IMG/VR virus record: IMGVR_UViG_3300030099_007635 | Coordinates: 41,431-105,430 of that record | Reading direction: 5' to 3' (one strand) | Origin: a virus | Length of the DNA: 64,000 nt | In this document: one piece after another, positions 1-64,000 of the stretch | Layout: every line of letters starts with the position of its first letter | Position numbering within the stretch: position 1 is the first letter of the stretch | The notes under the pieces: model-generated | What the model saw: the letters and a program-made list of their open reading frames with translations, nothing else | Databases searched by the model: none | What the model was told of the DNA's origin: nothing | Program-made: the position numbers and the translations under genes

Positions 1-174
1 ATCTATGCCTTTTTCTTTTACCTTTTTAAAGCATAGCTTCCTGAGGAATTGATAGTTATCTTCCAGGTCACTGCAAGAAACTTCGTCGTAATATTTTTTT
101 TCTATTTTAATTTCTGGTAGCTTAACTCCCACGGGAAAGGGTGTATTGTAGCCTGTAAAGGTTGTAGAACTCAT
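1..174 (-). CDS. N-terminus of probable DNA polymerase III alpha (DnaE) catalytic subunit, runs off window
   Basis: Not in ORF track. ATG at 174 overlaps the upstream stop; open to base 1: MSSTTFTGYNTPFPVGVKLPEIKIEKK...NYQFLRKLCFKKVKEKGID, resembling the post-PHP LP...L..LC segment of DnaE; follows PHP and exonuclease genes. Confidence 0.55.
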   Translation of the reverse strand, partial: MSSTTFTGYNTPFPVGVKLPEIKIEKKYYDEVSCSDLEDNYQFLRKLCFKKVKEKGID

Positions 175-803
175 ATCTCTAAATCAAAAAGTTGTTTACG
201 AAAGATCTTGAAATTCATTTCGATATCATACAGGGCATCATGGAGTCTTTTGGGGTCATGATCAATGTTATATTTCTTAAGAAGAGTGGCTTGAGATGTT
301 TTTAAGCCTCTTTCTCTGTAGTTTAAGAGTCTATATTGCCAACCTATGAAATCGTCCTTATCAACAGGGATTTGCTTGGCTATGGCAGTAGCTAAAGACT
401 TTGTATCTATTATGCGGGGGACAAAAGAGTAATCAGTATTTCTTCCCATTAACTTACGCCAGATATTTACCATGTAAACATCAAAACCCAAAAGATTTTG
501 GCCCACAATTAAATTGTTTTCGTCATATAAATCCTCTGAAAACTTTTCCCAGACTATATTTGGAGGCATAGATTTTTTATTGTATTCTTTCATGGAGAAG
601 CCTGTCACTTTAGCCGCTCCCTCTGAAACATTCAGATTTGGCCAATGCACGAACATATCATTTCTCGCAATGATTTCATCGCCCTCCACAACCAACCAAG
701 CAACTTGCCAAGGTCTAGAGGTGACTAAATTCAAACCTTCGGTTTCAGTATCGAAAACAATATATCTTTGTTTCTTGTTAAATCTAAGCAGTGACTCGTT
801 CAT
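171..803 (-). CDS. DEDDh 3'-5' exonuclease (DNA pol III epsilon-like)
   Basis: ExoI VFDTETEG, ExoII GQNLLGFD, ExoIII HDALYD. Confidence 0.85.
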   Translation of the reverse strand: MNESLLRFNKKQRYIVFDTETEGLNLVTSRPWQVAWLVVEGDEIIARNDMFVHWPNLNVSEGAAKVTGFSMKEYNKKSMPPNIVWEKFSEDLYDENNLIVGQNLLGFDVYMVNIWRKLMGRNTDYSFVPRIIDTKSLATAIAKQIPVDKDDFIGWQYRLLNYRERGLKTSQATLLKKYNIDHDPKRLHDALYDIEMNFKIFRKQLFDLEI

Positions 804-1530
804 TTTCTAAATAAGATTCAATACAAAATTCATTACTCCCAAAGTGATCTAAGTTTGGACAGCTTAACGAAGCCGCTCTACCAAAATTTCTATTGCACAA
901 AATCTTGTATGTTTGCAAAGCTTCTACGTCTGACTTGTTTTTATATAAAATTGTTTTTACTTTTTTAACTGGTTGCATCATTCCTCTCGCAAACTTCTCA
1001 ACTTTTTCCCTCAGTAGATCATCAAAAGGTAGACCGTTTTGCTCTACCCAAAAAGTTGGTAGCATTTTATAAAAGTCAGGAACACACTTTCTTAAATAAA
1101 AATTATTATTAAATATAAAGGAATCGTAAAAAGGAATTACTAATTCTAAGTCGTCACTCCACATTGAATTTAAGAAACTGAAATCTACCTTTCCGCTATC
1201 TGTGTGGGCATAGGAGTATATTCTGTAGAGCAAGCGGCAACCGTCATCGTTGTTTGCAAAGATAACAATCTTATGATCTGAATTGTCATCCTCAAGGGTA
1301 TTATTGCAACATGTAATTCTTAAGCCAAAAACAAGATCAATGCCTTTTTCTTTGCAACGATTATGAGCCGTAACAAAGCCCGTCATTGAGTCTTCTACAA
1401 GAACTAGTGACTTAATTTTATTTTCCTCACAAATAGTAAAAATACTATCAGGACCGCCCTCTTTATCGTCGTCATCGAGAGTTAAGATGCTTTTACCTAT
1501 AGAATATGTAGACTTAAATACTGGAGTCAT
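784..1530 (-). CDS. Stand-alone PHP domain of DNA pol III alpha
   Basis: FKSTYSIGKSIL...LVEDSMTGF...FGLRI...IFANNDDGCRLLYRIYS matches the DnaE N-terminal PHP layout; likely start MTPVFKS at 1530. Confidence 0.75.
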   Translation of the reverse strand: MTPVFKSTYSIGKSILTLDDDDKEGGPDSIFTICEENKIKSLVLVEDSMTGFVTAHNRCKEKGIDLVFGLRITCCNNTLEDDNSDHKIVIFANNDDGCRLLYRIYSYAHTDSGKVDFSFLNSMWSDDLELVIPFYDSFIFNNNFYLRKCVPDFYKMLPTFWVEQNGLPFDDLLREKVEKFARGMMQPVKKVKTILYKNKSDVEALQTYKILCNRNFGRAASLSCPNLDHFGSNEFCIESYLENERVTA

Positions 1531-1537
1531 CAGTAAT

Positions 1538-1565
1538 ACTTTAACACCATCCAATGAGGTGTCAA
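1538..1565 (-). promoter_or_regulatory. sigma70-type promoter, near-leaderless, for polymerase genes
   Basis: TTGACA-N16-TAAAGT with TG extension, 7 nt before ATG at 1530. Confidence 0.5.
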
Positions 1566-2590
1566 GAAGAATGTGCTGGACATCCTTGATAATACTTCAT
1601 TTCGTAACCTCCCCCCTCAGGAACTAATTCCTCGGTAAACTCGTCCTCAAAGTATGAACCTATTTTCTCCTTGTTATTGTTCCATACCTCGTAAAAGAAA
1701 AAATCAAACTTCATCGGACAGTGCCACTTGGGAGATCCATCAAGTTTTAACTCTCCCTTTTCTTTAGCAAACCCACACAGTAACTTACCACTGAAGGAAT
1801 TATCCTTCGGAAAACCTTGGTGAGCAGCAAAGTTTTTCTTTGCGTCTTTTTCTGAAAAGTTATCTAGATATTTTTGAATCTCAGAAAGCTGTAACTCAAA
1901 ACCTTTGAGTTCATCTTCTTCCAAAGGTTTCATTTGAACTATACCCGACTTAGGTGCGTTAAGGTCTAAGTCGAATTTAAGGAAGAGGAACTCACTCACT
2001 CTTTCTGAATATTCGGGGAAGAGATTTTTCACAGCTAAACTATACATTAAATCTTGTAGATTATCTGTAGCATCTTTTCCCTTAAATACGTCCTTGCTGG
2101 TCTTAAAGTCCCTTATCAATGCAAACTTTTGTTTCTTGTATAGGAATAGTTTGTCAATAAAACCTCTGATTTTATATTTTATATCTCCATCTACCTTGAT
2201 AATATCAAAATCTTTTTCTGAAAATTCTTCTGTAGGCTTATCTAAGTCTTTACCAAAAAAATCATACGAGAGACCATTAAAAATCATCTCCTTCATTAAG
2301 TCTACATTTTCGCTATCGTCTATTCCCTCACGAATAGCGTGTTTTAGGATTAATCTCTTAATAGATTCTACTGCGAAGACATCCTCATTTTTAATAATTT
2401 TATTATAGTATTTTTTTCTTTTGGGAACTCCCAAGACCTCAAAAACCAAATGACAAATGGAACCTCTTCTTGCTCCATCGTTGCTTTTGTCAGGTAAATG
2501 AAGCTTATACTTACACCAATAAAGCCAAGAACAAGACTGGGCAGTCTTAATTCGGCTAGCTGAAAGGGGTGTTTGAGGATCAGGCATCAC
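1562..2590 (-). CDS. PD-(D/E)XK nuclease (RecB/Cas4-like exonuclease)
   Basis: LSASRIKT...C, GSICHLVFE, RGFIDKL, IRDFKTS motifs; C-terminal cysteines. Confidence 0.75.
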   Translation of the reverse strand: MMPDPQTPLSASRIKTAQSCSWLYWCKYKLHLPDKSNDGARRGSICHLVFEVLGVPKRKKYYNKIIKNEDVFAVESIKRLILKHAIREGIDDSENVDLMKEMIFNGLSYDFFGKDLDKPTEEFSEKDFDIIKVDGDIKYKIRGFIDKLFLYKKQKFALIRDFKTSKDVFKGKDATDNLQDLMYSLAVKNLFPEYSERVSEFLFLKFDLDLNAPKSGIVQMKPLEEDELKGFELQLSEIQKYLDNFSEKDAKKNFAAHQGFPKDNSFSGKLLCGFAKEKGELKLDGSPKWHCPMKFDFFFYEVWNNNKEKIGSYFEDEFTEELVPEGGGYEMKYYQGCPAHSS

Positions 2591-3647
2591 TAAGTATTAA
2601 GGCCGTCTGTATTTCTTTCTTAGTGAAGCAGGATGGGTTGTTTTTAACAAAATCTAGAATGTAAGCGAATTGTGCGGCCCTGTCGATGTCTCTAGTAAGC
2701 CAGTTATTTAGGTTATACCCATCCAAATGAGCATCACCAAAATCATTATAGGGTTTTGGTGGAAATTTTACAGTCAAACTGTCTAGATCAAAATATTTCG
2801 AAAGTTTAATAAAGCTTTTTATTCCTGCAATAAATCCTCTATTTTCCCCACTACCCTTATCGTTATTTGTTGAAATATATATATGCCGAATAGAGTGAGC
2901 ACTAAGATAATTAATAATGTTGTTGTTAACAGATAAGCCAAAAATGACCAAAACATTTTTGATACCTTGTTCATAAAGAGCCAGCGCATCACCTATACTT
3001 TCTACTAAAATAACTTCTTTTTTTAATTTTATTTCTTCATCTACCTCAGTCTTTTTATTTAAAGCGGGGTAAACCCAATTGTTTCTTTTTCCTATATGCT
3101 TCCATTTAGGATAATTGTTATCCTCATCCACCTTTCTTCCCGAAAAGCCAATGAGTTGGGTGTGTTCATTATAAATAGGAAATACCATTCTTCTATACAT
3201 TTTGCCTACACCCGCTAAGCCTACCTGAAACTTTTGTTGTGTTAGCTCTGATATGTCCTTTTTCTTATAAAAGTTATAATTAGGAAAGAGTTTTTCCAAA
3301 GATTCTTCTGGATAAATTTTTTCCATTTCTATTTTTTCTGTTGGGGAATAAGTTATTACGTTTTCTGTAGAAGACTTCCCTAAAATTTCTGTAACCTTAG
3401 AGGAGTCTTTAACAGTTAGTTGGACAAGGGCTTCAAACGGTTTAGATCCTTTGTTTTCCACAAAATCCATCCAAACACCTGTATTTTTGTATATTTTTAC
3501 AGCGGTTTTATTGTCTCCGTCTCGATATAAAGCCTGTGTTCTCCAGTGGTCTCCACAATCAATTAGCTGATAGCCTATTGACTCTAGAATCCCCTGAAAG
3601 TCTTCAGAATTGATCGAAGTCTGGGATTGTCTCTTGGGTTCCTTCAC
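2580..3647 (-). CDS. dnaG: DNA primase (DnaG-like, TOPRIM)
   Basis: RMVFPI, GFSGR, PKWKH, TOPRIM VESIGDAL, NDFGD; adjacent to helicase. Confidence 0.85.
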   Translation of the reverse strand: MKEPKRQSQTSINSEDFQGILESIGYQLIDCGDHWRTQALYRDGDNKTAVKIYKNTGVWMDFVENKGSKPFEALVQLTVKDSSKVTEILGKSSTENVITYSPTEKIEMEKIYPEESLEKLFPNYNFYKKKDISELTQQKFQVGLAGVGKMYRRMVFPIYNEHTQLIGFSGRKVDEDNNYPKWKHIGKRNNWVYPALNKKTEVDEEIKLKKEVILVESIGDALALYEQGIKNVLVIFGLSVNNNIINYLSAHSIRHIYISTNNDKGSGENRGFIAGIKSFIKLSKYFDLDSLTVKFPPKPYNDFGDAHLDGYNLNNWLTRDIDRAAQFAYILDFVKNNPSCFTKKEIQTALILSDA

Positions 3648-5121
3648 TATCTAAATCCTCCTCTCCATCAAGCATCCTTGCAATATCTCTTAAATCTCCC
3701 CTTTCTGTAATATTAAAATTATTAAAATCTAAATTAATAGCATTCTTGCGGAGAGCATCTCCAATTCTTACTGGTTCAACCGCTCCAGCTATATCACTAC
3801 CTAAGTGTCTCGATTTAACATTAATTAGTTTATGTGTTCCAAATCTTCCACCCTCAGTCTCAATCTCATCGTTAGTTTTGTTCCTTAAAATAAACATGTG
3901 GGAGCAGAACTGAGTAATACGGTCAGACAGTGAAACAATAGACTCATCGTCTACTATGTTCTGAGAGGTTCTATTATTGGTAATTCCATACCTATTAGAC
4001 TGGACAGAAGTAATCATTGGGATAATAGGATTTCCATCATGTAGAATTTCTTTTTGAACACACTTTTTAAATTTATCTACCATTTCTCCTACCACTTGCC
4101 ATTCTGATTTGTTTGAAATGTTTTCCGAGGTGGTCTTGATATAATCAAAAGAAAAGACCATGGGATTCCCACGCCCAACTTTGGCATAATAAAATCTCTT
4201 GAGAGTGTTAACCATGGAATCTACATCCAAGCCACCAACGTTATAATAATAGAATTTTAAGTTTTTAACCTTAGGCCAAACAGAGCGCACTTTCTCTACT
4301 ACGTTTTCTCCCGCCTGTCTCCATTTACCGCTCTCTAATAGGTGCATGGAAACTCCAGAAAGAGCAGCACATTGACGCATAATAAGCTCCTCCTTGCTCA
4401 TTTCACCGTTATCGAAGTGTAATACAGGAACATCATACTGAAGACTGACCTTTGTAGTGTAGTCCATGCAGAAATTTGTTTTTCCGACTCCAGAGCGAGC
4501 CACAATAACGGTAATATTACCAGCGCGAAGAAGAGACCCATAAATTTCATTAACCTTGGGGTGCGGCCCCATCATTCCAAATTCTGTAACAGGATTATTG
4601 CCACGATCTTCAATGATATCCTCCATCTCCTCGTAAATATTCTCAGGAGAATCATTGCCCATCTCATAAAGATTAATACGAGAATTGTAGGTATTGTCGG
4701 CGGCTTCTATAATTGAGCGATAAGATGCCTCAGGAGGCATATTCTTCATCTTCTTGGCAATATCCTGAGAGGACTCTAAAATTTCACGCCTTATTGAATA
4801 TTTTTTTAATTCTTTAGCTGTCTTGATGGCATTTCCCTTTGGGACTTTTCTCAATGCTAGAGATTTGATATAATCAGCGGGGTTTAAATTATCCTCAAAA
4901 GACAACCCAACATCATTAACTCTTTGAGCTATGATAACCTCATCTACTTCGTCTCCAGAATCTATAGCCTGTTGAACTATGCGGAAAATAGTCGAATGAA
5001 GAGAGCTTTGCTTTGAATAAAAGTCTGAAGTTCCGATGAAGTTGGAGATTTCTGAGAGACTATCGGGTTCCTTTATGAGACCCGCTAAAAGTTGTTTTTC
5101 TAATTCAAAATTATAAATCAT
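3604..5121 (-). CDS. dnaB: Replicative DnaB-like helicase
   Basis: N-terminal ELEKQLLAGL, Walker A ARSGVGKT, GEMS, FDYIK, VQSNR, KSRH. Confidence 0.9.
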   Translation of the reverse strand: MIYNFELEKQLLAGLIKEPDSLSEISNFIGTSDFYSKQSSLHSTIFRIVQQAIDSGDEVDEVIIAQRVNDVGLSFEDNLNPADYIKSLALRKVPKGNAIKTAKELKKYSIRREILESSQDIAKKMKNMPPEASYRSIIEAADNTYNSRINLYEMGNDSPENIYEEMEDIIEDRGNNPVTEFGMMGPHPKVNEIYGSLLRAGNITVIVARSGVGKTNFCMDYTTKVSLQYDVPVLHFDNGEMSKEELIMRQCAALSGVSMHLLESGKWRQAGENVVEKVRSVWPKVKNLKFYYYNVGGLDVDSMVNTLKRFYYAKVGRGNPMVFSFDYIKTTSENISNKSEWQVVGEMVDKFKKCVQKEILHDGNPIIPMITSVQSNRYGITNNRTSQNIVDDESIVSLSDRITQFCSHMFILRNKTNDEIETEGGRFGTHKLINVKSRHLGSDIAGAVEPVRIGDALRKNAINLDFNNFNITERGDLRDIARMLDGEEDLDSEGTQETIPDFDQF

Positions 5122-5357
5122 TTATCTTCCTCCATTGGCTCATTTGCACCCGAGAGATGATTCTCTAGAGCCTTAGTTAAAGCAAACTCAGTCATACCAC
5201 AATCAAATTTACAATATATTAAGGGCTTACCATTTTCAGAAGATGCGGCTAAGATTACCCCTTTGTATTTATCCGCACCTCCTGATAATTCATAAAGTTT
5301 ATCAACCATCTCTGTGGGTATTGAAAATTCTGAGTTGCCATCGTCTCCTAAATTCAT
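5118..5357 (-). CDS. Hypothetical protein
   Basis: 79-aa ORF with ATGA overlaps on both sides. Confidence 0.65.
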   Translation of the reverse strand: MNLGDDGNSEFSIPTEMVDKLYELSGGADKYKGVILAASSENGKPLIYCKFDCGMTEFALTKALENHLSGANEPMEEDK

Positions 5358-5761
5358 AGATAAATATCCTGTTTCTTAAATAATGATGCCGCAATTTCAT
5401 CTTGCGGATAAACCTCTGCTAACTTTATATCGTTAGCCTTGCAGAAGTCAAGTTTCTTCTCGTCTCTTTTTAGCTGGTCGGAATATTTGAAACGATTTTT
5501 GTGAAAAAACTTAACATATTTTGTGTGTTGTGCTCCTTGAACCTCCACAGCGATTTTTTTATTAGCATTGTAAAAATCTAAAGTTAATCGGCTCCCAACA
5601 ACTCTGAACTCCTCAAAAACAATATCATTCTTCCAATAAGGATACAAAAATTTTTTAACAGAAGTTTGAAACTTGCTGCGGCTGGGTTTTTCCCAGTCTA
5701 TTAAATATTTTTTTGCGTTTTTAAGGTTTCTCTCTTTGCCATATCCATCAATAAACTTCAT
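5354..5761 (-). CDS. Small restriction-endonuclease-like (Vsr/DUF559-type) nuclease
   Basis: LDFY...IAVEVQGAQH...RDEKK..FC. Confidence 0.7.
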   Translation of the reverse strand: MKFIDGYGKERNLKNAKKYLIDWEKPSRSKFQTSVKKFLYPYWKNDIVFEEFRVVGSRLTLDFYNANKKIAVEVQGAQHTKYVKFFHKNRFKYSDQLKRDEKKLDFCKANDIKLAEVYPQDEIAASLFKKQDIYL

Positions 5762-6870
5762 GCGCCTATTTGTTCCTTAAAATAATCTATTAAAAATTTA
5801 CATAGATCTTTATTTTCTTCAACTGTCTTGAAGAGATTGTTGTCTCCTTGTATTTTTTCAGGAAACTCCAGATTATTGGAGTCGAGAAGCTCCTTAAAGT
5901 CTTCAGTAGGCTTAATCCAAGCCCCCTTCTTTTCTACGAACTCCCAAGCATAAAGGAGATCAATAACCTCCTTCTCGATCCAGATAGATGTGCCTCCCGT
6001 GCGCCCATAACGAATTGGGTAGGATACTGTAGTGTTCGTATTTTCATGAGCAGACTTTTTGATTGTAACTTTTGCATGATGTCCAATAATTGGATTTTTC
6101 TTGGCATCCATGGTTTTAACGGCGGGATTTTTAAGAATCAAATCTCCTTTAAAGCGAGGTTCAAACTCCATAATGTTATTCGCAAAGTGGAGTAACGCAT
6201 TTCCTCCTGTCGCTGTAGTTTGACGCACGGGTGCTTTAGAGTATGGATCTAGCTTAATGTCTGCTCTTACCTGACTGATGAATATCGCCATGTGTCCACG
6301 CTTTCCTAGTGCAGTGCTTGTCTTTTTGCAAAAGTCAGATGCAATCACTGCTCCCCCAGCAACCTTACTGCTTTCTTCAAAATTCTTTCCAAAATCGTCT
6401 TTTTTGATTAGGCCATCTACTGAATCCAATATAAAACAATATTTAATCTTATCATCATTGTTAGTAATGAGTTGGCGAATAAGTCCCATTGCTGTTTCAT
6501 AAATATTGCTTTCAAAAACAAAACAGGTTCCATCAACCCATTCTTCTGGCGTGAAAACGAATTTTACCCCAGATCTTTCTTGAACCTCAGGTCCAAGCCT
6601 ACCCTCTGCTTTAATATATAGACCTCTGGATTTATCAAGGTTTCCCAGAAAGTTCTTCATTACCTGTAATGACTCTGAGGTTTTTCCTCCCTCATTAACG
6701 CCAGTAAAACGGTGAAGCCCAGGTCCAAAACCACCTGCCAAATACAAATCTAGCTGTAACGATCCACTAGAAACCTTATATTCCACTGTCTCTTCAAAAT
6801 TATAATGATCATCCTTATTTGCCTTTAGGTAATTACCAAGAATGTTTTCGGGGTTTACATTTTCACTCAT
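5758..6870 (-). CDS. recA: RecA/UvsX-like recombinase
   Basis: SSGSLQLD, Walker A GVNEGGKT, Walker B ILDSV, IFISQVR, TGGNALLHF. Confidence 0.9.
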   Translation of the reverse strand: MSENVNPENILGNYLKANKDDHYNFEETVEYKVSSGSLQLDLYLAGGFGPGLHRFTGVNEGGKTSESLQVMKNFLGNLDKSRGLYIKAEGRLGPEVQERSGVKFVFTPEEWVDGTCFVFESNIYETAMGLIRQLITNNDDKIKYCFILDSVDGLIKKDDFGKNFEESSKVAGGAVIASDFCKKTSTALGKRGHMAIFISQVRADIKLDPYSKAPVRQTTATGGNALLHFANNIMEFEPRFKGDLILKNPAVKTMDAKKNPIIGHHAKVTIKKSAHENTNTTVSYPIRYGRTGGTSIWIEKEVIDLLYAWEFVEKKGAWIKPTEDFKELLDSNNLEFPEKIQGDNNLFKTVEENKDLCKFLIDYFKEQIGA

Positions 6871-7210
6871 CTAAAAAATCTTTTACTGTTTTTATTTTTG
6901 GGACGACAGTTTTGTCTTCGCCCACCTTTTCTCCGAAATGATAAGTCTCATATTTGGATAAATCAACCCTAAAGTTGAAAGCTCTGAATTTTTCATCTAG
7001 GGTAGACTTTAGCTTATCGCTTACAAGATAAGCCAGTGAGTCAAACTTCTTTGCAAAGCTGACAATATCCATAAATTCTAGGGAATAGCGCTCACATAAA
7101 TCATTGAGCATTTTCATTTCCCTAGCAAAAAAAGGTCTTCTTCCTTTATCGGGAACTTCCAATAAACGAAAAATAATCTCTCTTTTGTTTGGACCTTTAG
7201 ACTTTGCCAC
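6863..7210 (-). CDS. Hypothetical protein
   Basis: 115-aa coupled ORF. Confidence 0.65.
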   Translation of the reverse strand: MAKSKGPNKREIIFRLLEVPDKGRRPFFAREMKMLNDLCERYSLEFMDIVSFAKKFDSLAYLVSDKLKSTLDEKFRAFNFRVDLSKYETYHFGEKVGEDKTVVPKIKTVKDFLDE

Positions 7211-8265
7211 TATGGATACATAACAGGTCCAGCATCCCTGTCAACCATTTTTTTCACAAGCTGTATAAAGTTGCAGGTAGGTTTCCATCCTAATTCTTCG
7301 CGAGCTTTTGAAGAATCTCCAAGTAATAAATCTACTTCCGCTGGCCTATAAAAATCTTTATTAATTTCTACAAGACAATCGTTGCCGTGAAAATATTTCT
7401 CATTAATTCCTTTACCCCTCCACTCAGATACCGATCTATGAAAACCAACAAAATTAAATGCTTCTATTACAAACTCTCTTATTGTGTGTGTTTCATTGGA
7501 AGATAAAACATAATCTTTCTCTTTTCCTCTTTCTTGATTAAGCATTAACCAAACGCCTTTAATAAAGTCTTCTGCATCGCTCCAATCTCTTCGTGCATCT
7601 ATATTTCCCAATTGTAGAGGTTTGATGACTCTGCCTGTTTCAAACTCTTTAAGAATTCTTGCTACATTTTTTGTTATTTTTCTTGTTACAAACTCCTCTC
7701 CTCTTCGCACTCCCTCATGGTTAAATAACCATCCCTGAACGGCATAGATATCATAAGAATCTCTGTATACCTTGACTAAATGCCTAGCGGCGCACTTAGA
7801 TGCTCCATACGGACTTCTGGGGCGCAATGGGTGCTCTTCTGACTGTGGAGATGTAACAACATCCCCAAATTCTTCAGAGCTTCCTGCGTTGTAATATCGA
7901 CAATGTGGAGCATGACGACGAATAGCCTCTAGTTGATGCAAAACAGCCATACAGTTAGTTTGCATATGATTGAAGGGCATGTCCCAACTGCTACCAACAA
8001 AGGAATTTGCTGCAAAATTGATAAAGTAATCGGGCTTGTGTTCCGATATGACTCTTTCTGTGTTTTGTGGGTCTGAAACATCTAAATCAATAAGAAAAAA
8101 TCTATCGTTACTTTCTAAGTGTTTTATATTTTTATGATTCTCAACACTTAACCTTCTTACTCCTCCAATGATTGTGTGTTCCGTATTTTTAAGAAGGTAA
8201 TCAGCCATCAAGCTACCATCTTGACCTGTAACTCCTGTAACAATTATTGTTTTAATTTCAGACAT
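7210..8265 (-). CDS. gmd: GDP-mannose 4,6-dehydratase
   Basis: TGVTGQDGS, SFVGSSW, SSEEFG, PRSPYGASK, FNHEG.RRGEEFVTRKIT, RPAEVDLLLGD. Confidence 0.95.
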   Translation of the reverse strand: MSEIKTIIVTGVTGQDGSLMADYLLKNTEHTIIGGVRRLSVENHKNIKHLESNDRFFLIDLDVSDPQNTERVISEHKPDYFINFAANSFVGSSWDMPFNHMQTNCMAVLHQLEAIRRHAPHCRYYNAGSSEEFGDVVTSPQSEEHPLRPRSPYGASKCAARHLVKVYRDSYDIYAVQGWLFNHEGVRRGEEFVTRKITKNVARILKEFETGRVIKPLQLGNIDARRDWSDAEDFIKGVWLMLNQERGKEKDYVLSSNETHTIREFVIEAFNFVGFHRSVSEWRGKGINEKYFHGNDCLVEINKDFYRPAEVDLLLGDSSKAREELGWKPTCNFIQLVKKMVDRDAGPVMYP

Positions 8266-9169
8266 TTTCTAAATACCAGTTATAAGTTTTTCTTAATCCT
8301 TCACACAATGTAGTTGTAGCTTTGAATCCTAAAAGCTCTTCTGCTTTGCTTGTGTCTAGACAGCGCCGTGGTTGACCGTTAGGTTTATCACTGTCATATA
8401 CAATTTCCCCATCAAACCCAACTATCATTGCTATTTTTTTAACTAGGTCTTTGATTGTGATTTCAGAACCAGTTCCAATATTGATGGGTTCAGGATCGTC
8501 ATGTTTATCCAAGGCTAGCTCGATAGCCTCTGCACAGTCTCCCGCATACAAAAACTCTCGCGAAGCGCTTCCATCACCCCAAACTTCTACAGAATCCAGA
8601 TTGTTTACTTTTGCTTCGTGTAGTTTTCTAATCAAAGCAGGTATGACATGGGAACTGTCGAGGTCAAAATTGTCATTTTCTCCATACATATTAACAGGAA
8701 TGAGATGAATGAAGTTATCACCATACTGGTCATTGTAAGCCTTACAGCCAACTAATAAACTTTTTTTAGCAATACCATAAGGAGCGTTAGTTTCCTCTGG
8801 GTATCCATCCCAAATATTTTCCTCCTTAAAGGGAACGGGTGTGAATTTTGGGTAGGAGCAAACACTACCTAACGTAATTAATTTTTTGACTTTCACATGG
8901 TTAGCCATGGCTAAAATATTTATGCTCATCATAGAGTTCTTAGCAAAGAAATCTGCTGGAGATTTTTGATTAGCTCCTATTCCCCCACAAACAGCAGCTA
9001 AGTGAATAATTGCCTCTGGTTTATGATTTGATAAATAATTATAAAGGTGAACTATGTCTTGCACGTTTAGCTCAGAGCTATTGGGTGTTAGTAGCTCATG
9101 CTTGTCCTTTAATCTTTCAACTAAATGATGACCCAAAAAGCCATGTGATCCTGTAATTAATATTTTCAT
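8258..9169 (-). CDS. fcl: GDP-L-fucose synthase
   Basis: GSHGFLG, LAAVCGGIGAN, GSVCSYPK, YGIAK, SHVIPALI, VWGDGSASREFLY. Confidence 0.93.
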   Translation of the reverse strand: MKILITGSHGFLGHHLVERLKDKHELLTPNSSELNVQDIVHLYNYLSNHKPEAIIHLAAVCGGIGANQKSPADFFAKNSMMSINILAMANHVKVKKLITLGSVCSYPKFTPVPFKEENIWDGYPEETNAPYGIAKKSLLVGCKAYNDQYGDNFIHLIPVNMYGENDNFDLDSSHVIPALIRKLHEAKVNNLDSVEVWGDGSASREFLYAGDCAEAIELALDKHDDPEPINIGTGSEITIKDLVKKIAMIVGFDGEIVYDSDKPNGQPRRCLDTSKAEELLGFKATTTLCEGLRKTYNWYLENV

Positions 9170-9993
9170 TTTAAAAAGTCTGCCAAAAGTGAGTCGATGG
9201 CCTGTTTGTAATGTGAATATGGGCGTGGTGCTATAAGTTCTGTGTAGTGTCCATTTTTTAGAGCTTCGGGGTCATAGTTGAACTTGCCACCGCGAAGGTG
9301 TAATCCTCTGTCAATTCTTCTGGGTAGCCACTGTTTTCTGAACATACCCAATTTAACAAAGACACTATCATCTACGTTTTTAGAATAACTATCAATGCAA
9401 TGTGAGGCGTAGCATTCATCTAATCCCCATAGGTTAGGCGGTAAGGTATAATTTCCTCTGTGTGAAAACACTTTTGTTATTTCATCTTCCCATCTATCTT
9501 CTATGTTGAATATTTTTTTAAATGTAGAACCTTTTGCGGAAAGATGGGAGGTAGGGTAAAATGCATGAGGAATATTACTGTGGTATCCTAGAGTGTCAGG
9601 CGTATAGCCTTCGTAAGCATCATCAAATCCAATTACATATTTTTCTTCATCAATATCTTTTAACAAATCAAAATAAAAATCAGAAAGATCTATCTCGTCT
9701 ATTCCTGAAGTAACACAAACATCATTTGGAAATTGGGAAGCTCCCCACTTTAACGCCCAAGTTACAGACCAGTCTGGTTTTGCAGAGACTGTTACCGCAT
9801 CTACTCTGTCAACTCTAATGATGTCTCCATGATCCTTAGAGAGATTGCTATCACTAAGCTCTTCTGCGCTTCCTACATAAATTAGAGTAGGACGCAAATT
9901 GAATCTTTCGTTCCAAATAGGAGAAAAGATATTCCAAAAATCCGCATAAAGAGGATTACTGTTTAATGTTGTTATGATTCTATCTACTTTCAT
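9166..9993 (-). CDS. Putative glycosyltransferase-like protein (paralog of 19794..20588)
   Basis: Shares NSNPLY, TSGIDEI, KGSTFKK, WGLDE with 19794..20588; within glycan cluster. Confidence 0.55.
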   Translation of the reverse strand: MKVDRIITTLNSNPLYADFWNIFSPIWNERFNLRPTLIYVGSAEELSDSNLSKDHGDIIRVDRVDAVTVSAKPDWSVTWALKWGASQFPNDVCVTSGIDEIDLSDFYFDLLKDIDEEKYVIGFDDAYEGYTPDTLGYHSNIPHAFYPTSHLSAKGSTFKKIFNIEDRWEDEITKVFSHRGNYTLPPNLWGLDECYASHCIDSYSKNVDDSVFVKLGMFRKQWLPRRIDRGLHLRGGKFNYDPEALKNGHYTELIAPRPYSHYKQAIDSLLADFLK

Positions 9994-10393
9994 GTTCTTT
10001 AATCCTTATTCTTAATAATGAAGAAGAATAGTTATGACTTCTGTTATTGTATATTATTTGGTGATTTCTTCCATCCAAATCCTTGCCTGTAAATTCCTTG
10101 CCGCGCCAATCTTGGCCCACAAACCTAAAGTCTAGGGGCAGAACAGTTAATAGCTCTAACAAATCTTTTTCTGTCTCGTAGGGGATTATCTCAGATACAA
10201 ACTTGACTGCGTTAAGCTGAATGTATCTCTCCACAATTGATTGAATTGGGATGTTTTTTTCTGGCCTTTCCGTATTCGGGTTTAAGTGAAGACCAACAAT
10301 AAGCTTGTCGCATTTAGTAGCACATTCTTCAAGCATTAAAATATGACCAGTGTGTAAAAGGTCAAAAGCTCCAGCCGTAAAGCCAACTTTCAT
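9980..10393 (-). CDS. Cytidylyltransferase-family nucleotidyltransferase (TagD/HldC-like)
   Basis: GFTAGAFDLLHTGH (HxGH), LIVGL, YSSS; start MKVGF at 10393. Confidence 0.85.
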   Translation of the reverse strand: MKVGFTAGAFDLLHTGHILMLEECATKCDKLIVGLHLNPNTERPEKNIPIQSIVERYIQLNAVKFVSEIIPYETEKDLLELLTVLPLDFRFVGQDWRGKEFTGKDLDGRNHQIIYNNRSHNYSSSLLRIRIKEHESR

Positions 10394-10896
10394 TATATAG
10401 TTGAATGAAGAAAAATTTGATGAAGGCACTCCACTATTCCATAGTCATCGGAGTCTACCCAGTAATTAATTGAAGCTGTGTTTTCTGCTTTTTCCCTTAA
10501 GGTGTTATTTTCATTAAAACCAGTTAAAACAACATGTTTTGTTTCTACATCTTGGCAATATTTAAGGCAATTAATAATATTTTTTGATTCTCCAGAAGAA
10601 GAAATTAATATTACCAAACTTCTTGGGCGCTCAAGTTGTGTTAAAAACATTGCAAAAGCCTCATCTTGACCATAATCATTAATATAACATGTTAATCTTG
10701 ACGGGTCTGAAAAAGAGATAGCTTTTTTACCCAGCACCTTGGTATAATCTTGTGCAATATGTGAAGCGATTGAATTGCTACCCCCATTGCCTAAGATAAT
10801 TATCTCTCTGTGATCGTCCACTAGAGATTTTAAGTTTTCACATAGTGTTGTTTCTTCTAATTGAGCGAGAAGATGTCGTAATTTTTCTATATTCAT
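10393..10896 (-). CDS. gmhA: Phosphoheptose isomerase (SIS domain, GmhA-like)
   Basis: GNGGSNSIASH, NDYG, ISSSGESKNI, LTGF, ECLH. Confidence 0.8.
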   Translation of the reverse strand: MNIEKLRHLLAQLEETTLCENLKSLVDDHREIIILGNGGSNSIASHIAQDYTKVLGKKAISFSDPSRLTCYINDYGQDEAFAMFLTQLERPRSLVILISSSGESKNIINCLKYCQDVETKHVVLTGFNENNTLREKAENTASINYWVDSDDYGIVECLHQIFLHSTI

Positions 10897-11813
10897 ATCT
10901 TAAATGATTTAGCGCCTCCATTGGCTATTTCAATTTCAATAGAGTCTTCTAGGTTAATCTGGTTAGATGTGACACAGAAGAAATATCCTCCTCCACCTGC
11001 TCCACATAAGCGATGAGAGAGGATTGCGGGATTATCCTCTAGCAATAAATCTAAATCTCTTAGGGATTTGTTGGAGACAACGTGAGGAGTTTGTCTTTTT
11101 TTTATGCGCCAACCATCATTAATTGTCTTAAGGGCTTTGTCAATGAGATCTTTCTCGATATAGTCTTTTAAATTTGAAGCGCACTCAAAAAAAGGAAAGA
11201 GGTTAGACTCTACTGTTGTCTCTAAACACTTTGTGGATTGCCTCGTTATATTAGTGGGCATCAACCACATTTTAAAATCTTTAAAAATCTTAGAGTCTAG
11301 GTGTGTAATTTTGGGGCTTTGCGAATACTCTGAAAACTCCATATGCTTTAAGCCGCTCATTCCGCAACCGTAAGGGTCTTGTCTTCCTGTTAATGGGTTA
11401 AATGTTCTCTCTATTTCTAACGCTATTTTACAGATTTCAAAATTAGATTTCTTTAAATCATAAAAATCGTTGAATGCTTTTAAAATTGCAATGCAAAAGG
11501 ATGAAGAAGAAGCTAACCCACTTCCCGTGGAATAAATGTCACTATTAAATGTTATAGTGACAGGACCATTATCATAGCGCCTAAAGACTTCTCTGGCTAA
11601 ATTATTCTTAATATTTTTCCAGTGTTTAACTTTCTCTGGGCGAGAATAGTTAATAATATACTCGTCACGGTGATTATTGTGTATCGAAACCGAGGTGTAT
11701 AAATTGCAAGGAAAGCTAACAACATGACCTGAGCCGTGTGTCGTTATAAATTTTTCTAAATCTGTTCCTCCACCCGCAAGAGAAACTCTTAAGGGACATT
11801 TAGCTACAACCAT
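10893..11813 (-). CDS. hddA: GHMP sugar kinase (HddA-like heptose-7-phosphate kinase)
   Basis: PLRVSLAGGGTD, GSGLASSS, GRQDPY, LCGAGGGGY. Confidence 0.8.
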   Translation of the reverse strand: MVVAKCPLRVSLAGGGTDLEKFITTHGSGHVVSFPCNLYTSVSIHNNHRDEYIINYSRPEKVKHWKNIKNNLAREVFRRYDNGPVTITFNSDIYSTGSGLASSSSFCIAILKAFNDFYDLKKSNFEICKIALEIERTFNPLTGRQDPYGCGMSGLKHMEFSEYSQSPKITHLDSKIFKDFKMWLMPTNITRQSTKCLETTVESNLFPFFECASNLKDYIEKDLIDKALKTINDGWRIKKRQTPHVVSNKSLRDLDLLLEDNPAILSHRLCGAGGGGYFFCVTSNQINLEDSIEIEIANGGAKSFKI

Positions 11814-12546
11814 TTTTGCACATAAAGTAGTAAGAGTTATCGTGATTTCTTAATTTTGTTTTGAAGTCGTAATCTTTGACAGTAAAATATTTACTCAATA
11901 TTTCATCCCAAGGCTCTTTGGAATCAAAGACGGTTTTATGAAGTAAAAATTGTTTAGAATCAGCATTGTATTCTGGGCAATCTTGATGAAATCCATTTTC
12001 ATCTCTGACATCAGGGAAAAGAGCGATGCTACCAAAAAATAAGCCATCTTCACTCAAGTGTTCAGATACGTTTTTAAAGAAAATATCTAAATCTTTTTCA
12101 TTAAAATGTTCTATAACCTCCCAACAGGTAATAACATCAAATTTAATTTTATTGTTTGTCTCGTCTAGTATTGAAAAATTTTCTACTAAGTTCGCGTGGC
12201 GTAAAACCTGTCTGTTTTCCTCTATTAGCCAGTTTTGGTGTTTATATACGCCACAGCTACCGTCTAAACCAATGCAAACATTTGTCTCTGAACGTTTATG
12301 AAAATCTAAGATAAGCTGTCCTGCTGCACACCCCAAATCTAAGCAATTTATTTTTTCTTTTGTAAATCGTGATAAGGATTCTTCAATAAGATCTCTATCT
12401 GTATGGTTGTCTTCGCCAGCAGAACAGTTCATCTTTAATGGCTTTAGTCTTATCTCGGACGGATCTTTCTCTGAGACTTCTCCATGAAGAGTAAAATCTG
12501 GCTCATTTATGCAGAAGGGGTGGTTTGTTTTGACTACGGTGTTCAT
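11800..12546 (-). CDS. Class I SAM-dependent methyltransferase
   Basis: LDLGCAAG, FDVITCWEVIEH. Confidence 0.85.
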   Translation of the reverse strand: MNTVVKTNHPFCINEPDFTLHGEVSEKDPSEIRLKPLKMNCSAGEDNHTDRDLIEESLSRFTKEKINCLDLGCAAGQLILDFHKRSETNVCIGLDGSCGVYKHQNWLIEENRQVLRHANLVENFSILDETNNKIKFDVITCWEVIEHFNEKDLDIFFKNVSEHLSEDGLFFGSIALFPDVRDENGFHQDCPEYNADSKQFLLHKTVFDSKEPWDEILSKYFTVKDYDFKTKLRNHDNSYYFMCKNGCS

Positions 12547-12547
12547 A

Positions 12548-13531
12548 TTATTGTAAGAAAATTTTATTAAATGTGTTCATTATCACTTCTGGCTTAAATT
12601 GATCATAGCAATTCCAGTTTTTTTCGGGTTCTGGAGTGAAATTAATTAGTTTCTCATACATTTCTTCTGCATTATTATAATAGATACCTTTTTCACCTAA
12701 GGTCTCAATGTGGTGCTTATCTTTCGATAAACTCCATGTGATAATTGGTTTGTTAAGGCTAGAGAATTCGCCACAGGCGCAACCAAAGCTTTCTCCTTCG
12801 GCCCTCGCGTGAATCATAGCATCACAAGTGTTTATAAATTGAGATTTAATCTTAAGATCTGCGGAAGGTTCTAACTTTAGAGCACGGGGGTGAGAAAATG
12901 AAAGGTTCGTATTTTGAAACAAGAAATATATATTTTCATCTGAGTGTAGAACATGCTCCACTACGTTATCTGCCCAAGGTAAATTCCAACCATACTCTCC
13001 ACCAGTCCTTCCAAAAACTCTAGCTGACAATGGAATTCCTAGCTCTTTGCGTAAATTGCCCTCGTCCTTTGAGAGAGGTGTAATCATGCTGGGGACAGCA
13101 GGGTAGCGACCACCAGAGGCGACCTTGCTTAGCCACTCTGAAACATAAGCATATACATCTCCATGTGGGTCACAAACTGGAGCGGCACATAATACCAGTG
13201 TTTTACATATCCGAGAAACAACGCCGTCATTGTTTCCAAATTTTTGCATATAAAGAGCATCACAATTTTGTGAAGCAATTACCTCGTCTAACAGGGGAAC
13301 TGTTATCCTGCTGTTCCATGTCCAGTTTTCTTCTGGACTGTTTAAGGTAAAAATATCAGAGAACCTAGTTTGGAATTTCTGAATGACAGACGGATGATTT
13401 GCGTTATTCCCCTTATTATAAATGATAACAGATTCGTTACCAAGTAACTTTTCATTGTAATCAGCGAAATCATAAAGAGTTATTTCAGTTCCACCAAGAG
13501 AAAGGTGAGGGGAATAAAAAGCAATTTTCAT
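12548..13531 (-). CDS. GT-B fold glycosyltransferase
   Basis: GGTE, FGRTGG, CDAMIHARAEGESFG.ACGEF...KPIIT. Confidence 0.8.
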   Translation of the reverse strand: MKIAFYSPHLSLGGTEITLYDFADYNEKLLGNESVIIYNKGNNANHPSVIQKFQTRFSDIFTLNSPEENWTWNSRITVPLLDEVIASQNCDALYMQKFGNNDGVVSRICKTLVLCAAPVCDPHGDVYAYVSEWLSKVASGGRYPAVPSMITPLSKDEGNLRKELGIPLSARVFGRTGGEYGWNLPWADNVVEHVLHSDENIYFLFQNTNLSFSHPRALKLEPSADLKIKSQFINTCDAMIHARAEGESFGCACGEFSSLNKPIITWSLSKDKHHIETLGEKGIYYNNAEEMYEKLINFTPEPEKNWNCYDQFKPEVIMNTFNKIFLQ

Positions 13532-13534
13532 TTC

Positions 13535-14494
13535 TCATGAATTGTATACGGAGTTATATTTTGTAATAATTCCTTTTAAATATGATTGGTGGATTTTGGG
13601 CGTTACAAAAGGCTTAGCAAATTTTGTCTGTTTTTTGCTTAATTTTTCCGCAACAGAAGGGTTTTTATTTAGCCAATTTACGGTGGCTTCCCAATCTATT
13701 TCATCAACATGCAGGAAGGCTCCAAAAGTTTTAAAGTAGTGATAATACCAGGACATATCATGACGCTTGGGGGTAAGGTAAATACAAAGAGAGTTTGAAT
13801 ACATCGCCCATAAAAGTCTGTCCCAACAATTTGTTTCTCCGTTGATGTTAAAAATGTATTTATACTTCATTTGATCAGATGGAGCGACAAAGCCACCCTC
13901 AATCTTTTTCCAGTCGTATTTTTCTAGATACTCCGCATGCCCATTCGGAGTTACGTTCATGAAGAAGTTTGTTATTTTAAAGTCTGCTATCTCTGAGTCT
14001 TGGTTTTCCCAACAGAACGTAAATCTTTGATTTTCTTTGGGGTTGGCTCCTCCGCAATAACTTCCTGCAAATACGGCTCGATCATTTTTGCTAGAAAAAT
14101 CTATATCCCACTCTCCAAAATAATTAACTAACTGTGCAACGTTAAAGATGTGAGGGTCGGGAATTAAAATATTGCGATCATTTTTGCGACGAGTAAAACA
14201 TAAGCGAGGAGCACCATCATCATAAAAAGTTAAATCATCGCCAAAGTAAATAATTGTTTCAAAATCTATATCGGAAAAATCTAACCCACAACCAGATAAA
14301 AGATTCATAAAGGTTCTAATTCTGGAATGGTCTTGGGTGTCGTGTTCCCTGAAAATGTGAACTCCCCCCTTGTTAATTCGTGCGTGAATTTCTTGCGGTC
14401 TTAATTCTGAGCTTTCTAGGTTTTTAAAGTCCCCCTTTGTCAAGTGAGAGATTTCTTTGTTAACACAAAAATCTACAATTTGTTTTTCGGTCAT
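13535..14494 (-). CDS. GT90/CAP10-like glycosyltransferase
   Basis: KNDRAVFAGS.CG, QMKYKYIFNINGE..WDRL, WYYHY; start MTEKQ at 14494 (ATGA overlap). Confidence 0.7.
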   Translation of the reverse strand: MTEKQIVDFCVNKEISHLTKGDFKNLESSELRPQEIHARINKGGVHIFREHDTQDHSRIRTFMNLLSGCGLDFSDIDFETIIYFGDDLTFYDDGAPRLCFTRRKNDRNILIPDPHIFNVAQLVNYFGEWDIDFSSKNDRAVFAGSYCGGANPKENQRFTFCWENQDSEIADFKITNFFMNVTPNGHAEYLEKYDWKKIEGGFVAPSDQMKYKYIFNINGETNCWDRLLWAMYSNSLCIYLTPKRHDMSWYYHYFKTFGAFLHVDEIDWEATVNWLNKNPSVAEKLSKKQTKFAKPFVTPKIHQSYLKGIITKYNSVYNS

Positions 14495-15402
14495 GACTGC
14501 TGTGTGTTTATCCAGTCTAAAAGGTTGGTTTCTGGCTTCCACCCCAAAATATATTCAGCCTTAGAATTACCCGCTAAGCTTTCTTTAATTTCACCCAGAC
14601 GAGGCTTAATGAAAACATAATCTCCTTTAATGTGTTCTGCTATTTCTAGAATGCTGTAATTTCTACCCGTTCCAATATTAAAGGTTTCTCCTGAAACTTT
14701 ATCATTGTCTAGATTGGCGGCTAAAACATTAGCCCTAACAACATCCCCAACATAGGTGAAGTCTCTTCTTTGAGTCCCGTCACCAATGACGGTCATAGGT
14801 TCTCCATCTCCTTTTTGTCTTAAAAAGATTCCAATGACGGGCGCATATTGGCCTTTTAATGGTTGCCTCTCACCGTAGACATTGAAATATCGCAGGATTG
14901 AGGTTTGTAAACCAAAGAGGTTTGTATACATTTTGCAAAACTCTTCTCCTGCCACTTTGCTCACTGAATATGGATTAAGGCAGTCGTTTGTCATTACCTC
15001 CACATTCGGAATGGTGTTTTTGATTCCATAAGAGGCAGAAGTCGAGCTATATACTACTCTTTTTACCCCAGATTCTTTTGAGCACTGTAGAATAGTGCAA
15101 GTGCCAACCGTATTAACTTGAGCCGCCAGAATTGGATTCTTTAGAGTGGGCTGAATACGAGACTCGGCGGCAAGATGAAATACTATATCCACCCCATCAA
15201 ACAATGGCCTGATATTTTCATAGTCACAAATATCCAATTTGTGATTTTCTGCTTGATCATTCCAATAAAATGAATCGTGTGATTCACTTGATTCATTATC
15301 TATGACTTTTACTTTCCATCCTAGACTTATAAGATAATCTGTTAGATTAGATCCAATAAACCCCGCACCACCAGTAATAATCGCTGTTTTTTTATTTTGC
15401 AT
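14491..15402 (-). CDS. NAD-dependent nucleotide-sugar epimerase/dehydratase
   Basis: TGGAGFIGS, YSSTSASYG, YSVSK, LRYFNVYG, GDGTQRRDF. Confidence 0.9.
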   Translation of the reverse strand: MQNKKTAIITGGAGFIGSNLTDYLISLGWKVKVIDNESSESHDSFYWNDQAENHKLDICDYENIRPLFDGVDIVFHLAAESRIQPTLKNPILAAQVNTVGTCTILQCSKESGVKRVVYSSTSASYGIKNTIPNVEVMTNDCLNPYSVSKVAGEEFCKMYTNLFGLQTSILRYFNVYGERQPLKGQYAPVIGIFLRQKGDGEPMTVIGDGTQRRDFTYVGDVVRANVLAANLDNDKVSGETFNIGTGRNYSILEIAEHIKGDYVFIKPRLGEIKESLAGNSKAEYILGWKPETNLLDWINTQQS

Positions 15403-16240
15403 TATGCTTAAGGCTGTTTATTAGGGATTTAACCCTTTTCGTATAGGAATGCGTGGAAGAAAGAAATTCTCCCTGCTTGGATATTTTATCAAGTTTGTCC
15501 TTATTGTCTAAATAATACTTTAATTTTTCCGTTAATGAGTCAAGGTCGCGATAAAAAATCACATTTTCCCCATCTCTGAAACCAAGATAGTCATACATGT
15601 GATTATGATCTGTTATTAGCGCCGTTCCGCATCCAATCGTTTCAAAATTGCGATAATTTAAATCGTTAAACATATTTTTATTAAAGTGCAGTTTTGTTTT
15701 GTTTATTGTCTCAACCATTTTGTCACCAATAACGAAAATGTGCTGCTGCAAATTAAAAGTTTGAGTTAAAAAATCTAAAAGACCCTTTCTATTAACGTGG
15801 TTGCCCACAAAAGACAGATCAATTGATTTGTCTAGTTTAAGGTTTTTTATTTTTTTATCGCAGAAGGCATTGGCAAACCAAAGGTGGTGTGGCTCTCTCA
15901 CATAATCTAAGGTAGAGTGTAATAGTAGTTGATATTTTCCTTTTTTGAAGATTTCCTCATAGGGTTCCTCACCTCGACAATGTGCGTCGATACTCCATAA
16001 CATCTTAAATGGCTTGTTACATTTTGATAAATCGGGAAGCCACTCGTCTCCGTAATTTTCTAAATTTAAAATAAAATCAAAACTATTGAAATTGGGAGGA
16101 GTTTCGAAATTTTCATGTCCTTTACCGTAGACGGTAGGCTCCCAACCCTCTTCTTTAAAGGCGCGATAAAGACATAAACACTCCCTAAAGTCTGAGTTTT
16201 CAACATGGCGACTCGCCTCTTGTATAATTAATATTTTCAT
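15392..16240 (-). CDS. Glycosyltransferase (CgeB-like GT-B)
   Basis: DLSFVG, NYRNFETIGCG..LITD, EKLKYYL, HSYTKRV. Confidence 0.75.
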   Translation of the reverse strand: MKILIIQEASRHVENSDFRECLCLYRAFKEEGWEPTVYGKGHENFETPPNFNSFDFILNLENYGDEWLPDLSKCNKPFKMLWSIDAHCRGEEPYEEIFKKGKYQLLLHSTLDYVREPHHLWFANAFCDKKIKNLKLDKSIDLSFVGNHVNRKGLLDFLTQTFNLQQHIFVIGDKMVETINKTKLHFNKNMFNDLNYRNFETIGCGTALITDHNHMYDYLGFRDGENVIFYRDLDSLTEKLKYYLDNKDKLDKISKQGEFLSSTHSYTKRVKSLINSLKHNAK

Positions 16241-16938
16241 GGGCGAAAAAAGTTTTTCTTATACCCTTTAAATTTGACTAATAGGTCTGACTCAATCTCG
16301 GGAGGCATTGATTTGTTGTATTTTCCTTGTCCCAATGACTTTAGCTCTGATAACTTTTTCTCTTGTAGAATTTTTAATGAATCCAGCATGAGTTTTTGCT
16401 CTAAATTTTGAATTCGTAATTGAATATCTAACAAGCTATCGTCGGGATATACTTTAATATCTTTTCTTTTTAAAAGCTTTCCCTTGTCTATTTCGGCGTT
16501 TATAAGGTGAGCGGTTGCGCCTTGAGGTAAATTGTCCTCTATTGCCCACTTTATTGTATCTAAACCTCTGTTTTCTGGCAAAATCCCAGGATGCATGTTT
16601 ATAACCCCAATCTTAAAATCTTCAAAAGCAACAGGCTTAAGTATTCTGGCTCCTAGTATAATTCCCACATCAAGTTCGTTGATATTTATTAGATTTTTAA
16701 CCTTTTGGGAGTTATGTTTAACCACATGATATTCTATTCCATAAAAATCACACAGTTTTTTAGGGTGAGTCAAAAATAAGTCTTTGGGTCCAGTTCTTAT
16801 TTTAGATTGATAAAATTTTAATTCCACTGGGTCTGCCGCGAAAACAATTTCAGGTTTATATCCCTCAATACACAAATTATGCAAACCCATTTGTGTCTTT
16901 AGATGAGGGAAGTTATATGCAAAAACTCCTATTTTCAT
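16237..16938 (-). CDS. Formyltransferase-family protein
   Basis: INMHPGILPENRG, GATAHLINAEIDKG. Confidence 0.8.
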   Translation of the reverse strand: MKIGVFAYNFPHLKTQMGLHNLCIEGYKPEIVFAADPVELKFYQSKIRTGPKDLFLTHPKKLCDFYGIEYHVVKHNSQKVKNLININELDVGIILGARILKPVAFEDFKIGVINMHPGILPENRGLDTIKWAIEDNLPQGATAHLINAEIDKGKLLKRKDIKVYPDDSLLDIQLRIQNLEQKLMLDSLKILQEKKLSELKSLGQGKYNKSMPPEIESDLLVKFKGYKKNFFRP

Positions 16939-17735
16939 ATTAATTTAGACAATAGCATATGAGACTTGCGGCAGTCGAGCTTTTTATTGCTGAAAAAAAA
17001 CTTTTGCTCGTTTTCGATTGAAGATGCCTTTTCTACAAAAAGCGATTCAGAAACATGATGTCCATTTAATTGCCAATGTTTTATTACTGACTGCTCTTGT
17101 AGATCTGCTATATAAGTGCAATTGGATTGGCGAACTATTATTTTTCTTTCTTTAAAGAAAGTATCTTTGCTCCAGATCATTCTGCATAAAGGAGAAGACG
17201 AGGAAAATACTGTTGTTTTATTAAGCTTCATAACTTTATAATCTGTTACCTCGTCTAAATCTAAAAGGTGAAAAAGTAAATCTATGTCGTGTATCCCAAT
17301 GTCTTCAAAAATAGAAACGTCTGAGGACTCTTCAGAAACACAACATCTACTAAAGTCTATGTTTATAAGCTTGTCTTTTTCTATGCTTTTTTTTAAGGTT
17401 TGGATTGTAGGATTAAATCTTTCAACCATTCCTACCATAAGGTTTTCATCTGCCAACATGATATCAACGTGACCTTTTTTCAGAGCCACAGGCTTTTCCA
17501 CAAAAATCTTACCCTTATATCCGCTATTTCTCACATACACATAATTGTCGTAGTGATATTTTTCGGGAGATGTAATAAATATTCTATCAAAACAATTTAA
17601 ATTATTTAAATCACACCTTTTGGACAAAGGTCCAACTGGATCGGGATCATACCAATACCAGTCTATATTGTTTTTGGTTAAATATTTAGCGTGAACCTTG
17701 CCTATGTTTCCATAGCCTATTATTAAACACTTCAT
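16935..17735 (-). CDS. Gfo/Idh/MocA oxidoreductase
   Basis: IIGYGNIG, VEKP, ERFNP, DIGIHDID. Confidence 0.85.
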   Translation of the reverse strand: MKCLIIGYGNIGKVHAKYLTKNNIDWYWYDPDPVGPLSKRCDLNNLNCFDRIFITSPEKYHYDNYVYVRNSGYKGKIFVEKPVALKKGHVDIMLADENLMVGMVERFNPTIQTLKKSIEKDKLINIDFSRCCVSEESSDVSIFEDIGIHDIDLLFHLLDLDEVTDYKVMKLNKTTVFSSSSPLCRMIWSKDTFFKERKIIVRQSNCTYIADLQEQSVIKHWQLNGHHVSESLFVEKASSIENEQKFFFSNKKLDCRKSHMLLSKLI

Positions 17736-18079
17736 AGTTCTTCAATTCTTTTGGCCTTGTCATCAATTACTAAATCAAAAGCTGGTTTAGGTTTTGGGCT
17801 TGTCCCTGTAATCAATTCGTGATATTTACAACCCCATTGTTGAAGTTGTTGTGTTGTGTATTCATAATAATCTACGCCTGAAGTCGCCCCTCTCGCAGTC
17901 CAATAAATAATCCTCCAGCCTTTCTCATAAAGGCCGTTTATCTTTTCTATATTTTTTTTGCTTGGAATTGCTAAATCATATCGTCGAGAACCTTTTTTAT
18001 AATAACAGATGGTTTCGTCTATATCTACTAATGCCACCTTCCCTGTAATTGTTTTTTTGCTAGCTTCTTGAAAGTTCAT
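17732..18079 (-). CDS. Small HAD-family phosphatase
   Basis: VDIDETI, WTARG, KP, IDDK. Confidence 0.8.
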   Translation of the reverse strand: MNFQEASKKTITGKVALVDIDETICYYKKGSRRYDLAIPSKKNIEKINGLYEKGWRIIYWTARGATSGVDYYEYTTQQLQQWGCKYHELITGTSPKPKPAFDLVIDDKAKRIEEL

Positions 18080-18080
18080 T

Positions 18081-18728
18081 TTAATAGTTTTCTGTAGGAG
18101 AATTTTTATACCACCAAAGAGGGTGAGTGCTGACTAATAGCTTCTTCCATTTGTTTAAGTGCAGAGAAAAACAGCCCTCTCGCCACCTACAGCTACTATC
18201 TGATAAATATTTAAAATCCCTAAAGGTAGAAGAATTGGGACATCTATTTTTTTCAGGAATAAGGTCTTTTACATCTATTCCCGTTCTAACTGGTTCGTGG
18301 ATATTGAAGCATTTTATTTCTTTTCCTAGAATGTTAGAGAGTATTTTTAACTCGCTATTAACATGTTCTTCGTGTGAAGCGTTTTGGGGGCAAAAACTAG
18401 GCTCATAATGCAGTCCTATTTGCTGTCCAGCATTTAGTATTTTTTTGGCTATTTCAATAGAAGCTGGTGATAGCATATTGTATTGTCTTGCATGTAATCT
18501 TAAGAAATAAGTCGAAATAACACCAAGCTCTTTTTCTGTGTCCAAAAAATTAGAACAAAGAGATATGTCGTGATCAACATCATGAACTAACACAATTATT
18601 TTGCAACTGTCTGCCAAGGGCAATCCTGCCCCTCCATCCCATGGGGTGATTGCATCACGAAATACATATCCCTCATCTTTGTATTTTTGTAACGTGTTTT
18701 TGTAATGTCTTATGGTAAAGTCGCTCAT
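18081..18728 (-). CDS. Polysaccharide deacetylase-like protein
   Basis: HDVDHD, STYF, IGLHY, HEP, YLSDS, THPLWW. Confidence 0.65.
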   Translation of the reverse strand: MSDFTIRHYKNTLQKYKDEGYVFRDAITPWDGGAGLPLADSCKIIVLVHDVDHDISLCSNFLDTEKELGVISTYFLRLHARQYNMLSPASIEIAKKILNAGQQIGLHYEPSFCPQNASHEEHVNSELKILSNILGKEIKCFNIHEPVRTGIDVKDLIPEKNRCPNSSTFRDFKYLSDSSCRWREGCFSLHLNKWKKLLVSTHPLWWYKNSPTENY

Positions 18729-18729
18729 T

Positions 18730-19794
18730 TTATTTATCTATAACCCTCCCGTTATATTCAAAAATTTCTTTCCAAACTCTGGTTAATTTGGTTCCCCATT
18801 TTATTTTGTAATCATTTGTATTTTCTATTGATAATACTTCACAGATAGCTGCTTCAAGCAGATCAACACCCGCACCTCTACAGTGCTCCATGGTGCCTGA
18901 AACTCTGGGGTTTATTTCTAGAAGTTTGGGTTGTCCTTGTGAATTATATTTAAACTGTAGGTTTATATTATATTTTAAATCTAGAGCATTATATAAAGTC
19001 TTTGAAAGGCTTATTAAATCTTGTTTTTCTTTAGTCTCTCCCCCAGTGCATATTCCCTCTTTTATCTGATCTCTGCTTCTAGGTATACAGAAAAAATTTT
19101 TCTTTGTTCTTAAACAGTCTACGCTATACTCCTCCCCTTCTAGATATTCCATTATCATTAAATCTTGAAAAGATTTGCCGCCGTCTGATAGAATTTTGTA
19201 TAAGTCGGAGAACGAAATATTGCTTTGAGTATTTTTTTGAGAGAAGAAGTCTTTTTTGCTTATGTTTTCTTTAATTATTCTAAACCCTCTGCTGCCGTGC
19301 GCTGAAACAGGCTTGACACAAGTAGTTATTCCTTTCTTGTCAAAGAACTGATAAAGTTCAGATAAATCGTCTACATTATTACAGATATTATAACTGGGAA
19401 TAATCTGCCCAAGCCCCACTTTTTTACAAAACTTAAATAAGCTGTCCTTGTTTAATATTTTTTTCAAGGAAGAGCTTCCTGATGCAAGTATTTTACAAGA
19501 TATGCTTGAAAAATCTGAAGCAGCAGTCGCTAAAGGTATTAACTCTTCATCTGCACAAGGTATAATGAGTTTTATGTTGTTTTTTTTACAATAGCTGAAT
19601 AGTGTGGGAATATATTCTGGAGACGCTCCTTTGGGGGATTTAAATGAGTGTTCAGCAAACTTAAGACCAAGAGAGTCTGGGTTCATATCGCAGCCATGAA
19701 TCGAAACATCCCTTAAAAGAGAAGAAGATTTAATAGAATTTCTAATATTAAGAAACCCAGGACAACCAGCGGCTGTTACTAAAATGTTTGTCAT
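18730..19794 (-). CDS. ATP-grasp ligase
   Basis: VKP...GSRG, MEYLEGEEYSVD, NLQF, LLEINPRVSG. Confidence 0.85.
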   Translation of the reverse strand: MTNILVTAAGCPGFLNIRNSIKSSSLLRDVSIHGCDMNPDSLGLKFAEHSFKSPKGASPEYIPTLFSYCKKNNIKLIIPCADEELIPLATAASDFSSISCKILASGSSSLKKILNKDSLFKFCKKVGLGQIIPSYNICNNVDDLSELYQFFDKKGITTCVKPVSAHGSRGFRIIKENISKKDFFSQKNTQSNISFSDLYKILSDGGKSFQDLMIMEYLEGEEYSVDCLRTKKNFFCIPRSRDQIKEGICTGGETKEKQDLISLSKTLYNALDLKYNINLQFKYNSQGQPKLLEINPRVSGTMEHCRGAGVDLLEAAICEVLSIENTNDYKIKWGTKLTRVWKEIFEYNGRVIDK

Positions 19795-20588
19795 TATCTA
19801 ATTCTTATATCTTTTAATAGTTTGTCAATTAGAGCTTGATTGTTTGGATCGCTAAGCGGTCTAACCATGTGTGCGGTCCAATAAAAACCATTGTTAATTA
19901 GCTCGGCATTGTAGCCAAAACCGTCCCTAGACCTACATATTTTCTTTGATTGAAGATTTTCTGAAACCCAAGCCTCTTCTAAAAAATATACGTCAGGGCT
20001 ATCAAAAACAAATGTTGAAATATAATCTTCATCTAATCCCCACCAATTGTTTCCTCTTCCTATCGAAGAAGCCCTTGGTAGCTGTGTTTTAATAGACCAT
20101 ACTTTATTTAATTCATCATGAAGGTCATTATCTATATTAAATACTTTTTTAAATGTAGATCCTTTTCCAGAATTTTGACCACTTCCTATGAGCTTCTCTG
20201 GGCCATATGGGTGTGGACCTAATCCAACCACAAACTTAGAATCATCTATCGGCTCTATCCTGTCCCATAAGGCGCTGGAAAGTGGAATTTCATCTATTCC
20301 AGATGTAAGACAAAAATCATTTGGGAAAAGATTTGCGATACCCCAATAAAGAGACCAAGTTACAGTCCAGTCTAGACTGGGGTTGCTTATAAATTCTTCA
20401 TGCTTAGGCAATAGGTAAACCTCTCCAAAATTAAAATTAACCTCCTTTTCAAGTTCCTCTTGAGTCCCTGCAAAAAGTAGGGTGGGAATAAGTGGCGTTT
20501 TTTTTGAATAAACTTCCGAAACAATGTTCCACATCCCCGAGTAAAGCGGATTGGAATTTAAAGCAAAAACTACTCTATCTAATTTCAT
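19794..20588 (-). CDS. Putative glycosyltransferase-like protein (paralog of 9166..9993)
   Basis: Same motif set as 9166..9993. Confidence 0.55.
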   Translation of the reverse strand: MKLDRVVFALNSNPLYSGMWNIVSEVYSKKTPLIPTLLFAGTQEELEKEVNFNFGEVYLLPKHEEFISNPSLDWTVTWSLYWGIANLFPNDFCLTSGIDEIPLSSALWDRIEPIDDSKFVVGLGPHPYGPEKLIGSGQNSGKGSTFKKVFNIDNDLHDELNKVWSIKTQLPRASSIGRGNNWWGLDEDYISTFVFDSPDVYFLEEAWVSENLQSKKICRSRDGFGYNAELINNGFYWTAHMVRPLSDPNNQALIDKLLKDIRIR

Positions 20589-21232
20589 CTTAACATCTCT
20601 CCGTGTTCAGGGTGCAGGGGTTGGTTTTCGGCGTTGAATGCTTGCCCAACAAAGTTTGTTCCAACACGGGCAGAGGGAAACGGGTTAATTTCAAAAAATT
20701 CATCATGAATGCAGCAATCGTTGTTAATAATTGGATATATACGTTCTCTTAAAAAGTTTTGGTCTACCTGCCAAAAGTCACCCTTGTGGTATTTTTCAAT
20801 GAGATTATCCATGTCTTTTAGAAGATCTCCTCTAACCCCCCACATGCCCCCAAGTATTTCTGTTTTGTGAAAGGGATGGTCTCTCATAATGTGAAAACTT
20901 TTTCCGCTAGAAAGCCACTGATCTACTGCTAATTTCTCCCTTTTGTCGAGCCTACAGTCAGTATCGCGTGATATCATTACATCTACAGTGGGGTCGCTTG
21001 CTGGAGAAAATCTCCAAAACATGCCGTTCCAACTTCCCTCTTCGTTCATTTCAATCACTTTAGTGTTAGGTTGTTCTTTTAATTGTTCTTTAATTTCAAG
21101 AGGACAAGATTTGCCCACATAAAACCAACACTCCCATTCAGGGTAAATTTCTTGGGCAATCTTAGCATTATTAACTGCACCTACTGTATAAACAGGGTCT
21201 GTCCCCCATAAACTAAAGCTTATAACTTTCAT
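20585..21232 (-). CDS. Putative GT-A glycosyltransferase
   Basis: ISFSLWG, MFWRF, SRDTD (DxD), HIMRDHP, ILGGMWG, DQNFL. Confidence 0.6.
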   Translation of the reverse strand: MKVISFSLWGTDPVYTVGAVNNAKIAQEIYPEWECWFYVGKSCPLEIKEQLKEQPNTKVIEMNEEGSWNGMFWRFSPASDPTVDVMISRDTDCRLDKREKLAVDQWLSSGKSFHIMRDHPFHKTEILGGMWGVRGDLLKDMDNLIEKYHKGDFWQVDQNFLRERIYPIINNDCCIHDEFFEINPFPSARVGTNFVGQAFNAENQPLHPEHGEMLR

Positions 21233-21978
21233 TGGTATAAATTTTGAATTTCTCTATCTTCCTTTTGTGCTAACTGTAAATTTTCTACAGAAACAGAATC
21301 ATCCCTGTGGTAGAAACAACCTATGATGTCTGGTATTTTTTTAAATTTAAATTTATTGGCAGAGAGATTTAGCCACATCTCATAATCTCCCGAAGAGGTG
21401 TATTTTTCTTTGAAGAATCCACATTTTTCTATAGCTTCTTTCCTTACCAGTGGAAATGGGCCACCAATACAAAGTTTAAGTAGAGTTTCGTGTGAATAGT
21501 CGGGCCAATTTCTCATGCCTACGATATTATCAAAGCTTTGTGAGTTAATAACACAGCATGGACTATAAAACAAATCTACTTTTGGATTTCTTAATATATA
21601 TTCTGTATATGTTTGAAGAGCGGATGGATACAATAAGTCATCAGTATTCCAATTCATAACATAGTGACCATTAGCTTCTCTTATCCCCATATTCCAAGCT
21701 GTATAGATACTAATTCTTTCTAGATTTTCTATAATGCTTACTTTTATTCCATCTCTAAAATCAAATTTTTGTATTATCTCTAGAGAGTTGTCGGTGGAAT
21801 TAGCATCAATAAAAATAACTTCAAAGCTGTCCTCAAATTGATTATTGAGGGCATTTAAATATCCTTCTAACCACTTAGAAGCATTATAAACAGAGCAAAT
21901 AACAGAAATTTTAGGCCATTGTTGCCTCTTCCCAAAATTTCCGCGCTGCTCCTTCACAACCGTTTTTAAAGTTTTCAT
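21229..21978 (-). CDS. GT2 family glycosyltransferase
   Basis: KISVICSVYN, IDANSTD, AWNMG, NTDD, GDYEMWL; start uncertain. Confidence 0.85.
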   Translation of the reverse strand: MKTLKTVVKEQRGNFGKRQQWPKISVICSVYNASKWLEGYLNALNNQFEDSFEVIFIDANSTDNSLEIIQKFDFRDGIKVSIIENLERISIYTAWNMGIREANGHYVMNWNTDDLLYPSALQTYTEYILRNPKVDLFYSPCCVINSQSFDNIVGMRNWPDYSHETLLKLCIGGPFPLVRKEAIEKCGFFKEKYTSSGDYEMWLNLSANKFKFKKIPDIIGCFYHRDDSVSVENLQLAQKEDREIQNLYQ

Positions 21979-22762
21979 ATCCTACTTTTTCAAATTCTAA
22001 ATAAGAGCCTATTTTGGAACGGTCTCCAATTATTTCCTCTACTCCACATAAAAGAGCCTCTGCTATCATTCGGCAGAAAGGTTCATTTACAATTGGTGCG
22101 TGAAATACCGCTCGCGCTTGTTGAAATATCGAAGCTGTTTCGTGATGTTCACAAGACCCGTTAAATATAATATTTTTTTCACCCTCAAAAAGACTGTGGG
22201 GGTTTCTATCTGACCAACCAAAAACATCCACCTTTCTGTCTGGGTTATTTCTTGCAAAGTTCAAAAGGTTATTTAGTCCCTTAAGTGGGTGTAAATAGCC
22301 ACAATAAACAACATCATATTTTTTTTTCTTCTCTTCTTTTTTGAAAATTTTTGTGTTGATAGGGTCGTAAACTATCACGGCATTTTTGAAATAATCGCCA
22401 TAAAGATCTTTAAAGAAAGAATAATGATAATCACTTAAAAAGAAATTCTTTTTTGAATTATTAAACAAGATGCGCCTCTCCCCATTGGATAAATAAGAGC
22501 ATGAATCGTGCTCAAGCCTAACAGAATTAGGAAGTCTCTCAATCATGTTGAGCTTAGCAGGGGAAGTTTTGCTGATTGCCTCTAGATTTGAGTTTACTAC
22601 CAAATCATAAGACGTTAAAAAATCAACAATAGAAGAATTGTGATGATGCTCATCAATCTGATAACCTAGACTTCTACCCTCTTCAATAATTAGAGAATTA
22701 CTGACTTGTGCTCCACCTTGTCTTTGTTGAAGAGTAAAATCAGATATAAATAAAATTTTCAT
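21911..22762 (-). CDS. GT4-like glycosyltransferase
   Basis: GGAQ, YCGYLHPLKG, EPFCRMIAEALLCG. Confidence 0.8.
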   Translation of the reverse strand: MKILFISDFTLQQRQGGAQVSNSLIIEEGRSLGYQIDEHHHNSSIVDFLTSYDLVVNSNLEAISKTSPAKLNMIERLPNSVRLEHDSCSYLSNGERRILFNNSKKNFFLSDYHYSFFKDLYGDYFKNAVIVYDPINTKIFKKEEKKKKYDVVYCGYLHPLKGLNNLLNFARNNPDRKVDVFGWSDRNPHSLFEGEKNIIFNGSCEHHETASIFQQARAVFHAPIVNEPFCRMIAEALLCGVEEIIGDRSKIGSYLEFEKVGYENFKNGCEGAARKFWEEATMA

Positions 22763-22793
22763 ACCTTGCTAACGGTATGATTATATCCAGAAA

Positions 22794-23210
22794 TTACTCT
22801 TCTTCCAGTGCTGGAGGGTGAAAGGTTTGTTCTCCTTCTTTGTCTGCAATATTAGCTAGAAGTAAATCTGTGCGAGCAGAGGTAAAATCCAAATCACTAA
22901 AATCCCAAAATGGATCTGCTTCCTCTTGCTCATATGTTCTATCGGTCCCCTTAACAATGTCTATATCGTGAAATAAATAGTTTTTTTTGACCTCTCTGTC
23001 GGCAGATAATCTCAAAAACATATTTACCCTAGCCATGGCGCATTGGGCCTTGGTTTTTAGTGGTTGCCAATTAAAATCAGTAGCCTTTTCTCCTCTCTTA
23101 TAAACGCGGATTAATTGATCTAGGGTGACTGATGATTCGTGCCTTTGATTAAAAATCAGAACCTTGCTTATAAGGCACTTATAGATTTTTTCCGAAAAAG
23201 TAAGGTTCAT
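22794..23210 (-). CDS. Phage hypothetical protein
   Basis: L..VYKRG...AMARVN.FL motif; preceded by GTGTAA. Confidence 0.65.
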   Translation of the reverse strand: MNLTFSEKIYKCLISKVLIFNQRHESSVTLDQLIRVYKRGEKATDFNWQPLKTKAQCAMARVNMFLRLSADREVKKNYLFHDIDIVKGTDRTYEQEEADPFWDFSDLDFTSARTDLLLANIADKEGEQTFHPPALEEE

Positions 23211-23248
23211 TATAAAAAAATTACACTTTTAATTATTAAAAATGAATC

Positions 23249-24895
23249 TTAACCCTCGCATGAAGAACAGTTAAGAATTGATCTGGCTAACTCCTGACTT
23301 GGATTAGCACTTCTCTGATAATAAAAGCTTTTAATTCCTTGTTCCCATCCGAAAATCAAAAGTTCACTGACTTGTTTGGGCGGGCATTTCGGAGCTACCA
23401 TGATATTTAGGCTTTGGCCTTGGTCAATATACTTCTGGCGCTGCGAGGCTTGAATTACAATTTCTTTTTGGGAGATTTCTCCAAAGGTCTTAAATACGTC
23501 TTTTTCTTCTTGAGTAAGAAAATCTAGATGCTGCACTGATCCTCCTTTTTGTAAAATTGATTTCCAAGTTGTCTGTGTATTCTTTTTCTTCTGCTCTAGA
23601 AGGCTTTCTAAATGTGGATTTTTATAAGTAAATTTACCTTTAGCTAAATCCTTGGTAAAGTAGTTGCTGTTTAGAGGCTCAATAGAGGGGGAAATCTGAC
23701 CTAAAATAAAGGAACTAGAAGTCGTAGGAGCAATTGCCATAGTGGTCATATTGCGGCGACCATAACCCTGAAGATGTTCGGGTTCCCCCAACAGAACAGC
23801 AAGCTCCTTGGTGGCTTCTTCACAGTTTTGTTTAATTTTTTTATGAATTTCACTGTTCAAAAATTTAGCCTCCATGCTTTCAAAGGCTATCATTTGCTGT
23901 TGCAAAAATGAATGCCACCCCAAAACCCCAACCCCCAAGGCTCTTTGTTTTTTGGCAAAGTTGTGGGACGCTTGCATGAATGGAATCTCTTTTGTCTTCT
24001 TGATGTATTCCTCCATTACAGCATCTAAAAAATAAACCAGAGTCTGAACGGCATCCGTTTCCTTAATTTCGTTCCATTTAGCTAAGTTTAGAGAAGAAAG
24101 GCAGCAAACAAATGATTCATCTTGAGAGGAGTGTAAGAATATTTCGCTACATAAATTAGAAGCACTAATTTTTAATTTATTGTCCTTATATGCTTTTGGG
24201 GCTTTTTTGTTCGCTGTATCTGTAAAGAAAAGATAGGGATATCCTGTTTCAAATCTTTTTCTTATAATCGAGGCCCAAGTTAATCTTTTCTTTCGATCTC
24301 CTTCTATGAGGGAGCGCATCCATTCGTCACTAATACAAACACCAAATGACATCTCTTGAATTGGATTTCCCTCGCTTCTTATTCTTAAAAACTCGTTTAT
24401 GTCGGGATGTTCTACGGGGAGATATGCGGCAAAAGAACCCCTTCTTACGTTGCTTTGAGAAACAACAGAAGAAACTTTATCAAAAAGTTCCATGAAATGG
24501 ACTGGACCGCTGGATGTTCCTCCTGCTGAAATTTCAGCGCCTCTACTTCTAAGGTCACCAAAATAGGCAGAGGTTCCCGCTCCATGTTTGGTTTGCATTC
24601 CCACTTCAGCTTGTTTTTCCAAAATCGCATCCATGCGATCCTCTATAAAGACTCCATTGCATGAAATTGGCAAGCCTCTTTCTCTTCCGAAGTTGGCCCA
24701 TATTGGGCTGGCTAAAGAATAAAACCCTTGAGCCAAGTAGCTCTCAAATTTCTCAGCGAATCCCTTTACTTTTAAATATTTTTCTGCCGCTACAGCAATA
24801 TCATGACCTCTTTGTTCGGCAGATTCTCCTGTTTGTAAATAACCACGCTTTAGAAAATCGCGAGAGTCCTTGTTTAGCCATTTATATTTTTTCAT
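23249..24895 (-). CDS. nrdA: Ribonucleotide reductase class I alpha subunit (short, no ATP cone)
   Basis: PISC, RRGS, SNLCSEI, CCLSSLNL, APTTSSS, YYQRS, C-terminal CSSCEG. Confidence 0.95.
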   Translation of the reverse strand: MKKYKWLNKDSRDFLKRGYLQTGESAEQRGHDIAVAAEKYLKVKGFAEKFESYLAQGFYSLASPIWANFGRERGLPISCNGVFIEDRMDAILEKQAEVGMQTKHGAGTSAYFGDLRSRGAEISAGGTSSGPVHFMELFDKVSSVVSQSNVRRGSFAAYLPVEHPDINEFLRIRSEGNPIQEMSFGVCISDEWMRSLIEGDRKKRLTWASIIRKRFETGYPYLFFTDTANKKAPKAYKDNKLKISASNLCSEIFLHSSQDESFVCCLSSLNLAKWNEIKETDAVQTLVYFLDAVMEEYIKKTKEIPFMQASHNFAKKQRALGVGVLGWHSFLQQQMIAFESMEAKFLNSEIHKKIKQNCEEATKELAVLLGEPEHLQGYGRRNMTTMAIAPTTSSSFILGQISPSIEPLNSNYFTKDLAKGKFTYKNPHLESLLEQKKKNTQTTWKSILQKGGSVQHLDFLTQEEKDVFKTFGEISQKEIVIQASQRQKYIDQGQSLNIMVAPKCPPKQVSELLIFGWEQGIKSFYYQRSANPSQELARSILNCSSCEG

Positions 24896-25866
24896 TAAAA
24901 GAGGTCGTCAGCGTCAAATGTTTGAGAATTTTTGGAATATTCCACAGGGCGAGAATGGAAGAAGTCGGTAGCATTATTTCCAAGCAACTCCTCCTCAAAC
25001 CACATTGTATCTTCCAACAAAGAAGTGTCAACATCAAACGCTGAAGCAAAGCCAATTTTTTCCAGAGAATCATTAATTCTATTTTTAATAAACTCTTTTA
25101 AGATGTTGGCGTTGAGACCTTTTTCATTAAATCCGTTTACCATCCAGTCTACGAGGTGACTTTCCGCTACAAAAGCAGCTTTAGCTTCGCTAGCAATTCT
25201 TTCCTCTAGCTCATCATCAAAAAGCTCTGGATGTTCGCTTCGGATGGTGTTGATAATTTTGATTCCCGCAAGAGCGTGAATGTTTTCTTCGTTTCTGGTA
25301 TATTTGACCTGCTGACCAGTATCCTTAAGAACATTGCGATAACGATTAAACCAATTAATCACATAGAACTGACTAAACAAAGAAACATTTTCCACAAACA
25401 AAGTAAAAAGAGTGAGTGCATACACATACTGCTTCTTAGAATCCTTGTAAAACTTGTGATTATACTTGCGAAGATATTTAACCCTGCCTTCGATGAAATC
25501 GAGCTTTAGATTTTCCTCAAAAACATCTTCTAGTCCCAGGACTTTTAGGAGTCTCTCATAAGCATTATTGTGAATAACCTCAACGTTTGCCATTACATAC
25601 CCGAGATCAGTTAAGCTTGGGTGGGGAAGATTATCTCCCAGTTTGCTCCAAAACTTTTTAACAGCTACCTCAATCTGGCCAATAGCCGAAAGAGTGCGTA
25701 TAATCATCTCTTTCTCATCTTCGTTTAAATGGACATTAAAGTCCTGAATATCACTACTGAAGCTAAATTCTTTGTCGGTCCAAAAACCGTTATGCATTGC
25801 CTCTATAAACTCCTGCGCCCATGGATAATGATCGGGCTTCCTAGATACTTGTTCTTCAAAAATCAT
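24895..25866 (-). CDS. nrdB: Ribonucleotide reductase class I beta subunit
   Basis: FW, EVIHNNAY, ENVSLFSQF, EENIH, DFF..RPVEY. Confidence 0.95.
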   Translation of the reverse strand: MIFEEQVSRKPDHYPWAQEFIEAMHNGFWTDKEFSFSSDIQDFNVHLNEDEKEMIIRTLSAIGQIEVAVKKFWSKLGDNLPHPSLTDLGYVMANVEVIHNNAYERLLKVLGLEDVFEENLKLDFIEGRVKYLRKYNHKFYKDSKKQYVYALTLFTLFVENVSLFSQFYVINWFNRYRNVLKDTGQQVKYTRNEENIHALAGIKIINTIRSEHPELFDDELEERIASEAKAAFVAESHLVDWMVNGFNEKGLNANILKEFIKNRINDSLEKIGFASAFDVDTSLLEDTMWFEEELLGNNATDFFHSRPVEYSKNSQTFDADDLF

Positions 25867-25935
25867 GACTAATCAATTTTACACTTATGTCATACAGAGG
25901 GCAATGTCAATCGGAAAATTTCCGAAAAATTTAAT

Positions 25936-25963
25936 TTGACAGAATTACTTTGAGTCGTATAAT
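25936..25963 (+). promoter_or_regulatory. sigma70-type promoter for sigma/ssb operon
   Basis: TTGACA-N16-TATAAT. Confidence 0.65.
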
Positions 25964-26121
25964 AACCGTGAAACGGGACAACGCTTCTTCTTACTTTAAC
26001 GTAATAGAATAAGTAAACGTTTTCTGTAACGTTAAACGTTATATAAATATATTATAAATATCAAAAATTGGAAATTTCAGTTTTTGTGGAAAAAGGAAAT
26101 ACATCAAATAGAATTAGGGAA

Positions 26122-26694
26122 GTGCAAAGCGACTTAACCCTAATCTCCAAAATACAGGACGGCAATGATCAAGAAAGCCTTTTAGAGCTTATTGACAGGC
26201 ATTCGGGTATATTTCATTCTATGGTGAACCATTTTATGTCTCACCCTCAAAACACATTAGACAAAAGCTACATAGTTAGTGAGAAAGATTCCACCATTTA
26301 TCACTCAGCGCTAAATTACGATCCCGATAGAAATACAAAATTTTCTACTCATTTAGCAAATCAGACAAAGTGGAAGTGTCTAAATGTTCTCAATAAAAAG
26401 AAAAAAAATAAAGAAGTTTTTATTGATGATGACTGCACTTATATAGAGCCTTCTTGCGACAGCTTTATCTACGACATAAACAAAGAAGAGGCTCTTTCTG
26501 TGTTTGAAAAATGCCTTCAAAAAGAAAAAGACCAAAGGGTTAAAAAAATAGTTGACATGCGTTACGGGACGGATAATAATAAGCTCACACCTTGGAGGTT
26601 TATAGCGAAAGAACTCAATATGAGTATTCAAGGATGTATCAACATTCACAATCGTTTTATTAATAAAGTAAAAAAAGAAGGAAATTATGTATAA
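26122..26694 (+). CDS. Phage sigma70-family sigma factor
   Basis: Region 2 (LLELIDRH...YDPDRNTKFSTH) and region 4 HTH (WRFIAKELNMSIQG); likely GTG start at 26122. Confidence 0.8.
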   Translation: MQSDLTLISKIQDGNDQESLLELIDRHSGIFHSMVNHFMSHPQNTLDKSYIVSEKDSTIYHSALNYDPDRNTKFSTHLANQTKWKCLNVLNKKKKNKEVFIDDDCTYIEPSCDSFIYDINKEEALSVFEKCLQKEKDQRVKKIVDMRYGTDNNKLTPWRFIAKELNMSIQGCINIHNRFINKVKKEGNYV

Positions 26695-27049
26695 CTCAAT
26701 CACAGCAGCCGCATATTTAGTAAAAGACCCTGAGGTTCGCACGACAACCACTGGTAAAAAAGTAGCCACTCTTCGTGCGGGAATTTCAACAGCCAACGCA
26801 AAAACAAAATGTTTTATTGACGTTGAATACTGGGACAAGACTGCTGAAATTGCAGAAAAATATCTCACCAAAGGCAGGGAGTTTGTTGTTCAAGGAGAAC
26901 TTTGCATGTCTAGCTGGGAGAAAGATGGAAAAAACTTCAGCAAATATCACATCCGTGGAAAGGATCTTCAATTCCTTAGCTCCAACAAAAAGCAGGACTC
27001 ATCAGATGATTCTGGAGAAGGTTCTGGTGGAGATGACGTTCCCTTTTAA
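26687..27049 (+). CDS. ssb: Single-stranded DNA-binding protein
   Basis: LVKDPEVR, FIDVEYW, KGREFVVQGEL, acidic tail DDVPF. Confidence 0.92.
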   Translation: MYNSITAAAYLVKDPEVRTTTTGKKVATLRAGISTANAKTKCFIDVEYWDKTAEIAEKYLTKGREFVVQGELCMSSWEKDGKNFSKYHIRGKDLQFLSSNKKQDSSDDSGEGSGGDDVPF

Positions 27050-28128
27050 TGAAACTTTTAGTAGAAGCACCCCTAAATAGGCTAAGCCTCGGGAATGTCT
27101 CTTATAACTTTATAAGAGAGTTGTTTAAACGAGAGGTAGAAATAGGTATTTTCCCCACGGGAGATACAGATCTGAGTGCCTATAAGCATTCACCTGAATT
27201 CCAGTCTTATCTTGAAACTGCGATAAATAACAGGTTAGACTTTCTTAAGGCCGATATTCCTAGCTTAAAAGTTTGGCATATCAATGGTAGTGAAAACCGT
27301 AAAAACAAAGATCAATATCTTTATTCATTTTACGAATGCAATCAACCTACAGTTGAAGAGATTAAAATTTGTGGTGCTCAAGATAAAGTGTTTTTTAGCT
27401 CCAGCTATGCAACCAAACACTTTAAATCCTCAGGGTTGACTAATGTAGAGCATATTCCTCTGGGATTAGATGAGGACTTCAAGGTTACAGGAAAGTCTTA
27501 CTTAAAAGATGTAATTCACTTTGGTTTAATGGGTAAATGGGAAAAAAGAAAGCACACCCAAAAAATTATCCAGACATGGCTTAAAAAATATGGCAATAAC
27601 CCAAAATATCTTTTAACGTGTTGTGTTACTAATCCCTTTTTTAAGCCCGAAGAAATGCAATCCATGGTCAATGCAACACTTGGAGGGCAAAATTACAGCA
27701 ATATTAATTTCCTTCCTCCATTAGCGACAAACGCAGAGGTCAACGAGTTGCTCAACTCAATTGATATTGATTTAACGGGCTTGTCGGGTGGAGAAGGATG
27801 GAATCTACCATCATTTAATTCAACTTGTTTAGGTAAGTGGAGCGTAGTTCTAAACGTAACCTCTCACAAAGACTGGGCAACAAAAGACAACTCTATTTTA
27901 GTTGAATCTTCGGGACAAATTGATGCTGCTGATGGAGTTTTCTTCCAAAAAAATAAACCATTCAATCAGGGAACATTTTATACTTGGGAGGAAGAAGCTG
28001 CTATTGAGGCCATGGAAAAAGCAGAAGCTAAAGCTGGACAAATAAACACAGAGGGACAAAAGTTATCGGACAAGTTTACCTATTCGAATACTGTTGATTC
28101 CATTTTAAACTGTATTTATAGGAGTTGA
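27049..28128 (+). CDS. GT-B glycosyltransferase
   Basis: GKWEKRK, SGGEGWNLP. Confidence 0.75.
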   Translation: MKLLVEAPLNRLSLGNVSYNFIRELFKREVEIGIFPTGDTDLSAYKHSPEFQSYLETAINNRLDFLKADIPSLKVWHINGSENRKNKDQYLYSFYECNQPTVEEIKICGAQDKVFFSSSYATKHFKSSGLTNVEHIPLGLDEDFKVTGKSYLKDVIHFGLMGKWEKRKHTQKIIQTWLKKYGNNPKYLLTCCVTNPFFKPEEMQSMVNATLGGQNYSNINFLPPLATNAEVNELLNSIDIDLTGLSGGEGWNLPSFNSTCLGKWSVVLNVTSHKDWATKDNSILVESSGQIDAADGVFFQKNKPFNQGTFYTWEEEAAIEAMEKAEAKAGQINTEGQKLSDKFTYSNTVDSILNCIYRS

Positions 28129-28132
28129 AGAA

Positions 28133-28153
28133 TGGCTTGTTTGTTGCTATAAT
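28133..28153 (+). promoter_or_regulatory. sigma54-like -24/-12 element overlapping an extended -10
   Basis: TGGC-N7-TTGC (GG-N10-GC) immediately followed by TATAAT, 8 nt before the hsp20 ATG. Confidence 0.5.
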
Positions 28154-28161
28154 ATAGGTAT

Positions 28162-28497
28162 ATGAATACTTTACTTAATTCTCTTTTTAATAATTTAAAT
28201 GATCTCTCACCAAGAGATCTTATGATCAAACAAAAATCCTGTGTTTCTGACACTGGAGATGTCTATATGGCTGAAGTAGAATTAGCTGGCTTTGCAAAAA
28301 AAGATATCTCGATTCAGGTAACTGATGGAGTTGTTGAGCTTAGCGCAAAAAATAAGGATCGCTCTCAGAAATTTAAATTACATTTAAATGATTTGGTGGC
28401 AGAAGATCACATCTCAGCGGAAATTAAAAATGGCTTACTTAAATTGACATTGCCTAAGAAAAGCGTTTCGGAGGCAAGGCAAATTGAAATCAAGTAA
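28162..28497 (+). CDS. Small heat-shock protein (Hsp20/alpha-crystallin)
   Basis: ELAGFAKKDISI, ISAEIKNGLLKLTLPK, IEI. Confidence 0.9.
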   Translation: MNTLLNSLFNNLNDLSPRDLMIKQKSCVSDTGDVYMAEVELAGFAKKDISIQVTDGVVELSAKNKDRSQKFKLHLNDLVAEDHISAEIKNGLLKLTLPKKSVSEARQIEIK

Positions 28498-28883
28498 TGC
28501 CTATATATGTTTATAAACATCCCGAACAAGAAGAATACCGTGAGGTGTTTCAGGGGATGAATGATGAACATGTTTATTCTGAAGGGGGCGTTGAGTGGCA
28601 GAGAGTTTTTTTGTCGCCCAACGCCTCCGTTAGCACATCAATTGACCCTTTTAATAGGCAACAGTATATAGATGCCACCTACCAGAAAAAGGGGACGGTG
28701 GGAGACATGATGGATCTATCGGCAGAGCTTAGTGCAAAAAGAGCCGAAAAGACTGGGGGCAAAGATCCAATAAAGGAAAAATTCTACGACAACTATGCCA
28801 AAGAAAGAGGTGGCGCGGAACATCCTCAAAGGATCAGAGAGCAGGGCTACGAAAGCAAAAATGTCAAAGTAGACTACGATTAA
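28497..28883 (+). CDS. FmdB-like protein
   Basis: MPIYVY...EVFQGM...WQRVF. Confidence 0.55.
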   Translation: MPIYVYKHPEQEEYREVFQGMNDEHVYSEGGVEWQRVFLSPNASVSTSIDPFNRQQYIDATYQKKGTVGDMMDLSAELSAKRAEKTGGKDPIKEKFYDNYAKERGGAEHPQRIREQGYESKNVKVDYD

Positions 28884-30838
28884 AAAGGAGGATATCTCTT
28901 CAGATTAAGGTGGTTTAAACTCTTTTCTGTTAAGGTATATCCTGTGCTGATTCCCTGCGCCGAATCAACTGATGCAATAAGCCCATTAATGGTAGAAATA
29001 TATGAATGGTATGCTGGAGATGAAGAGACTGTGAACCAAGAAGTAATTAAAACGGGTTCTCCATCTATAATGATAAAGAGGGGGTTTCCTGAATCTCCCG
29101 ATTCTAAATCCTCTGCTATCTCATCATATGGAGCGGGGACTAGAGATCCATCAAAATAAGTAATGACCTTTGAGTCTCCTGCTCCCGCTTTGGTCACTTG
29201 GAAAAATAAGCCCTTTTTTTCATGATCGAAGCCCACACATATTGGTCTAGCGTTCTCATCTATATTGCCAACCGCATCTCTATCAAAATAACTTTCAAAA
29301 TCAGAAGGAACAACCTTAACGGGTTTTATGGTCGAAGGTAACGGTGTGTCCAGTAGAGCAACTGCAATATCCGTAGATCCATCAGAAGCCACTCGCGACA
29401 CATTCCTATGAATCCAAGTTCCATCTGGTTCTACAAACGATATTCCGTCAGCAGTGCTTAATGGAAAGTGCTTGGCCATCACTATGTGTCTTGGCGTAAC
29501 AGCGGTTGCTCCAATCATTCTAAAATCCCCTCCAAATCCTCTGTTGTTCCAAACGGAGACTGCTGTAAAATCAATATCCTTGCCCCAAAAAGCGACATTG
29601 CGACTGGCATTCCAGCCGCCCGCCTCTAAGTTTCCATTGGGATCAGTGAAGCCCTCTAACATTGAGCCATTTGTGGCCATACTCATTGAATCATCAAAAT
29701 GTTGGTTAATTTGACCTTTTGTATATCCAGCTAGAGACTCCTGTGTGTTTCCTGATATCTGCAAACCTCCTGGGTTGGGAGACACTTGAAACGCAAATGA
29801 AGCATTCATGAGCATTCGATCATTTACATCCATGCTATAGTCGTAAGACTGAAGTTTTGCGTCTTCAATTTTGTAGGTAAGAAACTTGCCGCTTGCTTCT
29901 AGGGTTAAGTCTAAACTATAACCAGACTCAGAATTAACGATTCCGCTTAAAAACCCTGATTCGAAACCTGAAACCAAAGAGGAAACGCTGAGAGAGCCGA
30001 CAGCAGGAAGTAGCATTTTTCTTTCGTAAACATAATCGCTTCCTAAGCCATAGGCTGCGTTGCGGCTTACCCCTATATCTAGCTGAACGGACTGCAAAAG
30101 ATGCCCCTCGCCCAAGGGTTGCCCTCCCACCTGTAAATTTTGAAGGGTTACGGCGCTGCCAGTTTCAGCAGGATTCGTAATTACTGGAGCGGAAGCAAAT
30201 TCCTGAATACCAGATAGAGTCAGTTCACCCACCTGATTTGCGTTGCCGCTTGCAAGATTAATAGCTGGCGAACCAACCTTTGTTCCTGTTATGTTCTCAT
30301 ACTGCATATTGGAACCAACAAATTGAGCCTCTACGACAGGAAGCGCTCCAACAGCATATGAAAGAGAGTAGTTTGTTAAAAAACAATTGCCAACTGAAGC
30401 GCATTCATAACCACTAAAGTTAAGGCTATCTCCAGCCGAAAAGCCAGATAAGGCATTGTAGCCCTCCTCTGGTCTGGTAAAAATATAAAAATTCCTAGAA
30501 GCGTTCTCAAGACCCGAAAACGCTGCTTGGGAAACAATAGTGTCCGTGGGGCCACTATTTAAATCCGCTAGATTTACCAAGCCCTCATTGAAGAATGGGT
30601 AACTCGGAATATAACTAAGAGACAAACCTACATCGGGTTGTCTGTTTAGAGAATCTACAGAATAATGACTAGACCCCAATTGTTTGGCCGTATTACGATC
30701 AAGAGAGACATTAAATGATGAACCTTGAATAACAGACATTATTGATCCTGTCGTCACGCCAATATAAAAAGCATCCGTGGACGCAAGTTGTTCACAGGCG
30801 ATAAAACAATTGTTACTTCTAAAAGCGTTGATGGCCAT
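28880..30838 (-). CDS. Tail-tube-like protein fused to trypsin-like serine protease domain
   Basis: N-terminal ~360 aa align by eye with 43869..45023; C-terminal AKHF, TDIAV, GDSGNP triad motifs. Confidence 0.7.
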   Translation of the reverse strand: MAINAFRSNNCFIACEQLASTDAFYIGVTTGSIMSVIQGSSFNVSLDRNTAKQLGSSHYSVDSLNRQPDVGLSLSYIPSYPFFNEGLVNLADLNSGPTDTIVSQAAFSGLENASRNFYIFTRPEEGYNALSGFSAGDSLNFSGYECASVGNCFLTNYSLSYAVGALPVVEAQFVGSNMQYENITGTKVGSPAINLASGNANQVGELTLSGIQEFASAPVITNPAETGSAVTLQNLQVGGQPLGEGHLLQSVQLDIGVSRNAAYGLGSDYVYERKMLLPAVGSLSVSSLVSGFESGFLSGIVNSESGYSLDLTLEASGKFLTYKIEDAKLQSYDYSMDVNDRMLMNASFAFQVSPNPGGLQISGNTQESLAGYTKGQINQHFDDSMSMATNGSMLEGFTDPNGNLEAGGWNASRNVAFWGKDIDFTAVSVWNNRGFGGDFRMIGATAVTPRHIVMAKHFPLSTADGISFVEPDGTWIHRNVSRVASDGSTDIAVALLDTPLPSTIKPVKVVPSDFESYFDRDAVGNIDENARPICVGFDHEKKGLFFQVTKAGAGDSKVITYFDGSLVPAPYDEIAEDLESGDSGNPLFIIIDGEPVLITSWFTVSSSPAYHSYISTINGLIASVDSAQGISTGYTLTEKSLNHLNLKRYPPF

Positions 30839-30839
30839 T

Positions 30840-31811
30840 TTATGTTCCTGTTGGGATTACGCCAAGAGGATCTTCTATAAGAGTTGCTCTGAGCGTGTGA
30901 GAATTGTAAGAATTCCACTCATGTGTCCATTCTGGGCAATAATAAACCTTGGGGCGGTTGTATACTGAGGGAATTTGATGCTCAAACCTACGATATGCGG
31001 CTTTATTCTCTAAAAAGAAAAGCATAGATTTAAGCTGTTGGTCTGTAATGTTTGTAAAAGTATAATCTATGTTGAATGTTGATATGTTGTCGTTGGATTT
31101 TATTCTTTGAACAAAAGAATTTGTGAATTCTAATTTATCTACTTTGATTTTAACATCATTCTGAGTTCCAATATCTGGCTCAAAAAAGAACTCCTTAGTC
31201 CATAGAGGATTGTTTCCAGTAGGGCTATTGTCTTCTGATGAAGTGTGATCTCCGCTACAATAGTAAAAGTTATCCAGCTTATTTCCATTGGTTGTCCCAT
31301 TGGGGTTTCTTCCTGTATATATTACATCATACTTTTGATAAGTTGTAGAAGGAGTCCAGCCCCTAAATGGAACATTGGCAAAATTACCACCAGACCAATT
31401 CAACAAGGTGGGAGCGTGATCTACACTAATTTTAGCAGCTACTTCAAAGTGTTGATTATTAATAAAATTAATTGCATAATTATCGCAAAAACCAGAAACA
31501 GTTTTGTAAATACCAGAATTGTCGGGGGTAAATTCTAAAGGATTTTGTCCAGATTTACTTTCAAAAAATGTAGCCAGTCTTCTGGCTCCACTTTCGTTAG
31601 TATCATATCTAACCGAAAACTCACAAGTTAAACTATTAAGCGATAAAGGTATTATATTATTATAAAAATCATCGGTAGGATATTGATGATTAGCCCCCTT
31701 AAAATCCACCTTAGATCCATAAACAGGAGTAAAGTCCATTCCCGACAATTCAGGGGTAACGGATATACCTGAGATGTTTGAATCTCTATTATAGAATAAA
31801 CTTTCGCTCAT
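30840..31811 (-). CDS. Minor tail protein with internal carbohydrate-binding-like module
   Basis: Two minor-tail-like halves (FFESKSG / FFLENKAA) flanking WTPSTTYQKYD...YYC..DHTS...P...W. Confidence 0.6.
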   Translation of the reverse strand: MSESLFYNRDSNISGISVTPELSGMDFTPVYGSKVDFKGANHQYPTDDFYNNIIPLSLNSLTCEFSVRYDTNESGARRLATFFESKSGQNPLEFTPDNSGIYKTVSGFCDNYAINFINNQHFEVAAKISVDHAPTLLNWSGGNFANVPFRGWTPSTTYQKYDVIYTGRNPNGTTNGNKLDNFYYCSGDHTSSEDNSPTGNNPLWTKEFFFEPDIGTQNDVKIKVDKLEFTNSFVQRIKSNDNISTFNIDYTFTNITDQQLKSMLFFLENKAAYRRFEHQIPSVYNRPKVYYCPEWTHEWNSYNSHTLRATLIEDPLGVIPTGT

Positions 31812-32620
31812 TGATGACCTATATAGCTAAGAGTTAAACGTAATGTCCCATCAGCAGAAGAGGTTAAATTTTCTCCCACCAGAGATGCGTTAGGAATAGT
31901 AAGGGATTGAATCTCGGTTCCATCTCTACCATTAATACCAAATGTAACAGTTCGATCATCTTTCCCATTTTCAAAAAAACTATATCCGCTTTCCATAAAA
32001 ACGTCATCCACCTCCAACTGAACGCTGGCGGTATATTGAATTGGAGAAATATGTTTTACTTCTACTGGATCTTGAGATCCTATTGTGTAATAAGGAATCT
32101 TGTTGGATGTTAGTGAATAATCAAAACCTATAACTCTATTGCTGGTAGTTTTATCACAGGTAGCGGTTATTGAGCCTTGACTTGGTATGAAAATGTCTGT
32201 GGTCTGCTCTCCACTTGCATTAATTCCGCTTCTCATTTCATCATAGACAGAGAAACTAGCATTAACAGTAGGTATTGTTCCTACTGCACAATTAACTGAG
32301 TAAGAAGTAAGGTATCCACTAAAAAATCCGTATGATGTATTATTATCATAATTAAAACTCCCCTTCATTACGTTGTCTCCCGTAAAATCCAATATCGGAT
32401 CGTCGTAAATTAGATCACGCGAAAAAGAAACACCTTGCTGGCTTGGGCCGCCTACTGTGGTTAGTCCGTTTTTATATCCAAGAGGATTTGTTACATTGGC
32501 GCTATTTTGATAAGATATTTCTAAAGACTTAACCCCAGACAACTCTCTAGCTGATGGGCTTCCTCCCTCAAATCCAGAAATAAAAAAATGAGATTCGTAA
32601 TTTAGCTTTGATCCATACAT
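31808..32620 (-). CDS. Tail protein (tube/hub-like)
   Basis: Directly after TMP; YLTSYSVNCAVGTIP resembles tube paralogs. Confidence 0.55.
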   Translation of the reverse strand: MYGSKLNYESHFFISGFEGGSPSARELSGVKSLEISYQNSANVTNPLGYKNGLTTVGGPSQQGVSFSRDLIYDDPILDFTGDNVMKGSFNYDNNTSYGFFSGYLTSYSVNCAVGTIPTVNASFSVYDEMRSGINASGEQTTDIFIPSQGSITATCDKTTSNRVIGFDYSLTSNKIPYYTIGSQDPVEVKHISPIQYTASVQLEVDDVFMESGYSFFENGKDDRTVTFGINGRDGTEIQSLTIPNASLVGENLTSSADGTLRLTLSYIGHQ

Positions 32621-35600
32621 TACGCCCTAGCCTGTCTTAATGATCCACCTAATCTTTTTTCTTCGTCAATAACCTGTCTAACAACGTCTCTGATCCTTAC
32701 CGCCAAGGCTTGTTGATCTTCATCTACATTGCCATCTTGGTTTGTTGAGCCATCAGAATTAACAGTAATATTAATAACGCTTTCACCGCCGTTTTCAGAA
32801 ACATCAATAAGCTCGTCCAACCTTTCGACAACATCGCGATTATTCCCCCCTGCCCCAGAGTTTAAAGCTGCAAGGTTTCCTCTACCCACTCGCTCAGTAG
32901 CTGCGGCATTCATGACAAATTCACCACCAGACAACATAGTCGGCACAGTGTCTACTCCAGCCGCATAAGGAACCTCACCACCTGTAGCCCTTTTATCAAT
33001 TCCTGGGATACTTAACCTCTGCCCAAAACGCTGGCCCGCATCATAAGACCTCGACCAAAAATTAAAAAGCCTGTTGTTGCTCTCACCCATTCTAGTGAAA
33101 ATGTTGCCCAAGCCTCCACTCGACGCGCCACCTGCTCCACTAAGCTCGCTCGGATCTACAGGAATAGCTTTAAGAACTCCTGTTTGATTTGGATTTGGTT
33201 TTGGTGTTCCCAAGCCCTTTGTTGCGAAGCCAATTCCTGCTGTGACCACGGCTGCTACAATAGCTCTCCGCAAAGCTTTCTTTTGTTCTTCTGCTCTTCT
33301 TTCTAGCTCTCTTTCATATTCATCTTGTCTCTTCCATAAACCAAAAGCATCTTCTTTTGATTTTTGTTCTTCTCGGGAAGCTACAGTGTTTGCTATTCCG
33401 TATTGGGTAAGTCTAACACTTTGAGGTTCTAGATTTACAGAGGCAAAGTTGGCTCCGCTTCGAATTACATCCTGCGCTCCTGTTGTTCTGCTTTGAGTTG
33501 CAAAGCGCATTAAGTTATCCTTACCCACAATTGACTCTTGCCCGTATGTTCCTGGGGTGAATAATCCACCTACAGCCATTGTTTGGATAGCTCCCCTGTT
33601 AAGCGCTGACATGAAATCGACACCATATTTTGATACAGCGTCCCTACGCATCACAAACTCGCCCCCTGTGAGCATAGTCGGAATATCATCTCTTACTCCC
33701 GAACCACCAGTTATCATCCCTCCACTATTAGCCGCCCCAAACAGCGATCCAATCCCAGAGGTTAAATTGCTCATCGCGGCTCTCATATTTGCTCGCGCCA
33801 TATCTAAAAAGAAATCTGCCGCAGCCATTCTAAGAGTTTCTCCTAAATTTTTTCCTTTAGCAATCGCATCGACTAGTCCATCTGAAATTTTATTAGTGAA
33901 AGACTTAGCCGCCGTAACTAGTTCTGTGGTTAAGTTGTTTTGAATTTCTTGTTTACTAAAAACAAAAGCATCTTCCATCTTCGCAGCAATAGTTTCGTTG
34001 ACATCGGCTCGCTCTTTTTCTATCTCAAGAAGCCTTCTCTCTGCCGCTTCTAACTGCTCTACATTAAGAGTTCCATTTCTTTGAGCCTCCGCTATCTCTT
34101 GTCTTATTCTCTCCTCTTCTATTAACATGGGAAGAGTTCTTTCAATTTGCCTACTTTCGGATCTTGTTCTAGCCAAAAACATTTGATCCTTCGCTTCTTT
34201 AAGTCGAGTGTCTCCTGTAATTTTAGCCAAAGCCAAAGCTCCTTCTGGAGTGCCTTCTAAGCGTCTACTCTTATCAGTATCTAACTGTGTAATTATCTCC
34301 CCTCTAAGGTCTCTAGTTGTTAATAAATTTACTTTTAATTGCTCTGCCTGTGAGCTTAAGCTCTTTGTAAACTCACCAAGAAGTTGCAGGTATGATTTAA
34401 ATTTTCCAACATTGTCTTTTCTCCTCTTTAAAAGCAATTTTTCCTGATCTGCTTCTACCTGCGCCAAACCAGCCCTTCCAACTCCCTGTTCTCCCACCAC
34501 AATAGCTTTTTCTACTAAATCTCTATCTTTTTCATCAAGCTTATTTTCGCCTACAACACCTTTAACCCTCCTGACTCCTATTTGTTTATTTGTTTTTTCA
34601 TCAAAAATTTTCTCCAAGGTGGGGATCTCACCAAAGTCTACTTCCTCGCCACTCAACAGTCTTCTCAATTTAGCTATTCCCTTTCCTAGTGCCTCTATTC
34701 CACCCTCATCAACTAATTTGTTTATCTCCTTAATGCTTTCCGCAGTAAGCGTTCCGCTTTCTTCTAGTTCGTCTACTTCATCCCTAAACTTTCTTATTGC
34801 TGTAGCCTCGGCCTCCTCTACGCCTAAGTCTGCAAGGGCTTTTTCAAATCCTAATTTTTGAGCAGCCTTGGATTCTTCGCTAGCACCAAATTGTGTATCT
34901 ACGGCATTAAGGGCAAACTGTAAAGCTTGCCTTCTTGCCTCAAAACCAAGATCCTCAATTCCCTCATCCCTAGAGCGTTCAGTTGCCCTATCTCTTTTGC
35001 GGTTTTCTAGTTCTTGGTTTATTTCAAACTCTATTTTCTTTTGTTGTTGACTTATAGTTAAAACTTTTTTCTTTGCATCAAATTCTTTAGTTATTAATTG
35101 ACCCCTCTTAGTCATTCTTTCCAACGAAGCATTAATAATATCCGCATCATCTGAATCTATAGAAGCTATACTCCTTGCAATGCTTAATCGGTTTTGTTCT
35201 GAGGTTATTTGTTCTAAAGTTAGACCATTGATGTTGTCTTCTATAATTTGAAGTGACTGTTTATTTGTTACTAAATTTTTTATTTTATCTACTTGTGCAT
35301 CTATAAGCTTTGACTGTTCGCCCTGCTCCTGTTTCCTTAGGGCATCTCGCTGTAATCTTTGTTCATCTAAGAAAAGCTGTTCCTCACTCGTTTGCTTATT
35401 AGCCTTCCTTGCTGCTATTTGCAATTCTACATCGCTAGCAATTTGTGATTCTATTCTGGAGATTTCTAGTGCGGTTTTAAGTCTATCTTTAGCAATACTA
35501 GATCTGATTTGATCTATTTTTTGGTCTTTTTGAACCCTATCTTGGCCGAATCCACTTCTAAATCTTTGTTCTGCTCCAGCGATTACAACGTCAGGATTAA

Positions 35601-38600
35601 CATTCTCTTCTAGAGCACGTTCTCTGAGTTGCTTTTCTAATCCAAAACGAAGACTTGTCGCTCTCGACCCAGGAGCAACTCCTGCGGATTTTGCCTTATC
35701 TTCAAGAGCTATCAGTTCTATAAATTTGTCCTGATCTTCTGCGGAGAGTCCAGTCGTAACTCTGTTTATGGTTTCTTGTGCATTAACTTGCTCCCTGAGA
35801 GCCTTCATTTCTGCCATGAAGGGATCAATATCCTCTTTAGGATCTAGTTTGTCTTTTCCTCCTCCCCTCGCAGCCAGTCTGTCTATAGCCGCTTGCATCG
35901 CCTCTTCCGAAACACCTTGTTGTGCCGTCATTTCGATGGAAGAGGTAATGTCTTTCCATATTTGAGAATCCCTACCTCCTTTAATTGCTCCACCAATTCC
36001 TTTCCACCACGCCGATCTCGCGTCTTTCTGTGTCGCCACAAACTCTTTTGCTCTTTCAGACGCGCCTTCTTTTATATCTTCTTTTAACTCGGGGGGAATT
36101 TTTAAAGAATTAAGCTCTCTAGCTGTATTTTTAGTGGCTAATGCTAAGTCTTCAGCATTTTTTGCTACTGTGGCATTGGCTCCACTGCTTTCATCTGTAT
36201 ATTTCTTAAAAGCAATCAGTGCAGTAGCGGCAAGACCAACTGGACCCAGAAAACGGAGCATTACTCCCGCTCCCTTTGTTAAAGCTCCACCTAACACCTT
36301 CATTCCCCCCATGAGTGGTCGCGCTGATGTTCCAGCCATTTTAAAACCTGGGCCAGTTAACGAAGACGCTGGAACCATCCTCCCAGGAGTTGACTTAAAC
36401 ATAGACATTCCGCTTCCCATCAGTCTTGATCCGAACCCTGCGACTTTGCCCGCCGTTCCCTTAGCTGCTCCAAATGATAGAACTTTTCCTAATCCCCCCA
36501 GAACACCTCCTAAACCCCCAGGCATCATCATGGCAACACTAGCTGCAATAACTGCCCCATTTAATATTTTCATTGAAGCCGCAACCTTCTCATTCTCCCC
36601 AGTTAAACCTCCCAACATTCCACTAGCCATTTGTATGACAGTAGTAAACAATAGAAGTTTTCCAACCGCATCACTCATGCCCCCTTTGAAACCTTCCATG
36701 TCGCCACCTGCTCCTGTTGGAGCTTTAGCAAAATTAGGAACCGCACCCGTAGGCTCATCTCTAGTATTGGTAACTGCAAGACCTAATGGGTTTCTTGCAT
36801 TTCTAAGGCCAGCATCTTGGTTAATTCTTATCTGATTAATTGGAAGCCCCGCACCTCTTTCTCTTTCGATAGCCATATCGAGAGGGCTTATTGCAAAGTT
36901 AGGAATATATCCTGAAGCTGCGGTTTTACCACCGCGCTGTTTTCTTAGCTGTGAGAGTGTAGGAAATCCTGCTTTAGTAGCTTGTGTCGAAATATACTGT
37001 TTATCACCCCTCAAGGCTTTAGAGATAATTGTTTGCACAGCTTCATTTGTAGCTGTTCTCTTTGCGTCAGCCCTAAACATTCTTCCTTTTGATCCAACAA
37101 ATTGCCATGTATCCATGAACTGCTTACTTGCGGGACCAGTCTCCTCAAAATCAAACGGAGTTTGTTCTGTGGTATGGTTTTTAAATTCGTCAATAGCTTT
37201 AGCGCCTTTTGTTACAACCCTTATAGCTGCTTCAAAAATACCACCTTCAACTGCACTCGGAAAGAGGTTAACTCCCCCACTCGACTTGGATACCTTAGTA
37301 ACCGCATTTGAAAGTTTTGTTGCCTCATCATTACTAAATGTGGAACCTATCAGCTTGTGGCCATATTGAGCTAAAGGATTAGCAAAAAGTTGAGCTATTA
37401 AATTTCTGTTCTTTCTGGGACTATGAGGACTTTTCTTTCTTAGTCCTGTTTTAAAATCATTTTCTAAATCACGAACTTGAATGCCCTGAAATCTGATCCC
37501 AGTTACTCCCCTCTTTTTTAAAACCTTTGCCAAGGGAGCGGTAAGAGTATCTATGTTTGCAAAGGAAGTGTCTGTTTTTTTACTAGAAAACATAGCGGCA
37601 ACGCCATATTTACTAGCGTCAACAACCAACTCTCCTCTTTTTTGTGGGTTGGCATTTCCAGAAGCTAAAGCTTTTTTAACTTGAGATCCATATACTACTT
37701 TATCTCCGATCCTATAACTGTCAGTGGTCCCAACTCTTGCACCCTGCAAGGTTCCCGCAGCTTGCATATTGCGAATCGTCTGATTGAGGCTAACAGCAGC
37801 AAAATTAGGTATATATCCCTGCGCCCCTCTTATTGCCCTGCCCCCACTTGGCATTCCCATGGAGGCAATCATGTCTTGATTGAAGATAGCTGAACCTCCA
37901 CCAGCATAATTAGGGACAAGAACCTCGCTTGTGTTGGCTATCATCGTTCCCTTTTGACCACCCCCAAAATTGAAATTGGGAATAGCTACGGGTCGCGCTG
38001 ATGAGGGCGCTCCACCAACACCCTTAGCAATATCCATTTTTTCCTGACTATAACCTCTTACGGCATTAAAATTGGGAATTTCTGGACCATAACCCCTCAC
38101 AGCATTAAAGTTAGGAATTTCTGGACCATAACCTCTTACTGCATTAAAGTTAGGAATATATCCCCCTGCCCCTCTTCCTCCACGAATTCTAGAAGTTCCA
38201 CTTAAAACCCCAGGAGCCACTCTTGCTGCAATCGCTTGCATACGAGTCATTACCGCCAACTGTTCATTTAAAGCGGTTGTAAAAAATTTAGTTTGGGCGG
38301 CTCTTTTTTGCTCAACACTTAGAGTGCTGTTTTCAATTCTTAAAATTTGATCTTGAATTGTTTTATTACCCAATAAGGTCGAAGCTATTTGTCCTTGAAT
38401 GGCGGCTTGATCTTTAGCTGTTTTGTTTAACCCAAAGAAAGTCTGCAATGAGATTGTTCCAAACTTTACTAAGTCAATGGTCAACTTGGCAATAATAGCC
38501 CCGAAGATAGCCAACCCAGGTCCACTTAAAACATTACTAATTCCTTTAACTATACCTCTAGCAAAATCGCTTCCTACACCCTCTCCTTCAAGAAGATCTT

Positions 38601-39801
38601 TAATGTTAACCACTAAATTATTAAAAAAGCCTAATATGTTTTTCAGGCTGTCAGTAACCCCTATTTCTCCTAACGTGTTGGCAAGTTCTTTTAGGTTTAC
38701 TGTAGCTTCATTAATTGCAGCAGCTAAAGTTTTATTCAAAGCCACATTACGATTATATGCTTCATTAGTGGCATTGGCCGCAGTCTCTGTAATTCTAAGA
38801 GCAATAGAAGTCTTAGAAGTATAATCGTCAAGAATCGCCAAGAATGGCGCAATCTGGAATTTTCCTACTAAGTTTTCTGCAATTTGAAGCTTCCTTGCTT
38901 CTGGCAAATTTTCAATGCTTTTCGCTAGGTTTTGAATTAACTCTGTTCCACTTAAGATTTCTCCAGATACATCAGTTATCTGCACTCCCAAGTTTTGCAT
39001 CGTCTCAAGTTTGTCGATGCTTTGAAGACGAGTAAAAATAGTTTTAAATGAGTTACCAATAACCGCACCTCCTCGGGCGGTTTTCTGCTGGACTGCGGTA
39101 ATAACACCTACAAGCTCATCCAAACTAACTCCAGCTTGGTTCGCAACTGATGCTGAACGCTTAAGTCCTTCAATGAGGTCTCTTTCGGAAACAGCGGCTT
39201 TAACAGAAGCTGCTGAAAGTTTGTTAAGTATCTCTGCACTAGTAACACCAGACTTGCTAAAAGAGTTAAGTGCCGCAGTCATTCCAGAAACCGCTTCTGT
39301 AGCACCTAACCCAGACAAACGACTCAATATCATTGCGTCATTTAATCTGCTAACAACTTGCTCTGTTTTTAAACCTTGACGGCTTAGTTCTAGAGCAGCA
39401 TCAGCAACAGTATCAAACGATTGTTCAGTCTCCCTAGCTACTTCGAAAATAGTTTTCTTAAATTTATCCAACTGGCCTCCTGAAGCACCAAGAATAGTGT
39501 TGATTTGAGCTAAAGATTTTTCCACCTGAATAGTGGTGGTAACTAAGTCTTTAAATCCTTGGGTTACGGCAGACAAAACCCCCACAGATGCTCCAAATGC
39601 CAACACCCTAGCGTTAGCAGCCTCCATGGACTTAGTAAACTGATCAGCCTTACCAGTAATCCTGCCCAGTGGTTGAGATAAGCCCTCAATACTTCTGGCG
39701 CTTGTCCCTAAATTTATCTTAAGATCTCTACCTGCTTTTTTGGCCGCTGCCTGAATGCTGGCTTCTAATCCTGTTTGAACTGTTGGAACTCTTAATGGCA
39801 T
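32620..39801 (-). CDS. Tail tape measure protein
   Basis: 2393 aa, Ala/Gly-rich helical; TP901-like N-terminal region (ELSRQG, IGNSFKTIFTRL); C-terminal GG...D.PTML.GGEFVM repeats. Confidence 0.9.
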   Translation of the reverse strand: MPLRVPTVQTGLEASIQAAAKKAGRDLKINLGTSARSIEGLSQPLGRITGKADQFTKSMEAANARVLAFGASVGVLSAVTQGFKDLVTTTIQVEKSLAQINTILGASGGQLDKFKKTIFEVARETEQSFDTVADAALELSRQGLKTEQVVSRLNDAMILSRLSGLGATEAVSGMTAALNSFSKSGVTSAEILNKLSAASVKAAVSERDLIEGLKRSASVANQAGVSLDELVGVITAVQQKTARGGAVIGNSFKTIFTRLQSIDKLETMQNLGVQITDVSGEILSGTELIQNLAKSIENLPEARKLQIAENLVGKFQIAPFLAILDDYTSKTSIALRITETAANATNEAYNRNVALNKTLAAAINEATVNLKELANTLGEIGVTDSLKNILGFFNNLVVNIKDLLEGEGVGSDFARGIVKGISNVLSGPGLAIFGAIIAKLTIDLVKFGTISLQTFFGLNKTAKDQAAIQGQIASTLLGNKTIQDQILRIENSTLSVEQKRAAQTKFFTTALNEQLAVMTRMQAIAARVAPGVLSGTSRIRGGRGAGGYIPNFNAVRGYGPEIPNFNAVRGYGPEIPNFNAVRGYSQEKMDIAKGVGGAPSSARPVAIPNFNFGGGQKGTMIANTSEVLVPNYAGGGSAIFNQDMIASMGMPSGGRAIRGAQGYIPNFAAVSLNQTIRNMQAAGTLQGARVGTTDSYRIGDKVVYGSQVKKALASGNANPQKRGELVVDASKYGVAAMFSSKKTDTSFANIDTLTAPLAKVLKKRGVTGIRFQGIQVRDLENDFKTGLRKKSPHSPRKNRNLIAQLFANPLAQYGHKLIGSTFSNDEATKLSNAVTKVSKSSGGVNLFPSAVEGGIFEAAIRVVTKGAKAIDEFKNHTTEQTPFDFEETGPASKQFMDTWQFVGSKGRMFRADAKRTATNEAVQTIISKALRGDKQYISTQATKAGFPTLSQLRKQRGGKTAASGYIPNFAISPLDMAIERERGAGLPINQIRINQDAGLRNARNPLGLAVTNTRDEPTGAVPNFAKAPTGAGGDMEGFKGGMSDAVGKLLLFTTVIQMASGMLGGLTGENEKVAASMKILNGAVIAASVAMMMPGGLGGVLGGLGKVLSFGAAKGTAGKVAGFGSRLMGSGMSMFKSTPGRMVPASSLTGPGFKMAGTSARPLMGGMKVLGGALTKGAGVMLRFLGPVGLAATALIAFKKYTDESSGANATVAKNAEDLALATKNTARELNSLKIPPELKEDIKEGASERAKEFVATQKDARSAWWKGIGGAIKGGRDSQIWKDITSSIEMTAQQGVSEEAMQAAIDRLAARGGGKDKLDPKEDIDPFMAEMKALREQVNAQETINRVTTGLSAEDQDKFIELIALEDKAKSAGVAPGSRATSLRFGLEKQLRERALEENVNPDVVIAGAEQRFRSGFGQDRVQKDQKIDQIRSSIAKDRLKTALEISRIESQIASDVELQIAARKANKQTSEEQLFLDEQRLQRDALRKQEQGEQSKLIDAQVDKIKNLVTNKQSLQIIEDNINGLTLEQITSEQNRLSIARSIASIDSDDADIINASLERMTKRGQLITKEFDAKKKVLTISQQQKKIEFEINQELENRKRDRATERSRDEGIEDLGFEARRQALQFALNAVDTQFGASEESKAAQKLGFEKALADLGVEEAEATAIRKFRDEVDELEESGTLTAESIKEINKLVDEGGIEALGKGIAKLRRLLSGEEVDFGEIPTLEKIFDEKTNKQIGVRRVKGVVGENKLDEKDRDLVEKAIVVGEQGVGRAGLAQVEADQEKLLLKRRKDNVGKFKSYLQLLGEFTKSLSSQAEQLKVNLLTTRDLRGEIITQLDTDKSRRLEGTPEGALALAKITGDTRLKEAKDQMFLARTRSESRQIERTLPMLIEEERIRQEIAEAQRNGTLNVEQLEAAERRLLEIEKERADVNETIAAKMEDAFVFSKQEIQNNLTTELVTAAKSFTNKISDGLVDAIAKGKNLGETLRMAAADFFLDMARANMRAAMSNLTSGIGSLFGAANSGGMITGGSGVRDDIPTMLTGGEFVMRRDAVSKYGVDFMSALNRGAIQTMAVGGLFTPGTYGQESIVGKDNLMRFATQSRTTGAQDVIRSGANFASVNLEPQSVRLTQYGIANTVASREEQKSKEDAFGLWKRQDEYERELERRAEEQKKALRRAIVAAVVTAGIGFATKGLGTPKPNPNQTGVLKAIPVDPSELSGAGGASSGGLGNIFTRMGESNNRLFNFWSRSYDAGQRFGQRLSIPGIDKRATGGEVPYAAGVDTVPTMLSGGEFVMNAAATERVGRGNLAALNSGAGGNNRDVVERLDELIDVSENGGESVINITVNSDGSTNQDGNVDEDQQALAVRIRDVVRQVIDEEKRLGGSLRQARA
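38050..38157 (-). repeat. In-frame 39-bp tandem repeat (x2.8) in TMP
   Basis: Encodes IPNFNAVRGYGPE repeats; copies differ at synonymous sites. Confidence 0.9.
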
Positions 39802-39834
39802 AACCGTAAACCTTTGCTTTATTTACACAAAGAT

Positions 39835-40830
39835 TTACACATCATGCCCCGCTAATCGCATCATTTGTTTCATATCTAATTTACCTCCATGCTTTTTAGC
39901 TTCTTTAGATAGAGAACTAGAGTCCTTATCCCCCCCCAGATATTCAACATCTTCCTTAGTGGCACCAAACACTATTGAAGCATCAGCATCCTCCCTAATA
40001 CCACTTCTCTTCATCTTTTCATCCTTATTGTGCTGGCTTTCATGATATGCCAGAAGCCGTTCTGGATCTTGTCTTATATCATCGGGAATATTATCAGTGA
40101 ACTGAAAAATATTACTAAACATTCTCCCAAAGAGGCCAACTCTTAATTGGTAAATTGTAAGTTCTGTTATTGGTTTTCTATAAAAACCAGCAATATCCTC
40201 GCATAAAGACAAGTATAAGCTGAAAAACGGCCTCAAAACAGCTTCTTGAATTCTGGCATCAGTCAGCCTCTCTGAAATATTTGCGTGTAGCGCTGTAAGC
40301 CTTGATACCTCCCAAACCTCTAGCCTTCCAAACTCCTCCTCGGTATAAAGATGTTCTGTTAATTCTTTATTTTTAAACAATAAAAACCTTAAGATCTCAT
40401 CTGCACTTCTGTGTGAAGCATAGTCCTCTGCGGTCTTTCCAATAACATCACTTCTTTTGTTTTTAAGTTCTGAGAGTTCTTTTGATTTTTCTGAAATGCT
40501 ATTCTTTACCTTTTTTTCTTGAGACGGCAAAAATATATTTCTAAGTGTTTTTTTTAAATTTGATATTTCAAATTCCAAACCATGTATTCTTGCATCATCA
40601 TTTTCATCCCAAATCCCCTCACTTAAAACATACTTAATTCTGTCTTCTTCGGTGTCTAAGCCTCTATCTAGCGCTATCTTCTTGTATTTCTCATAATACT
40701 TATGAAGATATCTTTGGTCGCGAATATTTACATGTTTAATGTAAACAGTTTCGCCTTGCCACTCCACTTCGGTATAGCCATCAAAAGCTTCACCAACTAA
40801 GGAGATGTAAAACTCTTCCTTCTGTTTCAA
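39835..40830 (-). CDS. Hypothetical, possible tail assembly chaperone
   Basis: Position just upstream of TMP. Confidence 0.5.
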   Translation of the reverse strand: MKQKEEFYISLVGEAFDGYTEVEWQGETVYIKHVNIRDQRYLHKYYEKYKKIALDRGLDTEEDRIKYVLSEGIWDENDDARIHGLEFEISNLKKTLRNIFLPSQEKKVKNSISEKSKELSELKNKRSDVIGKTAEDYASHRSADEILRFLLFKNKELTEHLYTEEEFGRLEVWEVSRLTALHANISERLTDARIQEAVLRPFFSLYLSLCEDIAGFYRKPITELTIYQLRVGLFGRMFSNIFQFTDNIPDDIRQDPERLLAYHESQHNKDEKMKRSGIREDADASIVFGATKEDVEYLGGDKDSSSLSKEAKKHGGKLDMKQMMRLAGHDV

Positions 40831-41582
40831 AGCTCACCTTTTTCCATCTGCTCGATAAGTGAGTTAAACTCATCAGGAGAGGAGGCTTGGTTGAAGAACC
40901 AGAAAGCCAAAATATGGGTGACCTTTTTAATTACATCTCCGTAAAAATCAGAAGCCTCATCTTCCTTGAGATAATAGTCTTCAATTTTTTCTTCAAAATC
41001 TTCTCCTTTGAAATAAGGAATTGGTTTTTCGTCGTCTTCACCCTGAATATAAGTCAACATTAAAGAATACCATAGTAGCAGACGATTTTGAGCTTTAATA
41101 TCAGCAGTGTGGTCAAAAAGAGACTGCATAGTGCTTTCAGCCTCAACAATATCCCTCTTAGTCTTTGCAAGTTTGTCTTTAAGTTCATCTAGACGCTTCT
41201 TTTGTTTTTCTGTTTTCTTATCAACAACCTCAAGTCTAGCATATTCATTTTGAATATCAAAAATCTCTCTGTATAGCTTTCCATAGTCTTTTGCATCTTC
41301 TTCACTCCAGACCCCACCCGTATCGCTATACTTTTTGTAAAGCATGGCCTTTGTTAAAATACCTTTTTTGACACAACGACTCATTTCAACAGAGTATTCA
41401 AGTTCTGCATCCTCTAATTCACGACGAGACGGCCTCTTAAGCCTAATCTGAACTGGAACTTTCTCCTTTACCTTTTTGGTAACGGTTGTCTCCTCACCTG
41501 TCTTTTTGTTTTTTCGAGTATGAGTCTTCTCGATCTCCTTCTCTTCGTCAACAGTAAATGTGTATAATTCTTTAAAATCCAT
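40827..41582 (-). CDS. Hypothetical coiled-coil, possible tail assembly chaperone
   Basis: Position, charged helical sequence. Confidence 0.5.
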   Translation of the reverse strand: MDFKELYTFTVDEEKEIEKTHTRKNKKTGEETTVTKKVKEKVPVQIRLKRPSRRELEDAELEYSVEMSRCVKKGILTKAMLYKKYSDTGGVWSEEDAKDYGKLYREIFDIQNEYARLEVVDKKTEKQKKRLDELKDKLAKTKRDIVEAESTMQSLFDHTADIKAQNRLLLWYSLMLTYIQGEDDEKPIPYFKGEDFEEKIEDYYLKEDEASDFYGDVIKKVTHILAFWFFNQASSPDEFNSLIEQMEKGEL

Positions 41583-41593
41583 AACCTTATTCC

Positions 41594-41881
41594 TTATTTA
41601 AATACAAAGCTTACTCTGTAATTATCAATGCTTGAGTGAAAATTTCTAATTGATTCGTTTCCAACGTCTAAAATTCTTTTCCTGATCCAATTTACCTTGT
41701 CGGGGGTAAAGTGATTGGCGGTGTCAATTATGCCATGATATTCATTTGGAATGTGTTTGTAGAGCTTCTCATAGTGAAAATCATGATCTTTTTTCATGTC
41801 TTCTACCATCATCAGCATCATTTTAAACAGGCTAGAAATGCACTGGTCTGAATCCTCATTTAATTTTTTTTTAGCGTCCAT
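41594..41881 (-). CDS. Hypothetical protein
   Basis: 95-aa ORF heading the operon. Confidence 0.6.
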   Translation of the reverse strand: MDAKKKLNEDSDQCISSLFKMMLMMVEDMKKDHDFHYEKLYKHIPNEYHGIIDTANHFTPDKVNWIRKRILDVGNESIRNFHSSIDNYRVSFVFK

Positions 41882-41926
41882 GCCTTAATCCTATCTTATT
41901 ATATAATTAAAAGTGTAAAAATCAAT

Positions 41927-42397
41927 ATGGCTGGGTTTTTATCACAAGATCAAATTAATAAAGTCAGAAACCTTATGGGTAATCTGCACACCACATTTGC
42001 TAGAACAATTACAGTTTACAAAAATGCAAAGAAAACTCTAATAGCATCTAATAATTCGTGGAATTCATTATATCGCAGGACAAACACAGGCTCCAATGAC
42101 TCAGTAGAGTATACTACAGTTTCTTCCACTTTTGAGGCTAGAATATATTATGATAACATGGACACCTCATATTTTACGGACGATGGACCCACTGAACAAG
42201 CTGGCACACAAAATAAAGTGGTTGTTCCAGACGGAACCGTGCGAATTGTAGTCGAAGAGGCTGGTTATGACTACTTAAGTGAAGCTAGAAGGGTCGAGTT
42301 TGATGGCACTAAATTTATTATTGAAAGCGATGGAAAACCTCGGGGCTTTACCGCCAAACAGTTTTATACTTTTGTTCTTACTCCTGTAGATTCATAA
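41927..42397 (+). CDS. Putative head-closure/neck protein
   Basis: beta-rich, first gene of neck-tube operon, GTGTAA upstream. Confidence 0.5.
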   Translation: MAGFLSQDQINKVRNLMGNLHTTFARTITVYKNAKKTLIASNNSWNSLYRRTNTGSNDSVEYTTVSSTFEARIYYDNMDTSYFTDDGPTEQAGTQNKVVVPDGTVRIVVEEAGYDYLSEARRVEFDGTKFIIESDGKPRGFTAKQFYTFVLTPVDS

Positions 42398-42975
42398 TGG
42401 CTATTCCTTTAGACGTAAAGCTCGACCTCCAACAGCAAGTTCCCCGACAAATGAGAAGGGATTTGCAGAGGGTTGCTACAGAAAACTTCAAAAAAGTAAA
42501 GAGGGAAATGATTGAGGAGTTTCTTGCTAATCCGATTACTCAAGAAATTTTAGCAGGACCAGAAGGATCTAATATAAGCGGAACCTTGGGAAGTGTTGGT
42601 AATCTTTTTGCATTTATTGGTTTTGAAAGGGGGGAACAGCCCATTAGCCCTATTTTAACACTTCTTGAGGGAGTAACGCTTGAATACAGAAAACCCACAA
42701 AAAATCTAGGAATGGGCATTATTTTTGAAGTGACACTTCCAACCGCCGAAGATATTTTTGCAGTTACGCCCTTGCCTTGGGCTAGTGGAAGAAGTTGGGC
42801 AGAAGGAATTGAAAGAGGTTTGTCTGGTTTAGGTTATTTACTAAGAAAAAACAAGGGTAGATCGGGCGCTGCAATCCAAAGTCGTGTAAAGGTTAGGGGA
42901 GGCCGATTCCATAACACTCCGTATATTTCTGCGTTTATACGCAAATATAAAAAAAGATTTGAAGATTTACAATGA
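42397..42975 (+). CDS. Putative neck/tail completion protein
   Basis: Position; coupled ORF. Confidence 0.45.
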   Translation: MAIPLDVKLDLQQQVPRQMRRDLQRVATENFKKVKREMIEEFLANPITQEILAGPEGSNISGTLGSVGNLFAFIGFERGEQPISPILTLLEGVTLEYRKPTKNLGMGIIFEVTLPTAEDIFAVTPLPWASGRSWAEGIERGLSGLGYLLRKNKGRSGAAIQSRVKVRGGRFHNTPYISAFIRKYKKRFEDLQ

Positions 42976-43820
42976 TTGAACAATTCCAGCACAAACTAAC
43001 CACTTCATTTTTTCTGTGGTTTGATAATTTCCTACTGGAAAAAGGGGAGGCTTATACAAACACAACTGGGGAATTCTTCTATTACGAAGACCCCCGCCTT
43101 GATTCAACCTATAAAGCCTATGGAAGCCCTTATAAGCAGTGGGTAACCGATTCTGCTATCACGGGCGCGACCATACCTAACGGTGTTTTTATTAATAATG
43201 GTTTTTCAGGAAGAAGTGATGGGGTTGTGCTAGATTTTGATAACGGCAGAGCTTTGATTTCAGGATCAGCTACAGATTCAACGGTAACTGGGGAATTTGC
43301 TGTTAAAGACTTTAGTGTATATCTCACAAACGACACAGAAGACGATCTAATCGTAGAAAACAAATATGTTGTTAATTCCAGAGTCCCCTCTGGCCCACTT
43401 ACATATATTGCTCCTTACGACGATGTTGTTCCTGCTATTTTCCTCTCTATATCTGATACAGAAAACAAGCCCCTTGCTTTTGGCGGCTTGGAGGACACCG
43501 TTGTTCACGCTAAAGCAGTTGTAATGGCAGAAGATACTTATCAACTAGATGGGGTTTTGTCTATTTTCATGGACTCTGTAAACGAAGTAATGACTGCCAT
43601 ACCTATGAGCGGATACCCAATCACTGAGCTTGGAGACCTTAAAAATGACACATATTCATACACTGGAACTAAAGAGGGCTACGAGAGCGATACTAAATTT
43701 TTTATAGACAAAGTAAAAACTTCAAAATTAAGCGATAGAACCAAAAGTGTCTTAGCTAATGAATTATATATAGGATTTATTGATTTTGACATACAGCAGC
43801 ACAGATATCGCTTCTCTTAA
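42972..43820 (+). CDS. Putative tail terminator/structural protein
   Basis: Position before tube gene; PAIFLS motif. Confidence 0.45.
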   Translation: MIEQFQHKLTTSFFLWFDNFLLEKGEAYTNTTGEFFYYEDPRLDSTYKAYGSPYKQWVTDSAITGATIPNGVFINNGFSGRSDGVVLDFDNGRALISGSATDSTVTGEFAVKDFSVYLTNDTEDDLIVENKYVVNSRVPSGPLTYIAPYDDVVPAIFLSISDTENKPLAFGGLEDTVVHAKAVVMAEDTYQLDGVLSIFMDSVNEVMTAIPMSGYPITELGDLKNDTYSYTGTKEGYESDTKFFIDKVKTSKLSDRTKSVLANELYIGFIDFDIQQHRYRFS

Positions 43821-43868
43821 TTTCATATTTTCTAATTAAAAATGTAAACAACAGAAAGAATCTTTATC

Positions 43869-45023
43869 ATGGCCAATAGAAACAGAGTAATTTACCAATC
43901 AGAAGGACTATACGTTAGCAAAGATGCGTCTTTAACCGCACTTGCTGACAACGAACAACTCGGAAGGGTTCAAAGTGCTAACTATAGTTATACCATTAAC
44001 AGACAGGATGTTAACCAGTATGGAGAGCTTGCAAGGCTTGACTCTATTGTATTAGATCCTCCCACTGTTAATGTTGATTTTAGCTATCTCATTACGGATG
44101 GTTTTAACGAAAGGGCATTAGGTTTTTTCGTTCAAAACTCTGGAACGAGTCAGAGAGGGGCAACCGCAGGAGCAAATACTCTAGGTAACTTCGCTTCGGG
44201 CCACATGGTTGCTACCTCGGGTGCTAACATTTACATTGTAACTTCTGAGGATGGAACTGACCTTAATGGAAGCACCTTGGGGACTGACGATACTGTTATC
44301 GGCATTGGTAACTGCTACATTTCCGATTATTCAATTGACCTTTCTGTAGGATCACTTCCCACAGCTTCGGTAACCATGGAGGGAGCGAATATGCGCTCAG
44401 ACACTAGCGGTGCAAACTTTAGAACGCCCGCAATTAACCAAGAGAACGGAGACGCAGATCCTTCAAATAGCGCTCCCAAGATGGTTGTTCTTCCTGCTCC
44501 ATCACAAAGCCCAGGAGGAACATCTTCAGATCCAGACCGCACTCCCATTGCCTTACGCCCAGGAGACATCACACTCCACTTTGCTAATGTTGATGGAGAA
44601 ACGATTGCTGAGCTTTCAGGAGATGGACCAGCACACGTTCAAAGTGTTTCTATCTCTCTTCCGCTTTCAAGAACGCCACTTCAGCGCTTGGGTAGTAAAT
44701 TCCCATTTTCTCGTTCTGTTGATTTCCCTGTAAACGTTAGCCTTTCCGCTAGCGCCATCATGAACCAAACACAGGCAAGTAGTCTTGCAAGTGTCTTAGA
44801 TTCTGGTAATCAAACGGTTGGCGTTAGCATTAAAGATCCAGACGGATATAATGCTGTGAGATACGAGCTTAAAGAAGCTAAGCTTGACAGCGAATCCTTC
44901 TCTTCAAGTATCGGAGCAAACAAGACTGTTGACCTTACATTCTCTGCACAAGTTGGCGGTCCTAGTGACAACACTGCTGGATTATTCATGAGCGGATCTA
45001 ATGCACAAACAATCTTTGCTTAA
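43869..45023 (+). CDS. Major tail tube protein
   Basis: S/T/G-rich beta protein, internal duplication (RVQSANY / HVQSVSI), follows neck genes. Confidence 0.65.
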   Translation: MANRNRVIYQSEGLYVSKDASLTALADNEQLGRVQSANYSYTINRQDVNQYGELARLDSIVLDPPTVNVDFSYLITDGFNERALGFFVQNSGTSQRGATAGANTLGNFASGHMVATSGANIYIVTSEDGTDLNGSTLGTDDTVIGIGNCYISDYSIDLSVGSLPTASVTMEGANMRSDTSGANFRTPAINQENGDADPSNSAPKMVVLPAPSQSPGGTSSDPDRTPIALRPGDITLHFANVDGETIAELSGDGPAHVQSVSISLPLSRTPLQRLGSKFPFSRSVDFPVNVSLSASAIMNQTQASSLASVLDSGNQTVGVSIKDPDGYNAVRYELKEAKLDSESFSSSIGANKTVDLTFSAQVGGPSDNTAGLFMSGSNAQTIFA

Positions 45024-45041
45024 GATTAACCTTTTATAAAT

Positions 45042-45179
45042 ATGGCTTCAGATAAACCAACTGATAAGAAGTGGACCCCTCCTAAAAAGGAGACTCCCAA
45101 ACAGGAAACTAAAGTTCCTAAGGGAGAGTCGATTGATGCTAAACGCGCCCGCGAAAGAGGATACAAAGATACAAAATAA
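45042..45179 (+). CDS. Small Lys/Pro-rich protein (45 aa)
   Basis: Not in track; MASDKPTDKKWTPPKKETPKQETKVPKGESIDAKRARERGYKDTK fills the gap. Confidence 0.55.
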   Translation: MASDKPTDKKWTPPKKETPKQETKVPKGESIDAKRARERGYKDTK

Positions 45180-45181
45180 TC

Positions 45182-45433
45182 ATGAGTGAACCTAAGAAGA
45201 AGGTAGCTAAGAAAAAGGCTGCTCCACAAAAGAAGGAAGTCTCCCCAAAGGAAGTCGCTAAGAAAGAGGTTCCCAAGAAAGAGGTTCCCAAGAAAGAGGA
45301 AGAGGTTCACACAAGCTTCGCTTCATTAAAGAAATCTTACTTTAAGAAGCTAAGGGCTAACCCCTCTGATGCGATGTCTTTAAAGGCTCAATACATCAAG
45401 GATCGTAACGATCTTAGAGGTAAGCTTAAGTAA
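45182..45433 (+). CDS. Small Lys-rich protein with KKEVP repeats
   Basis: KKKVAKKKAAPQKKEVSPKEVAKKEVPKKEVPKK. Confidence 0.65.
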   Translation: MSEPKKKVAKKKAAPQKKEVSPKEVAKKEVPKKEVPKKEEEVHTSFASLKKSYFKKLRANPSDAMSLKAQYIKDRNDLRGKLK

Positions 45434-45435
45434 CC

Positions 45436-45921
45436 TTAGCGGTAAACTAATCCCAATCCACTACCGTCTATACCTCCCAGTTGTCTGGGCTGAGCTTGAT
45501 AGATATTATACTGGGCGGCTAATCGAGTCACTTTCTCCATACAGTCGCTTGCAAGTCCTCTATAGACTTTCGATACCTCATTGCGATTAATGAACGTTAC
45601 AGAGCTTTCTCCGTCCCTTAGCGACAAAACGTTATCTCCACTCACATTTGAACTTACGATGCCTCTAAGGGCGTTTCTAGCCTCTTTATTGTAGTAATTA
45701 CAGAGGTATAGTTCTTTTAGCACACTCTGTGCCTCGACATCCATTTCTCCATAAAGTCCAGTAGCATCTTCTCCATTAAAATCAGTATATAAATAAGTGT
45801 TAACTTGGCCAAGATTCTCATACAACCAACCACTTACACTAGATACGGTGGCTATTCCTGTGTCACCATCGAATTCGGTAACTACAATCCCTGAGGCAAG
45901 GTCTTCTAATACGTTGGGCAT
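45436..45921 (-). CDS. Putative head-tail adaptor
   Basis: Helical 161 aa, downstream of head genes, GTGTAA upstream. Confidence 0.45.
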   Translation of the reverse strand: MPNVLEDLASGIVVTEFDGDTGIATVSSVSGWLYENLGQVNTYLYTDFNGEDATGLYGEMDVEAQSVLKELYLCNYYNKEARNALRGIVSSNVSGDNVLSLRDGESSVTFINRNEVSKVYRGLASDCMEKVTRLAAQYNIYQAQPRQLGGIDGSGLGLVYR

Positions 45922-45951
45922 GTAATATATTACACTTTGTTTATAATTTAA

Positions 45952-46614
45952 TCATAAAGATTTCACCTCAATAACTAGCGCACTTTTGGGGGCGTTACTG
46001 GTGGAAAGAGTAAACCAATGATAACTGTCTACCTTAGGGTTTTCATCAAGCAGTCTTTCTATTAGAATCTTGCTATAACAATTATGATGAACCTCTCCGC
46101 TGGTATTGGGATTGTCTAAAGAAATCTTATGCTGATCACTTAAGTTTTGTGTGGGGCTAATAAAGAAGCTTAAGACTACCTTTCCCTTCGATACCCTAAT
46201 CATCTCCTTCAACGGTAATTCGATATTGCTCATGTGCTCCACAACATGACGGCTATGCACTAAATCAAAAGAGTTATCGTCAAAGGGTATCTCGTTCAGA
46301 GACCCCTGAACACAGTTGATATCCCTAGACTTATTAAACTCTACAATTTTGGGAGTTATGTCCATCCCAGTATATTTTAAACCCTTTTTATCTTGTAGTC
46401 CATAATACTCTGGACAACCTCCACACCCAGCATCTAAAATGCTCTCAAAGTCTCCAAAAAAATTTCTTACCTCTACCCTATCTCTTTCCATAGGATCACC
46501 CATCCAATCCTTAAAACTCTCTAGAGTTGGGGCTTCATGTGTTACCCCTGCGTGAGTATAATTACCGCCCCCAAGGTTGGTCTCCCACCACTTCTCGTAA
46601 CTTTTAAGATCCAT
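45952..46614 (-). CDS. Class I SAM-dependent methyltransferase
   Basis: ILDAGCG, GMDI, IPFDDNSFDLVHSRHVVEH, EMIRV. Confidence 0.88.
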   Translation of the reverse strand: MDLKSYEKWWETNLGGGNYTHAGVTHEAPTLESFKDWMGDPMERDRVEVRNFFGDFESILDAGCGGCPEYYGLQDKKGLKYTGMDITPKIVEFNKSRDINCVQGSLNEIPFDDNSFDLVHSRHVVEHMSNIELPLKEMIRVSKGKVVLSFFISPTQNLSDQHKISLDNPNTSGEVHHNCYSKILIERLLDENPKVDSYHWFTLSTSNAPKSALVIEVKSL

Positions 46615-47056
46615 TTAACCAGTCTCTTAGTTCTTTTTGTTTTGGGTCATTTGGGTCTAGTTCTAATGCTGGCTCAGGAAGAGGCGCAGTAAAAATATTT
46701 CCCCTACTTTGCAATCTACGAAATTCTTTAATAATATTTGCTGTGACAATCTCCTTATTATAAAAGGGATTAATACCTACCTTTTTAGCAAATTGCTGTA
46801 AATCAGCCTTACCCATTTTTGCAAGGCGTTCTTTTAAAATGGTAATATCATTAGTTCCAAAAGAATTAGTTTCTCCCGTTCCAAAAAGAACCTCAACCTC
46901 CTCCAAGACTTTCCTGTAGTGGGCAGTGCTTGTTTCGCCCTTGTCCTGTAGCTCTCTTAACTCCTCAAGTAAGCCTTTTTTTGCAGGTTGCTCTTGCCCC
47001 GTGGTCACCTCATTAAAAGGCTGTTTCTTTTTTGGTGTTTTCTTTTTAGCGGCCAT
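46604..47056 (-). CDS. Hypothetical virion-region protein
   Basis: 150-aa ORF after MCP terminator, GTGTAT upstream. Confidence 0.6.
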   Translation of the reverse strand: MAAKKKTPKKKQPFNEVTTGQEQPAKKGLLEELRELQDKGETSTAHYRKVLEEVEVLFGTGETNSFGTNDITILKERLAKMGKADLQQFAKKVGINPFYNKEIVTANIIKEFRRLQSRGNIFTAPLPEPALELDPNDPKQKELRDWLNGS

Positions 47057-47088
47057 ACAATATTATATACACTTGACTAATAAATTAC

Positions 47089-47124
47089 AAAAAAAAAGCC
47101 GCCCCCCGCAGGAGACGGCTTTTT
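47089..47124 (-). terminator. Intrinsic terminator after major capsid gene
   Basis: AAAAAGCCGTCTCCTGCGGGGGGCGGCTTTTTTTTT hairpin plus U-tract on the minus strand. Confidence 0.85.
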
Positions 47125-47142
47125 AAGTTGAGAGCTTAACTA

Positions 47143-48294
47143 TTATCGCTCAATAGCAGTTCCAACCAGAACGCGGTTATCGAGAACCACGCGACCCTCT
47201 TCGACAGAGCCGAAGTAGCCGATCTTATTCTGGCGAATGCTATACTGATCGTCAGCGATCAGCGTGAATTCGCTTCCGCTTTCGGAGTCAGTTGCGACCA
47301 CGCGCATAAGGGAATCGCGACTGCGATCCACACCTACGACGATCTCGTCATCAGAAGTAAAGGCGAAGCTGGAGGTTGTGCTCAGCGAGGTGTATGTTGC
47401 ACCGCCAGCAGCAGTGTTAAACAGATCGTTGAACTTCTGACCAGCACCCATCTCGTTGTATTCCAAGATGTTAAGGCCCATGAAGCTTGTGATGCCACCG
47501 TTATTGTAGAGTTCATTACGAACCTGCTCAGGAGCAGCAATCGGCATTTCACCAGCACCAAGGCCGCTTCCGTCAACATCTTTAGTGTTTACGGGGTTGT
47601 AAGCTTGTGCGCGAATATCACCCACAACCTCAGGAGAACAGATCAAATCGGTGATCCCACGGGTGCGAGTAGTTGGAGTTCCTGCAATCCAAGAGCTATT
47701 AATACGCTTAGAGAGAGTGAACAGATCGTTAATATCCGCAAGCATAAACTTGTCCTTAATGGCATTAGCGATAATGTGAGAGTCGTTTGTAGCAGTGGAA
47801 GACTTCGTGGATGCGTTGGCAAGAGAAGTCATAAGCAAGCTAGCGGAAGTGCGCTCCTGCTTAAGAAGAATCTCTTGGGCTACGCGAGTAAAAGTCTTAC
47901 CCACAACGTCCATGCGGCTTTTGGCAGCATAGCGACGATCAAAATCAACCGCACTATCAAGGCTGTATGTAGCCAGCTTCAGTTCAGAAGCGGTTGGTAG
48001 CACTTGGTTGCTTGGAAGACCACCTGCATGAGTCTGACTCCACACCCTAACGTAATCTTCGTCAGCGATGTCGTAGTAGAGATCAAGAGGGATGCTTGGG
48101 TTATCATCAGCATCAAATTGAAGTGACTGGAACAGATTGCTCACTGTAGGAGCGTTGTTGAGAACCTCGGCCAAAACTGGTCCGATGAAATCAGCAAGTG
48201 CAACCTGAGCCTCGTATGCAACACTGCGGTTGCGCGAAGCCATAGCTTTTACAAGCTCGACTTGTTCTGGGGTTCTTTTTAAAGTAATTTTCAT
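47143..48294 (-). CDS. Major capsid protein
   Basis: 383 aa, follows protease/scaffold and decoration genes, highly biased codons, strong terminator. Confidence 0.8.
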   Translation of the reverse strand: MKITLKRTPEQVELVKAMASRNRSVAYEAQVALADFIGPVLAEVLNNAPTVSNLFQSLQFDADDNPSIPLDLYYDIADEDYVRVWSQTHAGGLPSNQVLPTASELKLATYSLDSAVDFDRRYAAKSRMDVVGKTFTRVAQEILLKQERTSASLLMTSLANASTKSSTATNDSHIIANAIKDKFMLADINDLFTLSKRINSSWIAGTPTTRTRGITDLICSPEVVGDIRAQAYNPVNTKDVDGSGLGAGEMPIAAPEQVRNELYNNGGITSFMGLNILEYNEMGAGQKFNDLFNTAAGGATYTSLSTTSSFAFTSDDEIVVGVDRSRDSLMRVVATDSESGSEFTLIADDQYSIRQNKIGYFGSVEEGRVVLDNRVLVGTAIER

Positions 48295-48315
48295 GTTATA
48301 AAATCCTTTCTGAAA

Positions 48316-48984
48316 TTAGTTACAATCAAACGAGATAACGATATAATCACCAGAGAACTGATCTGTAGTGATTCCGACATTTGCGCGATGACCAGTTCCA
48401 AGAACGTGACCGAAGACTTTATCTTCGTCTACTAAGTCCCCAGTAGTGATGTCATCAACTCCGACAGTGGCAAAACCAGTGATTTTACCAGCGTTAGTCG
48501 GAGAGAGTTTGATCCTATTTCCTGGTGTGTAGCGATCAACTGCACCTTCAAATGCTTTGCTACTTAAAGTAACAATTCCCTTAGTGAGAACTGGAACAGC
48601 TTGCCCTGGAAGGATAGCTTGGAGTTCCTCTGCTTTTTGAGGGTTGTAGAGCAGCTTTTCGCCGTTCTCGTCGTTCTTAGCGGTTTGATAAAGAGTCATG
48701 CCAAGGCAGTGATCTTCATCTTTTGCTCCCGTAATTTTAAGATTAACTTTCGGATACATCTCTGAAGTCCCAAGAAACGGATAACTGGTATCACCCAGAT
48801 AACCGTCCGTGGTGTAGCTTACAGGATCTGCATCAAAGTTACCGTCTGATACTTTTACGAAAACGCCAGCATCGCCAGCGCCTTCTCCAGTAGTGCTATC
48901 GAGAACATCGCTGTCAATGACAGAAAACATGTTCACGACATCGTGATCAGAGTATTGTCTGAATGGTAGAATGCGTAAAGCCAT
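48316..48984 (-). CDS. Putative capsid decoration protein
   Basis: Between scaffold and MCP; GQAVPVLTKG; biased codons. Confidence 0.55.
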   Translation of the reverse strand: MALRILPFRQYSDHDVVNMFSVIDSDVLDSTTGEGAGDAGVFVKVSDGNFDADPVSYTTDGYLGDTSYPFLGTSEMYPKVNLKITGAKDEDHCLGMTLYQTAKNDENGEKLLYNPQKAEELQAILPGQAVPVLTKGIVTLSSKAFEGAVDRYTPGNRIKLSPTNAGKITGFATVGVDDITTGDLVDEDKVFGHVLGTGHRANVGITTDQFSGDYIVISFDCN

Positions 48985-49004
48985 AATTTTTAGTTGTTAG
49001 TGAA

Positions 49005-50495
49005 TTAAGAAATTTCAATGTTGTCTCGACTGAATGCCGACTTGAACTTGTCCCTTAAGGTTTCGGTCTCAGAAGCAACAGCTTCGTTGGTATTGGAAAC
49101 TGGAGCATCGGTAACTTCGGCAGCATCAAGAGCGTCTTCAACTTCAACTTCTTCAGTAGAAGCAGTAGAAACCCTTTTAGCAACCTCTTCATCAATTCGG
49201 GCCTGAATCTGAGCATCAAACTCGGCCTGAACCTCTTTGTTCTTATGTTTCCAAAGAACTTCTAACTTGGAAGCGAATGCTTCGTAAGCCTCTTGGTTTT
49301 CAAGACTCTTAAGCTCTGAAGCGAGAAATTCGCGATCTTGATCGTCAAGTTCAAATTTCTGATCAACTTCTTCCATGCGCTGATTAAAAGCTGCTACGGC
49401 TTCCTCTGCTCGCTTCTCATTTTCAAAATGAGAAATGCGCTCATTGGCAGCACCAAGCTTTTCTTCAAGTTCAGCTACAGAAGATTTGAGATCTTCGTAT
49501 TCCTTTATTTTACCTTCTTTAGCTAATCGCTCAGCCTCAATATCTTTGCGATATTGCTCATCGCGTTGGCGAATAGCATCTGCAAAAGTATCGGTCATTG
49601 AAGCGACTGCTTCTTTTGAGAATTTCTTCTCATTAAGAAGATCCTTTAGTTCGTTAAGAGTCTGTTCAAGTTCCATATCAATGATGTTCTTTTGGTTGTT
49701 TACATTTAAATTATTATTTTGTGAAATTTTATCACGGTTATCATTTATAAAAACTTTAGTCTTTTCAGGGGTTTCTCCATACAAACCCTTAACTTCTGCT
49801 GCTGGGTTTAAAGTGTAAGCTATTCCCAATGGATAGATATTACCTTGAATTAAGCGATAAATGTTCTGCCCATCTTCTGTTTTTCCAGATCCTCCATAGC
49901 TTCTAAGGTATCCTTGTAGCTCCATTATTTGATCGGGATCACTGATAATTTTAGCTTCACTTAGAACATCACTACCCACAGCTAAAACAAAATCATTGAA
50001 TCCCACCTCCCAGCTAGCAGATACTTTTTGAAACGCTGTATCATCAGGATCAAGAGACTTCTCCACCAATTGAGTAAAGTTTGGATTAACTGTCTTGTAT
50101 AAAACAGCGCCTAATGCAATATTAAATGGTTTTTTAATAGCCTGAACTATATCTTTGTCTAAAAGTTTATTAGTTCCAAACTCGCTATAACCAGCAGAAA
50201 CAATGTGTCCCACAACCTTTTGCTTGTCGTGTTCAATGTTTGTGGGTTTATGAACAAAATTATCTGTATACTTTAGAGCGGTAGAAGTATCCATACCGTC
50301 TCCATTTTTATTAAATTTATTTACTACAGCGGCATTAAACGCTACACCCAAGAGATCAACGTTCCCCTCATAATCAATATCCTTGGGGACAAGGGGAGCT
50401 AAGCTTTCTAGGGATGCCTTTGAAATCAAAGACGACTCGCTAATTTCGCAAGCTAGCAATGGACAGTCGAAAGTAGTGGTATATTTGTAATCCAT
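49005..50495 (-). CDS. Prohead protease-scaffold fusion
   Basis: N-terminal NKNGD, NIEH...VVGHI, VSASWE; C-terminal acidic coiled coil. Confidence 0.7.
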   Translation of the reverse strand: MDYKYTTTFDCPLLACEISESSLISKASLESLAPLVPKDIDYEGNVDLLGVAFNAAVVNKFNKNGDGMDTSTALKYTDNFVHKPTNIEHDKQKVVGHIVSAGYSEFGTNKLLDKDIVQAIKKPFNIALGAVLYKTVNPNFTQLVEKSLDPDDTAFQKVSASWEVGFNDFVLAVGSDVLSEAKIISDPDQIMELQGYLRSYGGSGKTEDGQNIYRLIQGNIYPLGIAYTLNPAAEVKGLYGETPEKTKVFINDNRDKISQNNNLNVNNQKNIIDMELEQTLNELKDLLNEKKFSKEAVASMTDTFADAIRQRDEQYRKDIEAERLAKEGKIKEYEDLKSSVAELEEKLGAANERISHFENEKRAEEAVAAFNQRMEEVDQKFELDDQDREFLASELKSLENQEAYEAFASKLEVLWKHKNKEVQAEFDAQIQARIDEEVAKRVSTASTEEVEVEDALDAAEVTDAPVSNTNEAVASETETLRDKFKSAFSRDNIEIS

Positions 50496-50710
50496 TATTT
50501 TTTATCCATCCAGCTTTTAGGTAGAGCACTTTCTGCTCCTATTTTTTTAGCCCTTCTAATAAGTTTGCTTTTAAACTCTTCAAAACTCATTGAACCTTCG
50601 TAGCGCCCCCAACTGCTTACAGCATTTTTTACATCTCTAGCCGAAAGCACTGGAAAAGACCTTCTTTTGGGATCAAGAAAGTCGCTGTCTTTTAGTTCAC
50701 TTCTTTTTTT
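50495..50710 (-). CDS. Start-less 71-codon frame: -1 frameshift extension of 50692..51240
   Basis: KKRSELKDSDFLDPKRRSFPVLSARDVKNAVSSWGRY...ALPKSWMDKK; its stop overlaps the next ATG (TAATG); bounded upstream by TAA at the A9 run. Confidence 0.7.
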   Translation of the reverse strand, partial: KKRSELKDSDFLDPKRRSFPVLSARDVKNAVSSWGRYEGSMSFEEFKSKLIRRAKKIGAESALPKSWMDKK

Positions 50711-51240
50711 TTACCAAATCTTTCTGCGGCAATATCCGTGAGCATCTGGGCATAACTCTTTTTAGGGGTAATTTTCTTTTTCATATCTCCCCCTCCATAT
50801 CCTCCATCAGCCTTCTTTTTGCCTTTTTTACGAAGCAACTCAAAGTCTTCCTTACTAATCTTGCCATCCTTATTCTTATCTAAACCAGATTTTTGTTTGC
50901 TGGACATGTCGGCTTTGGCTGGCTTACCTTTATATTCACCTTTTTTAGCCATTTGAGCTTTCATTTTTTCTTCAGAGTCCTTGTCAAACTTCATATCTTT
51001 CTTTAAAGCTTTTTTCTCTGCGTCCTTCTTCTCGGATGGCTTGCCCTTTTCAAGCTTTTTCATTTTGCCCTTATCGTCTTTGATAGCGTCCTTCTCATGT
51101 TCGACTTTTTCCTTTTTGGTGTCTTTCTTGAGTTCTTTTTTATCAATTTTATCATATTGCTGCTTTGTCATTGCAGCCTCGATCTCTTCCGCAGAGATAG
51201 ATACTTCGATTTCGTTAGATTCAAAATTACTGTTTTTCAT
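50692..51240 (-). CDS. Lys/Asp/Glu-rich protein with EF-hand-like motif
   Basis: LDKNKDGKISKEDF; ends GGT AAA AAA AAA GAA GTG AAC TAA. Confidence 0.75.
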   Translation of the reverse strand: MKNSNFESNEIEVSISAEEIEAAMTKQQYDKIDKKELKKDTKKEKVEHEKDAIKDDKGKMKKLEKGKPSEKKDAEKKALKKDMKFDKDSEEKMKAQMAKKGEYKGKPAKADMSSKQKSGLDKNKDGKISKEDFELLRKKGKKKADGGYGGGDMKKKITPKKSYAQMLTDIAAERFGKKKEVN

Positions 51241-53197
51241 GGCTGTGATATAAAATGGCGGCTGGGTATGCTTCTAAGCTGTGTGTGGCAGAGATATCTA
51301 AAACCTCCTTTAAGGTTTCTAAATTCTCTATTTCATTAAAATTGTTTACACACGATTCTAGCGTTTCTGCCCAATATTCTTTTGGTTGAGCGCAAACAAT
51401 AGATTCACACAGGCTGCTAGCCATCTCTTCTTGTTCATCGCTAAGCTCTTTTACTTTTAGGTTTTTAAGCAATTGAGCCTTTGCTTCATGAATTAATTCG
51501 TCTATGTCGTAGATGGTTTGTTGAATGTTTGCTCTAGAATACTGTGCGTTTGTGATCGGGATATCTGTAGTTCCCTCGGGCCTACCTGCTTCCTTTCGAG
51601 GTCCATTTTTTGCGCCACCAGCAGGAGCAATGACAGGAACGCCACCAACTATGGGATTATAATAACCCTGCTCTCGCTCTTCCAAGAAGTCTTTTTGAGC
51701 ATCATTAAGCTCATCAGGTTCAGGGAATTTACCGTTATGGAACATTTCCATGCCTTGTTTTGGGGTGATGATCCCAAGCTCCATGAGCCTAGTCGAAGCC
51801 CTCATAAGTTGAACTTCATCCCTCATGTCAATATCTTTCATTTTTGCTTCGGGCCATGATCTGAAACCAAGATCCTTAGCAACCCTTTTAATTTCTCTGT
51901 TTAAGAAATCATTTAAGAAGCCATATCTAGACTCCTGCAAACGATCAATAAATATTTGTGCTTTTACCTGAGTCGAATTAAACTTTTCTTCTCCTACTAC
52001 AATATTTTGTAAACCTTGTTTAATGTCCTCGTTTAGTATCTGATACTTTTCTGGTCCCAGAACCAGATTTAACTCGGGAATAATGAACTCTGCCTTAGTG
52101 GTGTAGTCTGAAACTAATACCCTTCCAACGCTTTCATTCTTAAACAAGCTTTGCATTGCAGCCATGTTATTAGGGTTAATACCTCCCTTGTCAGGGTCAG
52201 CCCCCATCGTTATTAAAAGTATAACGTTTTCCACGGTGCGAGTAATCGCCTGATCCATTTTCTTAAGTTCCATCTTGGCGTTTATATCATCCAGAACTGG
52301 AAAACCAAAAGGAACAGCAAATGGTTCATAATCTTGTTTTTTGTAAAAGGAAAAAGACAGCCTATTGGGGTCCAAATCTAAGTATATACCTTTTCTGCCA
52401 TAAGATCCGTCTCTTATGGATTTTTGAATCGCTGGCTCCAGTCCTTCAAAAATAGCAAGATCCTCATCTGTTTGTGGATTAGCCAAGCGAGCAATCTCAT
52501 ACTCAGACAAAAGTTTTTGATATGCTCCTGCATAATTAAACGTTGATACCCTTTTGGCGGTTATGTCATAAGGATTCAATAAGACGTAGCGTAGCGGAAT
52601 CTTGTTGGTAGAGGAATTTATTGATCCCACCTGATTAACAAGCTTTGCATAGTCTTCTGCTTTAAATTTTCCGTCTATACGGTATAAGAAAACATTACCA
52701 CTTCTATAGTATTCTCTAAAATACTGGTCTTTTAAATTAATAATATTTACCCTTTTAAACCAATCGTAGAAAAACTCCCTGCTCTTTTTAGTTCCACCTT
52801 CTAGATAAATATCGGTATTTGTGAACTCCGACATAATATCCACCGCATTTCTAAAAACCGCTACATTTGCATAAGCTTTTTGGCACAACTCGATTGCATC
52901 CCTACAGGTAACGCCATCCGATGCATACTCATACGGAAGCATTCCGATTCTAATACTGGAAAACCTATCTATTGGATTGCGAAAAGCTACTCGATTGGTG
53001 CGAGAACCATTGAATCCTTGGTTGGTTAATCCCTCTCTCCTTGCTTTAGATACCTCACCATACGAAGCTGAAGAGGTATAAAAAGGCTCCCCTAAAAGCT
53101 CAGGAGTTACTTCTTCAGATGACGGTTTAGATGGGTGATCGTTGGGATTAAACTGGTTCCAATATTCTGAACGTTTGGTATATTTTCTTTTAGCCAT
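51227..53197 (-). CDS. Portal protein
   Basis: Follows terminase; VFRNAVDIMSEF, EYYRSGNVFLY, YEPFAVPF. Confidence 0.8.
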   Translation of the reverse strand: MAKRKYTKRSEYWNQFNPNDHPSKPSSEEVTPELLGEPFYTSSASYGEVSKARREGLTNQGFNGSRTNRVAFRNPIDRFSSIRIGMLPYEYASDGVTCRDAIELCQKAYANVAVFRNAVDIMSEFTNTDIYLEGGTKKSREFFYDWFKRVNIINLKDQYFREYYRSGNVFLYRIDGKFKAEDYAKLVNQVGSINSSTNKIPLRYVLLNPYDITAKRVSTFNYAGAYQKLLSEYEIARLANPQTDEDLAIFEGLEPAIQKSIRDGSYGRKGIYLDLDPNRLSFSFYKKQDYEPFAVPFGFPVLDDINAKMELKKMDQAITRTVENVILLITMGADPDKGGINPNNMAAMQSLFKNESVGRVLVSDYTTKAEFIIPELNLVLGPEKYQILNEDIKQGLQNIVVGEEKFNSTQVKAQIFIDRLQESRYGFLNDFLNREIKRVAKDLGFRSWPEAKMKDIDMRDEVQLMRASTRLMELGIITPKQGMEMFHNGKFPEPDELNDAQKDFLEEREQGYYNPIVGGVPVIAPAGGAKNGPRKEAGRPEGTTDIPITNAQYSRANIQQTIYDIDELIHEAKAQLLKNLKVKELSDEQEEMASSLCESIVCAQPKEYWAETLESCVNNFNEIENLETLKEVLDISATHSLEAYPAAILYHSHEKQ

Positions 53198-53245
53198 GGA
53201 TATAATCCATATTACACCCCAAAGTTAACTTTCAACTTTTTAAAG

Positions 53246-55111
53246 TTAAGAAATGAACATTGGAGTAAAAGTGGTTTGCACAGTGTCTATATTATCCGAA
53301 TTCATATCGTAGAAAACATTCATCGCCCAATTGCCTAAAACTAAAGCAGAATAAGAGTCTTTACGGGCTTTGTCAGCGCCACTCTGCTTTCTTAGGTTAG
53401 CGGGTAAATCAAAACTTTGAGTTCCTTGAAGAGAAGTCGTAATTTGTATCAGCGCACATTGAACCTTGATTAGATCCATCATATCTTTTTGGTGCTCTAC
53501 AAAGTCAATCATTCTCGCCCCCGCTGGCCCTCTTTCATTTGGGTCATTTCTAATGAATTTTAACTCTTTAATTGGAACATTGGATTTGCGTTGAATATTA
53601 TAATCATCATTCATTGCTGCTCCTGCAAAGAATATCCTCTTGTGATCAAATGCCGCTTGAAGTTGCTCATTTGCATTTCGTATCCACTGGGAAGTTGGCT
53701 TTCTAAGAAAAACTATGTTTTTAGTGGTTAAATTGTATTGGTTTTTGACCTTTCTCAAATTCTTTTCATAGTCTGGAACTTTATCTAAGTCTGCCTCAAT
53801 TACGCCAAGTTTTAAATTTTTCTTTTTAAATATATCGCTTTCGTTGCAAGAGTTAAGAAACTGAACCCCTCCATTGTAGTCTCCAACCACAGCAACAATA
53901 TTAAAATGCGTAAGAAGGTAGGCTGCATATTTAATATGTGTTTTTAAATTAGCTCCTGATAATCCGTAACTGTGAACCACTGTTCCTTTTCTAGTATCAC
54001 GATTCAGTTTTATCACAAGCATTGCAAAATCATCAGAGCTTTCACTTTCAGACCAAGAAGGGTCAAATGCTAAAATATACTCATCCTTTGGATTACCCAC
54101 TACCTCTACAGACTGCCCCTCTCCATCTGGAATAGTGCAAGCGGCCATCTTGCTTACTTTGAAGTATCCTGAACTGTCATCTGTAAAAATGGCCCCAAAT
54201 TCTCTTTCAAACTGAGAATCGCTCATGGTTGCCCTTGATTGACTTATAAGGTTTTGATCATATAGTTGCTCGGGAGCGCAATCATAACTAAAGTGCATAA
54301 TTGTCCTATGTGCTCCATCTTGCTTGTTCTCATTGAGAATTAAGCTTTCGTATTGCTGATATATCTTATAAAGGTATTCGAATTTGTAAGAGGCAGAAGA
54401 CAAACCAATAATTTTGTTGTTTGGCCAAACTCTTCTATCCTCTTCTTTCATTTTTCCCTTCTCTATCATTTGAGTTTCCAAATCATAGATCTCCTGTCTC
54501 TCTGTAGGATTTTCCACCACGGAAAGGAAAGGAATAATAACCTCATTATAAATTTTCTCAGGCATGAGAAGTAATTCATCAATAATCATTCGCTGGAAAC
54601 GGAAACCCCTAAGTTTCTCACCATCACCAAGCGGAAGAGCACGGATGCTACTTCGACCAATCTCCATGACCCATTCGTCATTCATTTTGGAGACTCTTGT
54701 AACACATTGAGAGAAAAAAGTTGCTTTGGGGCTTTTTGATATATCTTCTATCTTTTTAAAGATCATCTTTGACTGCCTGAAAGACTTAGACAAAATACCT
54801 ATCTGAACACCCTGATTTAAAATAGCGTCTAAGAGCGCGAAAATGCCCGTAGAGAAGCTTTTGGACATTCCACGGCTCCATATGCCCAAAAAGTAATCAG
54901 ACTCCATCATGGCCTTAATAGCCATATGTTGAAAAGGGAATAACTTAACACCAGTGAACAATTCACAGGCAAAGGAAGGGTTTTCCCTCAGAAACTTATA
55001 AAGCAAAATCTTTGATTCAGTTTCCTCTAAATATCCCTCTTTGTCTAGAATTAGCTGATTTATATCCTTGAACTCTCTGTGGAGCTTCTGTCTTCCTGTT
55101 TCCCAAGCCAT
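53246..55111 (-). CDS. terL: Terminase large subunit
   Basis: LFPFQ, Walker A SRGMSKS, LRGFR, Walker B IIDE, SSA, nuclease AFDPS and KDSYSAL; start MAWETG. Confidence 0.9.
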   Translation of the reverse strand: MAWETGRQKLHREFKDINQLILDKEGYLEETESKILLYKFLRENPSFACELFTGVKLFPFQHMAIKAMMESDYFLGIWSRGMSKSFSTGIFALLDAILNQGVQIGILSKSFRQSKMIFKKIEDISKSPKATFFSQCVTRVSKMNDEWVMEIGRSSIRALPLGDGEKLRGFRFQRMIIDELLLMPEKIYNEVIIPFLSVVENPTERQEIYDLETQMIEKGKMKEEDRRVWPNNKIIGLSSASYKFEYLYKIYQQYESLILNENKQDGAHRTIMHFSYDCAPEQLYDQNLISQSRATMSDSQFEREFGAIFTDDSSGYFKVSKMAACTIPDGEGQSVEVVGNPKDEYILAFDPSWSESESSDDFAMLVIKLNRDTRKGTVVHSYGLSGANLKTHIKYAAYLLTHFNIVAVVGDYNGGVQFLNSCNESDIFKKKNLKLGVIEADLDKVPDYEKNLRKVKNQYNLTTKNIVFLRKPTSQWIRNANEQLQAAFDHKRIFFAGAAMNDDYNIQRKSNVPIKELKFIRNDPNERGPAGARMIDFVEHQKDMMDLIKVQCALIQITTSLQGTQSFDLPANLRKQSGADKARKDSYSALVLGNWAMNVFYDMNSDNIDTVQTTFTPMFIS

Positions 55112-56027
55112 CTTTTTTAAGTTGTTTGTCCCAAAAATACTGGACATCTACTGCCCATAGTTTTTTTCCTAAAACAAGAATTTTGGGAATAATTTCTTCG
55201 CTTTTACGTCTAGAGCCGCTAAACACAAATTGACAACAATCTGAATACTCAGCCTGTATCTCGCGCATTCTATGGTAAACATAATCTAAATTAAATTTTT
55301 TATATCCCGCCCTATTGGTAGCCCACATCTTGTCAAAGGCAGTTTCTATAACCACAAATAACATACATCCCATTGATCTGCATCTTTCTAGCTCTTTTGC
55401 GAATCTAGCATAGCCATTAGTAATCGTAGCACAGAAATCCTGGTAAGACTTCCTATCCACGAATGTATAGTCATATAAATCACCCCCTACAGCGTAGTCG
55501 CCCACATCCAACTTTAACGACTGAGAGTTCTTAAAATATAATGGCTTTTGTTCTCTTGTATCTACCAGTATAGGTGTATCTGAGTAATCGTTTTTAAATT
55601 CATTTGGTAATTGCCCCGATAACATGGGCAATATACCAAATTGTTTACAAGCTTCGCTATAACTGCCGAATACCTCTTTGCAGAGGTCTACATCGGGTAA
55701 TCCTACACTCTGTAGATAAGTGGAAGGTGGTCCAGCTTGTAGCCCTTTGGCTTGAATTTTCTTTTTAAAAGCTTTTATAATATATTCCTTAACCTCTGAC
55801 GATGGTGCTGTTTTGCACCATTTTTTCATGTTTTTTTTATTGATGAAGTCAGCAGCGAAATACTGATCGTATTTTTTGAATGGAATTAGTTCTTTAGTAA
55901 GTTTGTCTTTCCTTGCATAATTATCCACATAGTAATCTCCAAGGAGTTTACCGTGTTTCTTTATGTGTGCGTGGAGGCTTCTTAATGAATCAAAAGAATC
56001 GCCACACTCTTTGCAATCATAAGACAT
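55017..56027 (-). CDS. C2H2 zinc finger + ERCC4/XPF-type nuclease
   Basis: CKEC...F..L..H...H; VDTREQ, LDVGDY, VDRKS.QDF. Confidence 0.8.
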   Translation of the reverse strand: MSYDCKECGDSFDSLRSLHAHIKKHGKLLGDYYVDNYARKDKLTKELIPFKKYDQYFAADFINKKNMKKWCKTAPSSEVKEYIIKAFKKKIQAKGLQAGPPSTYLQSVGLPDVDLCKEVFGSYSEACKQFGILPMLSGQLPNEFKNDYSDTPILVDTREQKPLYFKNSQSLKLDVGDYAVGGDLYDYTFVDRKSYQDFCATITNGYARFAKELERCRSMGCMLFVVIETAFDKMWATNRAGYKKFNLDYVYHRMREIQAEYSDCCQFVFSGSRRKSEEIIPKILVLGKKLWAVDVQYFWDKQLKKDGLGNRKTEAPQRVQGYKSANSRQRGIFRGN

Positions 56028-57066
56028 CTTGTTGACCAATTCCTAAAACTCTTGCTTTCCATTCAGACATTCCCTCTAATCTTTCGGCTTCCTTCTTCAC
56101 TGCTTCTTTTTGCATCTCTGCTATCTTAATCATCGTTTTTCTCTCCTCTTCTTCCTGAAAGAGTTGAACAATAGATAGAAACGAAGCATTTTCTTTCTGC
56201 ATCTTCTTCATTCTCTCACCTCGATCACCCTGTAGCTTCTTCGTTAGATTCTCAATGCGAGTTTCACACTGATGATACTCAGAACTCTTAGCCTTGATGA
56301 TTTCAGCCAAGCGAATAGACATTTCTGCCTGTTCATCGGCCTCATCAAACATATTGTTCAATTTATTGAGGTGAGCACTAATAACCTCCAAATTAATTAC
56401 CTCCTTGCAGACATTTAAATACAAATTAATTTCATCTGCTGTTAGATCGGGCTTATCCCATGTTAAACGTATAAACTCATGCTCAAAGAGAACTCGATCC
56501 TCTTCATTGAGATAATTATTAATAATCTTTAGAAATCTTGAGTTAGAAAGATTAACTCCAAGTTTTTCAACACAAACTTGCTTTTGTCTGTTAAGTTTTG
56601 GTTCATCTAAGCCTAGCCCAGTAGCATCATTGATTTTTTTGATGATTCGTGATGGAGACTTAGGTGAAATGTATGAACTCAGCGCCCCGCTATCTTGTGA
56701 TGGCAAGATATCTGGATTAACAGCACGAATTTCAGCTAGCACTGCTCTTTGCTCAGAACTTAATGGCATTACTCTTCGATCTGAAAAAACAATTCGCGCA
56801 ATTTCCAGTGAAGACAAACCTGTCTCAGCTTGTTGAATGATGAATTCACGCTGTTCGCGTGTAAAGTCGATGACTTCCGCTGGTGGGCGACCTGTGGTTT
56901 TAAAATCTATTGAATTTTCTACCAAAAACTTCCTGACAGCCCTTCCTTCCTTAGACCTTCCGTCTAAAGAGTCATCATCGAAACACTGTTTCGTCAAATC
57001 AATCAAATTTGGAATTCTAGAGGCGTTTTCACGCAAAAAGTCCTTTTGTTCTTTAGAAAGGTCCAT
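56017..57066 (-). CDS. Hypothetical HTH/coiled-coil protein (possible terminase small subunit)
   Basis: SSLEIARIVF HTH-like segment, C-terminal coiled coil, upstream of terL. Confidence 0.4.
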   Translation of the reverse strand: MDLSKEQKDFLRENASRIPNLIDLTKQCFDDDSLDGRSKEGRAVRKFLVENSIDFKTTGRPPAEVIDFTREQREFIIQQAETGLSSLEIARIVFSDRRVMPLSSEQRAVLAEIRAVNPDILPSQDSGALSSYISPKSPSRIIKKINDATGLGLDEPKLNRQKQVCVEKLGVNLSNSRFLKIINNYLNEEDRVLFEHEFIRLTWDKPDLTADEINLYLNVCKEVINLEVISAHLNKLNNMFDEADEQAEMSIRLAEIIKAKSSEYHQCETRIENLTKKLQGDRGERMKKMQKENASFLSIVQLFQEEEERKTMIKIAEMQKEAVKKEAERLEGMSEWKARVLGIGQQDVL

Positions 57067-57757
57067 CTCCTATAATATCTTCTTCGTTTAGGATTTCAAA
57101 GGCCGTCTCTAGAAACTTCTTTTTCAAGTTCTTTACTTGTCGATAACCTAACTTCTTTTTTTGAGGGGATATCTTGTATCCCATAAATCGAGCAACGTCT
57201 TCTTCAGTCTTATCCTCAAAATATAACATTCTGTAAGCCACATAGTGCATGTCGCTTAATTTCAACTCCATAAAGAAATCAAGCCGCCTAAGAGAAACGT
57301 CAAAATTGAAATCAGTGTATTGTTTAGACTTAACCTCCTTAGCAAAATCCTCAGTAGAAAGAGGCATCTTAAGTTCTAAGCCTGTTTTCTTTGACTTTTC
57401 CCACTTCGCATAAAGCTTGCAACTACTGTCCTGTTTTTTGCTAGTCGTTGAGGCACAATCTTCGCCTCGGGCAAATTTACAGCTAGAGCAGGGTTTGACA
57501 TAATTGCCATAGTGGTTCCTGACTAAGTTTCTAATCTGGTTGGAGATGATTCTACCTATCCACGGCTCAAGGGGTCTCTCCTGATCCCACATATGCCACT
57601 TTTTGGCTATGTGTAATTTAATGATCTGCTCTACATCTTCAAAATCAAACCACCTAACAGCTTTCAGTCTCCACTTAAACTGTTGCCTCTTAATAGCGGC
57701 ATCTATGATGTCTGAAAAATCTTCGTAAGTATACTCACCCTTCTTTTTTCTTTTCAT
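57053..57757 (-). CDS. ECF-like sigma factor with Cys4 insertion
   Basis: DFEDVEQ...WDQERPLEPWIGRIISNQIRN (region 2), C..C...C...C insert, EEDVARFMGY (region 4). Confidence 0.7.
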   Translation of the reverse strand: MKRKKKGEYTYEDFSDIIDAAIKRQQFKWRLKAVRWFDFEDVEQIIKLHIAKKWHMWDQERPLEPWIGRIISNQIRNLVRNHYGNYVKPCSSCKFARGEDCASTTSKKQDSSCKLYAKWEKSKKTGLELKMPLSTEDFAKEVKSKQYTDFNFDVSLRRLDFFMELKLSDMHYVAYRMLYFEDKTEEDVARFMGYKISPQKKKLGYRQVKNLKKKFLETAFEILNEEDIIGDGPF

Positions 57758-58073
57758 CAATAAATTCATCAACAGAGCGACTCTTTCTTCCCTCTTCGTT
57801 TTTTCTAGACGGTGGCTCGCCTATTAATGAACCTAATGTGATAGTATTTCGTGAGTCTTCTACCTCATACTGAAAATTTGCAACTACAGGAACAGAATTA
57901 GAGTCGGTTTCATCTGAAGATACTAAAACAGACTTTTCAATTGTGGGTAGTCCTGCGGCAGTATTAGTTGAAACGCTATTGCCAAGCTGAGTTCCGCATT
58001 TACTGCAAAAATTTGGCTTTGCGTGAGCATATGAAATTTTAGTTCCACAACTTTGACAAAATAGGTGAGCCAT
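57735..58073 (-). CDS. Zinc-ribbon protein
   Basis: FCQSCG...NFCSKCG. Confidence 0.75.
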   Translation of the reverse strand: MAHLFCQSCGTKISYAHAKPNFCSKCGTQLGNSVSTNTAAGLPTIEKSVLVSSDETDSNSVPVVANFQYEVEDSRNTITLGSLIGEPPSRKNEEGRKSRSVDEFIDEKKKEG

Positions 58074-58164
58074 CTTATATATTTATATGGTTTAAAATTC
58101 TTTTTTCAAAATAAACAAGGTCTTAGTCCTATATTAGTAAAAAAAGCTGTTCGCCGCTTCTGCG

Positions 58165-58193
58165 TTGACATTTGCTCTTGTTTTACATATAGT
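58165..58193 (+). promoter_or_regulatory. sigma70-type promoter antisense to phoH
   Basis: TTGACA-N17-TATAGT. Confidence 0.5.
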
Positions 58194-58194
58194 A

Positions 58195-58911
58195 TTACAC
58201 TTTCTTGTGTGTTTCTAATTTTGAAATAATAAATTTTAGGATTTTACTACGGACAATATCAGCACGGGTAAATTTAAAGGAATGAATTCCATTTTTTTCT
58301 GACTTCTCATCAGAGAACAGATCGAACATTTCTCCAAAGCCTGTTTTGCCATTAATGTCACTCTGCATGAAGTCTCCACAGATAATTAACTTACTATCTT
58401 CGCCTAGTCTTGTAACTAACGTGGTAAGCTCCTTAAAGGTAAAATTTTGCGCTTCATCGGCAACAATTAACTTATTGCTCCAATTAGCCCCTCTTAAGAA
58501 ATTTATAGGAACGGCTGATATACGACCCTTCTGCTTCAGAAAGGCCGTGTCACCCTCAAACACAATTTCTTCAAGTTTATCATACAAAGGCATCAAAAAG
58601 GGGTTAAACTTTTCTGCCATATCTCCAGGCAAGCTACCTAGACCTTTATCCGCACTTTCTGCAATACTTCTTACATATAACAATTCTTTTTCGGTATCTT
58701 CTGCCATAAGGCGCAAACAGCCATAAAGAGACATGTATGTCTTACTCGATCCCGCTGGACCAGAAACGAAGAATATTTTTACTTCGGGGTCAAGCAGTGT
58801 TGATAAGAAGCGCCGCTGACGCGTAGTGAACTTGAAGTTCCTTTGCTTAAATTTAATGGAGTGATGAAAGTGCGGCTCCAACTGTATACTGGACAATTTT
58901 TTAAGTGCCAT
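58195..58911 (-). CDS. phoH: PhoH-family ATPase
   Basis: GPAGSSKT, LGSLPG, FLRG, DEAQN, TRLGE, GDFMQSD, DIVRS. Confidence 0.93.
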   Translation of the reverse strand: MALKKLSSIQLEPHFHHSIKFKQRNFKFTTRQRRFLSTLLDPEVKIFFVSGPAGSSKTYMSLYGCLRLMAEDTEKELLYVRSIAESADKGLGSLPGDMAEKFNPFLMPLYDKLEEIVFEGDTAFLKQKGRISAVPINFLRGANWSNKLIVADEAQNFTFKELTTLVTRLGEDSKLIICGDFMQSDINGKTGFGEMFDLFSDEKSEKNGIHSFKFTRADIVRSKILKFIISKLETHKKV

Positions 58912-58935
58912 GCTACATAAGTAGTTACACTTAAA

Positions 58936-59793
58936 TTATAATTTAATCTGTTTTATTAATGCGTTTGCCTTCACAACTTCTCCCCCTTTTACATCATAAG
59001 ATTCATCAAGAACCCTAGAATTTGCACCAAAATTAATTAAATTAGCTAACGGGTTGGTAATACCTATTCCTACGTTATTTATATTTACTGAAAGCGAGCC
59101 TCCTAGCTTATCTCCACTTAAATTGATTAAGTTGTTTAAACCTGTCGATGTTATTGACAATTCTTCTTCGATGCCATCTAAAATCATAGATGATGGATTA
59201 ACAGACCCTAAAGTGTAAACTGGGCTTCTGGCATATTTTCGGCTAAACGCTATCTGTGATTGAACTTGTCCTACGGCAAGGTCGGCATTAGTAACGACAC
59301 AATCTTGCCCATAAGCAACTTTATCTGAGTCAAATGAAATAGTGGAATTATCATATGGAGTTTTATCTCCAGATATTTGCACTCCAGTTGCGGGGTCTAA
59401 TGAAATAAATTGTGCTTTAACCATAACGGGACCAAAAGGCTGAATGCCTACGGAAACCTCCGTGGCATAGCATTTTTTAAAATCATTGTCTCCAATTTTG
59501 ATTGGAATGTATGCTTCTTGCGCTGCCGTTTGAACAAAATCAAATCCCGATTCCATTCCCTCAATAACAAGAGACTCCACACTGATGCTAGCTTGTAGAG
59601 CACCACCAAACCTAAATTGATCGGAACTAGAAACCGTTTTGCCTAGATTTCTTTTGGGGCTATGATTTGTAGCGTAATTTACCGAAACTTGAGTGGCAGG
59701 AATGTATCCTGTTGTTTCATTTAATCCTGTGTTTACTACTTCTTGGTTGGCTAACCCAAAGTAAACGGGAAGTTCATTGTATGGAAGACTCAT
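58936..59793 (-). CDS. Tail-tube/baseplate-like structural protein
   Basis: CYATEVSV..QP..PV and R.PVYTLGS resemble tube paralogs; GTGTAA upstream. Confidence 0.5.
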   Translation of the reverse strand: MSLPYNELPVYFGLANQEVVNTGLNETTGYIPATQVSVNYATNHSPKRNLGKTVSSSDQFRFGGALQASISVESLVIEGMESGFDFVQTAAQEAYIPIKIGDNDFKKCYATEVSVGIQPFGPVMVKAQFISLDPATGVQISGDKTPYDNSTISFDSDKVAYGQDCVVTNADLAVGQVQSQIAFSRKYARSPVYTLGSVNPSSMILDGIEEELSITSTGLNNLINLSGDKLGGSLSVNINNVGIGITNPLANLINFGANSRVLDESYDVKGGEVVKANALIKQIKL

Positions 59794-59813
59794 TTTTTCA
59801 TATTACACTCATT

Positions 59814-59975
59814 TTACTGGTTGCCTACCACCATAAGGCCAAAATTAGCGGTAGCGTATGAGATCCATATAATACCCCAACCAAAATCCCTCTTCATGAA
59901 GTAAGCAGTCCCCACCACCGCATACATAATACCCGCAACCAAAGGGACAAACTTAGTGATCAAGTCGAGATTCAT
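59814..59975 (-). CDS. Small two-TM membrane protein (53 aa)
   Basis: MNLDLITKFVPLVAGIMYAVVGTAYFMKRDFGWGIIWISYATANFGLMVVGNQ. Confidence 0.6.
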   Translation of the reverse strand: MNLDLITKFVPLVAGIMYAVVGTAYFMKRDFGWGIIWISYATANFGLMVVGNQ

Positions 59976-60207
59976 TTTTTGATTATATAGGGGGATGATT
60001 TTTTTTAAACAATAAAATAAGCCTTGCGCCCCGAAAATACCCGTCCAGAGAAATGGGGAGGGGAATGCCCGTTGACAGATTGAGAAAATACTCCCCCCGC
60101 GAATTAGTGTAAAAAACCTCTTAAAAATTTTTGAGAAATGGGTGGGGGTTTGAACGTTGTCAAGTTCTTTTTTAAAGAAAAAAAACGAAAATAAATGCTT
60201 TTTTCTC

Positions 60208-60236
60208 TTGCTTTTCTCTGAGATCTGTGGTATACT
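60208..60236 (+). promoter_or_regulatory. Early promoter P1
   Basis: A-tract, TTGCTT-N17-TATACT with TGTGG extension. Confidence 0.8.
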
Positions 60237-60261
60237 TACAGAGTAATAAGACAATAAAGCT

Positions 60262-60498
60262 ATGACTAACTTGACTACCACACTCACCGCCGCTATCGCC
60301 TCCGCTGTTCGCCTTGCTCCTCGCTTCGCCAATGAAGATGGCGAGTTGATCTTTAACTCTCTGATGGACTGGTATCCTACGCTCACCGAAGGTCACGCTG
60401 ATATGATCGTGCGCCGCGCTTGCATGAATGCCACGGCTGGCTCCAAGGCTGTTGGCTGGGATACCTTCGCCGCCGATCTCCTCAAGGAGATGGCTTAA
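60262..60498 (+). CDS. Early hypothetical protein
   Basis: 78 aa after P1. Confidence 0.75.
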   Translation: MTNLTTTLTAAIASAVRLAPRFANEDGELIFNSLMDWYPTLTEGHADMIVRRACMNATAGSKAVGWDTFAADLLKEMA

Positions 60499-60516
60499 AA
60501 AAAAATAAAATAAAGC

Positions 60517-60545
60517 TTGCTTTTATCCTGAATCTATCGTATACT
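60517..60545 (+). promoter_or_regulatory. Early leaderless promoter P2
   Basis: TTGCTT-N17-TATACT-6nt-ATG. Confidence 0.8.
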
Positions 60546-60551
60546 TACCAT

Positions 60552-60743
60552 ATGAAAATCAAAGACACTACCACAAAGTCCGATCTCGACAAGTTCCACA
60601 CTGAGCGCAAGGCGGCGCAGGTAATGCGGGATGATCTCAACTTCCTTATGGGATGGATCAAGCCCGACTGCCCACAGGGTGCATCTGCCCTTGAGCGTAT
60701 CCTTAAGGCTCACGAACAAAACAGAGAGCAAAGCTGGCTCTAA
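60552..60743 (+). CDS. Early protein (63 aa), paralog of 63050..63238
   Basis: MKIKDTTTKSDLDKF...HEQNREQSWL. Confidence 0.8.
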   Translation: MKIKDTTTKSDLDKFHTERKAAQVMRDDLNFLMGWIKPDCPQGASALERILKAHEQNREQSWL

Positions 60744-60761
60744 AAAAAAAGAAAATAAAAC

Positions 60762-60790
60762 TTGCAATCCTCTTAAACCTATAGTATACT
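60762..60790 (+). promoter_or_regulatory. Early leaderless promoter P3
   Basis: TTGCAA-N17-TATACT-6nt-ATG. Confidence 0.8.
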
Positions 60791-60796
60791 TACAGC

Positions 60797-61051
60797 ATGA
60801 AAGATAAGCAAACACCCTTCTTCGTTCTCTTCGGTAAAAAGAAAACTCACCGTGGCATCTCTGGCGAGATCTGCTTCGGTGGCAACTGGAAGCGCGAAAA
60901 GTGCGAGCGTCTCATCCGTAACCCTTTCGCTAAGATAGCCGAGGGAACTGGTCGCATTGTCGAGTTCCCTAGCCGTGAAGCGGCATGGGAGGCACACGGC
61001 GAACAGCTTGACATCGCGCATGGTCGCGTGAGCTTCGGCATAGGTCGATAA
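60797..61051 (+). CDS. Early hypothetical protein
   Basis: 84 aa after P3. Confidence 0.75.
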   Translation: MKDKQTPFFVLFGKKKTHRGISGEICFGGNWKREKCERLIRNPFAKIAEGTGRIVEFPSREAAWEAHGEQLDIAHGRVSFGIGR

Positions 61052-61090
61052 CAATCACCCAACACAATAATAACCTACCTAACTAAACAA

Positions 61091-61327
61091 ATGAAATTGT
61101 TCCTTAACAACTGGCTTCATCATACGCTAACCGCTATGCTCATCACTCAAACCTTCATGCTTGCGCTGATTGTGTTTGTTGTCTACTACTCAGGCACAGA
61201 GATAGCATGGCAATTCGTTAAAGAGTTTTACCCTAGTATGTGGCTACCACTCAGCACACTACCCGCTATCATCATCACCCTACCTGTCGCATTCCTCGAC
61301 GCAGTAATCTATAAGCAGAAAGCATAA
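61091..61327 (+). CDS. Early two-TM membrane protein
   Basis: Two hydrophobic stretches. Confidence 0.7.
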   Translation: MKLFLNNWLHHTLTAMLITQTFMLALIVFVVYYSGTEIAWQFVKEFYPSMWLPLSTLPAIIITLPVAFLDAVIYKQKA

Positions 61328-61329
61328 CC

Positions 61330-61449
61330 ATGGACAAGAGAGCACAATCCAAACACCGTAAGCAACTGAAGCGCAACCGCAAGAATAAAATCATTCGGAT
61401 GCAGAAGGTTGCCGAGAAGCGCAGAAAAAAACTTCAAAAAACAACTTGA
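61330..61449 (+). CDS. Very basic 39-aa peptide
   Basis: Not in track; MDKRAQSKHRKQLKRNRKNKIIRMQKVAEKRRKKLQKTT. Confidence 0.55.
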   Translation: MDKRAQSKHRKQLKRNRKNKIIRMQKVAEKRRKKLQKTT

Positions 61450-61482
61450 CATGTGGTAGTGTTAAGAGCAAGTAAAAACCCC

Positions 61483-61561
61483 CGTAACTCCTTGATACTC
61501 AGGGAGTTGCGGCGGGCGGGCCTCCCCGCGCCGCGCAAGTCGTTGATAGTCAACGACTTAC
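61483..61561. repeat. 79-bp double-palindrome element, copy 1
   Basis: CGTAACTCCTTGA-TAC-TCAGGGAGTTGCG, GC-rich hairpin, GCAAGTCGTTGA-TAG-TCAACGACTTAC. Confidence 0.95.
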
Positions 61562-61608
61562 ACAGCTTAATACGCAGAAAAAAAATGCAATAAAAACAAA
61601 AAAAGAAC

Positions 61609-61637
61609 TTGACTTTTATCTCAGGGTGTGGTATAGT
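61609..61637 (+). promoter_or_regulatory. Early leaderless promoter P4
   Basis: TTGACT-N17-TATAGT (TGTGG)-5nt-ATG. Confidence 0.85.
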
Positions 61638-61642
61638 TAGCC

Positions 61643-61870
61643 ATGCTTACATCATATGACCTTGTTGTTTCCGCTCTCCGTTTCATCCGCTTCGACGTTT
61701 CTAAGGCTCATCGCTACGCGATGCTTGTTGATGCCTTCGATGGCGTTGCTGATGTCGATAATCACACCATTCACAAGGTGCTGTTGCTGGCATACGATGC
61801 CCGTGACAAGGGCGACGATATCCGCGACTTTCGCGGCACTTGCGAGTTTATCCATCGGATGGCTTGCTAA
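61643..61870 (+). CDS. Early protein, distant paralog of 63291..63635
   Basis: VD..T...DA...DIR.FR..CE.I shared. Confidence 0.75.
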   Translation: MLTSYDLVVSALRFIRFDVSKAHRYAMLVDAFDGVADVDNHTIHKVLLLAYDARDKGDDIRDFRGTCEFIHRMAC

Positions 61871-61893
61871 GTGAAAAAAAGTGAAAATAATTC

Positions 61894-61921
61894 TTGCTTT
61901 TATCTCAAATTCGACTATACT
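61894..61921 (+). promoter_or_regulatory. Early leaderless promoter P5
   Basis: TTGCTT-N16-TATACT-6nt-ATG. Confidence 0.75.
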
Positions 61922-61927
61922 ACTACC

Positions 61928-62221
61928 ATGACAAATCAGGAAGCATACAACCACGGTTACAACGGCACTCTCACCCTCGACGAGCTTATGGCTCAGTTTG
62001 AGGCTCCCGCCTGTCACGCATACGATGAGCCGCCGCAGTTCTCTGCGTGGCGGTCAGGGGCAGAGGATGCCGCGTATGATGCGGAGTCTGATGCCGCCGA
62101 GTGCGACATGGAGCCTGATGACTTCATGACTGACGGCGAGGCTGATGCCGATGCGCTCGCCTCCGCTGGCTGGGGGACGGATGAGGATTATGGCTTCTAT
62201 GGCGACGAGTGTTTCGCGTAA
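61928..62221 (+). CDS. Highly acidic early protein (97 aa)
   Basis: Start MTNQEAY; ends DADALASAGWGTDEDYGFYGDECFA. Confidence 0.8.
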   Translation: MTNQEAYNHGYNGTLTLDELMAQFEAPACHAYDEPPQFSAWRSGAEDAAYDAESDAAECDMEPDDFMTDGEADADALASAGWGTDEDYGFYGDECFA

Positions 62222-62228
62222 GAAGCGC

Positions 62229-62307
62229 CGTAACTCACTAAGGCTCAAGCACTTGCGGCGGGCGGGCATGCCCGCGCCGCGCAAGTCGTTGATACTCAAC
62301 GAGTTAC
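62229..62307. repeat. 79-bp double-palindrome element, copy 2 (left palindrome degenerate)
   Basis: CGTAACTCACTAAGGCTCAAGCACTTGCG-GCGGGCGGGCATGCCCGCGCCGC-GCAAGTCGTTGATACTCAACGAGTTAC. Confidence 0.92.
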
Positions 62308-62402
62308 AACACAAAATATAAGCATAGTCTGCGGGGGCTGTCAAGTAAAAACTTACTATTTGTCTATTTTTTTTCTGAGCTAGAAAAAAAGAATAAAAAA
62401 GC

Positions 62403-62430
62403 TTGCGTTTCGGTGGGGTTGTGGTATAGT
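62403..62430 (+). promoter_or_regulatory. Early leaderless promoter P6
   Basis: TTGCGT-N16-TATAGT (TGTGG)-6nt-ATG. Confidence 0.8.
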
Positions 62431-62436
62431 TACACC

Positions 62437-62580
62437 ATGACAGACCGATACATTGTTTACCATCAGTGGTCTAAGGATGAAGAGTTCCGAGGCACACGCG
62501 CAGAGTGCGAGGCTTGGGTTGCAGCTTTCAACCTTCCCAAGTTCGCCAAAACCTTTTTTATATGCCACGAAAGCAAATAA
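62437..62580 (+). CDS. Early 47-aa protein
   Basis: Not in track; MTDRYIVYHQWSKDEEFRGTRAECEAWVAAFNLPKFAKTFFICHESK. Confidence 0.7.
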   Translation: MTDRYIVYHQWSKDEEFRGTRAECEAWVAAFNLPKFAKTFFICHESK

Positions 62581-62597
62581 AAAAGAATAAAAATCCC

Positions 62598-62626
62598 TTG
62601 ACAAATACCGCAAGCTGTGGTATAGT
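62598..62626 (+). promoter_or_regulatory. Early promoter P7
   Basis: TTGACA-N17-TATAGT (TGTGG). Confidence 0.85.
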
Positions 62627-62666
62627 TACCTATAATAAAACATTAACTTAACTCTAAAAACTACCT

Positions 62667-62996
62667 ATGAAATTCTCTATCTCTACTCTCACTGACCTCT
62701 TCCACAAGTTCCCCTCTTCTGAGGCTTTCCGCACTGACAAGTTTCGCGAGGCTCTTAACGATAAAGTGGTGGACTACTGTGCCGCCGATTCACGCGATGG
62801 CAAGGATGTCATTCGCAAGTTCATCGTCCATGACGTTGACTCTTCATGGATTGCCGAGTCTAACGGCAATGCTGTCATCTCTGTCGATGTCGTTGAGGTC
62901 GAGGGCGGCGAAAATCGCCAAATCAACATGACTGTCGGCAGGATCGAAAAGATCAACGGGGAGCCTGTCCCCGAAGTCGTCAAGTGGGTCGGCTAA
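62667..62996 (+). CDS. Early protein, possibly WYL/SH3-like fold
   Basis: VVDY...G...RKF...RQINMTVGRIEKI pattern. Confidence 0.65.
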   Translation: MKFSISTLTDLFHKFPSSEAFRTDKFREALNDKVVDYCAADSRDGKDVIRKFIVHDVDSSWIAESNGNAVISVDVVEVEGGENRQINMTVGRIEKINGEPVPEVVKWVG

Positions 62997-63015
62997 AAAA
63001 AACTGAAAATAAATC

Positions 63016-63043
63016 TTGCGTTTATCTCAATCTGTGGTATAGT
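63016..63043 (+). promoter_or_regulatory. Early leaderless promoter P8
   Basis: TTGCGT-N16-TATAGT (TGTGG)-6nt-ATG. Confidence 0.8.
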
Positions 63044-63049
63044 TACATC

Positions 63050-63238
63050 ATGAAAACGAAAGAGACCAAAAAGTCCGACTTCGACAAGTTCACCACCGAG
63101 CGCAATGCCGCGCAGGTAATGCGGGACGATCTTTGCTTTCTTGTTGGTTGGATCAAGTCCGACTGCCCACAGGGAGCGTCTGCCATTGAGCGCATCTTGA
63201 AAGCGCACGAACAGAACAGAGAGCAGGACTGGCTGTAA
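63050..63238 (+). CDS. Early protein (62 aa), paralog of 60552..60743
   Basis: MKTKETKKSDFDKF...HEQNREQDWL. Confidence 0.8.
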   Translation: MKTKETKKSDFDKFTTERNAAQVMRDDLCFLVGWIKSDCPQGASAIERILKAHEQNREQDWL

Positions 63239-63256
63239 AATAAATCAAAATAATCC

Positions 63257-63284
63257 TTGCGTTTATCTCAATCTCTGCTATACT
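63257..63284 (+). promoter_or_regulatory. Early leaderless promoter P9
   Basis: TTGCGT-N16-TATACT (TGC)-6nt-ATG. Confidence 0.8.
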
Positions 63285-63290
63285 AATATC

Positions 63291-63635
63291 ATGACAGTTA
63301 AGAAACCAGCATTCATCTACGCCCTCATCGTTGAAACCCTCAAGGCTTGTCGCACCAAGGAAAGGGGAACAGGATGTTCTCTTGAGGGGAAGGTTGACAC
63401 CTATACCGCCGCCGTCATTATCACCATGTGCAAGGACGCAGTTGAGGAGCGGCGTGATATCCGCGAGTTCCGCAAGGTGTGCGAGGAGATACTCGCCGCC
63501 ATCTTGCGCTTGCGTAGGGACACGCGCCCAGACATTCACCCGCTCTGCCGCCATAGGCTAACCAAGGAGGAACTCATGTTAGTTACCGATGACCTCACCG
63601 TAGAGCCACAAATTGAAGCCAACCAAGTCTGGTAA
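63291..63635 (+). CDS. Early protein, distant paralog of 61643..61870
   Basis: 114 aa after P9. Confidence 0.75.
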   Translation: MTVKKPAFIYALIVETLKACRTKERGTGCSLEGKVDTYTAAVIITMCKDAVEERRDIREFRKVCEEILAAILRLRRDTRPDIHPLCRHRLTKEELMLVTDDLTVEPQIEANQVW

Positions 63636-63661
63636 AAAAAAGAAAAAAAACCGCTTGACAA

Positions 63662-63740
63662 CGTAACTCCTTGATACTCAGGGAGTTGCGGCGGGCGGGC
63701 CTCCCCGCGCCGCGCAACTCGTTGATACTCAACGACTTAC
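63662..63740. repeat. 79-bp double-palindrome element, copy 3
   Basis: Identical to copy 1 except two positions in the right palindrome. Confidence 0.95.
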
Positions 63741-63787
63741 GCAAGTTACTACGCAGAAAAAAAATCACCGAAACGCAAAAAAACTTC

Positions 63788-63816
63788 TTGACTTTTAAAT
63801 CAACCTGTGGTATAGT
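63788..63816 (+). promoter_or_regulatory. Early leaderless promoter P10
   Basis: TTGACT-N17-TATAGT (TGTGG)-5nt-ATG. Confidence 0.85.
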
Positions 63817-63821
63817 TAGGC

Positions 63822-64000
63822 ATGAAAATGAATGACCTTCCTACCACCTTCGTCCTCACTGGAAACTTCGGTCCTTACGCGGCTGGCACTACCTTCTCCG
63901 TGGAGTGGGCTGAAAACAGGGGTATGCAACTTGATACTAATGCTGGAGAACTCAAGTGGTTCTATGCTACAAAGTTTATGCACCAGCTTATGGGTGCGAT
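63822..64000 (+). CDS. Early protein, runs off window
   Basis: MKMNDLPTTFVLTGNFGPYAAGTTFSVEWAENRG... open to the end. Confidence 0.7.
   Translation, partial: MKMNDLPTTFVLTGNFGPYAAGTTFSVEWAENRGMQLDTNAGELKWFYATKFMHQLMGA

Follow-up and report, generated by a model that had tools for sequence, protein, structure and literature searches.

Organization of the locus

The DNA analysed here, referred to as the window, is a 64,000-nucleotide stretch of the IMG/VR virus record IMGVR_UViG_3300030099_007635 with a GC content of 39% and no tRNA genes. Its head module shows the syntenic order TerL, portal, ORF-A and protease-scaffold, where ORF-A denotes a Lys-rich frame that is flanked by the portal and protease-scaffold genes and terminates in GGT-A9-GAA GTG AAC TAA (Table 1). 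Automatic annotation leaves a 'gap' of ~200 bp at the A9 site. An earlier examination of the letters alone (the sequence-only reading) had described this ORF end together with an open −1 frame and a TAATG coupling to the next gene, and each of these features is present on the minus strand as read. In the −1 frame, a TAA at 50713-50711 is followed by 71 open codons (KKRSELKDSDFLDPKRRSFPV...LPKSWMDKK) and by a second TAA at 50497-50495, which shares bases with the ATG that starts the 496-aa gene (TAATG). The heptamer A_AAA_AAA (50710-50704) lies inside GGT AAA AAA AAA G and is in phase with the upstream frame. A slip at A9 would add 69 residues and yield a product of 248 aa versus 182 aa. The initial residues of the DUF6582-like domain encoded across this site, AAERFGKKK, are specified in the 0 frame, 5′ of A9.

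Table 1. Coordinates of genes and sequence elements around the A9 run (window numbering).
Feature	Position	Strand	Remarks
Portal gene, upstream neighbour	51227..53197	−	14-nt overlap with ORF-A start
ORF-A, 0 frame	50692..51240	−	Lys/Glu-rich; predicted 182-aa short isoform
A9 run, putatively slippery, codons AAA AAA AAA	50704..50712	−	includes in-phase A_AAA_AAA heptamer
0-frame stop TAA, three codons past A9	50692..50694	−	would close the short isoform
−1 frame extension, 69 codons + stop (RSELKDSDF...LPKSWMDKK)	50495..50704	−	DUF6582-like domain body
Candidate 9-bp hairpin GACUUUCUU/AAGAAGGUC	50683-50675 with 50666-50658	−	RNAalifold; starts 20 nt 3′ of run
Next gene, 496 aa, putative protease-scaffold	49005..50495	−	fold matches, distant homologs

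ORF-A matches no Pfam or PHROG family beyond a sub-threshold EF-hand loop. Homologs, variable in length, are present in the majority of 80 related loci retrieved using the portal gene, and in T4-type head modules small prohead-core genes hold the position that ORF-A has here. The portal gene itself matches phrog_2739 weakly and has portal proteins of Bacillus phages as distant relatives. For the 496-aa protein no Pfam or PHROG match was obtained. Its residues ~30-240 probably adopt a herpesvirus-assemblin/prohead-protease-like fold, and its C-terminal half is a long, scaffold-like coiled coil. The best ~45 Foldseek matches of this protein are nearly all herpesvirus proteases, mostly with a probability of ~0.8-0.97, an E-value of about 6e-3 and a low TM-score; 1475 homologs are listed, two distant ones of which carry PF05929 (Phage_GPO). 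The homologs share invariant His and Ser columns.

Searches of the window against cultured phages returned zero nucleotide matches. The relatives of its portal protein in cultured phages (Bacillus and Microcystis phages) and those of its terminase (mainly Bacillus, Lactococcus and Clostridium-type phages) are only ~22-32% identical.

Conservation of the A9 run

A broken frame at a homopolymer might be explained as a sequencing or assembly error, or as a recently inactivated gene with a decaying 3′ part, in view of the error-proneness of homopolymers on some platforms and the existence of continuous homologs. In the probable source run, A9 is present at a depth of 128 and free of indels; a contig from an independent study crosses the run without any difference. 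A9 prevails over A10 by 30 to 1 in IMG/VR contigs and by 25 to 1 in further metagenome contigs (Tara, ENA, JGI). The exact A9 and the broken frame recur in about 50 independent marine contigs, which come from some 20 datasets, many studies and various assemblers; a single contig (Ga0115012_10008759) has A10 and a continuous ORF. The check for A9 versus A10 that the sequence-only reading proposed for raw reads, extended here to contigs, does not bear out a homopolymer error, given the probable source run, the independent run and the 30 IMG/VR and 25 further contigs. Members of this phage lineage occur widely across ocean metagenomes.

Among 21 unique A9-type sequences the run is invariant, even though adjacent synonymous sites are about 60% diverged, and in the A9 lineage AAG never occurs at any of the three Lys codons of the run. 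A 0-frame stop is found at the equivalent place, three codons after A9, in all A9-type relatives, with a varying tail tripeptide (EVN, EVS or EAS). The TAA that the sequence-only reading noted at the start of A9 is present in the window, but not every relative shares it: L163 reads GGC-A9, and its upstream −1-frame stop sits a few codons earlier. In run X10, an A10 contig of depth 2 accompanies A9 at a depth of 39. Length variants at the DNA level therefore exist and could provide part of the long form without recoding.

Selection on the −1 frame

Substitutions among the 21 unique A9-type sequences (pS 0.60, pN 0.023, pN/pS 0.038) point to strong purifying selection on the −1 frame from A9 onward. 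Variable sites are distributed 12/9/55 over the three −1-frame codon positions, and pN/pS rises to about 3 when the identical bases are translated in either of the other frames. The most constrained part is formed by the initial 18 codons past A9, which precede any start codon (pN/pS 0.006). Synonymous divergence near saturation with almost zero amino-acid change, as well as the conserved 0-frame stop and the recurrence of A9 across contigs, speaks against both error and decay, to which we assign next to no probability.

The same data bear on the idea that internal initiation or termination-reinitiation yields the domain as a small protein of its own, unfused to ORF-A. Free-standing proteins of ~95-130 aa with this domain do occur in other phages, and the window offers a GTG at codon 21 of the −1 frame (50650). 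This is the earliest ATG, GTG or TTG of the frame, in agreement with the earlier claim that no start codon precedes its N-terminal part, and none of the rarer starts CTG, ATT, ATC and ATA is found before it either. However, the free-standing homologs have a leader of ~12-100 residues and start before the KR-S-x-L-K-D-S-D-F block, whereas here there are zero start codons before the block. The earliest possible start varies among the relatives (codon 21, 22, 27, 31 or 41), so that no conserved −1-frame start codon exists among the A9-type sequences. As the codons before any start are those under the strongest constraint, and as the domain profile extends into the ORF-A tail (see below), independent synthesis of the domain is highly improbable.

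Relatives with a continuous frame

In a sister lineage, the identical junction ...AAERFGGKKRSALKDSDF... is encoded in one continuous ORF with no long A-run. Its 25 loci comprise 16 distinct junction sequences, in which A-runs reach only 4-7 and AAA and AAG alternate freely; other relatives are without the domain. The continuous homolog gave no match in cultured phages. Since this lineage encodes the predicted junction while lacking the run, it supports a trans-frame product in the A9 lineage, and it also suggests that A9, where present, serves some purpose for which it is retained. The two A's by which A9 exceeds the need of the heptamer stem from a Lys codon at the place where the continuous relatives have their second Gly codon. 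The survey of homologs advised by the sequence-only reading yielded both a break conserved throughout the A9 lineage and intact counterparts of the expected sequence.

Homology of the domain extends over the slip site. The domain was found in 354 cluster representatives, with the match nearly always beginning at query residue 1-3, and in unrelated proteins the conserved block A-E/Q-x-F/Y-G-G-K-K-R-S-x-L-K-D-S-D-F begins upstream of the slip point. A profile of 27 unrelated domain proteins aligns gap-free over the slip site and scores the trans-frame product at 132.9 bits versus 121.8 bits for the post-run part. For a survey of further recoding we fetched 80 loci with the domain; recoding into it was seen in the A9 lineage only, and the more distant loci (L164-L212) are all continuous ORFs with upstream starts.

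These comparisons also weigh on a contingency locus or unselected indel at the DNA level, by which replication slippage would flip A9 and A10 within the phage population. A10 genomes would then be the sole source of the long form, and A9 genomes would be limited to the short one. The continuous A10 contig (Ga0115012_10008759) and the minor A10 variant beside A9 in run X10 are what such a locus would produce. Yet A9 prevails ~50 to 1 over A10 in some 20 datasets, and the predicted weak selection in A9 genomes disagrees with the observed pN/pS of 0.04 at a pS of 0.6. Together with the continuous lineage, which does without long A-runs, this makes a DNA-level switch quite unlikely.

Proposed model for slippage at A9

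On the basis of these comparative data, we propose that in this uncultured marine tailed phage evolution has preserved a genuine recoding site, A9, within the head-assembly module, a view that we consider well supported, and that programmed slippage at A9 very probably makes the long form. Conservation of the run, selection on the −1 frame, the continuous sister ORF and the profile match across the slip site all imply that the 248-aa isoform requires one extra A to be read. The conserved break and the purifying selection likewise lend support to the original suggestion of a programmed −1 frameshift or transcriptional slippage leading to two isoforms; the sequence-only reading also considered that slippage might tune the coupled translation of the next gene. 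Standard decoding would end at the stop three codons past A9 and release a 182-aa Lys-rich protein, for which the position of its gene suggests a prohead-core or scaffold-type role. In part of the events, an additional A read at the run would direct decoding into the −1 frame and append 69 further residues, thereby completing the DUF6582-like domain in a 248-aa isoform containing ...FGKKK-RSELKDSDF.... The two isoforms and their ratio are inferred.

Within the slippage model, the machine that would slip may be RNA polymerase, stuttering at some frequency on the T9 template to give A10 mRNA, or the ribosome, slipping by −1 on A_AAA_AAA. The polymerase is slightly favoured, with somewhat better than even chances, ribosomal slippage has somewhat worse than even ones, and both may contribute. 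As any A9 holds an in-phase heptamer, the sequence does not separate the two routes; the slight preference for the polymerase stems from the classic length of A9 and the lack of a well-placed stimulator. A9 matches the length given for transcriptional slippage sites (~9 or more A/T), and bacterial RNA polymerase is documented to slip efficiently on runs of 9 A or T with no other signal, for example in Thermus dnaX (PMC5009743). The window contains six A9/T9 runs, one of them within a continuous 286-aa frame (22319-22327); such runs are not rare here, and run length alone is no proof of function.

By a purely ribosomal mechanism, the mRNA would stay A9 and tandem tRNA-Lys slippage on the heptamer, stimulated by a hairpin, would occur in a few percent of ribosomes. 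The heptamer is of the X_XXY_YYZ type, in phase and invariant, and phages regularly use −1 frameshifting in their tail-chaperone genes and in several capsid genes as well (PMC5009743). By contrast, A_AAA_AAA is much less shift-prone than A_AAA_AAG on E. coli ribosomes and weak without stimulators (PMC5009743), and the heptamer does not need the two extra A's of A9. A purely ribosomal shift is accordingly a serious but lesser possibility.

Downstream of the run, both hairpins described by the sequence-only reading do exist: the 9-bp stem of Table 1 and the alternative stem AAAAGAC/GUCUUUU, which begins 10 nt past A9. The 9-bp stem is the only proposed stem in the RNAalifold consensus fold, where 95% of cells pair, and as such is compatible with a ribosomal shift. 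Its covariation, however, is not above that of shuffled alignments (392/500), the same holds for the alternative stem, and the local fold has a z of −0.7. Pairing in the 9-bp stem follows from the conserved codons for DFLDPKRRS. The usual spacer between slippery site and stem is 5-9 nt, and at 20 nt the 9-bp stem is too distant for a ribosomal stimulator. We therefore rejected both hairpins as supported elements, and no stem-loop or pseudoknot at the suitable distance of 5-9 nt is supported here. A 4-bp stem of the consensus fold just 5′ of A9, considered as a stimulator of slippage through the nascent RNA, was also discarded as too weak and G-U rich. Immediately 5′ of A9 lies a purine-rich GAAAGR, a candidate weak SD-like element comparable to that of E. 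coli dnaX; if active, it would fit the ribosomal route.

Comparison with known recoding sites

Like the site described here, Thermus thermophilus dnaX (tau/gamma) and Shigella spa13/mxiE carry exactly nine A/T in coding sequence and give products that differ C-terminally (PMC5009743). Accessory RNA structure is not required in Thermus dnaX and spa13, as in the favoured reading of A9, and the spa13 extension runs into the start of the following gene (PMC5009743), as does the −1 frame here. The short form would be the standard product and the long form that of slippage, as in spa13 and opposite to Thermus dnaX. In contrast to both systems, the present gene belongs to a phage head module, and length heterogeneity of its RNA is a prediction.

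E. coli dnaX and the IS3-family orfAB genes (A_AAA_AAG / A_AAA_AAA) share with A9 the in-phase Lys-codon heptamer and the trans-frame fusion, predicted here. A well-placed stem-loop follows their sites, and dnaX additionally has an upstream SD-like element, whereas no suitably spaced stimulator is supported at A9; the final base of the heptamer is A here versus G in A_AAA_AAG. Among phages, gene 10A/10B of T7/T3, the major head protein of Lactobacillus phage A2, the capsid and tail proteins of Listeria phage PSA and lambda G/GT all provide a major short form and a minor long form with an extra C-terminal domain from a virion-assembly gene, conserved among relatives (PMC5009743), as predicted for the isoforms here. 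Those cases concern major capsid, tail and tail-chaperone genes, where the extension is often an Ig-like domain, whereas A9 lies between the portal and protease-scaffold genes and would add a DUF6582-like domain. In a limited literature search we found no described recoding case between these two genes. The mechanism is of a known kind and the gene context is new, which adds a well-supported recoding site among the small prohead-core/scaffold-type genes beside the portal, a gene class with no described example in that search. In automated gene calling the predicted long isoform will be overlooked systematically.

The DUF6582-like domain

The window's domain matches Pfam DUF6582 (PF20223) with an E-value of 0.025 and 15.3 bits, under the gathering threshold of 27.3, while 8 of 32 relatives reach E ≤ 0.01 (best 3.7e-4). 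Judged from these scores, it is a distant relative of DUF6582, not a member of the family. An AF2 model of the domain has a pLDDT of 89. No solved structure resembles this model (best Foldseek E-value 1.7, best VIA Z-score 3.9), a fold search of BFVD returned only uncharacterised phage proteins bearing the same domain, and a limited literature search on DUF6582 gave no match.

Elsewhere, the domain occurs in fusions with prohead proteases, with capsid and portal proteins, and also with cargo enzymes (2H phosphoesterase, ferritin/Dps). The fusions to prohead proteases, capsid and portal proteins underlie our guess that the domain may anchor or target a protein inside the procapsid. More speculatively, and with less than an even chance by some distance, the DUF6582-like block might be a general targeting or anchoring module for the procapsid interior, with A9 as the stoichiometry dial for anchor-bearing copies of the core protein. 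If so, the dial settings in nature would be none where the domain is absent, all in a continuous ORF and a fraction with A9. The association of the DUF6582-like block with head-assembly proteins offers a first functional lead for this widespread domain.

These three states, absent, always fused and A9, are all found among relatives of the window. They form a natural allelic series, on which one can directly test what the domain and the isoform ratio do. In a quick tree of the portal proteins the three states are scattered, and the cassettes thus appear to have been exchanged between phage backbones.

Conservation of the A9 break

The 3′ end of ORF-A (GGT AAA AAA AAA GAA GTG AAC TAA) is exactly as the sequence-only reading had described it: the -1 frame has a TAA at 50713-50711, followed by 71 open codons that extend to a TAA overlapping the next ATG (TAATG), and lacks any ATG, GTG or TTG before codon 21. 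The domain encoded in this frame is a relative of Pfam DUF6582, below threshold.

Features around the A9 run in the window
Feature	Coordinates	Strand	Remarks
Large terminase	55147-53246	minus	Terminase_6N and phrog_2
Portal	53197-51227	minus	weak phrog_2739 and distant Bacillus-phage portals
ORF-A, Lys/Glu-rich, 182 aa	51240-50692	minus	between portal and 496-aa gene
A9 run	50712-50704	minus	
Apparent 197-bp gap		minus	between ORF-A and 496-aa gene
496-aa gene	50495-49005	minus	

With the portal protein as query, IMG/VR yielded 80 related loci (77-100% identical), every one of them of marine metagenomic origin; the same broken frame recurs in 25 of them, where an identical GGT-A9-GAAG junction leads into the domain in the -1 frame, with the 0-frame stop three codons on. 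One more relative (L163) carries GGC-A9. A pattern search of the junction permitting A8 to A11 returned 30 A9 contigs versus one A10 from IMG/VR, and 25 A9 contigs plus the same A10 contig from a larger metagenome collection, Tara and ENA assemblies included. Among public-run contigs aligned to the stretch, those of the probable source (depth 128) and of an independent study both have A9, and in X10, a run from a third study, a single A10 contig of depth 2 stands against A9 at depth 39 (window 50710). The recurrence of A9 in so many contigs and independent studies rules out a homopolymer sequencing error. In the lone A10 contig (L036:3788 region; IMGVR_UViG_3300009790_000916 = Ga0115012_10008759) the ORF is continuous; this contig and that of X10 may represent real DNA-level length variants or errors.

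Constraint on the -1 frame

Among 21 unique A9-type sequences, sites 3′ of the run vary at -1-frame codon positions 1, 2 and 3 in 12, 9 and 55 cases, respectively. By the Nei-Gojobori method, the 71-codon stretch has pS 0.60 and pN 0.023 (pN/pS 0.038), and its first 18 codons after the run, all preceding any start codon, have pS 0.709 and pN 0.004 (pN/pS 0.006); the same bases read in the other two frames give pS about 0.05, pN about 0.15 and pN/pS about 3. The three 0-frame codons between run and stop vary non-synonymously (EVN, EVS, EAS) through changes that are synonymous in the -1 frame. This pattern indicates that, starting at the run, it is the -1 frame that is under selection. Independent initiation of the domain is not credible, since constrained codons precede any start and the earliest possible start drifts among relatives (codon 21, 22, 27, 31 or 41), and a decaying pseudogene is excluded by the low pN/pS at such synonymous divergence.

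One module across the slip site

Searched exhaustively with HMMER, the domain gave 354 cluster representatives, nearly all matching from query residue 1-3. The conserved block of unrelated small proteins starts farther upstream (A-[AEQ]-x-x-[FY]-G-G-K-K-R-S-x-L-K-D-S-D-F). A profile of 27 of these proteins, all from outside the locus set of this phage family, aligns gap-free through the junction and scores the trans-frame product at 132.9 bits and the post-run part alone at 121.8 bits, while the short 0-frame product has no significant score against it. The gap-free alignment and the higher trans-frame score show the tail of ORF-A and the -1 frame to be the two parts of a single ancestral module. 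In a sister lineage (6 loci among portal matches and 25 among domain matches, the sets partly overlapping) ORF-A and domain form one continuous ORF reading ...AAERFGGKKRSALKDSDF..., with which the window's predicted trans-frame product, ...AAERFGKKK-RSELKDSDF..., is collinear without a residue gained or lost. A-runs of the sister lineage are just 4-7 long, and AAA and AAG interchange freely there; in the A9 lineage AAG occupies none of the three run Lys codons, although its share of the Lys codons of these genes is about 40%.

The AF2 model of the domain is confident (pLDDT 89) and comprises a β-hairpin followed by helices, and fold searches with it found no solved structure resembling it; BFVD contains the domain in additional uncharacterised phage proteins. 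Recognisable partner domains among 96 longer homologues are prohead proteases (ten; S78_2, Mu-like_Pro, S78), HK97-type capsid (2), portal (1), 2H phosphoesterase (4-5) and ferritin/Dps (2). The association with prohead proteases, capsid and portal suggests that the domain acts inside the procapsid.

Probable slippage, by polymerase or ribosome

We regard programmed slippage at the A9 run as highly probable. As any A9 run holds an in-phase A_AAA_AAA, sequence alone cannot separate polymerase from ribosomal slippage; within programmed slippage, we place RNA polymerase slightly above an even chance and a -1 shift of the ribosome on A_AAA_AAA moderately below it. Three points speak for the ribosome: the canonical form of the heptamer, the purine-rich GAAAGR immediately 5′ of the run, and the fact that phage structural genes usually recode by ribosomal shifting. 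The 9-bp hairpin, however, begins 20 nt 3′ of the run, and its pairing is explained by the conserved DFLDPKRRS codons. The downstream hairpins adduced in the sequence-only reading did not hold up as ribosomal stimulators: covariation of the 9-bp stem does not exceed that of shuffles, the alternative stem does no better, and the slip region folds locally no better than shuffles (z -0.7).

Several further features favour the polymerase. At nine A/T, bacterial polymerase slips efficiently without any other signal, as Thermus dnaX and Shigella spa13 illustrate, and on E. coli ribosomes A_AAA_AAA shifts far less readily than A_AAA_AAG (PMC5009743). The run exceeds the heptamer by two As, and arose by a Lys codon at the place where the continuous relatives have their second Gly codon; the junction of these relatives reads GGN GGN AAA AAR CGN/AGR. 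A slip that drops one A (A8) runs into a stop after 2-6 codons, which would make unproductive slips harmless.

In E. coli no heptamer is more prone to shifting than A_AAA_AAG. It occurs in phase in many continuous relatives as GGA AAA AAG (L013:2693, L017:2324, L026:4080, L027:4358 and others), where a -1 slip would terminate about 8 codons on and yield a short form. It is probably fortuitous, since GGC AAA AAG and GGG AAG AAA are also found in this lineage.

Recoding to C-terminally extended phage structural isoforms is already known (T7/T3 10A/10B, A2, PSA, lambda G/GT), as is A9 slippage (Thermus dnaX, spa13, mxiE). A limited literature search found no described recoding between portal and protease genes or adding this domain. 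The natural comparison set is unusually clean: the domain is absent, always fused, or gained by slippage.

A possibly exchangeable gene between portal and protease

In a third set of relatives the domain is absent and ORF-A ends ...TDIAAKKYSDGV or similar. Four loci (L029, L030, L031, L051) have no ORF-A, and their portal ORF overlaps the protease-scaffold gene by 11 nt; with these genes directly joined, ORF-A is evidently dispensable in some family members. On a quick portal tree of the 80 loci (L001-L080), the A9, continuous, domain-less and ORF-A-less states are interleaved, the A9 state requiring three or more changes on branches with good support, suggesting that the ORF-A cassette was exchanged or repeatedly lost and that the phages can swap this small gene, which portal and protease flank, as a unit. 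Compared with the T4 gene order (20, 67, 68, 21, 22, 23), ORF-A occupies the place of the small prohead-core genes.

The 496-aa protein belongs to a large unannotated family (~1475 homologues). Moderate evidence points to an assemblin-like protease fold at its N terminus, as residues ~30-240 best match herpesvirus assemblin proteases (E about 6e-3); a long coiled coil from ~270 on fills the C-terminal half, and the protein appears to be a fusion of the two. The earlier label 'protease/scaffold' is reasonable on both counts. The sources mislabel some family members, as 'Smg (DUF494)' in some cases and 'phage shock protein A' in others.

Five more A9/T9 runs occur in the window (22319-22327, 41864-41872, 47089-47097, 60497-60505, 60742-60750), the first within a continuous 286-aa minus-strand frame (21911-22768) and the second at the edge of two open frames. 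ORF-A residues 121-132 (50845-50880, minus), DKNKDGKISKED followed by FELL, resemble a canonical EF-hand calcium-binding loop; Pfam EF-hand_5 matches at E 3.3e-4, under the family cutoff, and the motif is retained as KDGKVTKEDFELL in many domain-less relatives.

Follow-up and report, generated by a model that had tools for sequence, protein, structure and literature searches.

A mosaic array of promoter-ORFan cassettes with predicted leaderless starts in an uncultured marine tailed phage

Why would a phage pack ten promoters of one design into 3.7 kb, most of them set directly against a start codon? The question was raised by the contig end of an uncultured virus, of which we analyzed a stretch of 64,000 nt (positions 41,431 to 105,430 of IMG/VR record IMGVR_UViG_3300030099_007635; hereafter the window). 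Direct reading and a regular-expression scan of the plus strand (TTGNNN-N16/17-TATA(C/G)T) located ten plus-strand sites sharing an A-tract, TTG(C/A)NN, a spacer of 16-17 nt, often TGTGG, and TATA(C/G)T (Table 1). The A-rich tract lay upstream of the -35 box in all ten units, and TGTGG stood directly 5' of the -10 box, as an extended -10 (TGn), in six. First-order Markov simulations of the region gave 0.10 promoter-like sites expected (maximum 2) against the ten observed; for sites with an ATG at 5-7 nt, 0.006 were expected and eight were observed. The remaining 60 kb of the window, searched on both strands, held 21 loose matches, just two of them with such an ATG.

The eight close-spaced units all used ATG as the start codon, placed 6 nt past the -10 hexamer in six and 5 nt past it in two. 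The other two genes, E1 and E9, were leadered (ATG 25 and 40 nt past the -10 box, respectively). No Shine-Dalgarno (SD) sequence was found upstream of any gene in the window. At seven junctions a gene's stop codon lay inside the A-tract of the unit that followed. A terminator scan found none between units, and both of its plus-strand matches were inside ORFs. The promoter units, roughly 60 nt long, folded no better than shuffled sequences (z -1.4 to +1.4) and contained no in-unit stem-loop. The GC content was 0.46-0.49 at 60-64 kb and about 0.37 elsewhere in the window; GC3 was 0.60 (range 0.52-0.70) in the early ORFs, compared with 0.34 for 21 long ORFs lying elsewhere. The GC content of the promoter units was 0.31. 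The original prediction had named near-consensus promoters of one design, ATGs 5-6 nt after the -10 box without SD, stops embedded in the next A-tract without classic terminators, and coding parts more GC-rich than the rest of the window. All of these observations were borne out.

Table 1. Features of the array and its flanks (positions in the window; distances are from the -10 hexamer to the ATG).
Feature	Position	Strand	Description
Divergent control region	59976-60207		Separates the array (plus strand) from late/middle genes on the minus strand
Cassette 1	60183-60498	+	A-tract; P1 (-35 60208, -10 60231-60236); E1 60262-60498, 78 aa, leadered
Cassette 2	60497-60743	+	P2 (-35 60517); E2 60552-60743, 63 aa; 6 nt
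Cassette 3	60741-61051	+	P3 (-35 60762); E3 60797-61051, 84 aa; 6 nt
E4 and E5	61091-61449	+	E4 61091-61327, 78 aa, hydrophobic; E5 61330-61449, 39 aa, Lys/Arg-rich
Half promoter	61420-61452		A-tract and TTGACA; upstream of element copy 1, encoded in the 3' end of E5
79-nt element copy 1	61483-61562		27-nt palindrome, GC-rich centre, second 27-nt palindrome
Cassette 4	61573-61870	+	A-tract; P4 (TTGACT 61609, TGTGGTATAGT); E6 61643-61870, 75 aa; 5 nt
Cassette 5	61871-62221	+	P5 (-35 61894); E7 61928-62221, 97 aa, very acidic; 6 nt
79-nt element copy 2	62230-62308		Second of three copies
Cassette 6	62380-62580	+	P6 (-35 62403); E8 62437-62580, 47 aa; 6 nt
Cassette 7	62578-62996	+	P7 (TTGACA 62598, TGTGGTATAGT); E9 62667-62996, 109 aa; conserved 40-nt leader without SD
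Cassette 8	62994-63238	+	P8 (-35 63016); E10 63050-63238, 62 aa; 6 nt
Cassette 9	63236-63635	+	P9 (-35 63257); E11 63291-63635, 114 aa; 6 nt
Half promoter	63633-63661	+	A-tract and TTGACA; abuts element copy 3
79-nt element copy 3	63665-63743		Third of three copies
Cassette 10	63760-64000	+	A-tract; P10 (TTGACT 63788, TGTGGTATAGT); E12 from 63822; 5 nt

The divergent control region contained a 30-nt direct repeat (60048-60077 and 60133-60162), and the minus-strand gene starting at 59975 had TATAAT 6 nt upstream of its ATG. E2 and E10 were paralogs, E11 was a distant paralog of E6, and E12 was incomplete, its ORF being cut by the window end. E4 and E5, which had neither their own promoter nor an SD, were read as one operon with E3. 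By inspection E4 was hydrophobic and is therefore probably a membrane protein. Pfam and PHROGs gave no function for the array ORFs, ESM Atlas scores were below 0.9, and the structural models (pLDDT 60-66) had no fold match at E ≤ 0.001. The host-takeover or anti-defence role put forward in the original prediction was neither supported nor contradicted by these searches, and any function assigned to these genes would be a prediction. The start codons were well anchored and the coding frames were real. Substitutions among orthologs at codon positions 1, 2, and 3 numbered 195, 139, and 543, respectively, and in the E6/E11 family the conserved first helix began 3-9 residues past the ATG. Conserved N-terminal residues came directly after the start codon.

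The geometry was then compared among 26 related metagenomic loci and the window (27 sequences), which yielded 118 non-redundant promoter-ORF units. The ATG lay 5-7 nt past the -10 box in 105 of the 118 units and at exactly 6 nt in 77, a statistic that is partly non-independent because the loci were fetched by a pattern containing one promoter-ATG unit. The base at -1 was C or T in 104 of these 105 units, with A at +1. The spacer measured 16-17 nt in 117 of 118 units, and the A-rich tract was present in 118 units of relatives. E1 was leadered in relatives too (35-42 nt), and E8 was the first array gene in several of them.

We consider it likely that the locus is a shuffling, host-RNA-polymerase-dependent early region of an uncultured, non-T4-type marine tailed phage, composed of leaderless cassettes and serving a host without SD-based initiation. 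It would be the hyperplastic region of a tailed phage of more than 100 kb, in which each of the small ORFans is directly joined to a strong sigma70-type promoter of its own (UP-like A-tract, TTG-type -35, usually an extended -10); promoter activity and early timing are read here from the sequence. As the discriminator is 5-6 nt long and ends in a pyrimidine, the A of the ATG should be the first transcribed base, a placement for which the geometry argues strongly. A search for RNA runs containing the stretch found none. The messages would probably lack a ribosome-binding leader and would be translated by direct ribosome binding at the 5'-terminal AUG. Polycistronic messages would probably arise as well, by read-through from upstream promoters, since the units have no terminators between them and E4, E5, E1, and E9 start without SD on leadered RNA.

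The 79-nt element consisted of two sequence-conserved 27-nt palindromes flanking a GC-rich centre. It was present in three copies in the window and recurred only every 2-5 genes. Copies 1 and 3 shared a 56-nt exact run, and copy 1 with the promoter of cassette 4 formed a 163-nt unit that was repeated at 63662. A minus-strand TTGACA-18-TATATT (62344 to 62315) was directed into copy 2. The arrangement of a half promoter abutting an element was kept in the related loci L028 and L052. A structured RNA or an intrinsic terminator was considered for the element and rejected. Element cells were paired in 82.1%, equal to the shuffle mean (82.1), so that there was no covariation; RNAalifold gave no consensus structure for the element, and its centre reached only z -0.8 versus shuffles. 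There was no T-run 3' of it, hence no U-tract, and no Rfam match. Without covariation, the element looks like a DNA site or a mobile repeat, not a selected RNA fold.

Such a site might turn the locus into a two-layer array, a tentative reading that we think rather unlikely. The first layer would be the leaderless promoter-ORF welds, with which a phage infecting an SD-less host could express any captured ORF immediately, from the first transcribed base. The second would be the double palindrome, flanked by inward-facing half promoters, as a putative protein-bound DNA site. It could be an early shut-off operator, a roadblock, or a place where a site-specific recombination or mobility function acts, and it would insulate groups of cassettes and carry them as blocks between unrelated phages. 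If true, this two-layer system would be one not yet described.

The promoters could also be real while the proteins come mainly from long read-through transcripts with internal starts, the position of the ATG beside the -10 box being a by-product of extreme compaction. Ribosomes of an SD-less host would then initiate on the A/U-rich, unstructured RNA copy of the promoter DNA. The lack of terminators between units, the low GC content and lack of structure of the promoter units, and the clear SD-less starts of E4, E5, E1, and E9 on leadered RNA all fit this, and leaders of A-rich, unstructured sequence are used by SD-less hosts, flavobacteria among them (PMC6847099). However, internal initiation needs no fixed distance, whereas 5-7 nt were kept in nearly all units, almost always with a pyrimidine at -1, and E9 landed at exactly 6 nt when its promoter changed. 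We regard read-through as the main source of the proteins as unlikely, but the leaderless and internal-initiation modes can coexist.

The phage encoded a RecA/UvsX-like protein (5758-6870), a sigma-like protein with a weak Sigma70_r2 match (57053-57772), and a 2393-aa tape measure. Its TerL was about 25%, at most 29%, identical to those of cultured phages (Bacillus, Clostridium), and the window had no DNA match among 50,697 phage records. A T4-type myovirus was ruled out by the 2393-aa tape measure, the distant TerL, and the lack of a DNA match in these records. The only host hint was a Flavobacteriaceae MAG containing two related phage contigs. In the flavobacterial group, sigmaA prefers TAnnTTTG and only 5.5-13% of mRNAs are leaderless (PMC9723704, PMC6847099). 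If the hint does point to the host, both facts speak against the preferred reading.

Alternatively, the motif could be recognized by a phage-specific factor (the sigma-like protein or a polymerase carried in the virion), or it could be primarily a signal for recombination or one associated with starts. The weak Sigma70_r2 match and, should the host be a flavobacterium, the difference of the motif from the Bacteroidota TAnnTTTG speak for it. Against it, all canonical bacterial promoter parts stood in register (UP-like A-tract, TTGAC/TTGC -35, 16-17 nt, TGn, TATAnT); among 29 late-type genes, 8 were preceded by a different motif, GTGTAA; the 2393-aa protein, a tape measure, is no polymerase; and the promoter word of the array was also present in unrelated phages of 57-59% GC. 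Both forms of this alternative are very unlikely in our judgment, and host-polymerase promoters remain the preferred reading.

The original prediction had further proposed that cassettes are exchanged by recombination, and had named a gene order fixed across relatives as evidence to the contrary. Order was not fixed, and the units behaved as real promoter-plus-gene cassettes: the same gene families occurred in differing orders among relatives whose structural genes were 65-84% identical in DNA, and homology breaks coincided with promoter units, start codons, and 79-nt elements. Of 167 block ends from blastn, 83 fell in promoter units, although these make up 18% of the region, and 23 in elements, which make up 7%. 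E9, which had its 40-nt leader in the window, was leaderless in L003, fused at 6 nt behind another promoter. The E3 promoters of the window and L054 had the -10 half in common but not the -35 half, and E2 of the near-identical strain L001 was a patchwork of E2 and E10 of the window. Among the joints listed from contigs of two other studies, 13 of 15 began and ended in a promoter unit, a start codon, or an element. One listed joint was a precise loss of the E10 cassette from A-tract to A-tract, seen in some metagenome contigs, and another fused the element promoter to the ATG of E9. Two joints that went back along metagenome contigs fitted circles or duplications and were not decisive for mini-circles.

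On the preferred reading, promoter units and the 79-nt composite palindromes would be dispersed repeats for homologous or microhomology recombination, a mechanism suggested by the sequences, which would add, delete, swap, and re-promote cassettes and so give mosaic gene orders. That the repeats serve as the recombination substrate is a supposition, since selection for intact genes would likewise leave breakpoints at gene borders after any kind of recombination. The mosaic orders could otherwise be assembly chimeras, if short-read assemblers had switched between co-occurring strains wherever promoters recur or at the exact run of 56 nt common to element copies 1 and 3. At least 15 relatives did have contigs ending inside the array, and in two studies the region was shattered into 100-200 short contigs. 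Yet alternative orders recurred across samples (L003/L054/L032, L028/L018/L052, L036/L025, and L011/L039), orthologs were 5-35% divergent, as in real lineages, and exact runs shared by promoters were only about 20 nt, under the usual assembly k, which makes chimeras highly improbable. A foreign mobile island or satellite in place of the phage's own early region, suggested by the sharp GC3 jump and the position at a contig end, is scarcely credible, as many relatives had the array in this position too, with phoH, the 285-aa gene, and the membrane gene as its neighbours, and no integrase gene turned up in it, nor any gene for replication or packaging.

An analogy to the PeSL units of T4-type phages had also been drawn. 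As in PeSL of RB49 and phi1 (Arbiol et al. 2010, PMC2839356), the upstream stop falls within an AT-rich tract, a strong sigma70-like early promoter comes next, and the units precede ORFans in a hyperplastic region of a phage with its own recombinase. In both systems the units flank the places where relatives differ by insertion, deletion, or replacement, and both have a recurring combination of a structured element and a downstream promoter, here the 163-nt unit. PeSL units also contain a stable stem-loop that works as a terminator or attenuator, end in an SD and a start codon, and release mini-circles on recombination. Unlike PeSL, the array units have no stem-loop and no SD, their start codon sits at the predicted +1, the separate 79-nt element is a double palindrome without covariation or U-tract, and the phage is not T4-type. 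The analogy therefore holds for the A-tract, the stop within it, the sigma70-type promoter, the ORFans, and the shuffling, and fails for the in-unit stem-loop and the SD.

The pre-early and early regions of T5 and T7 carry small early genes under strong host-type promoters. The host-takeover module of the Bacillus phage SPO1 comprises 26 small genes (PMC6873191). Like these, the array is a compact set of small early genes, mostly without known function, with many strong host-type promoters at one map end. They differ in having SD-bearing leaders and fewer promoters than genes, whereas the array has about one promoter per gene and, by prediction, no leader.

Leaderless genes whose -10 box adjoins the ORF are known in Actinobacteria and Deinococcus-Thermus and from lambda cI transcribed from PRM; such an architecture was reportedly treated by Shell et al. 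in 2015. The array resembles them in its TAnnnT-type -10 box 5-7 nt before an AUG start without SD. It is unlike them in that, judging from sequence, the design is applied systematically to phage early genes with full -35/UP promoters. In the papers searched, we did not find a whole early programme on leaderless mRNAs described for phage early regions.

The array explains a practical problem, namely that contigs of this phage group break here. The many sequenced variants provide a base-resolution map of recombination joints, and the leadered (40 nt) and leaderless alleles of E9 are a natural pair and a ready-made experiment. If the starts are leaderless, the entire early programme of this lineage, and of others with the same promoter word, would depend on mRNAs that lack a ribosome-binding leader. 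Such expression would bear on how translation comes under phage control in SD-less marine bacteria, on why early blocks are GC-rich islands, and on how ORFans are captured and tried.

The sequence from 59800 to 64000 was read and the whole window was scanned for promoters. Ten plus-strand sites (P1-P10) fit TTGNNN, 16-17 nt, TATA(C/G)T. All ten carried an upstream A-rich tract, and six carried the extended -10 motif TGTGG. Simulations of the region expected 0.10 such sites. The ten promoters of one design that had been described were borne out. The ATG lay 5 or 6 nt past the -10 box at eight of the sites, the leadered pairs being P1/E1 and P7/E9 (E1-E12 are the array ORFs). Only 0.006 sites with an ATG at 5-7 nt were expected, and the remaining 60 kb of the window contained two such promoter-ATG pairs, both strands summed. 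No Shine-Dalgarno (SD) sequence was found before any gene of the window, in agreement with the claim of eight promoter-adjacent start codons without SD. At seven junctions the A-tract of the next unit contained the preceding stop codon, and the terminator scan found nothing between array units, both as originally described. The coding parts had been described as richer in GC than the rest of the window. The GC content was 0.46-0.49 at the array region versus about 0.37 elsewhere, and GC3 was 0.60 for early ORFs and 0.34 for late ORFs, confirming this description. The GC content of the promoter units was 0.31.

Viral contigs were searched for TGTGGTATAGTTA-N2-3-CATG, and 53 loci were obtained. 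About 26 of them were relatives: they carried homologs of E1-E12, and the DNA identity of their structural genes was 65-84%. The window and the related loci gave 118 non-redundant promoter-ORF units, of which the search pattern itself guarantees one per locus, the other units being independent. The ATG was 5-7 nt past the -10 box in 105 of the 118 units and at exactly 6 nt in 77. The base preceding the A of ATG was C or T in 104 of 105 units, and the spacer was 16 or 17 nt in 117 of 118. Bacterial RNA polymerase preferentially starts at a purine (+1) that follows a pyrimidine (-1) and is six or seven bases past the -10 box. The unit geometry matches this preference, indicating that the predicted +1 is the A of the ATG. 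The conserved geometry strongly suggests that these genes would be transcribed as leaderless mRNAs. In our literature search, no phage was found to have a systematic leaderless early array, and a phiKZ study did not find a leaderless phage transcript. Unrelated GC-rich phage contigs (L034, L046, L008 and L029; 57-59% GC) contained TGTGGTATAGTTACCAC-ATG, an identical word, ahead of small ORFs starting with MVK or MVN, indicating that the leaderless promoter design is not restricted to this lineage.

Coordinates and gene orders of the features discussed (el, 79-nt element; L and G numbers, metagenomic loci and a MAG with related sequences; relatives' orders are given minus families that the window does not have)
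Feature	Position	Strand	Detail
Early array, window order	60181-64000	+	E1 E2 E3 E4 E5 (el) E6 E7 (el) E8 E9 E10 E11 (el) E12
Order in L003			E8 E1 E10 .. E5 E3 .. E11 E9 E7
Order in L039			E8 E1 E10 .. E5 E1' E3 .. E11 E6 E7
Order in L028 and L052			E3 E5 .. E6 .. E9 .. E12
Order in L036 and L025			As the window's left half, minus E4
Element copies 1, 2 and 3	61483, 62230, 63665
Half promoters bracketing the element	61420-61452, 63633-63661		Also in L018, L027, L028, L039, L052
TTGACA overlapping the E5 stop codon	61447		Adjoins degenerate TGTGGTAGTGT
Joint with loss of the E10 cassette	62999 -> 63242		A-tract to A-tract
Joint giving a leaderless E9 fusion	61639 -> 62667		CCAC between
ORF heads with ATGACAGTTAAGAAA	63291-63305; L051 8601; L011 7389; L032 6174		Three unrelated protein families
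E7	61928-62221	+	Acidic product
Promoter-like site at element copy 2	62315-62344	-	TTGACA-18-TATATT, leftward into copy 2, toward the E7 3' end
Promoter-like site of the first minus-strand gene	59975-60009	-	TTTAAA-16-TATAAT, ending 6 nt before the ATG (59975)
30-nt direct repeat	60048-60077, 60133-60162		GAGAAATGGGG..TTGACA type, G-rich
Consensus promoter motif at phoH	58165-58193	+	TTGACA-17-TATAGT, antisense into the phoH 3' end
GTGTA(A/T) ahead of late-type gene starts	25879, 41913, 45930, 47067, 53212, 58925, 59803		6-21 nt ahead of the start
Related-phage contigs in G003 (TerL)	C20 8091-9983; C42 3950-5803		77% and 55% identical
Contigs stopping inside the array			L001, L003, L011, L018, L025, L027, L028, L033, L036, L039, L044, L047, L052, L054, G003:C20

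The first gene on the minus strand, encoding a hydrophobic product, has the identical leaderless geometry on the opposite strand. The divergent control region contains a direct repeat, and words related to it are present at the equivalent place in relatives. A further consensus promoter motif was located at phoH. GTGTA(A/T), a candidate late promoter, was found ahead of the starts of 8 of 29 late-type genes; the genes behind it would likewise carry very short leaders.

Equal-length orthologs had 195, 139 and 543 differences at codon positions 1, 2 and 3, respectively. The first helix of the E6/E11 family contains an invariant Tyr, located 4-9 residues past the ATG, and no alternative in-frame start exists between the promoter and the first helix. 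Judged from these sequences, the array genes are real and start at the promoter-adjacent ATGs. For E1-E11, searches of Pfam and PHROGs yielded nothing informative, the sole match being that of E7 to a PHROG of unknown function. AlphaFold models of E11 (four helices, pLDDT 66) and E9 (pLDDT 60) matched no PDB fold at E<=0.001. ESM Atlas matches for E9 and E11 (phage sheath and Gag clusters) had scores <0.9 and were rejected as noise. When E7 was compared with L036, L003 and L054, its C-terminal half took two alternative forms among relatives (97 aa versus 76-77 aa), a difference that we read as a swap within the gene.

Gene order was compared across relatives and was found not to be fixed. Alternative orders recurred across assemblies from different samples, which argues against assembly chimeras. 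Promoter units make up 18% of the region and contained 83 of the 167 homology-block ends, and elements make up 7% and contained 23; many of the remaining ends were only a few bases from a start or stop codon. The 40-nt leader of E9 was conserved in the window, L027, L028 and L052, and in L003 a promoter of the element-associated type preceded E9, fused to it at exactly 6 nt. E3 orthologs with 94-95% protein identity had differing promoters: those in the window and L054 shared the -10 half and not the -35 half, and the one in L003 was quite different. In the near-identical strain L001, E2 was a patchwork of window E2 and its paralog E10. Contigs of two other studies covered the 4.2 kb that was read in 100-200 pieces. 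For 13 of the 15 listed joints of these contigs, each end was in a promoter unit, a start codon or an element. The joints come from metagenome relatives at 88% likeness and represent alternative arrangements, not events in one genome. Two joints ran from element to element. The first 15-16 bases (encoding MTVKK) were identical at the head of unrelated families, indicating that some recombination joints are a few codons into the reading frame. N-terminal 'stamping' of unrelated proteins was rejected as a general rule, with only a few cases observed (MTVKK, MKIK and MKNN). The orders, block ends and joints support the original prediction that the cassettes may be exchanged by recombination.

The 79-nt element was detected by nhmmer in 66 copies in the oriented loci. 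It consists of two 27-nt palindromes with the consensus GTAACTCGTTGA-NNN-TCAACGA(C/G)TTAC, flanking a centre of about 24 nt, 90% GC, and the centre differed in 57 of 59 aligned copies. Reading the element mainly as an RNA structure or as a terminator was rejected. RNAalifold gave no consensus fold, 82.1% of cells in the outer hairpins paired, which is exactly the shuffle mean, and their variable stem positions were mostly uncompensated. The centre was only slightly more stable than shuffles (z -0.8). No T-run followed the element, and it had no Rfam match. These results indicated that the arms should be read as sequence-conserved DNA palindromes, possibly the site of a dimeric protein or else a mobile repeat that is dispersed. 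It is unlikely that the arms are a selected RNA structure; folding in RNA is still expected.

A leaderless promoter was present <=95 nt downstream of 25 of the 66 copies, often at +45, and TTGAC(A/T) <=40 nt upstream of 28, often 2 nt away. The mirror TGTCAAGT was found downstream of many copies. Inward-facing half promoters bracket many of them, with an A-tract and TTGACA 2 nt before and the mirror 12-20 nt after. The half promoter plus element was rejected as a working promoter, because the best -10-like hexamer, GATACT, is only 12 nt past TTGACA. RNA from the promoter-like minus-strand site at copy 2 could be antisense or element-containing.

The contigs of at least 15 relatives stopped inside the array. 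Longer relatives were examined for a full-length early region, and every accessible contig ended within the array. The tiling offsets of the genome's windows suggest that window position 64000 is a contig end too. Either repeats and strain mosaics break the assemblies, or the genome physically ends there, possibly with a terminal repeat.

The window is part of an uncultured tailed phage. It encodes a 2393-aa tape measure protein, a portal-like protein, a ribonucleotide reductase, a large terminase, PhoH, a weak sigma-like protein, DnaB-like and RecA-like proteins and a GDP-sugar pathway. The terminase was <=29% identical to Bacillus and Clostridium phage terminases, and the early region DNA matched none of 50,697 phage records. 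Scans of the whole window detected no Rfam family at gathering thresholds and no tRNA. The phage Gmd had its best bacterial match (73%) in a Flavobacteriaceae MAG, G003. Two related-phage contigs were also binned in G003, which either hints weakly at the host or reflects a binning artefact. A flavobacterial host is consistent with the lack of SD. In flavobacteria, sigmaA promoters have the motif TAnnTTTG, and leaderless or near-leaderless mRNAs make up only 5.5-13% of the total (PMC9723704, PMC6847099). This Bacteroidota -7 motif was ahead of only 2 of 29 phage genes, so a flavobacterial host is no more than possible.

The array had been likened to the promoter-early stem-loop (PeSL) cassettes. 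The two have in common a stop codon in an AT tract, a strong sigma70-like promoter, an ORFan context and shuffling (PMC2839356), and for these features the analogy held. By definition, a PeSL unit contains a stem-loop terminator, with an SD ahead of the start codon; such units were described in T4-type phages (PMC2839356). In contrast, array units folded no better than shuffles and had no SD, and here the analogy failed. The nearest functional picture is the SPO1 host-takeover module (PMC6873191); the array genes had no recognisable function in searches. As it lacks the unit stem-loop and the SD and belongs to a phage of another kind, the array is not a member of the PeSL family, yet it evolves as a PeSL array does.

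Follow-up and report, generated by a model that had tools for sequence, protein, structure and literature searches.

BIME/RIP elements of enterobacteria are dispersed intergenic REP palindromes flanking an IHF site, and roles in topology, termination and mRNA stability have been proposed for them. In the large lytic phage SPO1 the DNABII protein TF1, which prefers hmU-containing DNA, has its preferred sites overlapping strong early promoters of the host-takeover region. IHF itself recognizes the consensus WATCAR-N4-TTR and introduces two kinks 9 bp apart, readout being via the minor groove and DNA shape (consensus and binding geometry from bioRxiv 10.1101/382655). Promoter-early stem-loops (PeSLs) have been described in T4-type phages (PMC2839356, PMC4122927). 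In T5-like phages the iss is a single conserved stretch of non-coding sequence that contains DnaA boxes and lies where the first-step-transfer DNA ends.

The element analysed here occurs in three copies in a 64,000-nt stretch of a virus record (IMG/VR IMGVR_UViG_3300030099_007635), called the window below. Like BIME/RIP, it brings palindromes together with GC-rich DNA and a site of the IHF type, but the order is inverted: in BIME/RIP the GC-rich REPs flank the IHF site, whereas in the phage element IHF-like palindromes flank a GC core. It also differs in residing in phage genomes instead of a host chromosome, and no RAYT transposase was found. TF1 is phage-encoded, whereas no DNABII gene was found in the clade of the window's phage. 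PeSLs resemble the phage element in that both are composite motifs repeated where small accessory-gene cassettes meet, within early regions of high plasticity and in association with near-consensus sigma-70-type promoters, and both are tied to gain, loss and swapping of cassettes. The same coupling was seen in the window, copies 1 and 3 being followed after 48 nt by TTGACT-17-TATAGT, and cassettes are shuffled between relatives. The PeSL stem-loop, however, is a short variable terminator hairpin (GN-loop-CN or A3-4G3-loop-C3T3-4), whereas the phage element has two palindromes of 27 bp, conserved in sequence, and a GC spacer, and lacks a U-tract; at the window copies there was neither a U-tract nor a terminator, and the phage appears siphovirus-like rather than T4-type.

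Anatomy of the element and its family

The three 79-bp copies lie in the same orientation (plus strand) at 61483-61561, 62229-62307 and 63662-63740, exactly where the initial annotation had placed them, and practically none would be expected by chance. Each is composed of a palindrome A (61484-61510, 62230-62256 and 63663-63689 in copies 1, 2 and 3, respectively), a GC spacer (61511-61534, 62257-62280 and 63690-63713) and a palindrome B (61535-61561, 62281-62307 and 63714-63740), with palindrome starts offset by 51 bp. The palindrome consensus derived at that stage matched the window 12 times on the two strands, against 0.01 expected, and the GC core GCGGCGGGCGGG-N4-CCCGCGCCGC three times, against 0.00 expected (100 shuffles). 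Finer details noted from the sequence were also reproduced: the loops are CCTC, CATG and CCTC in copies 1, 2 and 3, and both non-Watson-Crick positions in the 13-pair left stem of copies 1 and 3 are G-U. The plus strand of copies 1 and 3 folds into three hairpins, whereas copy 2 folds into one long hairpin. The left palindrome of copy 2 is degenerate, with 3-4 mismatches. Folding z-scores ranged from -4.8 to -7.4, folding being strong on both strands. Placement is intergenic, as claimed: each copy starts 8-34 nt past a stop codon, and the overlapping ORFs are short and probably spurious.

The 79-bp repeats are members of a large family, undescribed in the sources searched, that occupies early regions of related uncultured marine phages. 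A palindrome-pattern scan of viral contigs found the 27-bp palindrome in more than 119 stretches (a few contigs supplying several). Among the matches listed, 340 unique palindrome pairs were counted, with a spacing of 50 bp in 214, 49 or 51 bp in 40 and 41 or 42 bp in 47. Element-bearing contigs of 105-170 kb encode terminases 36-65% identical to that of the window. Three whole relatives carry 7 (G001), 11 (G003) and 14 (G002) pairs, all confined to GC-richer early regions with the exception of four weak single matches. A DNA similarity search with the window found no match among isolate phages, and the window terminase is at best about 25% identical to theirs; a tape-measure protein of 2393 amino acids points to a siphovirus-like phage. 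No Rfam family was reached (the best, Acido-1, scored 17.7 bits where the gathering score is 50), and literature searches with the half-site strings and TTGA-N3-TCAA cores yielded no description of the element, just hits to primers, satellite DNA and FabT boxes, in agreement with the earlier statement that no named element fits. Winged-helix regulators also bind TTGA-N3-TCAA cores, the FabT box being an example.

Conservation was evaluated in 754 sites, palindromes of 27-29 bp in which the half-site YAA-N4-YTGA is mirrored to TCAR-N4-TTR. A3, T10 and A18 are invariant, A4, T24 and T25 occur in 749-753 of the sites (A18, T24 and T25 mirror A3, A4 and T10), R19 is A or G in all 754 and R26 in 752. 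T16 (87%), C17 (89%) and W14 (A or T in 82%) are less strict, and A is found at position 15 in only 46%. Positions 5 and 23 are C or G, chosen independently in each half. In 140 aligned elements 83.1% of the cells pair, versus 81.6% after shuffling, and the variable pairs fail to form in 43-56% of the cells. The palindromy is thus explained by two half-sites that each keep the consensus, and compensatory change is not its source.

The spacer behaves differently. It is 23-24 bp long and 86% GC, placing the palindromes 50-51 bp apart, and its folding energy (-8.6 kcal/mol) is barely better than that of shuffled sequences (-7.6 kcal/mol). Spacers are alike within one genome and different between genomes. 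Being conserved in neither sequence nor fold, the GC hairpin of the window is lineage-specific. The description palindrome-hairpin-palindrome therefore holds for the lineage of the window but not for the family, since in relatives the GC spacer is usually no inverted repeat. What the family has in common is a composite element of fixed geometry that is free of hairpin constraint.

Promoters at and around the elements

Promoter-like sequences face into the elements. A -35-like TTGACA (61447-61452, plus strand) lies 31 nt before copy 1, within the 28-33 nt peak of the family, and is paired with a poor -10 (CAAGTA). On the right side of copy 2 a minus-strand TTGACA-18-TATATT (62315-62344) has its -10 ending 7 nt before the right edge of the element; such a promoter would transcribe copy 2 antisense to the neighbouring genes. 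Copy 3 is preceded at 4 nt by an A-tract and TTGACA (63653-63658, plus strand) without a usable -10. A junction like that of copy 3 is present in G003, where TTGACA stands 3 nt before the palindrome.

Promoters of the cassettes themselves are found downstream of the copies, all on the plus strand. TTGACT-17-TATAGT begins 48 nt after copy 1 (61609-61637; gene ATG at 61643) and again 48 nt after copy 3 (63788-63816; ATG at 63822), and the promoter-like TTGCGT-16-TATAGT follows copy 2 (62403-62430; ATG at 62437). The ATG at 61643 is just past its promoter, so the mRNA looks leaderless. Copy 1 and the promoter at 61609-61637 together form a 163-nt repeat (D4).

In the family, 119 orientations have an inward TTGAC whose end lies 28-33 nt ahead of the element, the distance peaking at 32 nt (65 cases). 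Allowing one mismatch, TTGACA was present at that distance in 109 of the 340 elements, as compared to 18 of 680 background flanks. The fixed distance of this sigma-70-like -35, seen in about a third of the elements, places the transcription start at the element edge, the predicted start lying 0-5 nt before the first stem; two thirds of the elements do not have the fixed-distance promoter. Convergent inward promoters are present on both sides of 24 elements. The -10 consensus of the inward promoters is TAwrGr, in which the usual final T is missing. Additional peaks are found at 2-5, 11-13 and 21 nt, a pattern suggestive of helical phasing. Runs of A or T were seen in about 30% of the family flanks, the T-run 4-5 nt from the stem. 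A search for sequencing runs that contain the region listed no RNA run.

Candidate binding protein

Our preferred explanation, to which we assign a probability of roughly 45%, is that the elements are read as double-stranded DNA, each offering a pair of sites to a dimeric bending protein of the HU/IHF kind, probably that of the host, which gates or insulates early transcription units. Which protein binds, that it bends the DNA and how it affects transcription are inferred from the following comparisons. The conserved half-site positions coincide with WATCAR and TTR of the IHF consensus, mirrored about a 3-bp centre, an apparent match that rests on a low-information consensus. The A|R steps are 9 bp apart, as are the IHF kinks (compare the H' and H1 sites of lambda attP), and the S, W, R and Y degeneracies of the palindromes fit readout through the minor groove and shape. 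Known IHF sites, however, are asymmetric, with one consensus half and an A-tract, whereas the phage sites are perfect mirror-image doublets that always come in pairs, 50 bp apart around a GC-rich spacer, and conserve additional bases (G1, T6, C7, G21 and A22) outside the IHF consensus. Such symmetry would fit a homodimer, or a protein able to bind either way round.

Single copies of the palindrome were also found in bacteria, where they separate a tRNA gene from an integrase, lie close to the small terminase of a prophage or precede a Rep3 plasmid initiator. These att-, cos- and plasmid-ori-like locations are classic places for IHF sites. In five bacterial genomes the symmetric motif occurred 2-488 times, versus 0 for the reversed-pattern control. 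A motif common to the phylum of a possible Bacteroidota host was rejected: among 80 Bacteroidota genomes most contained 0-5 sites, the outlier being one Saprospiraceae MAG with 488. A common regulon in Akkermansia was likewise discarded, the genes flanking the motif sites sharing no function, and so was a giant ORF of Fibrobacter, of uncertain reading frame, which has no similarity to the tape-measure protein of the window.

No HU/IHF gene (PF00216) was found in six phage records, nor by tblastn in the window or the viral loci searched, including three whole relatives; any such binder would therefore be the host's. Late genes have no Shine-Dalgarno motifs, a possible sign of a host from a group such as Bacteroidota. 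The main sigma factor of Bacteroidota, however, would not recognize TTGACA/TATAAT promoters.

According to the preferred explanation, a dimeric protein, most likely an HU/IHF-kind protein of the host recognizing the symmetrically placed DNABII-type consensus, would dock on the two palindromes of each element. With a sharp bend on each side of a stiff GC clamp, the DNA would be folded where early-gene cassettes adjoin, and the bound protein would sit at or over the sigma-70-like promoters facing into the element, where it could act on early transcription units as a gate, a block or an insulator. The repeated elements and cassette promoters would at the same time be patches of homology for cassette swapping, as repetition gives homologous recombination places to act. 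Nothing in the bending explanation accounts for the GC-richness of the spacer.

Competing explanations and implications

Of the roles suggested in the initial annotation, that of a paired protein-binding site is favoured by the conserved half-sites and by the lack of compensatory covariation, and such a site could also serve a dimeric regulator encoded by the phage and unrelated to HU/IHF. The twin palindromes would then be operators, located at about +5 to +80, through which a class of early promoters is shut off or timed. Operators just past the transcription start are typical of repressors, the element occurs only in the early region of a single phage clade, and a co-evolving core protein could explain why the palindrome is kept among relatives whose terminases are only 36% identical. 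Conserved proteins of unknown function do adjoin the early region in the clade, but the conserved neighbours (a PhoH-like ATPase, a zinc-ribbon protein, an ECF-like sigma factor, a DUF932 protein and a GP88-family protein) offered no candidate. The 239-aa neighbour is the ECF-like sigma factor and not a binder of palindromes, neighbours of 285 and 349 aa had no PDB or Pfam match, and the GP88-family protein, the most conserved protein of the early region (53-61% identity), is modelled as an alpha/beta enzyme-like fold that matches no DNA-binding fold and has no significant PDB match. Moreover, the identical palindrome is found in unrelated bacterial chromosomes and mobile elements, for which a universal host factor is the simpler explanation, and we consider a phage regulator unlikely, if a serious contender. 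The further idea of a stop, pause or decoy site on the first-entering DNA, in the manner of the T5 iss, draws on the position of the elements in the early region, where a host protein would bind them as the DNA enters, and on the richness of the T5 iss region in repeats and palindromes. The T5 analogy was set aside: there are 7-14 dispersed copies and not one conserved block, the phage is unlike T5 (no isolate has a terminase more than about 25% identical to its own), and the association with promoters points to transcription. A role in injection is thus very improbable.

The strong folding of every window copy on both strands, together with the position shortly downstream of stop codons, would fit an element that acts as RNA, its 5' or 3' hairpins stabilizing, terminating or processing early mRNAs in a way similar to the RNase III sites of T7 or SP82, or as a small RNA. 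A start 0-5 nt ahead of a stem, as predicted for about one third of the elements, is the geometry required for a protective 5' hairpin, and the A- or T-runs on some 30% of the flanks point in the same direction. Against this stand the pairing frequencies, which hardly exceed those of shuffled alignments, and the mismatches on the promoter-sense strand: palindrome A has 35 G-U and 38 A-C, and palindrome B a mild G-U excess (61 versus 39 A-C). Hairpins A and B retain one specific sequence in distant phages, which an RNA helix would not need, the spacer forms no conserved hairpin, the window copies have no U-tract after them and no terminator-like site was predicted at any of the three, and Rfam contains no matching family. 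The earlier proposal of an RNA processing signal or non-coding RNA is weakened accordingly, and we doubt that the element works as RNA. Still less probable is a target of a site-specific recombinase or a mobile unit of the REP/MITE type that moves the cassettes. Cassette order does vary between close relatives, spacers are homogenized within a genome, and in G001 two paralogous regions 96.5% identical differ in that palindromes around a GC core are present in one and absent in the other; no target-site duplication was seen there. Some contig joints from four marine runs also map to element edges (e.g. 61508>63716, 61561>63723 and 62307>63662), but equally many fall at repeated promoter/ATG junctions, and joints with short sides of 21-49 nt in repeat-broken contigs are weak evidence. 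Cassette breakpoints fall at repeated promoters as well as at elements, so ordinary homologous recombination suffices. The window encodes no recombinase, as had been noted, and in five relatives (two complete, three 77-87% complete) PF00239, PF00589 and PF01797 were absent, leaving the suggested attC- or REPIN-like site with no resolvase, tyrosine recombinase or Y1/RAYT protein. The hairpin is without the covariation looked for in a REP/REPIN, and the palindromes, symmetric and free of strand bias, do not resemble an integron attC, which has R''/L''-L'/R' sites with RYYYAAC/GTTRRRY, folds as a single strand with extrahelical bases and is served by an integron integrase. The 3-bp centre misfits the 6-8-bp overlap of tyrosine recombinases and the even-numbered, 2-bp core of serine invertases.

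Returning to the host bending protein, a more far-reaching form of this explanation, which we regard as doubtful, is an architectural gate: a host bender on GC-clamped twin mirror sites at the start of inward, often convergent promoters. Which early cassettes fire would then depend on how much nucleoid protein the host has or on the state in which the DNA enters, and the same modules would drive cassette exchange throughout a widespread marine phage clade. If the bending explanation is correct, a whole clade of abundant uncultured marine phages of 105-170 kb organizes its host-takeover region by means of a rigid module of DNA to which an architectural protein of the host is recruited. It would then provide a testable handle on the wiring and insulation of early transcription in phages that cannot yet be grown, and would bear on the exchange of accessory-gene cassettes. 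The symmetric 'super-consensus' site may be useful as a probe for HU/IHF-type proteins beyond enterobacteria. Contigs end at the element, short-read assemblies being broken there, which matters for viromics.

The paired palindrome in the window and in related contigs

The window is a portion of a large tailed phage, with genes for a tape-measure protein of 2393 aa, the large terminase and a ribonucleotide reductase. Its sequence is present in marine metagenomes; isolate phages gave no DNA-level match to it, and their terminases were only about 25% identical to that of the window. The early region (window 60000-64000, + strand) has a GC content of 46-49%, as compared with 35-44% in the remainder of the window, and its genes are small, each preceded by a repeated promoter in which an A-tract and TTGAC are followed, after 17 nt, by TGTGGTATAGT. 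Three copies of a 79-bp element, in which a GC-rich spacer separates two 27-bp palindromes (A and B), are located on the + strand at 61483-61561, 62229-62307 (with a degenerate left palindrome) and 63662-63740. The initial annotation described these copies as palindrome-hairpin-palindrome units, and it was accurate with respect to coordinates, GC core, palindromes and folds: the GC core occurs three times in the window (0.00 expected), the palindrome consensus matches 12 times on the two strands (0.01 expected), and the predicted fold is three hairpins for copies 1 and 3 and a single long hairpin for copy 2, with folding z-scores of -4.8 to -7.4. No published description of the element was found in the literature searched.

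Scanning the same palindrome pattern against IMG/VR contigs yielded more than 119 matching stretches, a few contigs contributing several. A relaxed scan of the matched loci gave 754 unique palindromes and 340 unique palindrome pairs among the matches listed; the start-to-start spacing of the 340 pairs was 50 bp in 214, 49 or 51 bp in 40 and 41 or 42 bp in 47. Terminases of element-bearing contigs of 105-170 kb were 36-65% identical to the window terminase, which places these contigs in one clade. In the three relatives fetched whole, the elements were paired and limited to GC-richer regions (4+3 pairs in G001, 14 pairs inside about 17 kb in G002 and 11 pairs inside 8.6 kb in G003), with only four weak single matches outside. 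Some relatives carry three consecutive palindromes, as in loci L078 (5230-5376, with 60-bp spacing and an identical, hairpin-bearing spacer) and L037 (2971-3117 and 6266-6377, spanning 85 bp), thus arrays of the putative docking sites can exceed pairs.

Half-sites, spacer and candidate binder

Over the 754 palindromes, A3, T10 and A18 never varied, and A4, T24 and T25 hardly did; position 19 was a purine at all sites and position 26 at 752, and position 14 was A or T in 82%. At position 5/23, C or G is chosen independently in each half, and the two are non-pairing in 312 of the 754 sites; position 8/20 showed no covariation in the same set. When 140 elements were aligned (A1), 83.1% of the cells were paired versus 81.6% with the 3' partners shuffled, and in the variable pairs 43-56% of the cells were unpaired. 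Conserved positions combined with lack of covariation indicate that the symmetry reflects two half-sites each keeping its consensus, which, judged from the sequences, is the signature expected of a dimeric DNA-binding protein rather than of folding as RNA or as a single strand. Mismatches were counted only in elements oriented by a single promoter: in palindrome A, G-U did not exceed A-C (35 vs 38), and in palindrome B it did so only mildly (61 vs 39). The spacer (86% GC) is unconserved in sequence, and it folds little better than shuffles do (-8.6 vs -7.6 kcal/mol). Spacers are similar inside one genome and different among genomes, which points to concerted evolution; the neat GC hairpin of the window is a lineage feature.

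The conserved positions of each half (YAA-N4-YTGA, mirrored to TCAR-N4-TTR) coincide exactly with the IHF consensus WATCAR-N4-TTR. A 3-bp centre separates the mirrored half-sites, which places the two A|R steps 9 bp apart. Passages of bioRxiv 10.1101/382655 place WATCAR of IHF between two kinks 9 bp apart and TTR in the flank, and describe DNA readout via minor groove and shape. Such readout fits the degeneracies of the palindrome (S, W, R and Y), the likeness to IHF being a consensus match. An HU/IHF gene (PF00216) was absent from six related phage records, and tblastn of the window and viral loci, three whole relatives included, found none; any such binder would therefore be host-supplied.

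Single occurrences of the exact 27-bp pattern were also found in bacteria from many phyla. Its positions include the interval separating a tRNA gene from an integrase, the vicinity of a prophage small terminase and the upstream side of a Rep3 plasmid initiator, all of them classic locations of IHF sites. Site counts of the degenerate symmetric motif YAA-N4-YTGA-NWN-TCAR-N4-TTR were 1 in Falsochrobactrum, 2 in Pantoea, 7 in Fibrobacter, 17 in Akkermansia and 488 in the 5.1 Mb of a Saprospiraceae MAG (G012; L185-L194), and the reversed pattern, serving as control, had 0 in each of the five genomes. The G012 sites, many of them inside crude ORF calls, have unconserved flanks and are presumably read by some abundant protein. 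Genes flanking the Akkermansia sites shared no common function, a pattern more in keeping with an architectural protein than with a factor dedicated to one regulon. The motif was rejected as a phylum-wide feature of Bacteroidota, 80 other members having 0-11 sites.

Taken as a sequence feature, the element is a putative module of paired protein-binding sites on double-stranded DNA, whose probable binder is a DNA-bending protein of IHF/HU type supplied by the host; it is this binder, bending of the DNA and an effect on transcription that we infer. A phage-encoded regulator could also recognize elements so restricted within the phage genomes, but in view of the bacterial sites we give it lower odds. 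An RNA role has the predicted folds on its side and the half-site conservation against it, and is likewise less probable.

Promoters and cassette joints

TTGAC ended 28-33 nt before the element in 119 orientations, peaking at 32 nt (65), and TTGACA (at most one mismatch) was found at that distance in 109 of 340 elements against a background of 18 in 680 flanks. The upstream consensus (A-tract, CTTGACA, 16 nt, TAwrGr, A-run, C-y-T-C, then the palindrome) puts the predicted transcription start 0-5 nt before the palindrome. Convergent promoters on both sides were seen in 24 elements; in at least one case (locus L106) the gene blocks they serve are divergent, and the two leaders therefore overlap across the element. 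Helical phasing is suggested by smaller TTGAC peaks, located at 2-5, 11-13 and 21 nt. Each window copy has one inward-facing -35: 31 nt from copy 1 with a weak -10, on the - strand at copy 2 (TTGACA-18-TATATT, ending 7 nt from the element), and as TTGACA 4 nt from copy 3 without a -10. A strong cassette promoter follows copies 1 and 3 by 48 nt. The element is located at joints between cassettes and at promoter starts; when bound there, it would most plausibly gate or insulate early transcription.

A function in recombination might be considered because cassette order varies among close relatives (e.g. window vs locus L005), and contig joints in four marine runs fell at promoter/ATG junctions and element edges, weak evidence given the short sides of these joints. 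Two paralogous regions of G001 are 96.5% identical, and the palindromes around the GC core are present in one and absent from the other. However, searches of two complete relatives and of three that are 77-87% complete found no resolvase, tyrosine recombinase or Y1 transposase, and homologous exchange at repeated promoters and elements is sufficient to explain the shuffling, as proposed for the promoter-early stem-loops (PeSLs) of T4-type phages (PMC2839356, PMC4122927), which the element resembles in this respect. Recombination is accordingly given lower odds than the protein-binding module. G001 (L168-L175), a contig rated complete, contains a 5.76-kb direct repeat of 96.5% identity (17577-23281 and 141906-147652) with the element in one copy and a GC core only in the other; this could be a real duplication or a two-strain assembly.

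Other features of the phage

In most early cassettes (window 60200-64000) the -10, TATAGT or TATACT, lies just 5-7 nt upstream of the ATG (e.g. 61632-61637 with ATG at 61643, and 63811-63816 with ATG at 63822), thus the mRNAs would be leaderless; a Shine-Dalgarno motif was absent from all of these. A loose Shine-Dalgarno-like 4-mer preceded only 13 of the 52 window ORFs of at least 150 aa, which hints at a host not reliant on such pairing and sits oddly with sigma-70-type early promoters. A 207-nt direct repeat of 81% identity (60570-60776 and 63065-63271) spans two paralogous small genes (60552-60743, 63 aa; 63050-63238, 62 aa), indicating duplication of a cassette inside the early region. 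Immediately upstream of copy 2, a D/E-rich, very acidic protein of 97 aa (61928-62221, +) gave no Pfam match; speculatively, it is a candidate DNA mimic or anti-restriction type protein.

A 239-aa protein (57053-57772, -), conserved in all relatives searched (37-53% identity), had a weak Sigma70_r2 match and, by profile search, a CnrH match. Its top fold matches were all ECF sigma factors (probability up to 0.99); the protein is an ECF-like sigma factor that bears an insertion rich in cysteine. The motif AAGTGTAA was counted 9 times in the window (3.2 expected; 23221, 25879, 41911, 45930, 58195, 58925 and others), several sites being about 10-20 nt upstream of middle/late gene starts, and may serve the phage sigma factor as a promoter element. 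Best conserved within the early regions of the relatives (53-61% identity) is a GP88-family protein (PF17338; L034:2826-3527 and 21 homologues, alignment A2), whose gene is outside the genome part covered by the window. It has three invariant cysteines, and its alpha/beta model (pLDDT 86.7) gave no PDB match. A PhoH-like ATPase (58195-58911, -; PF02562, E 1.7e-44) adjoins the early region and is conserved in 60 related loci.
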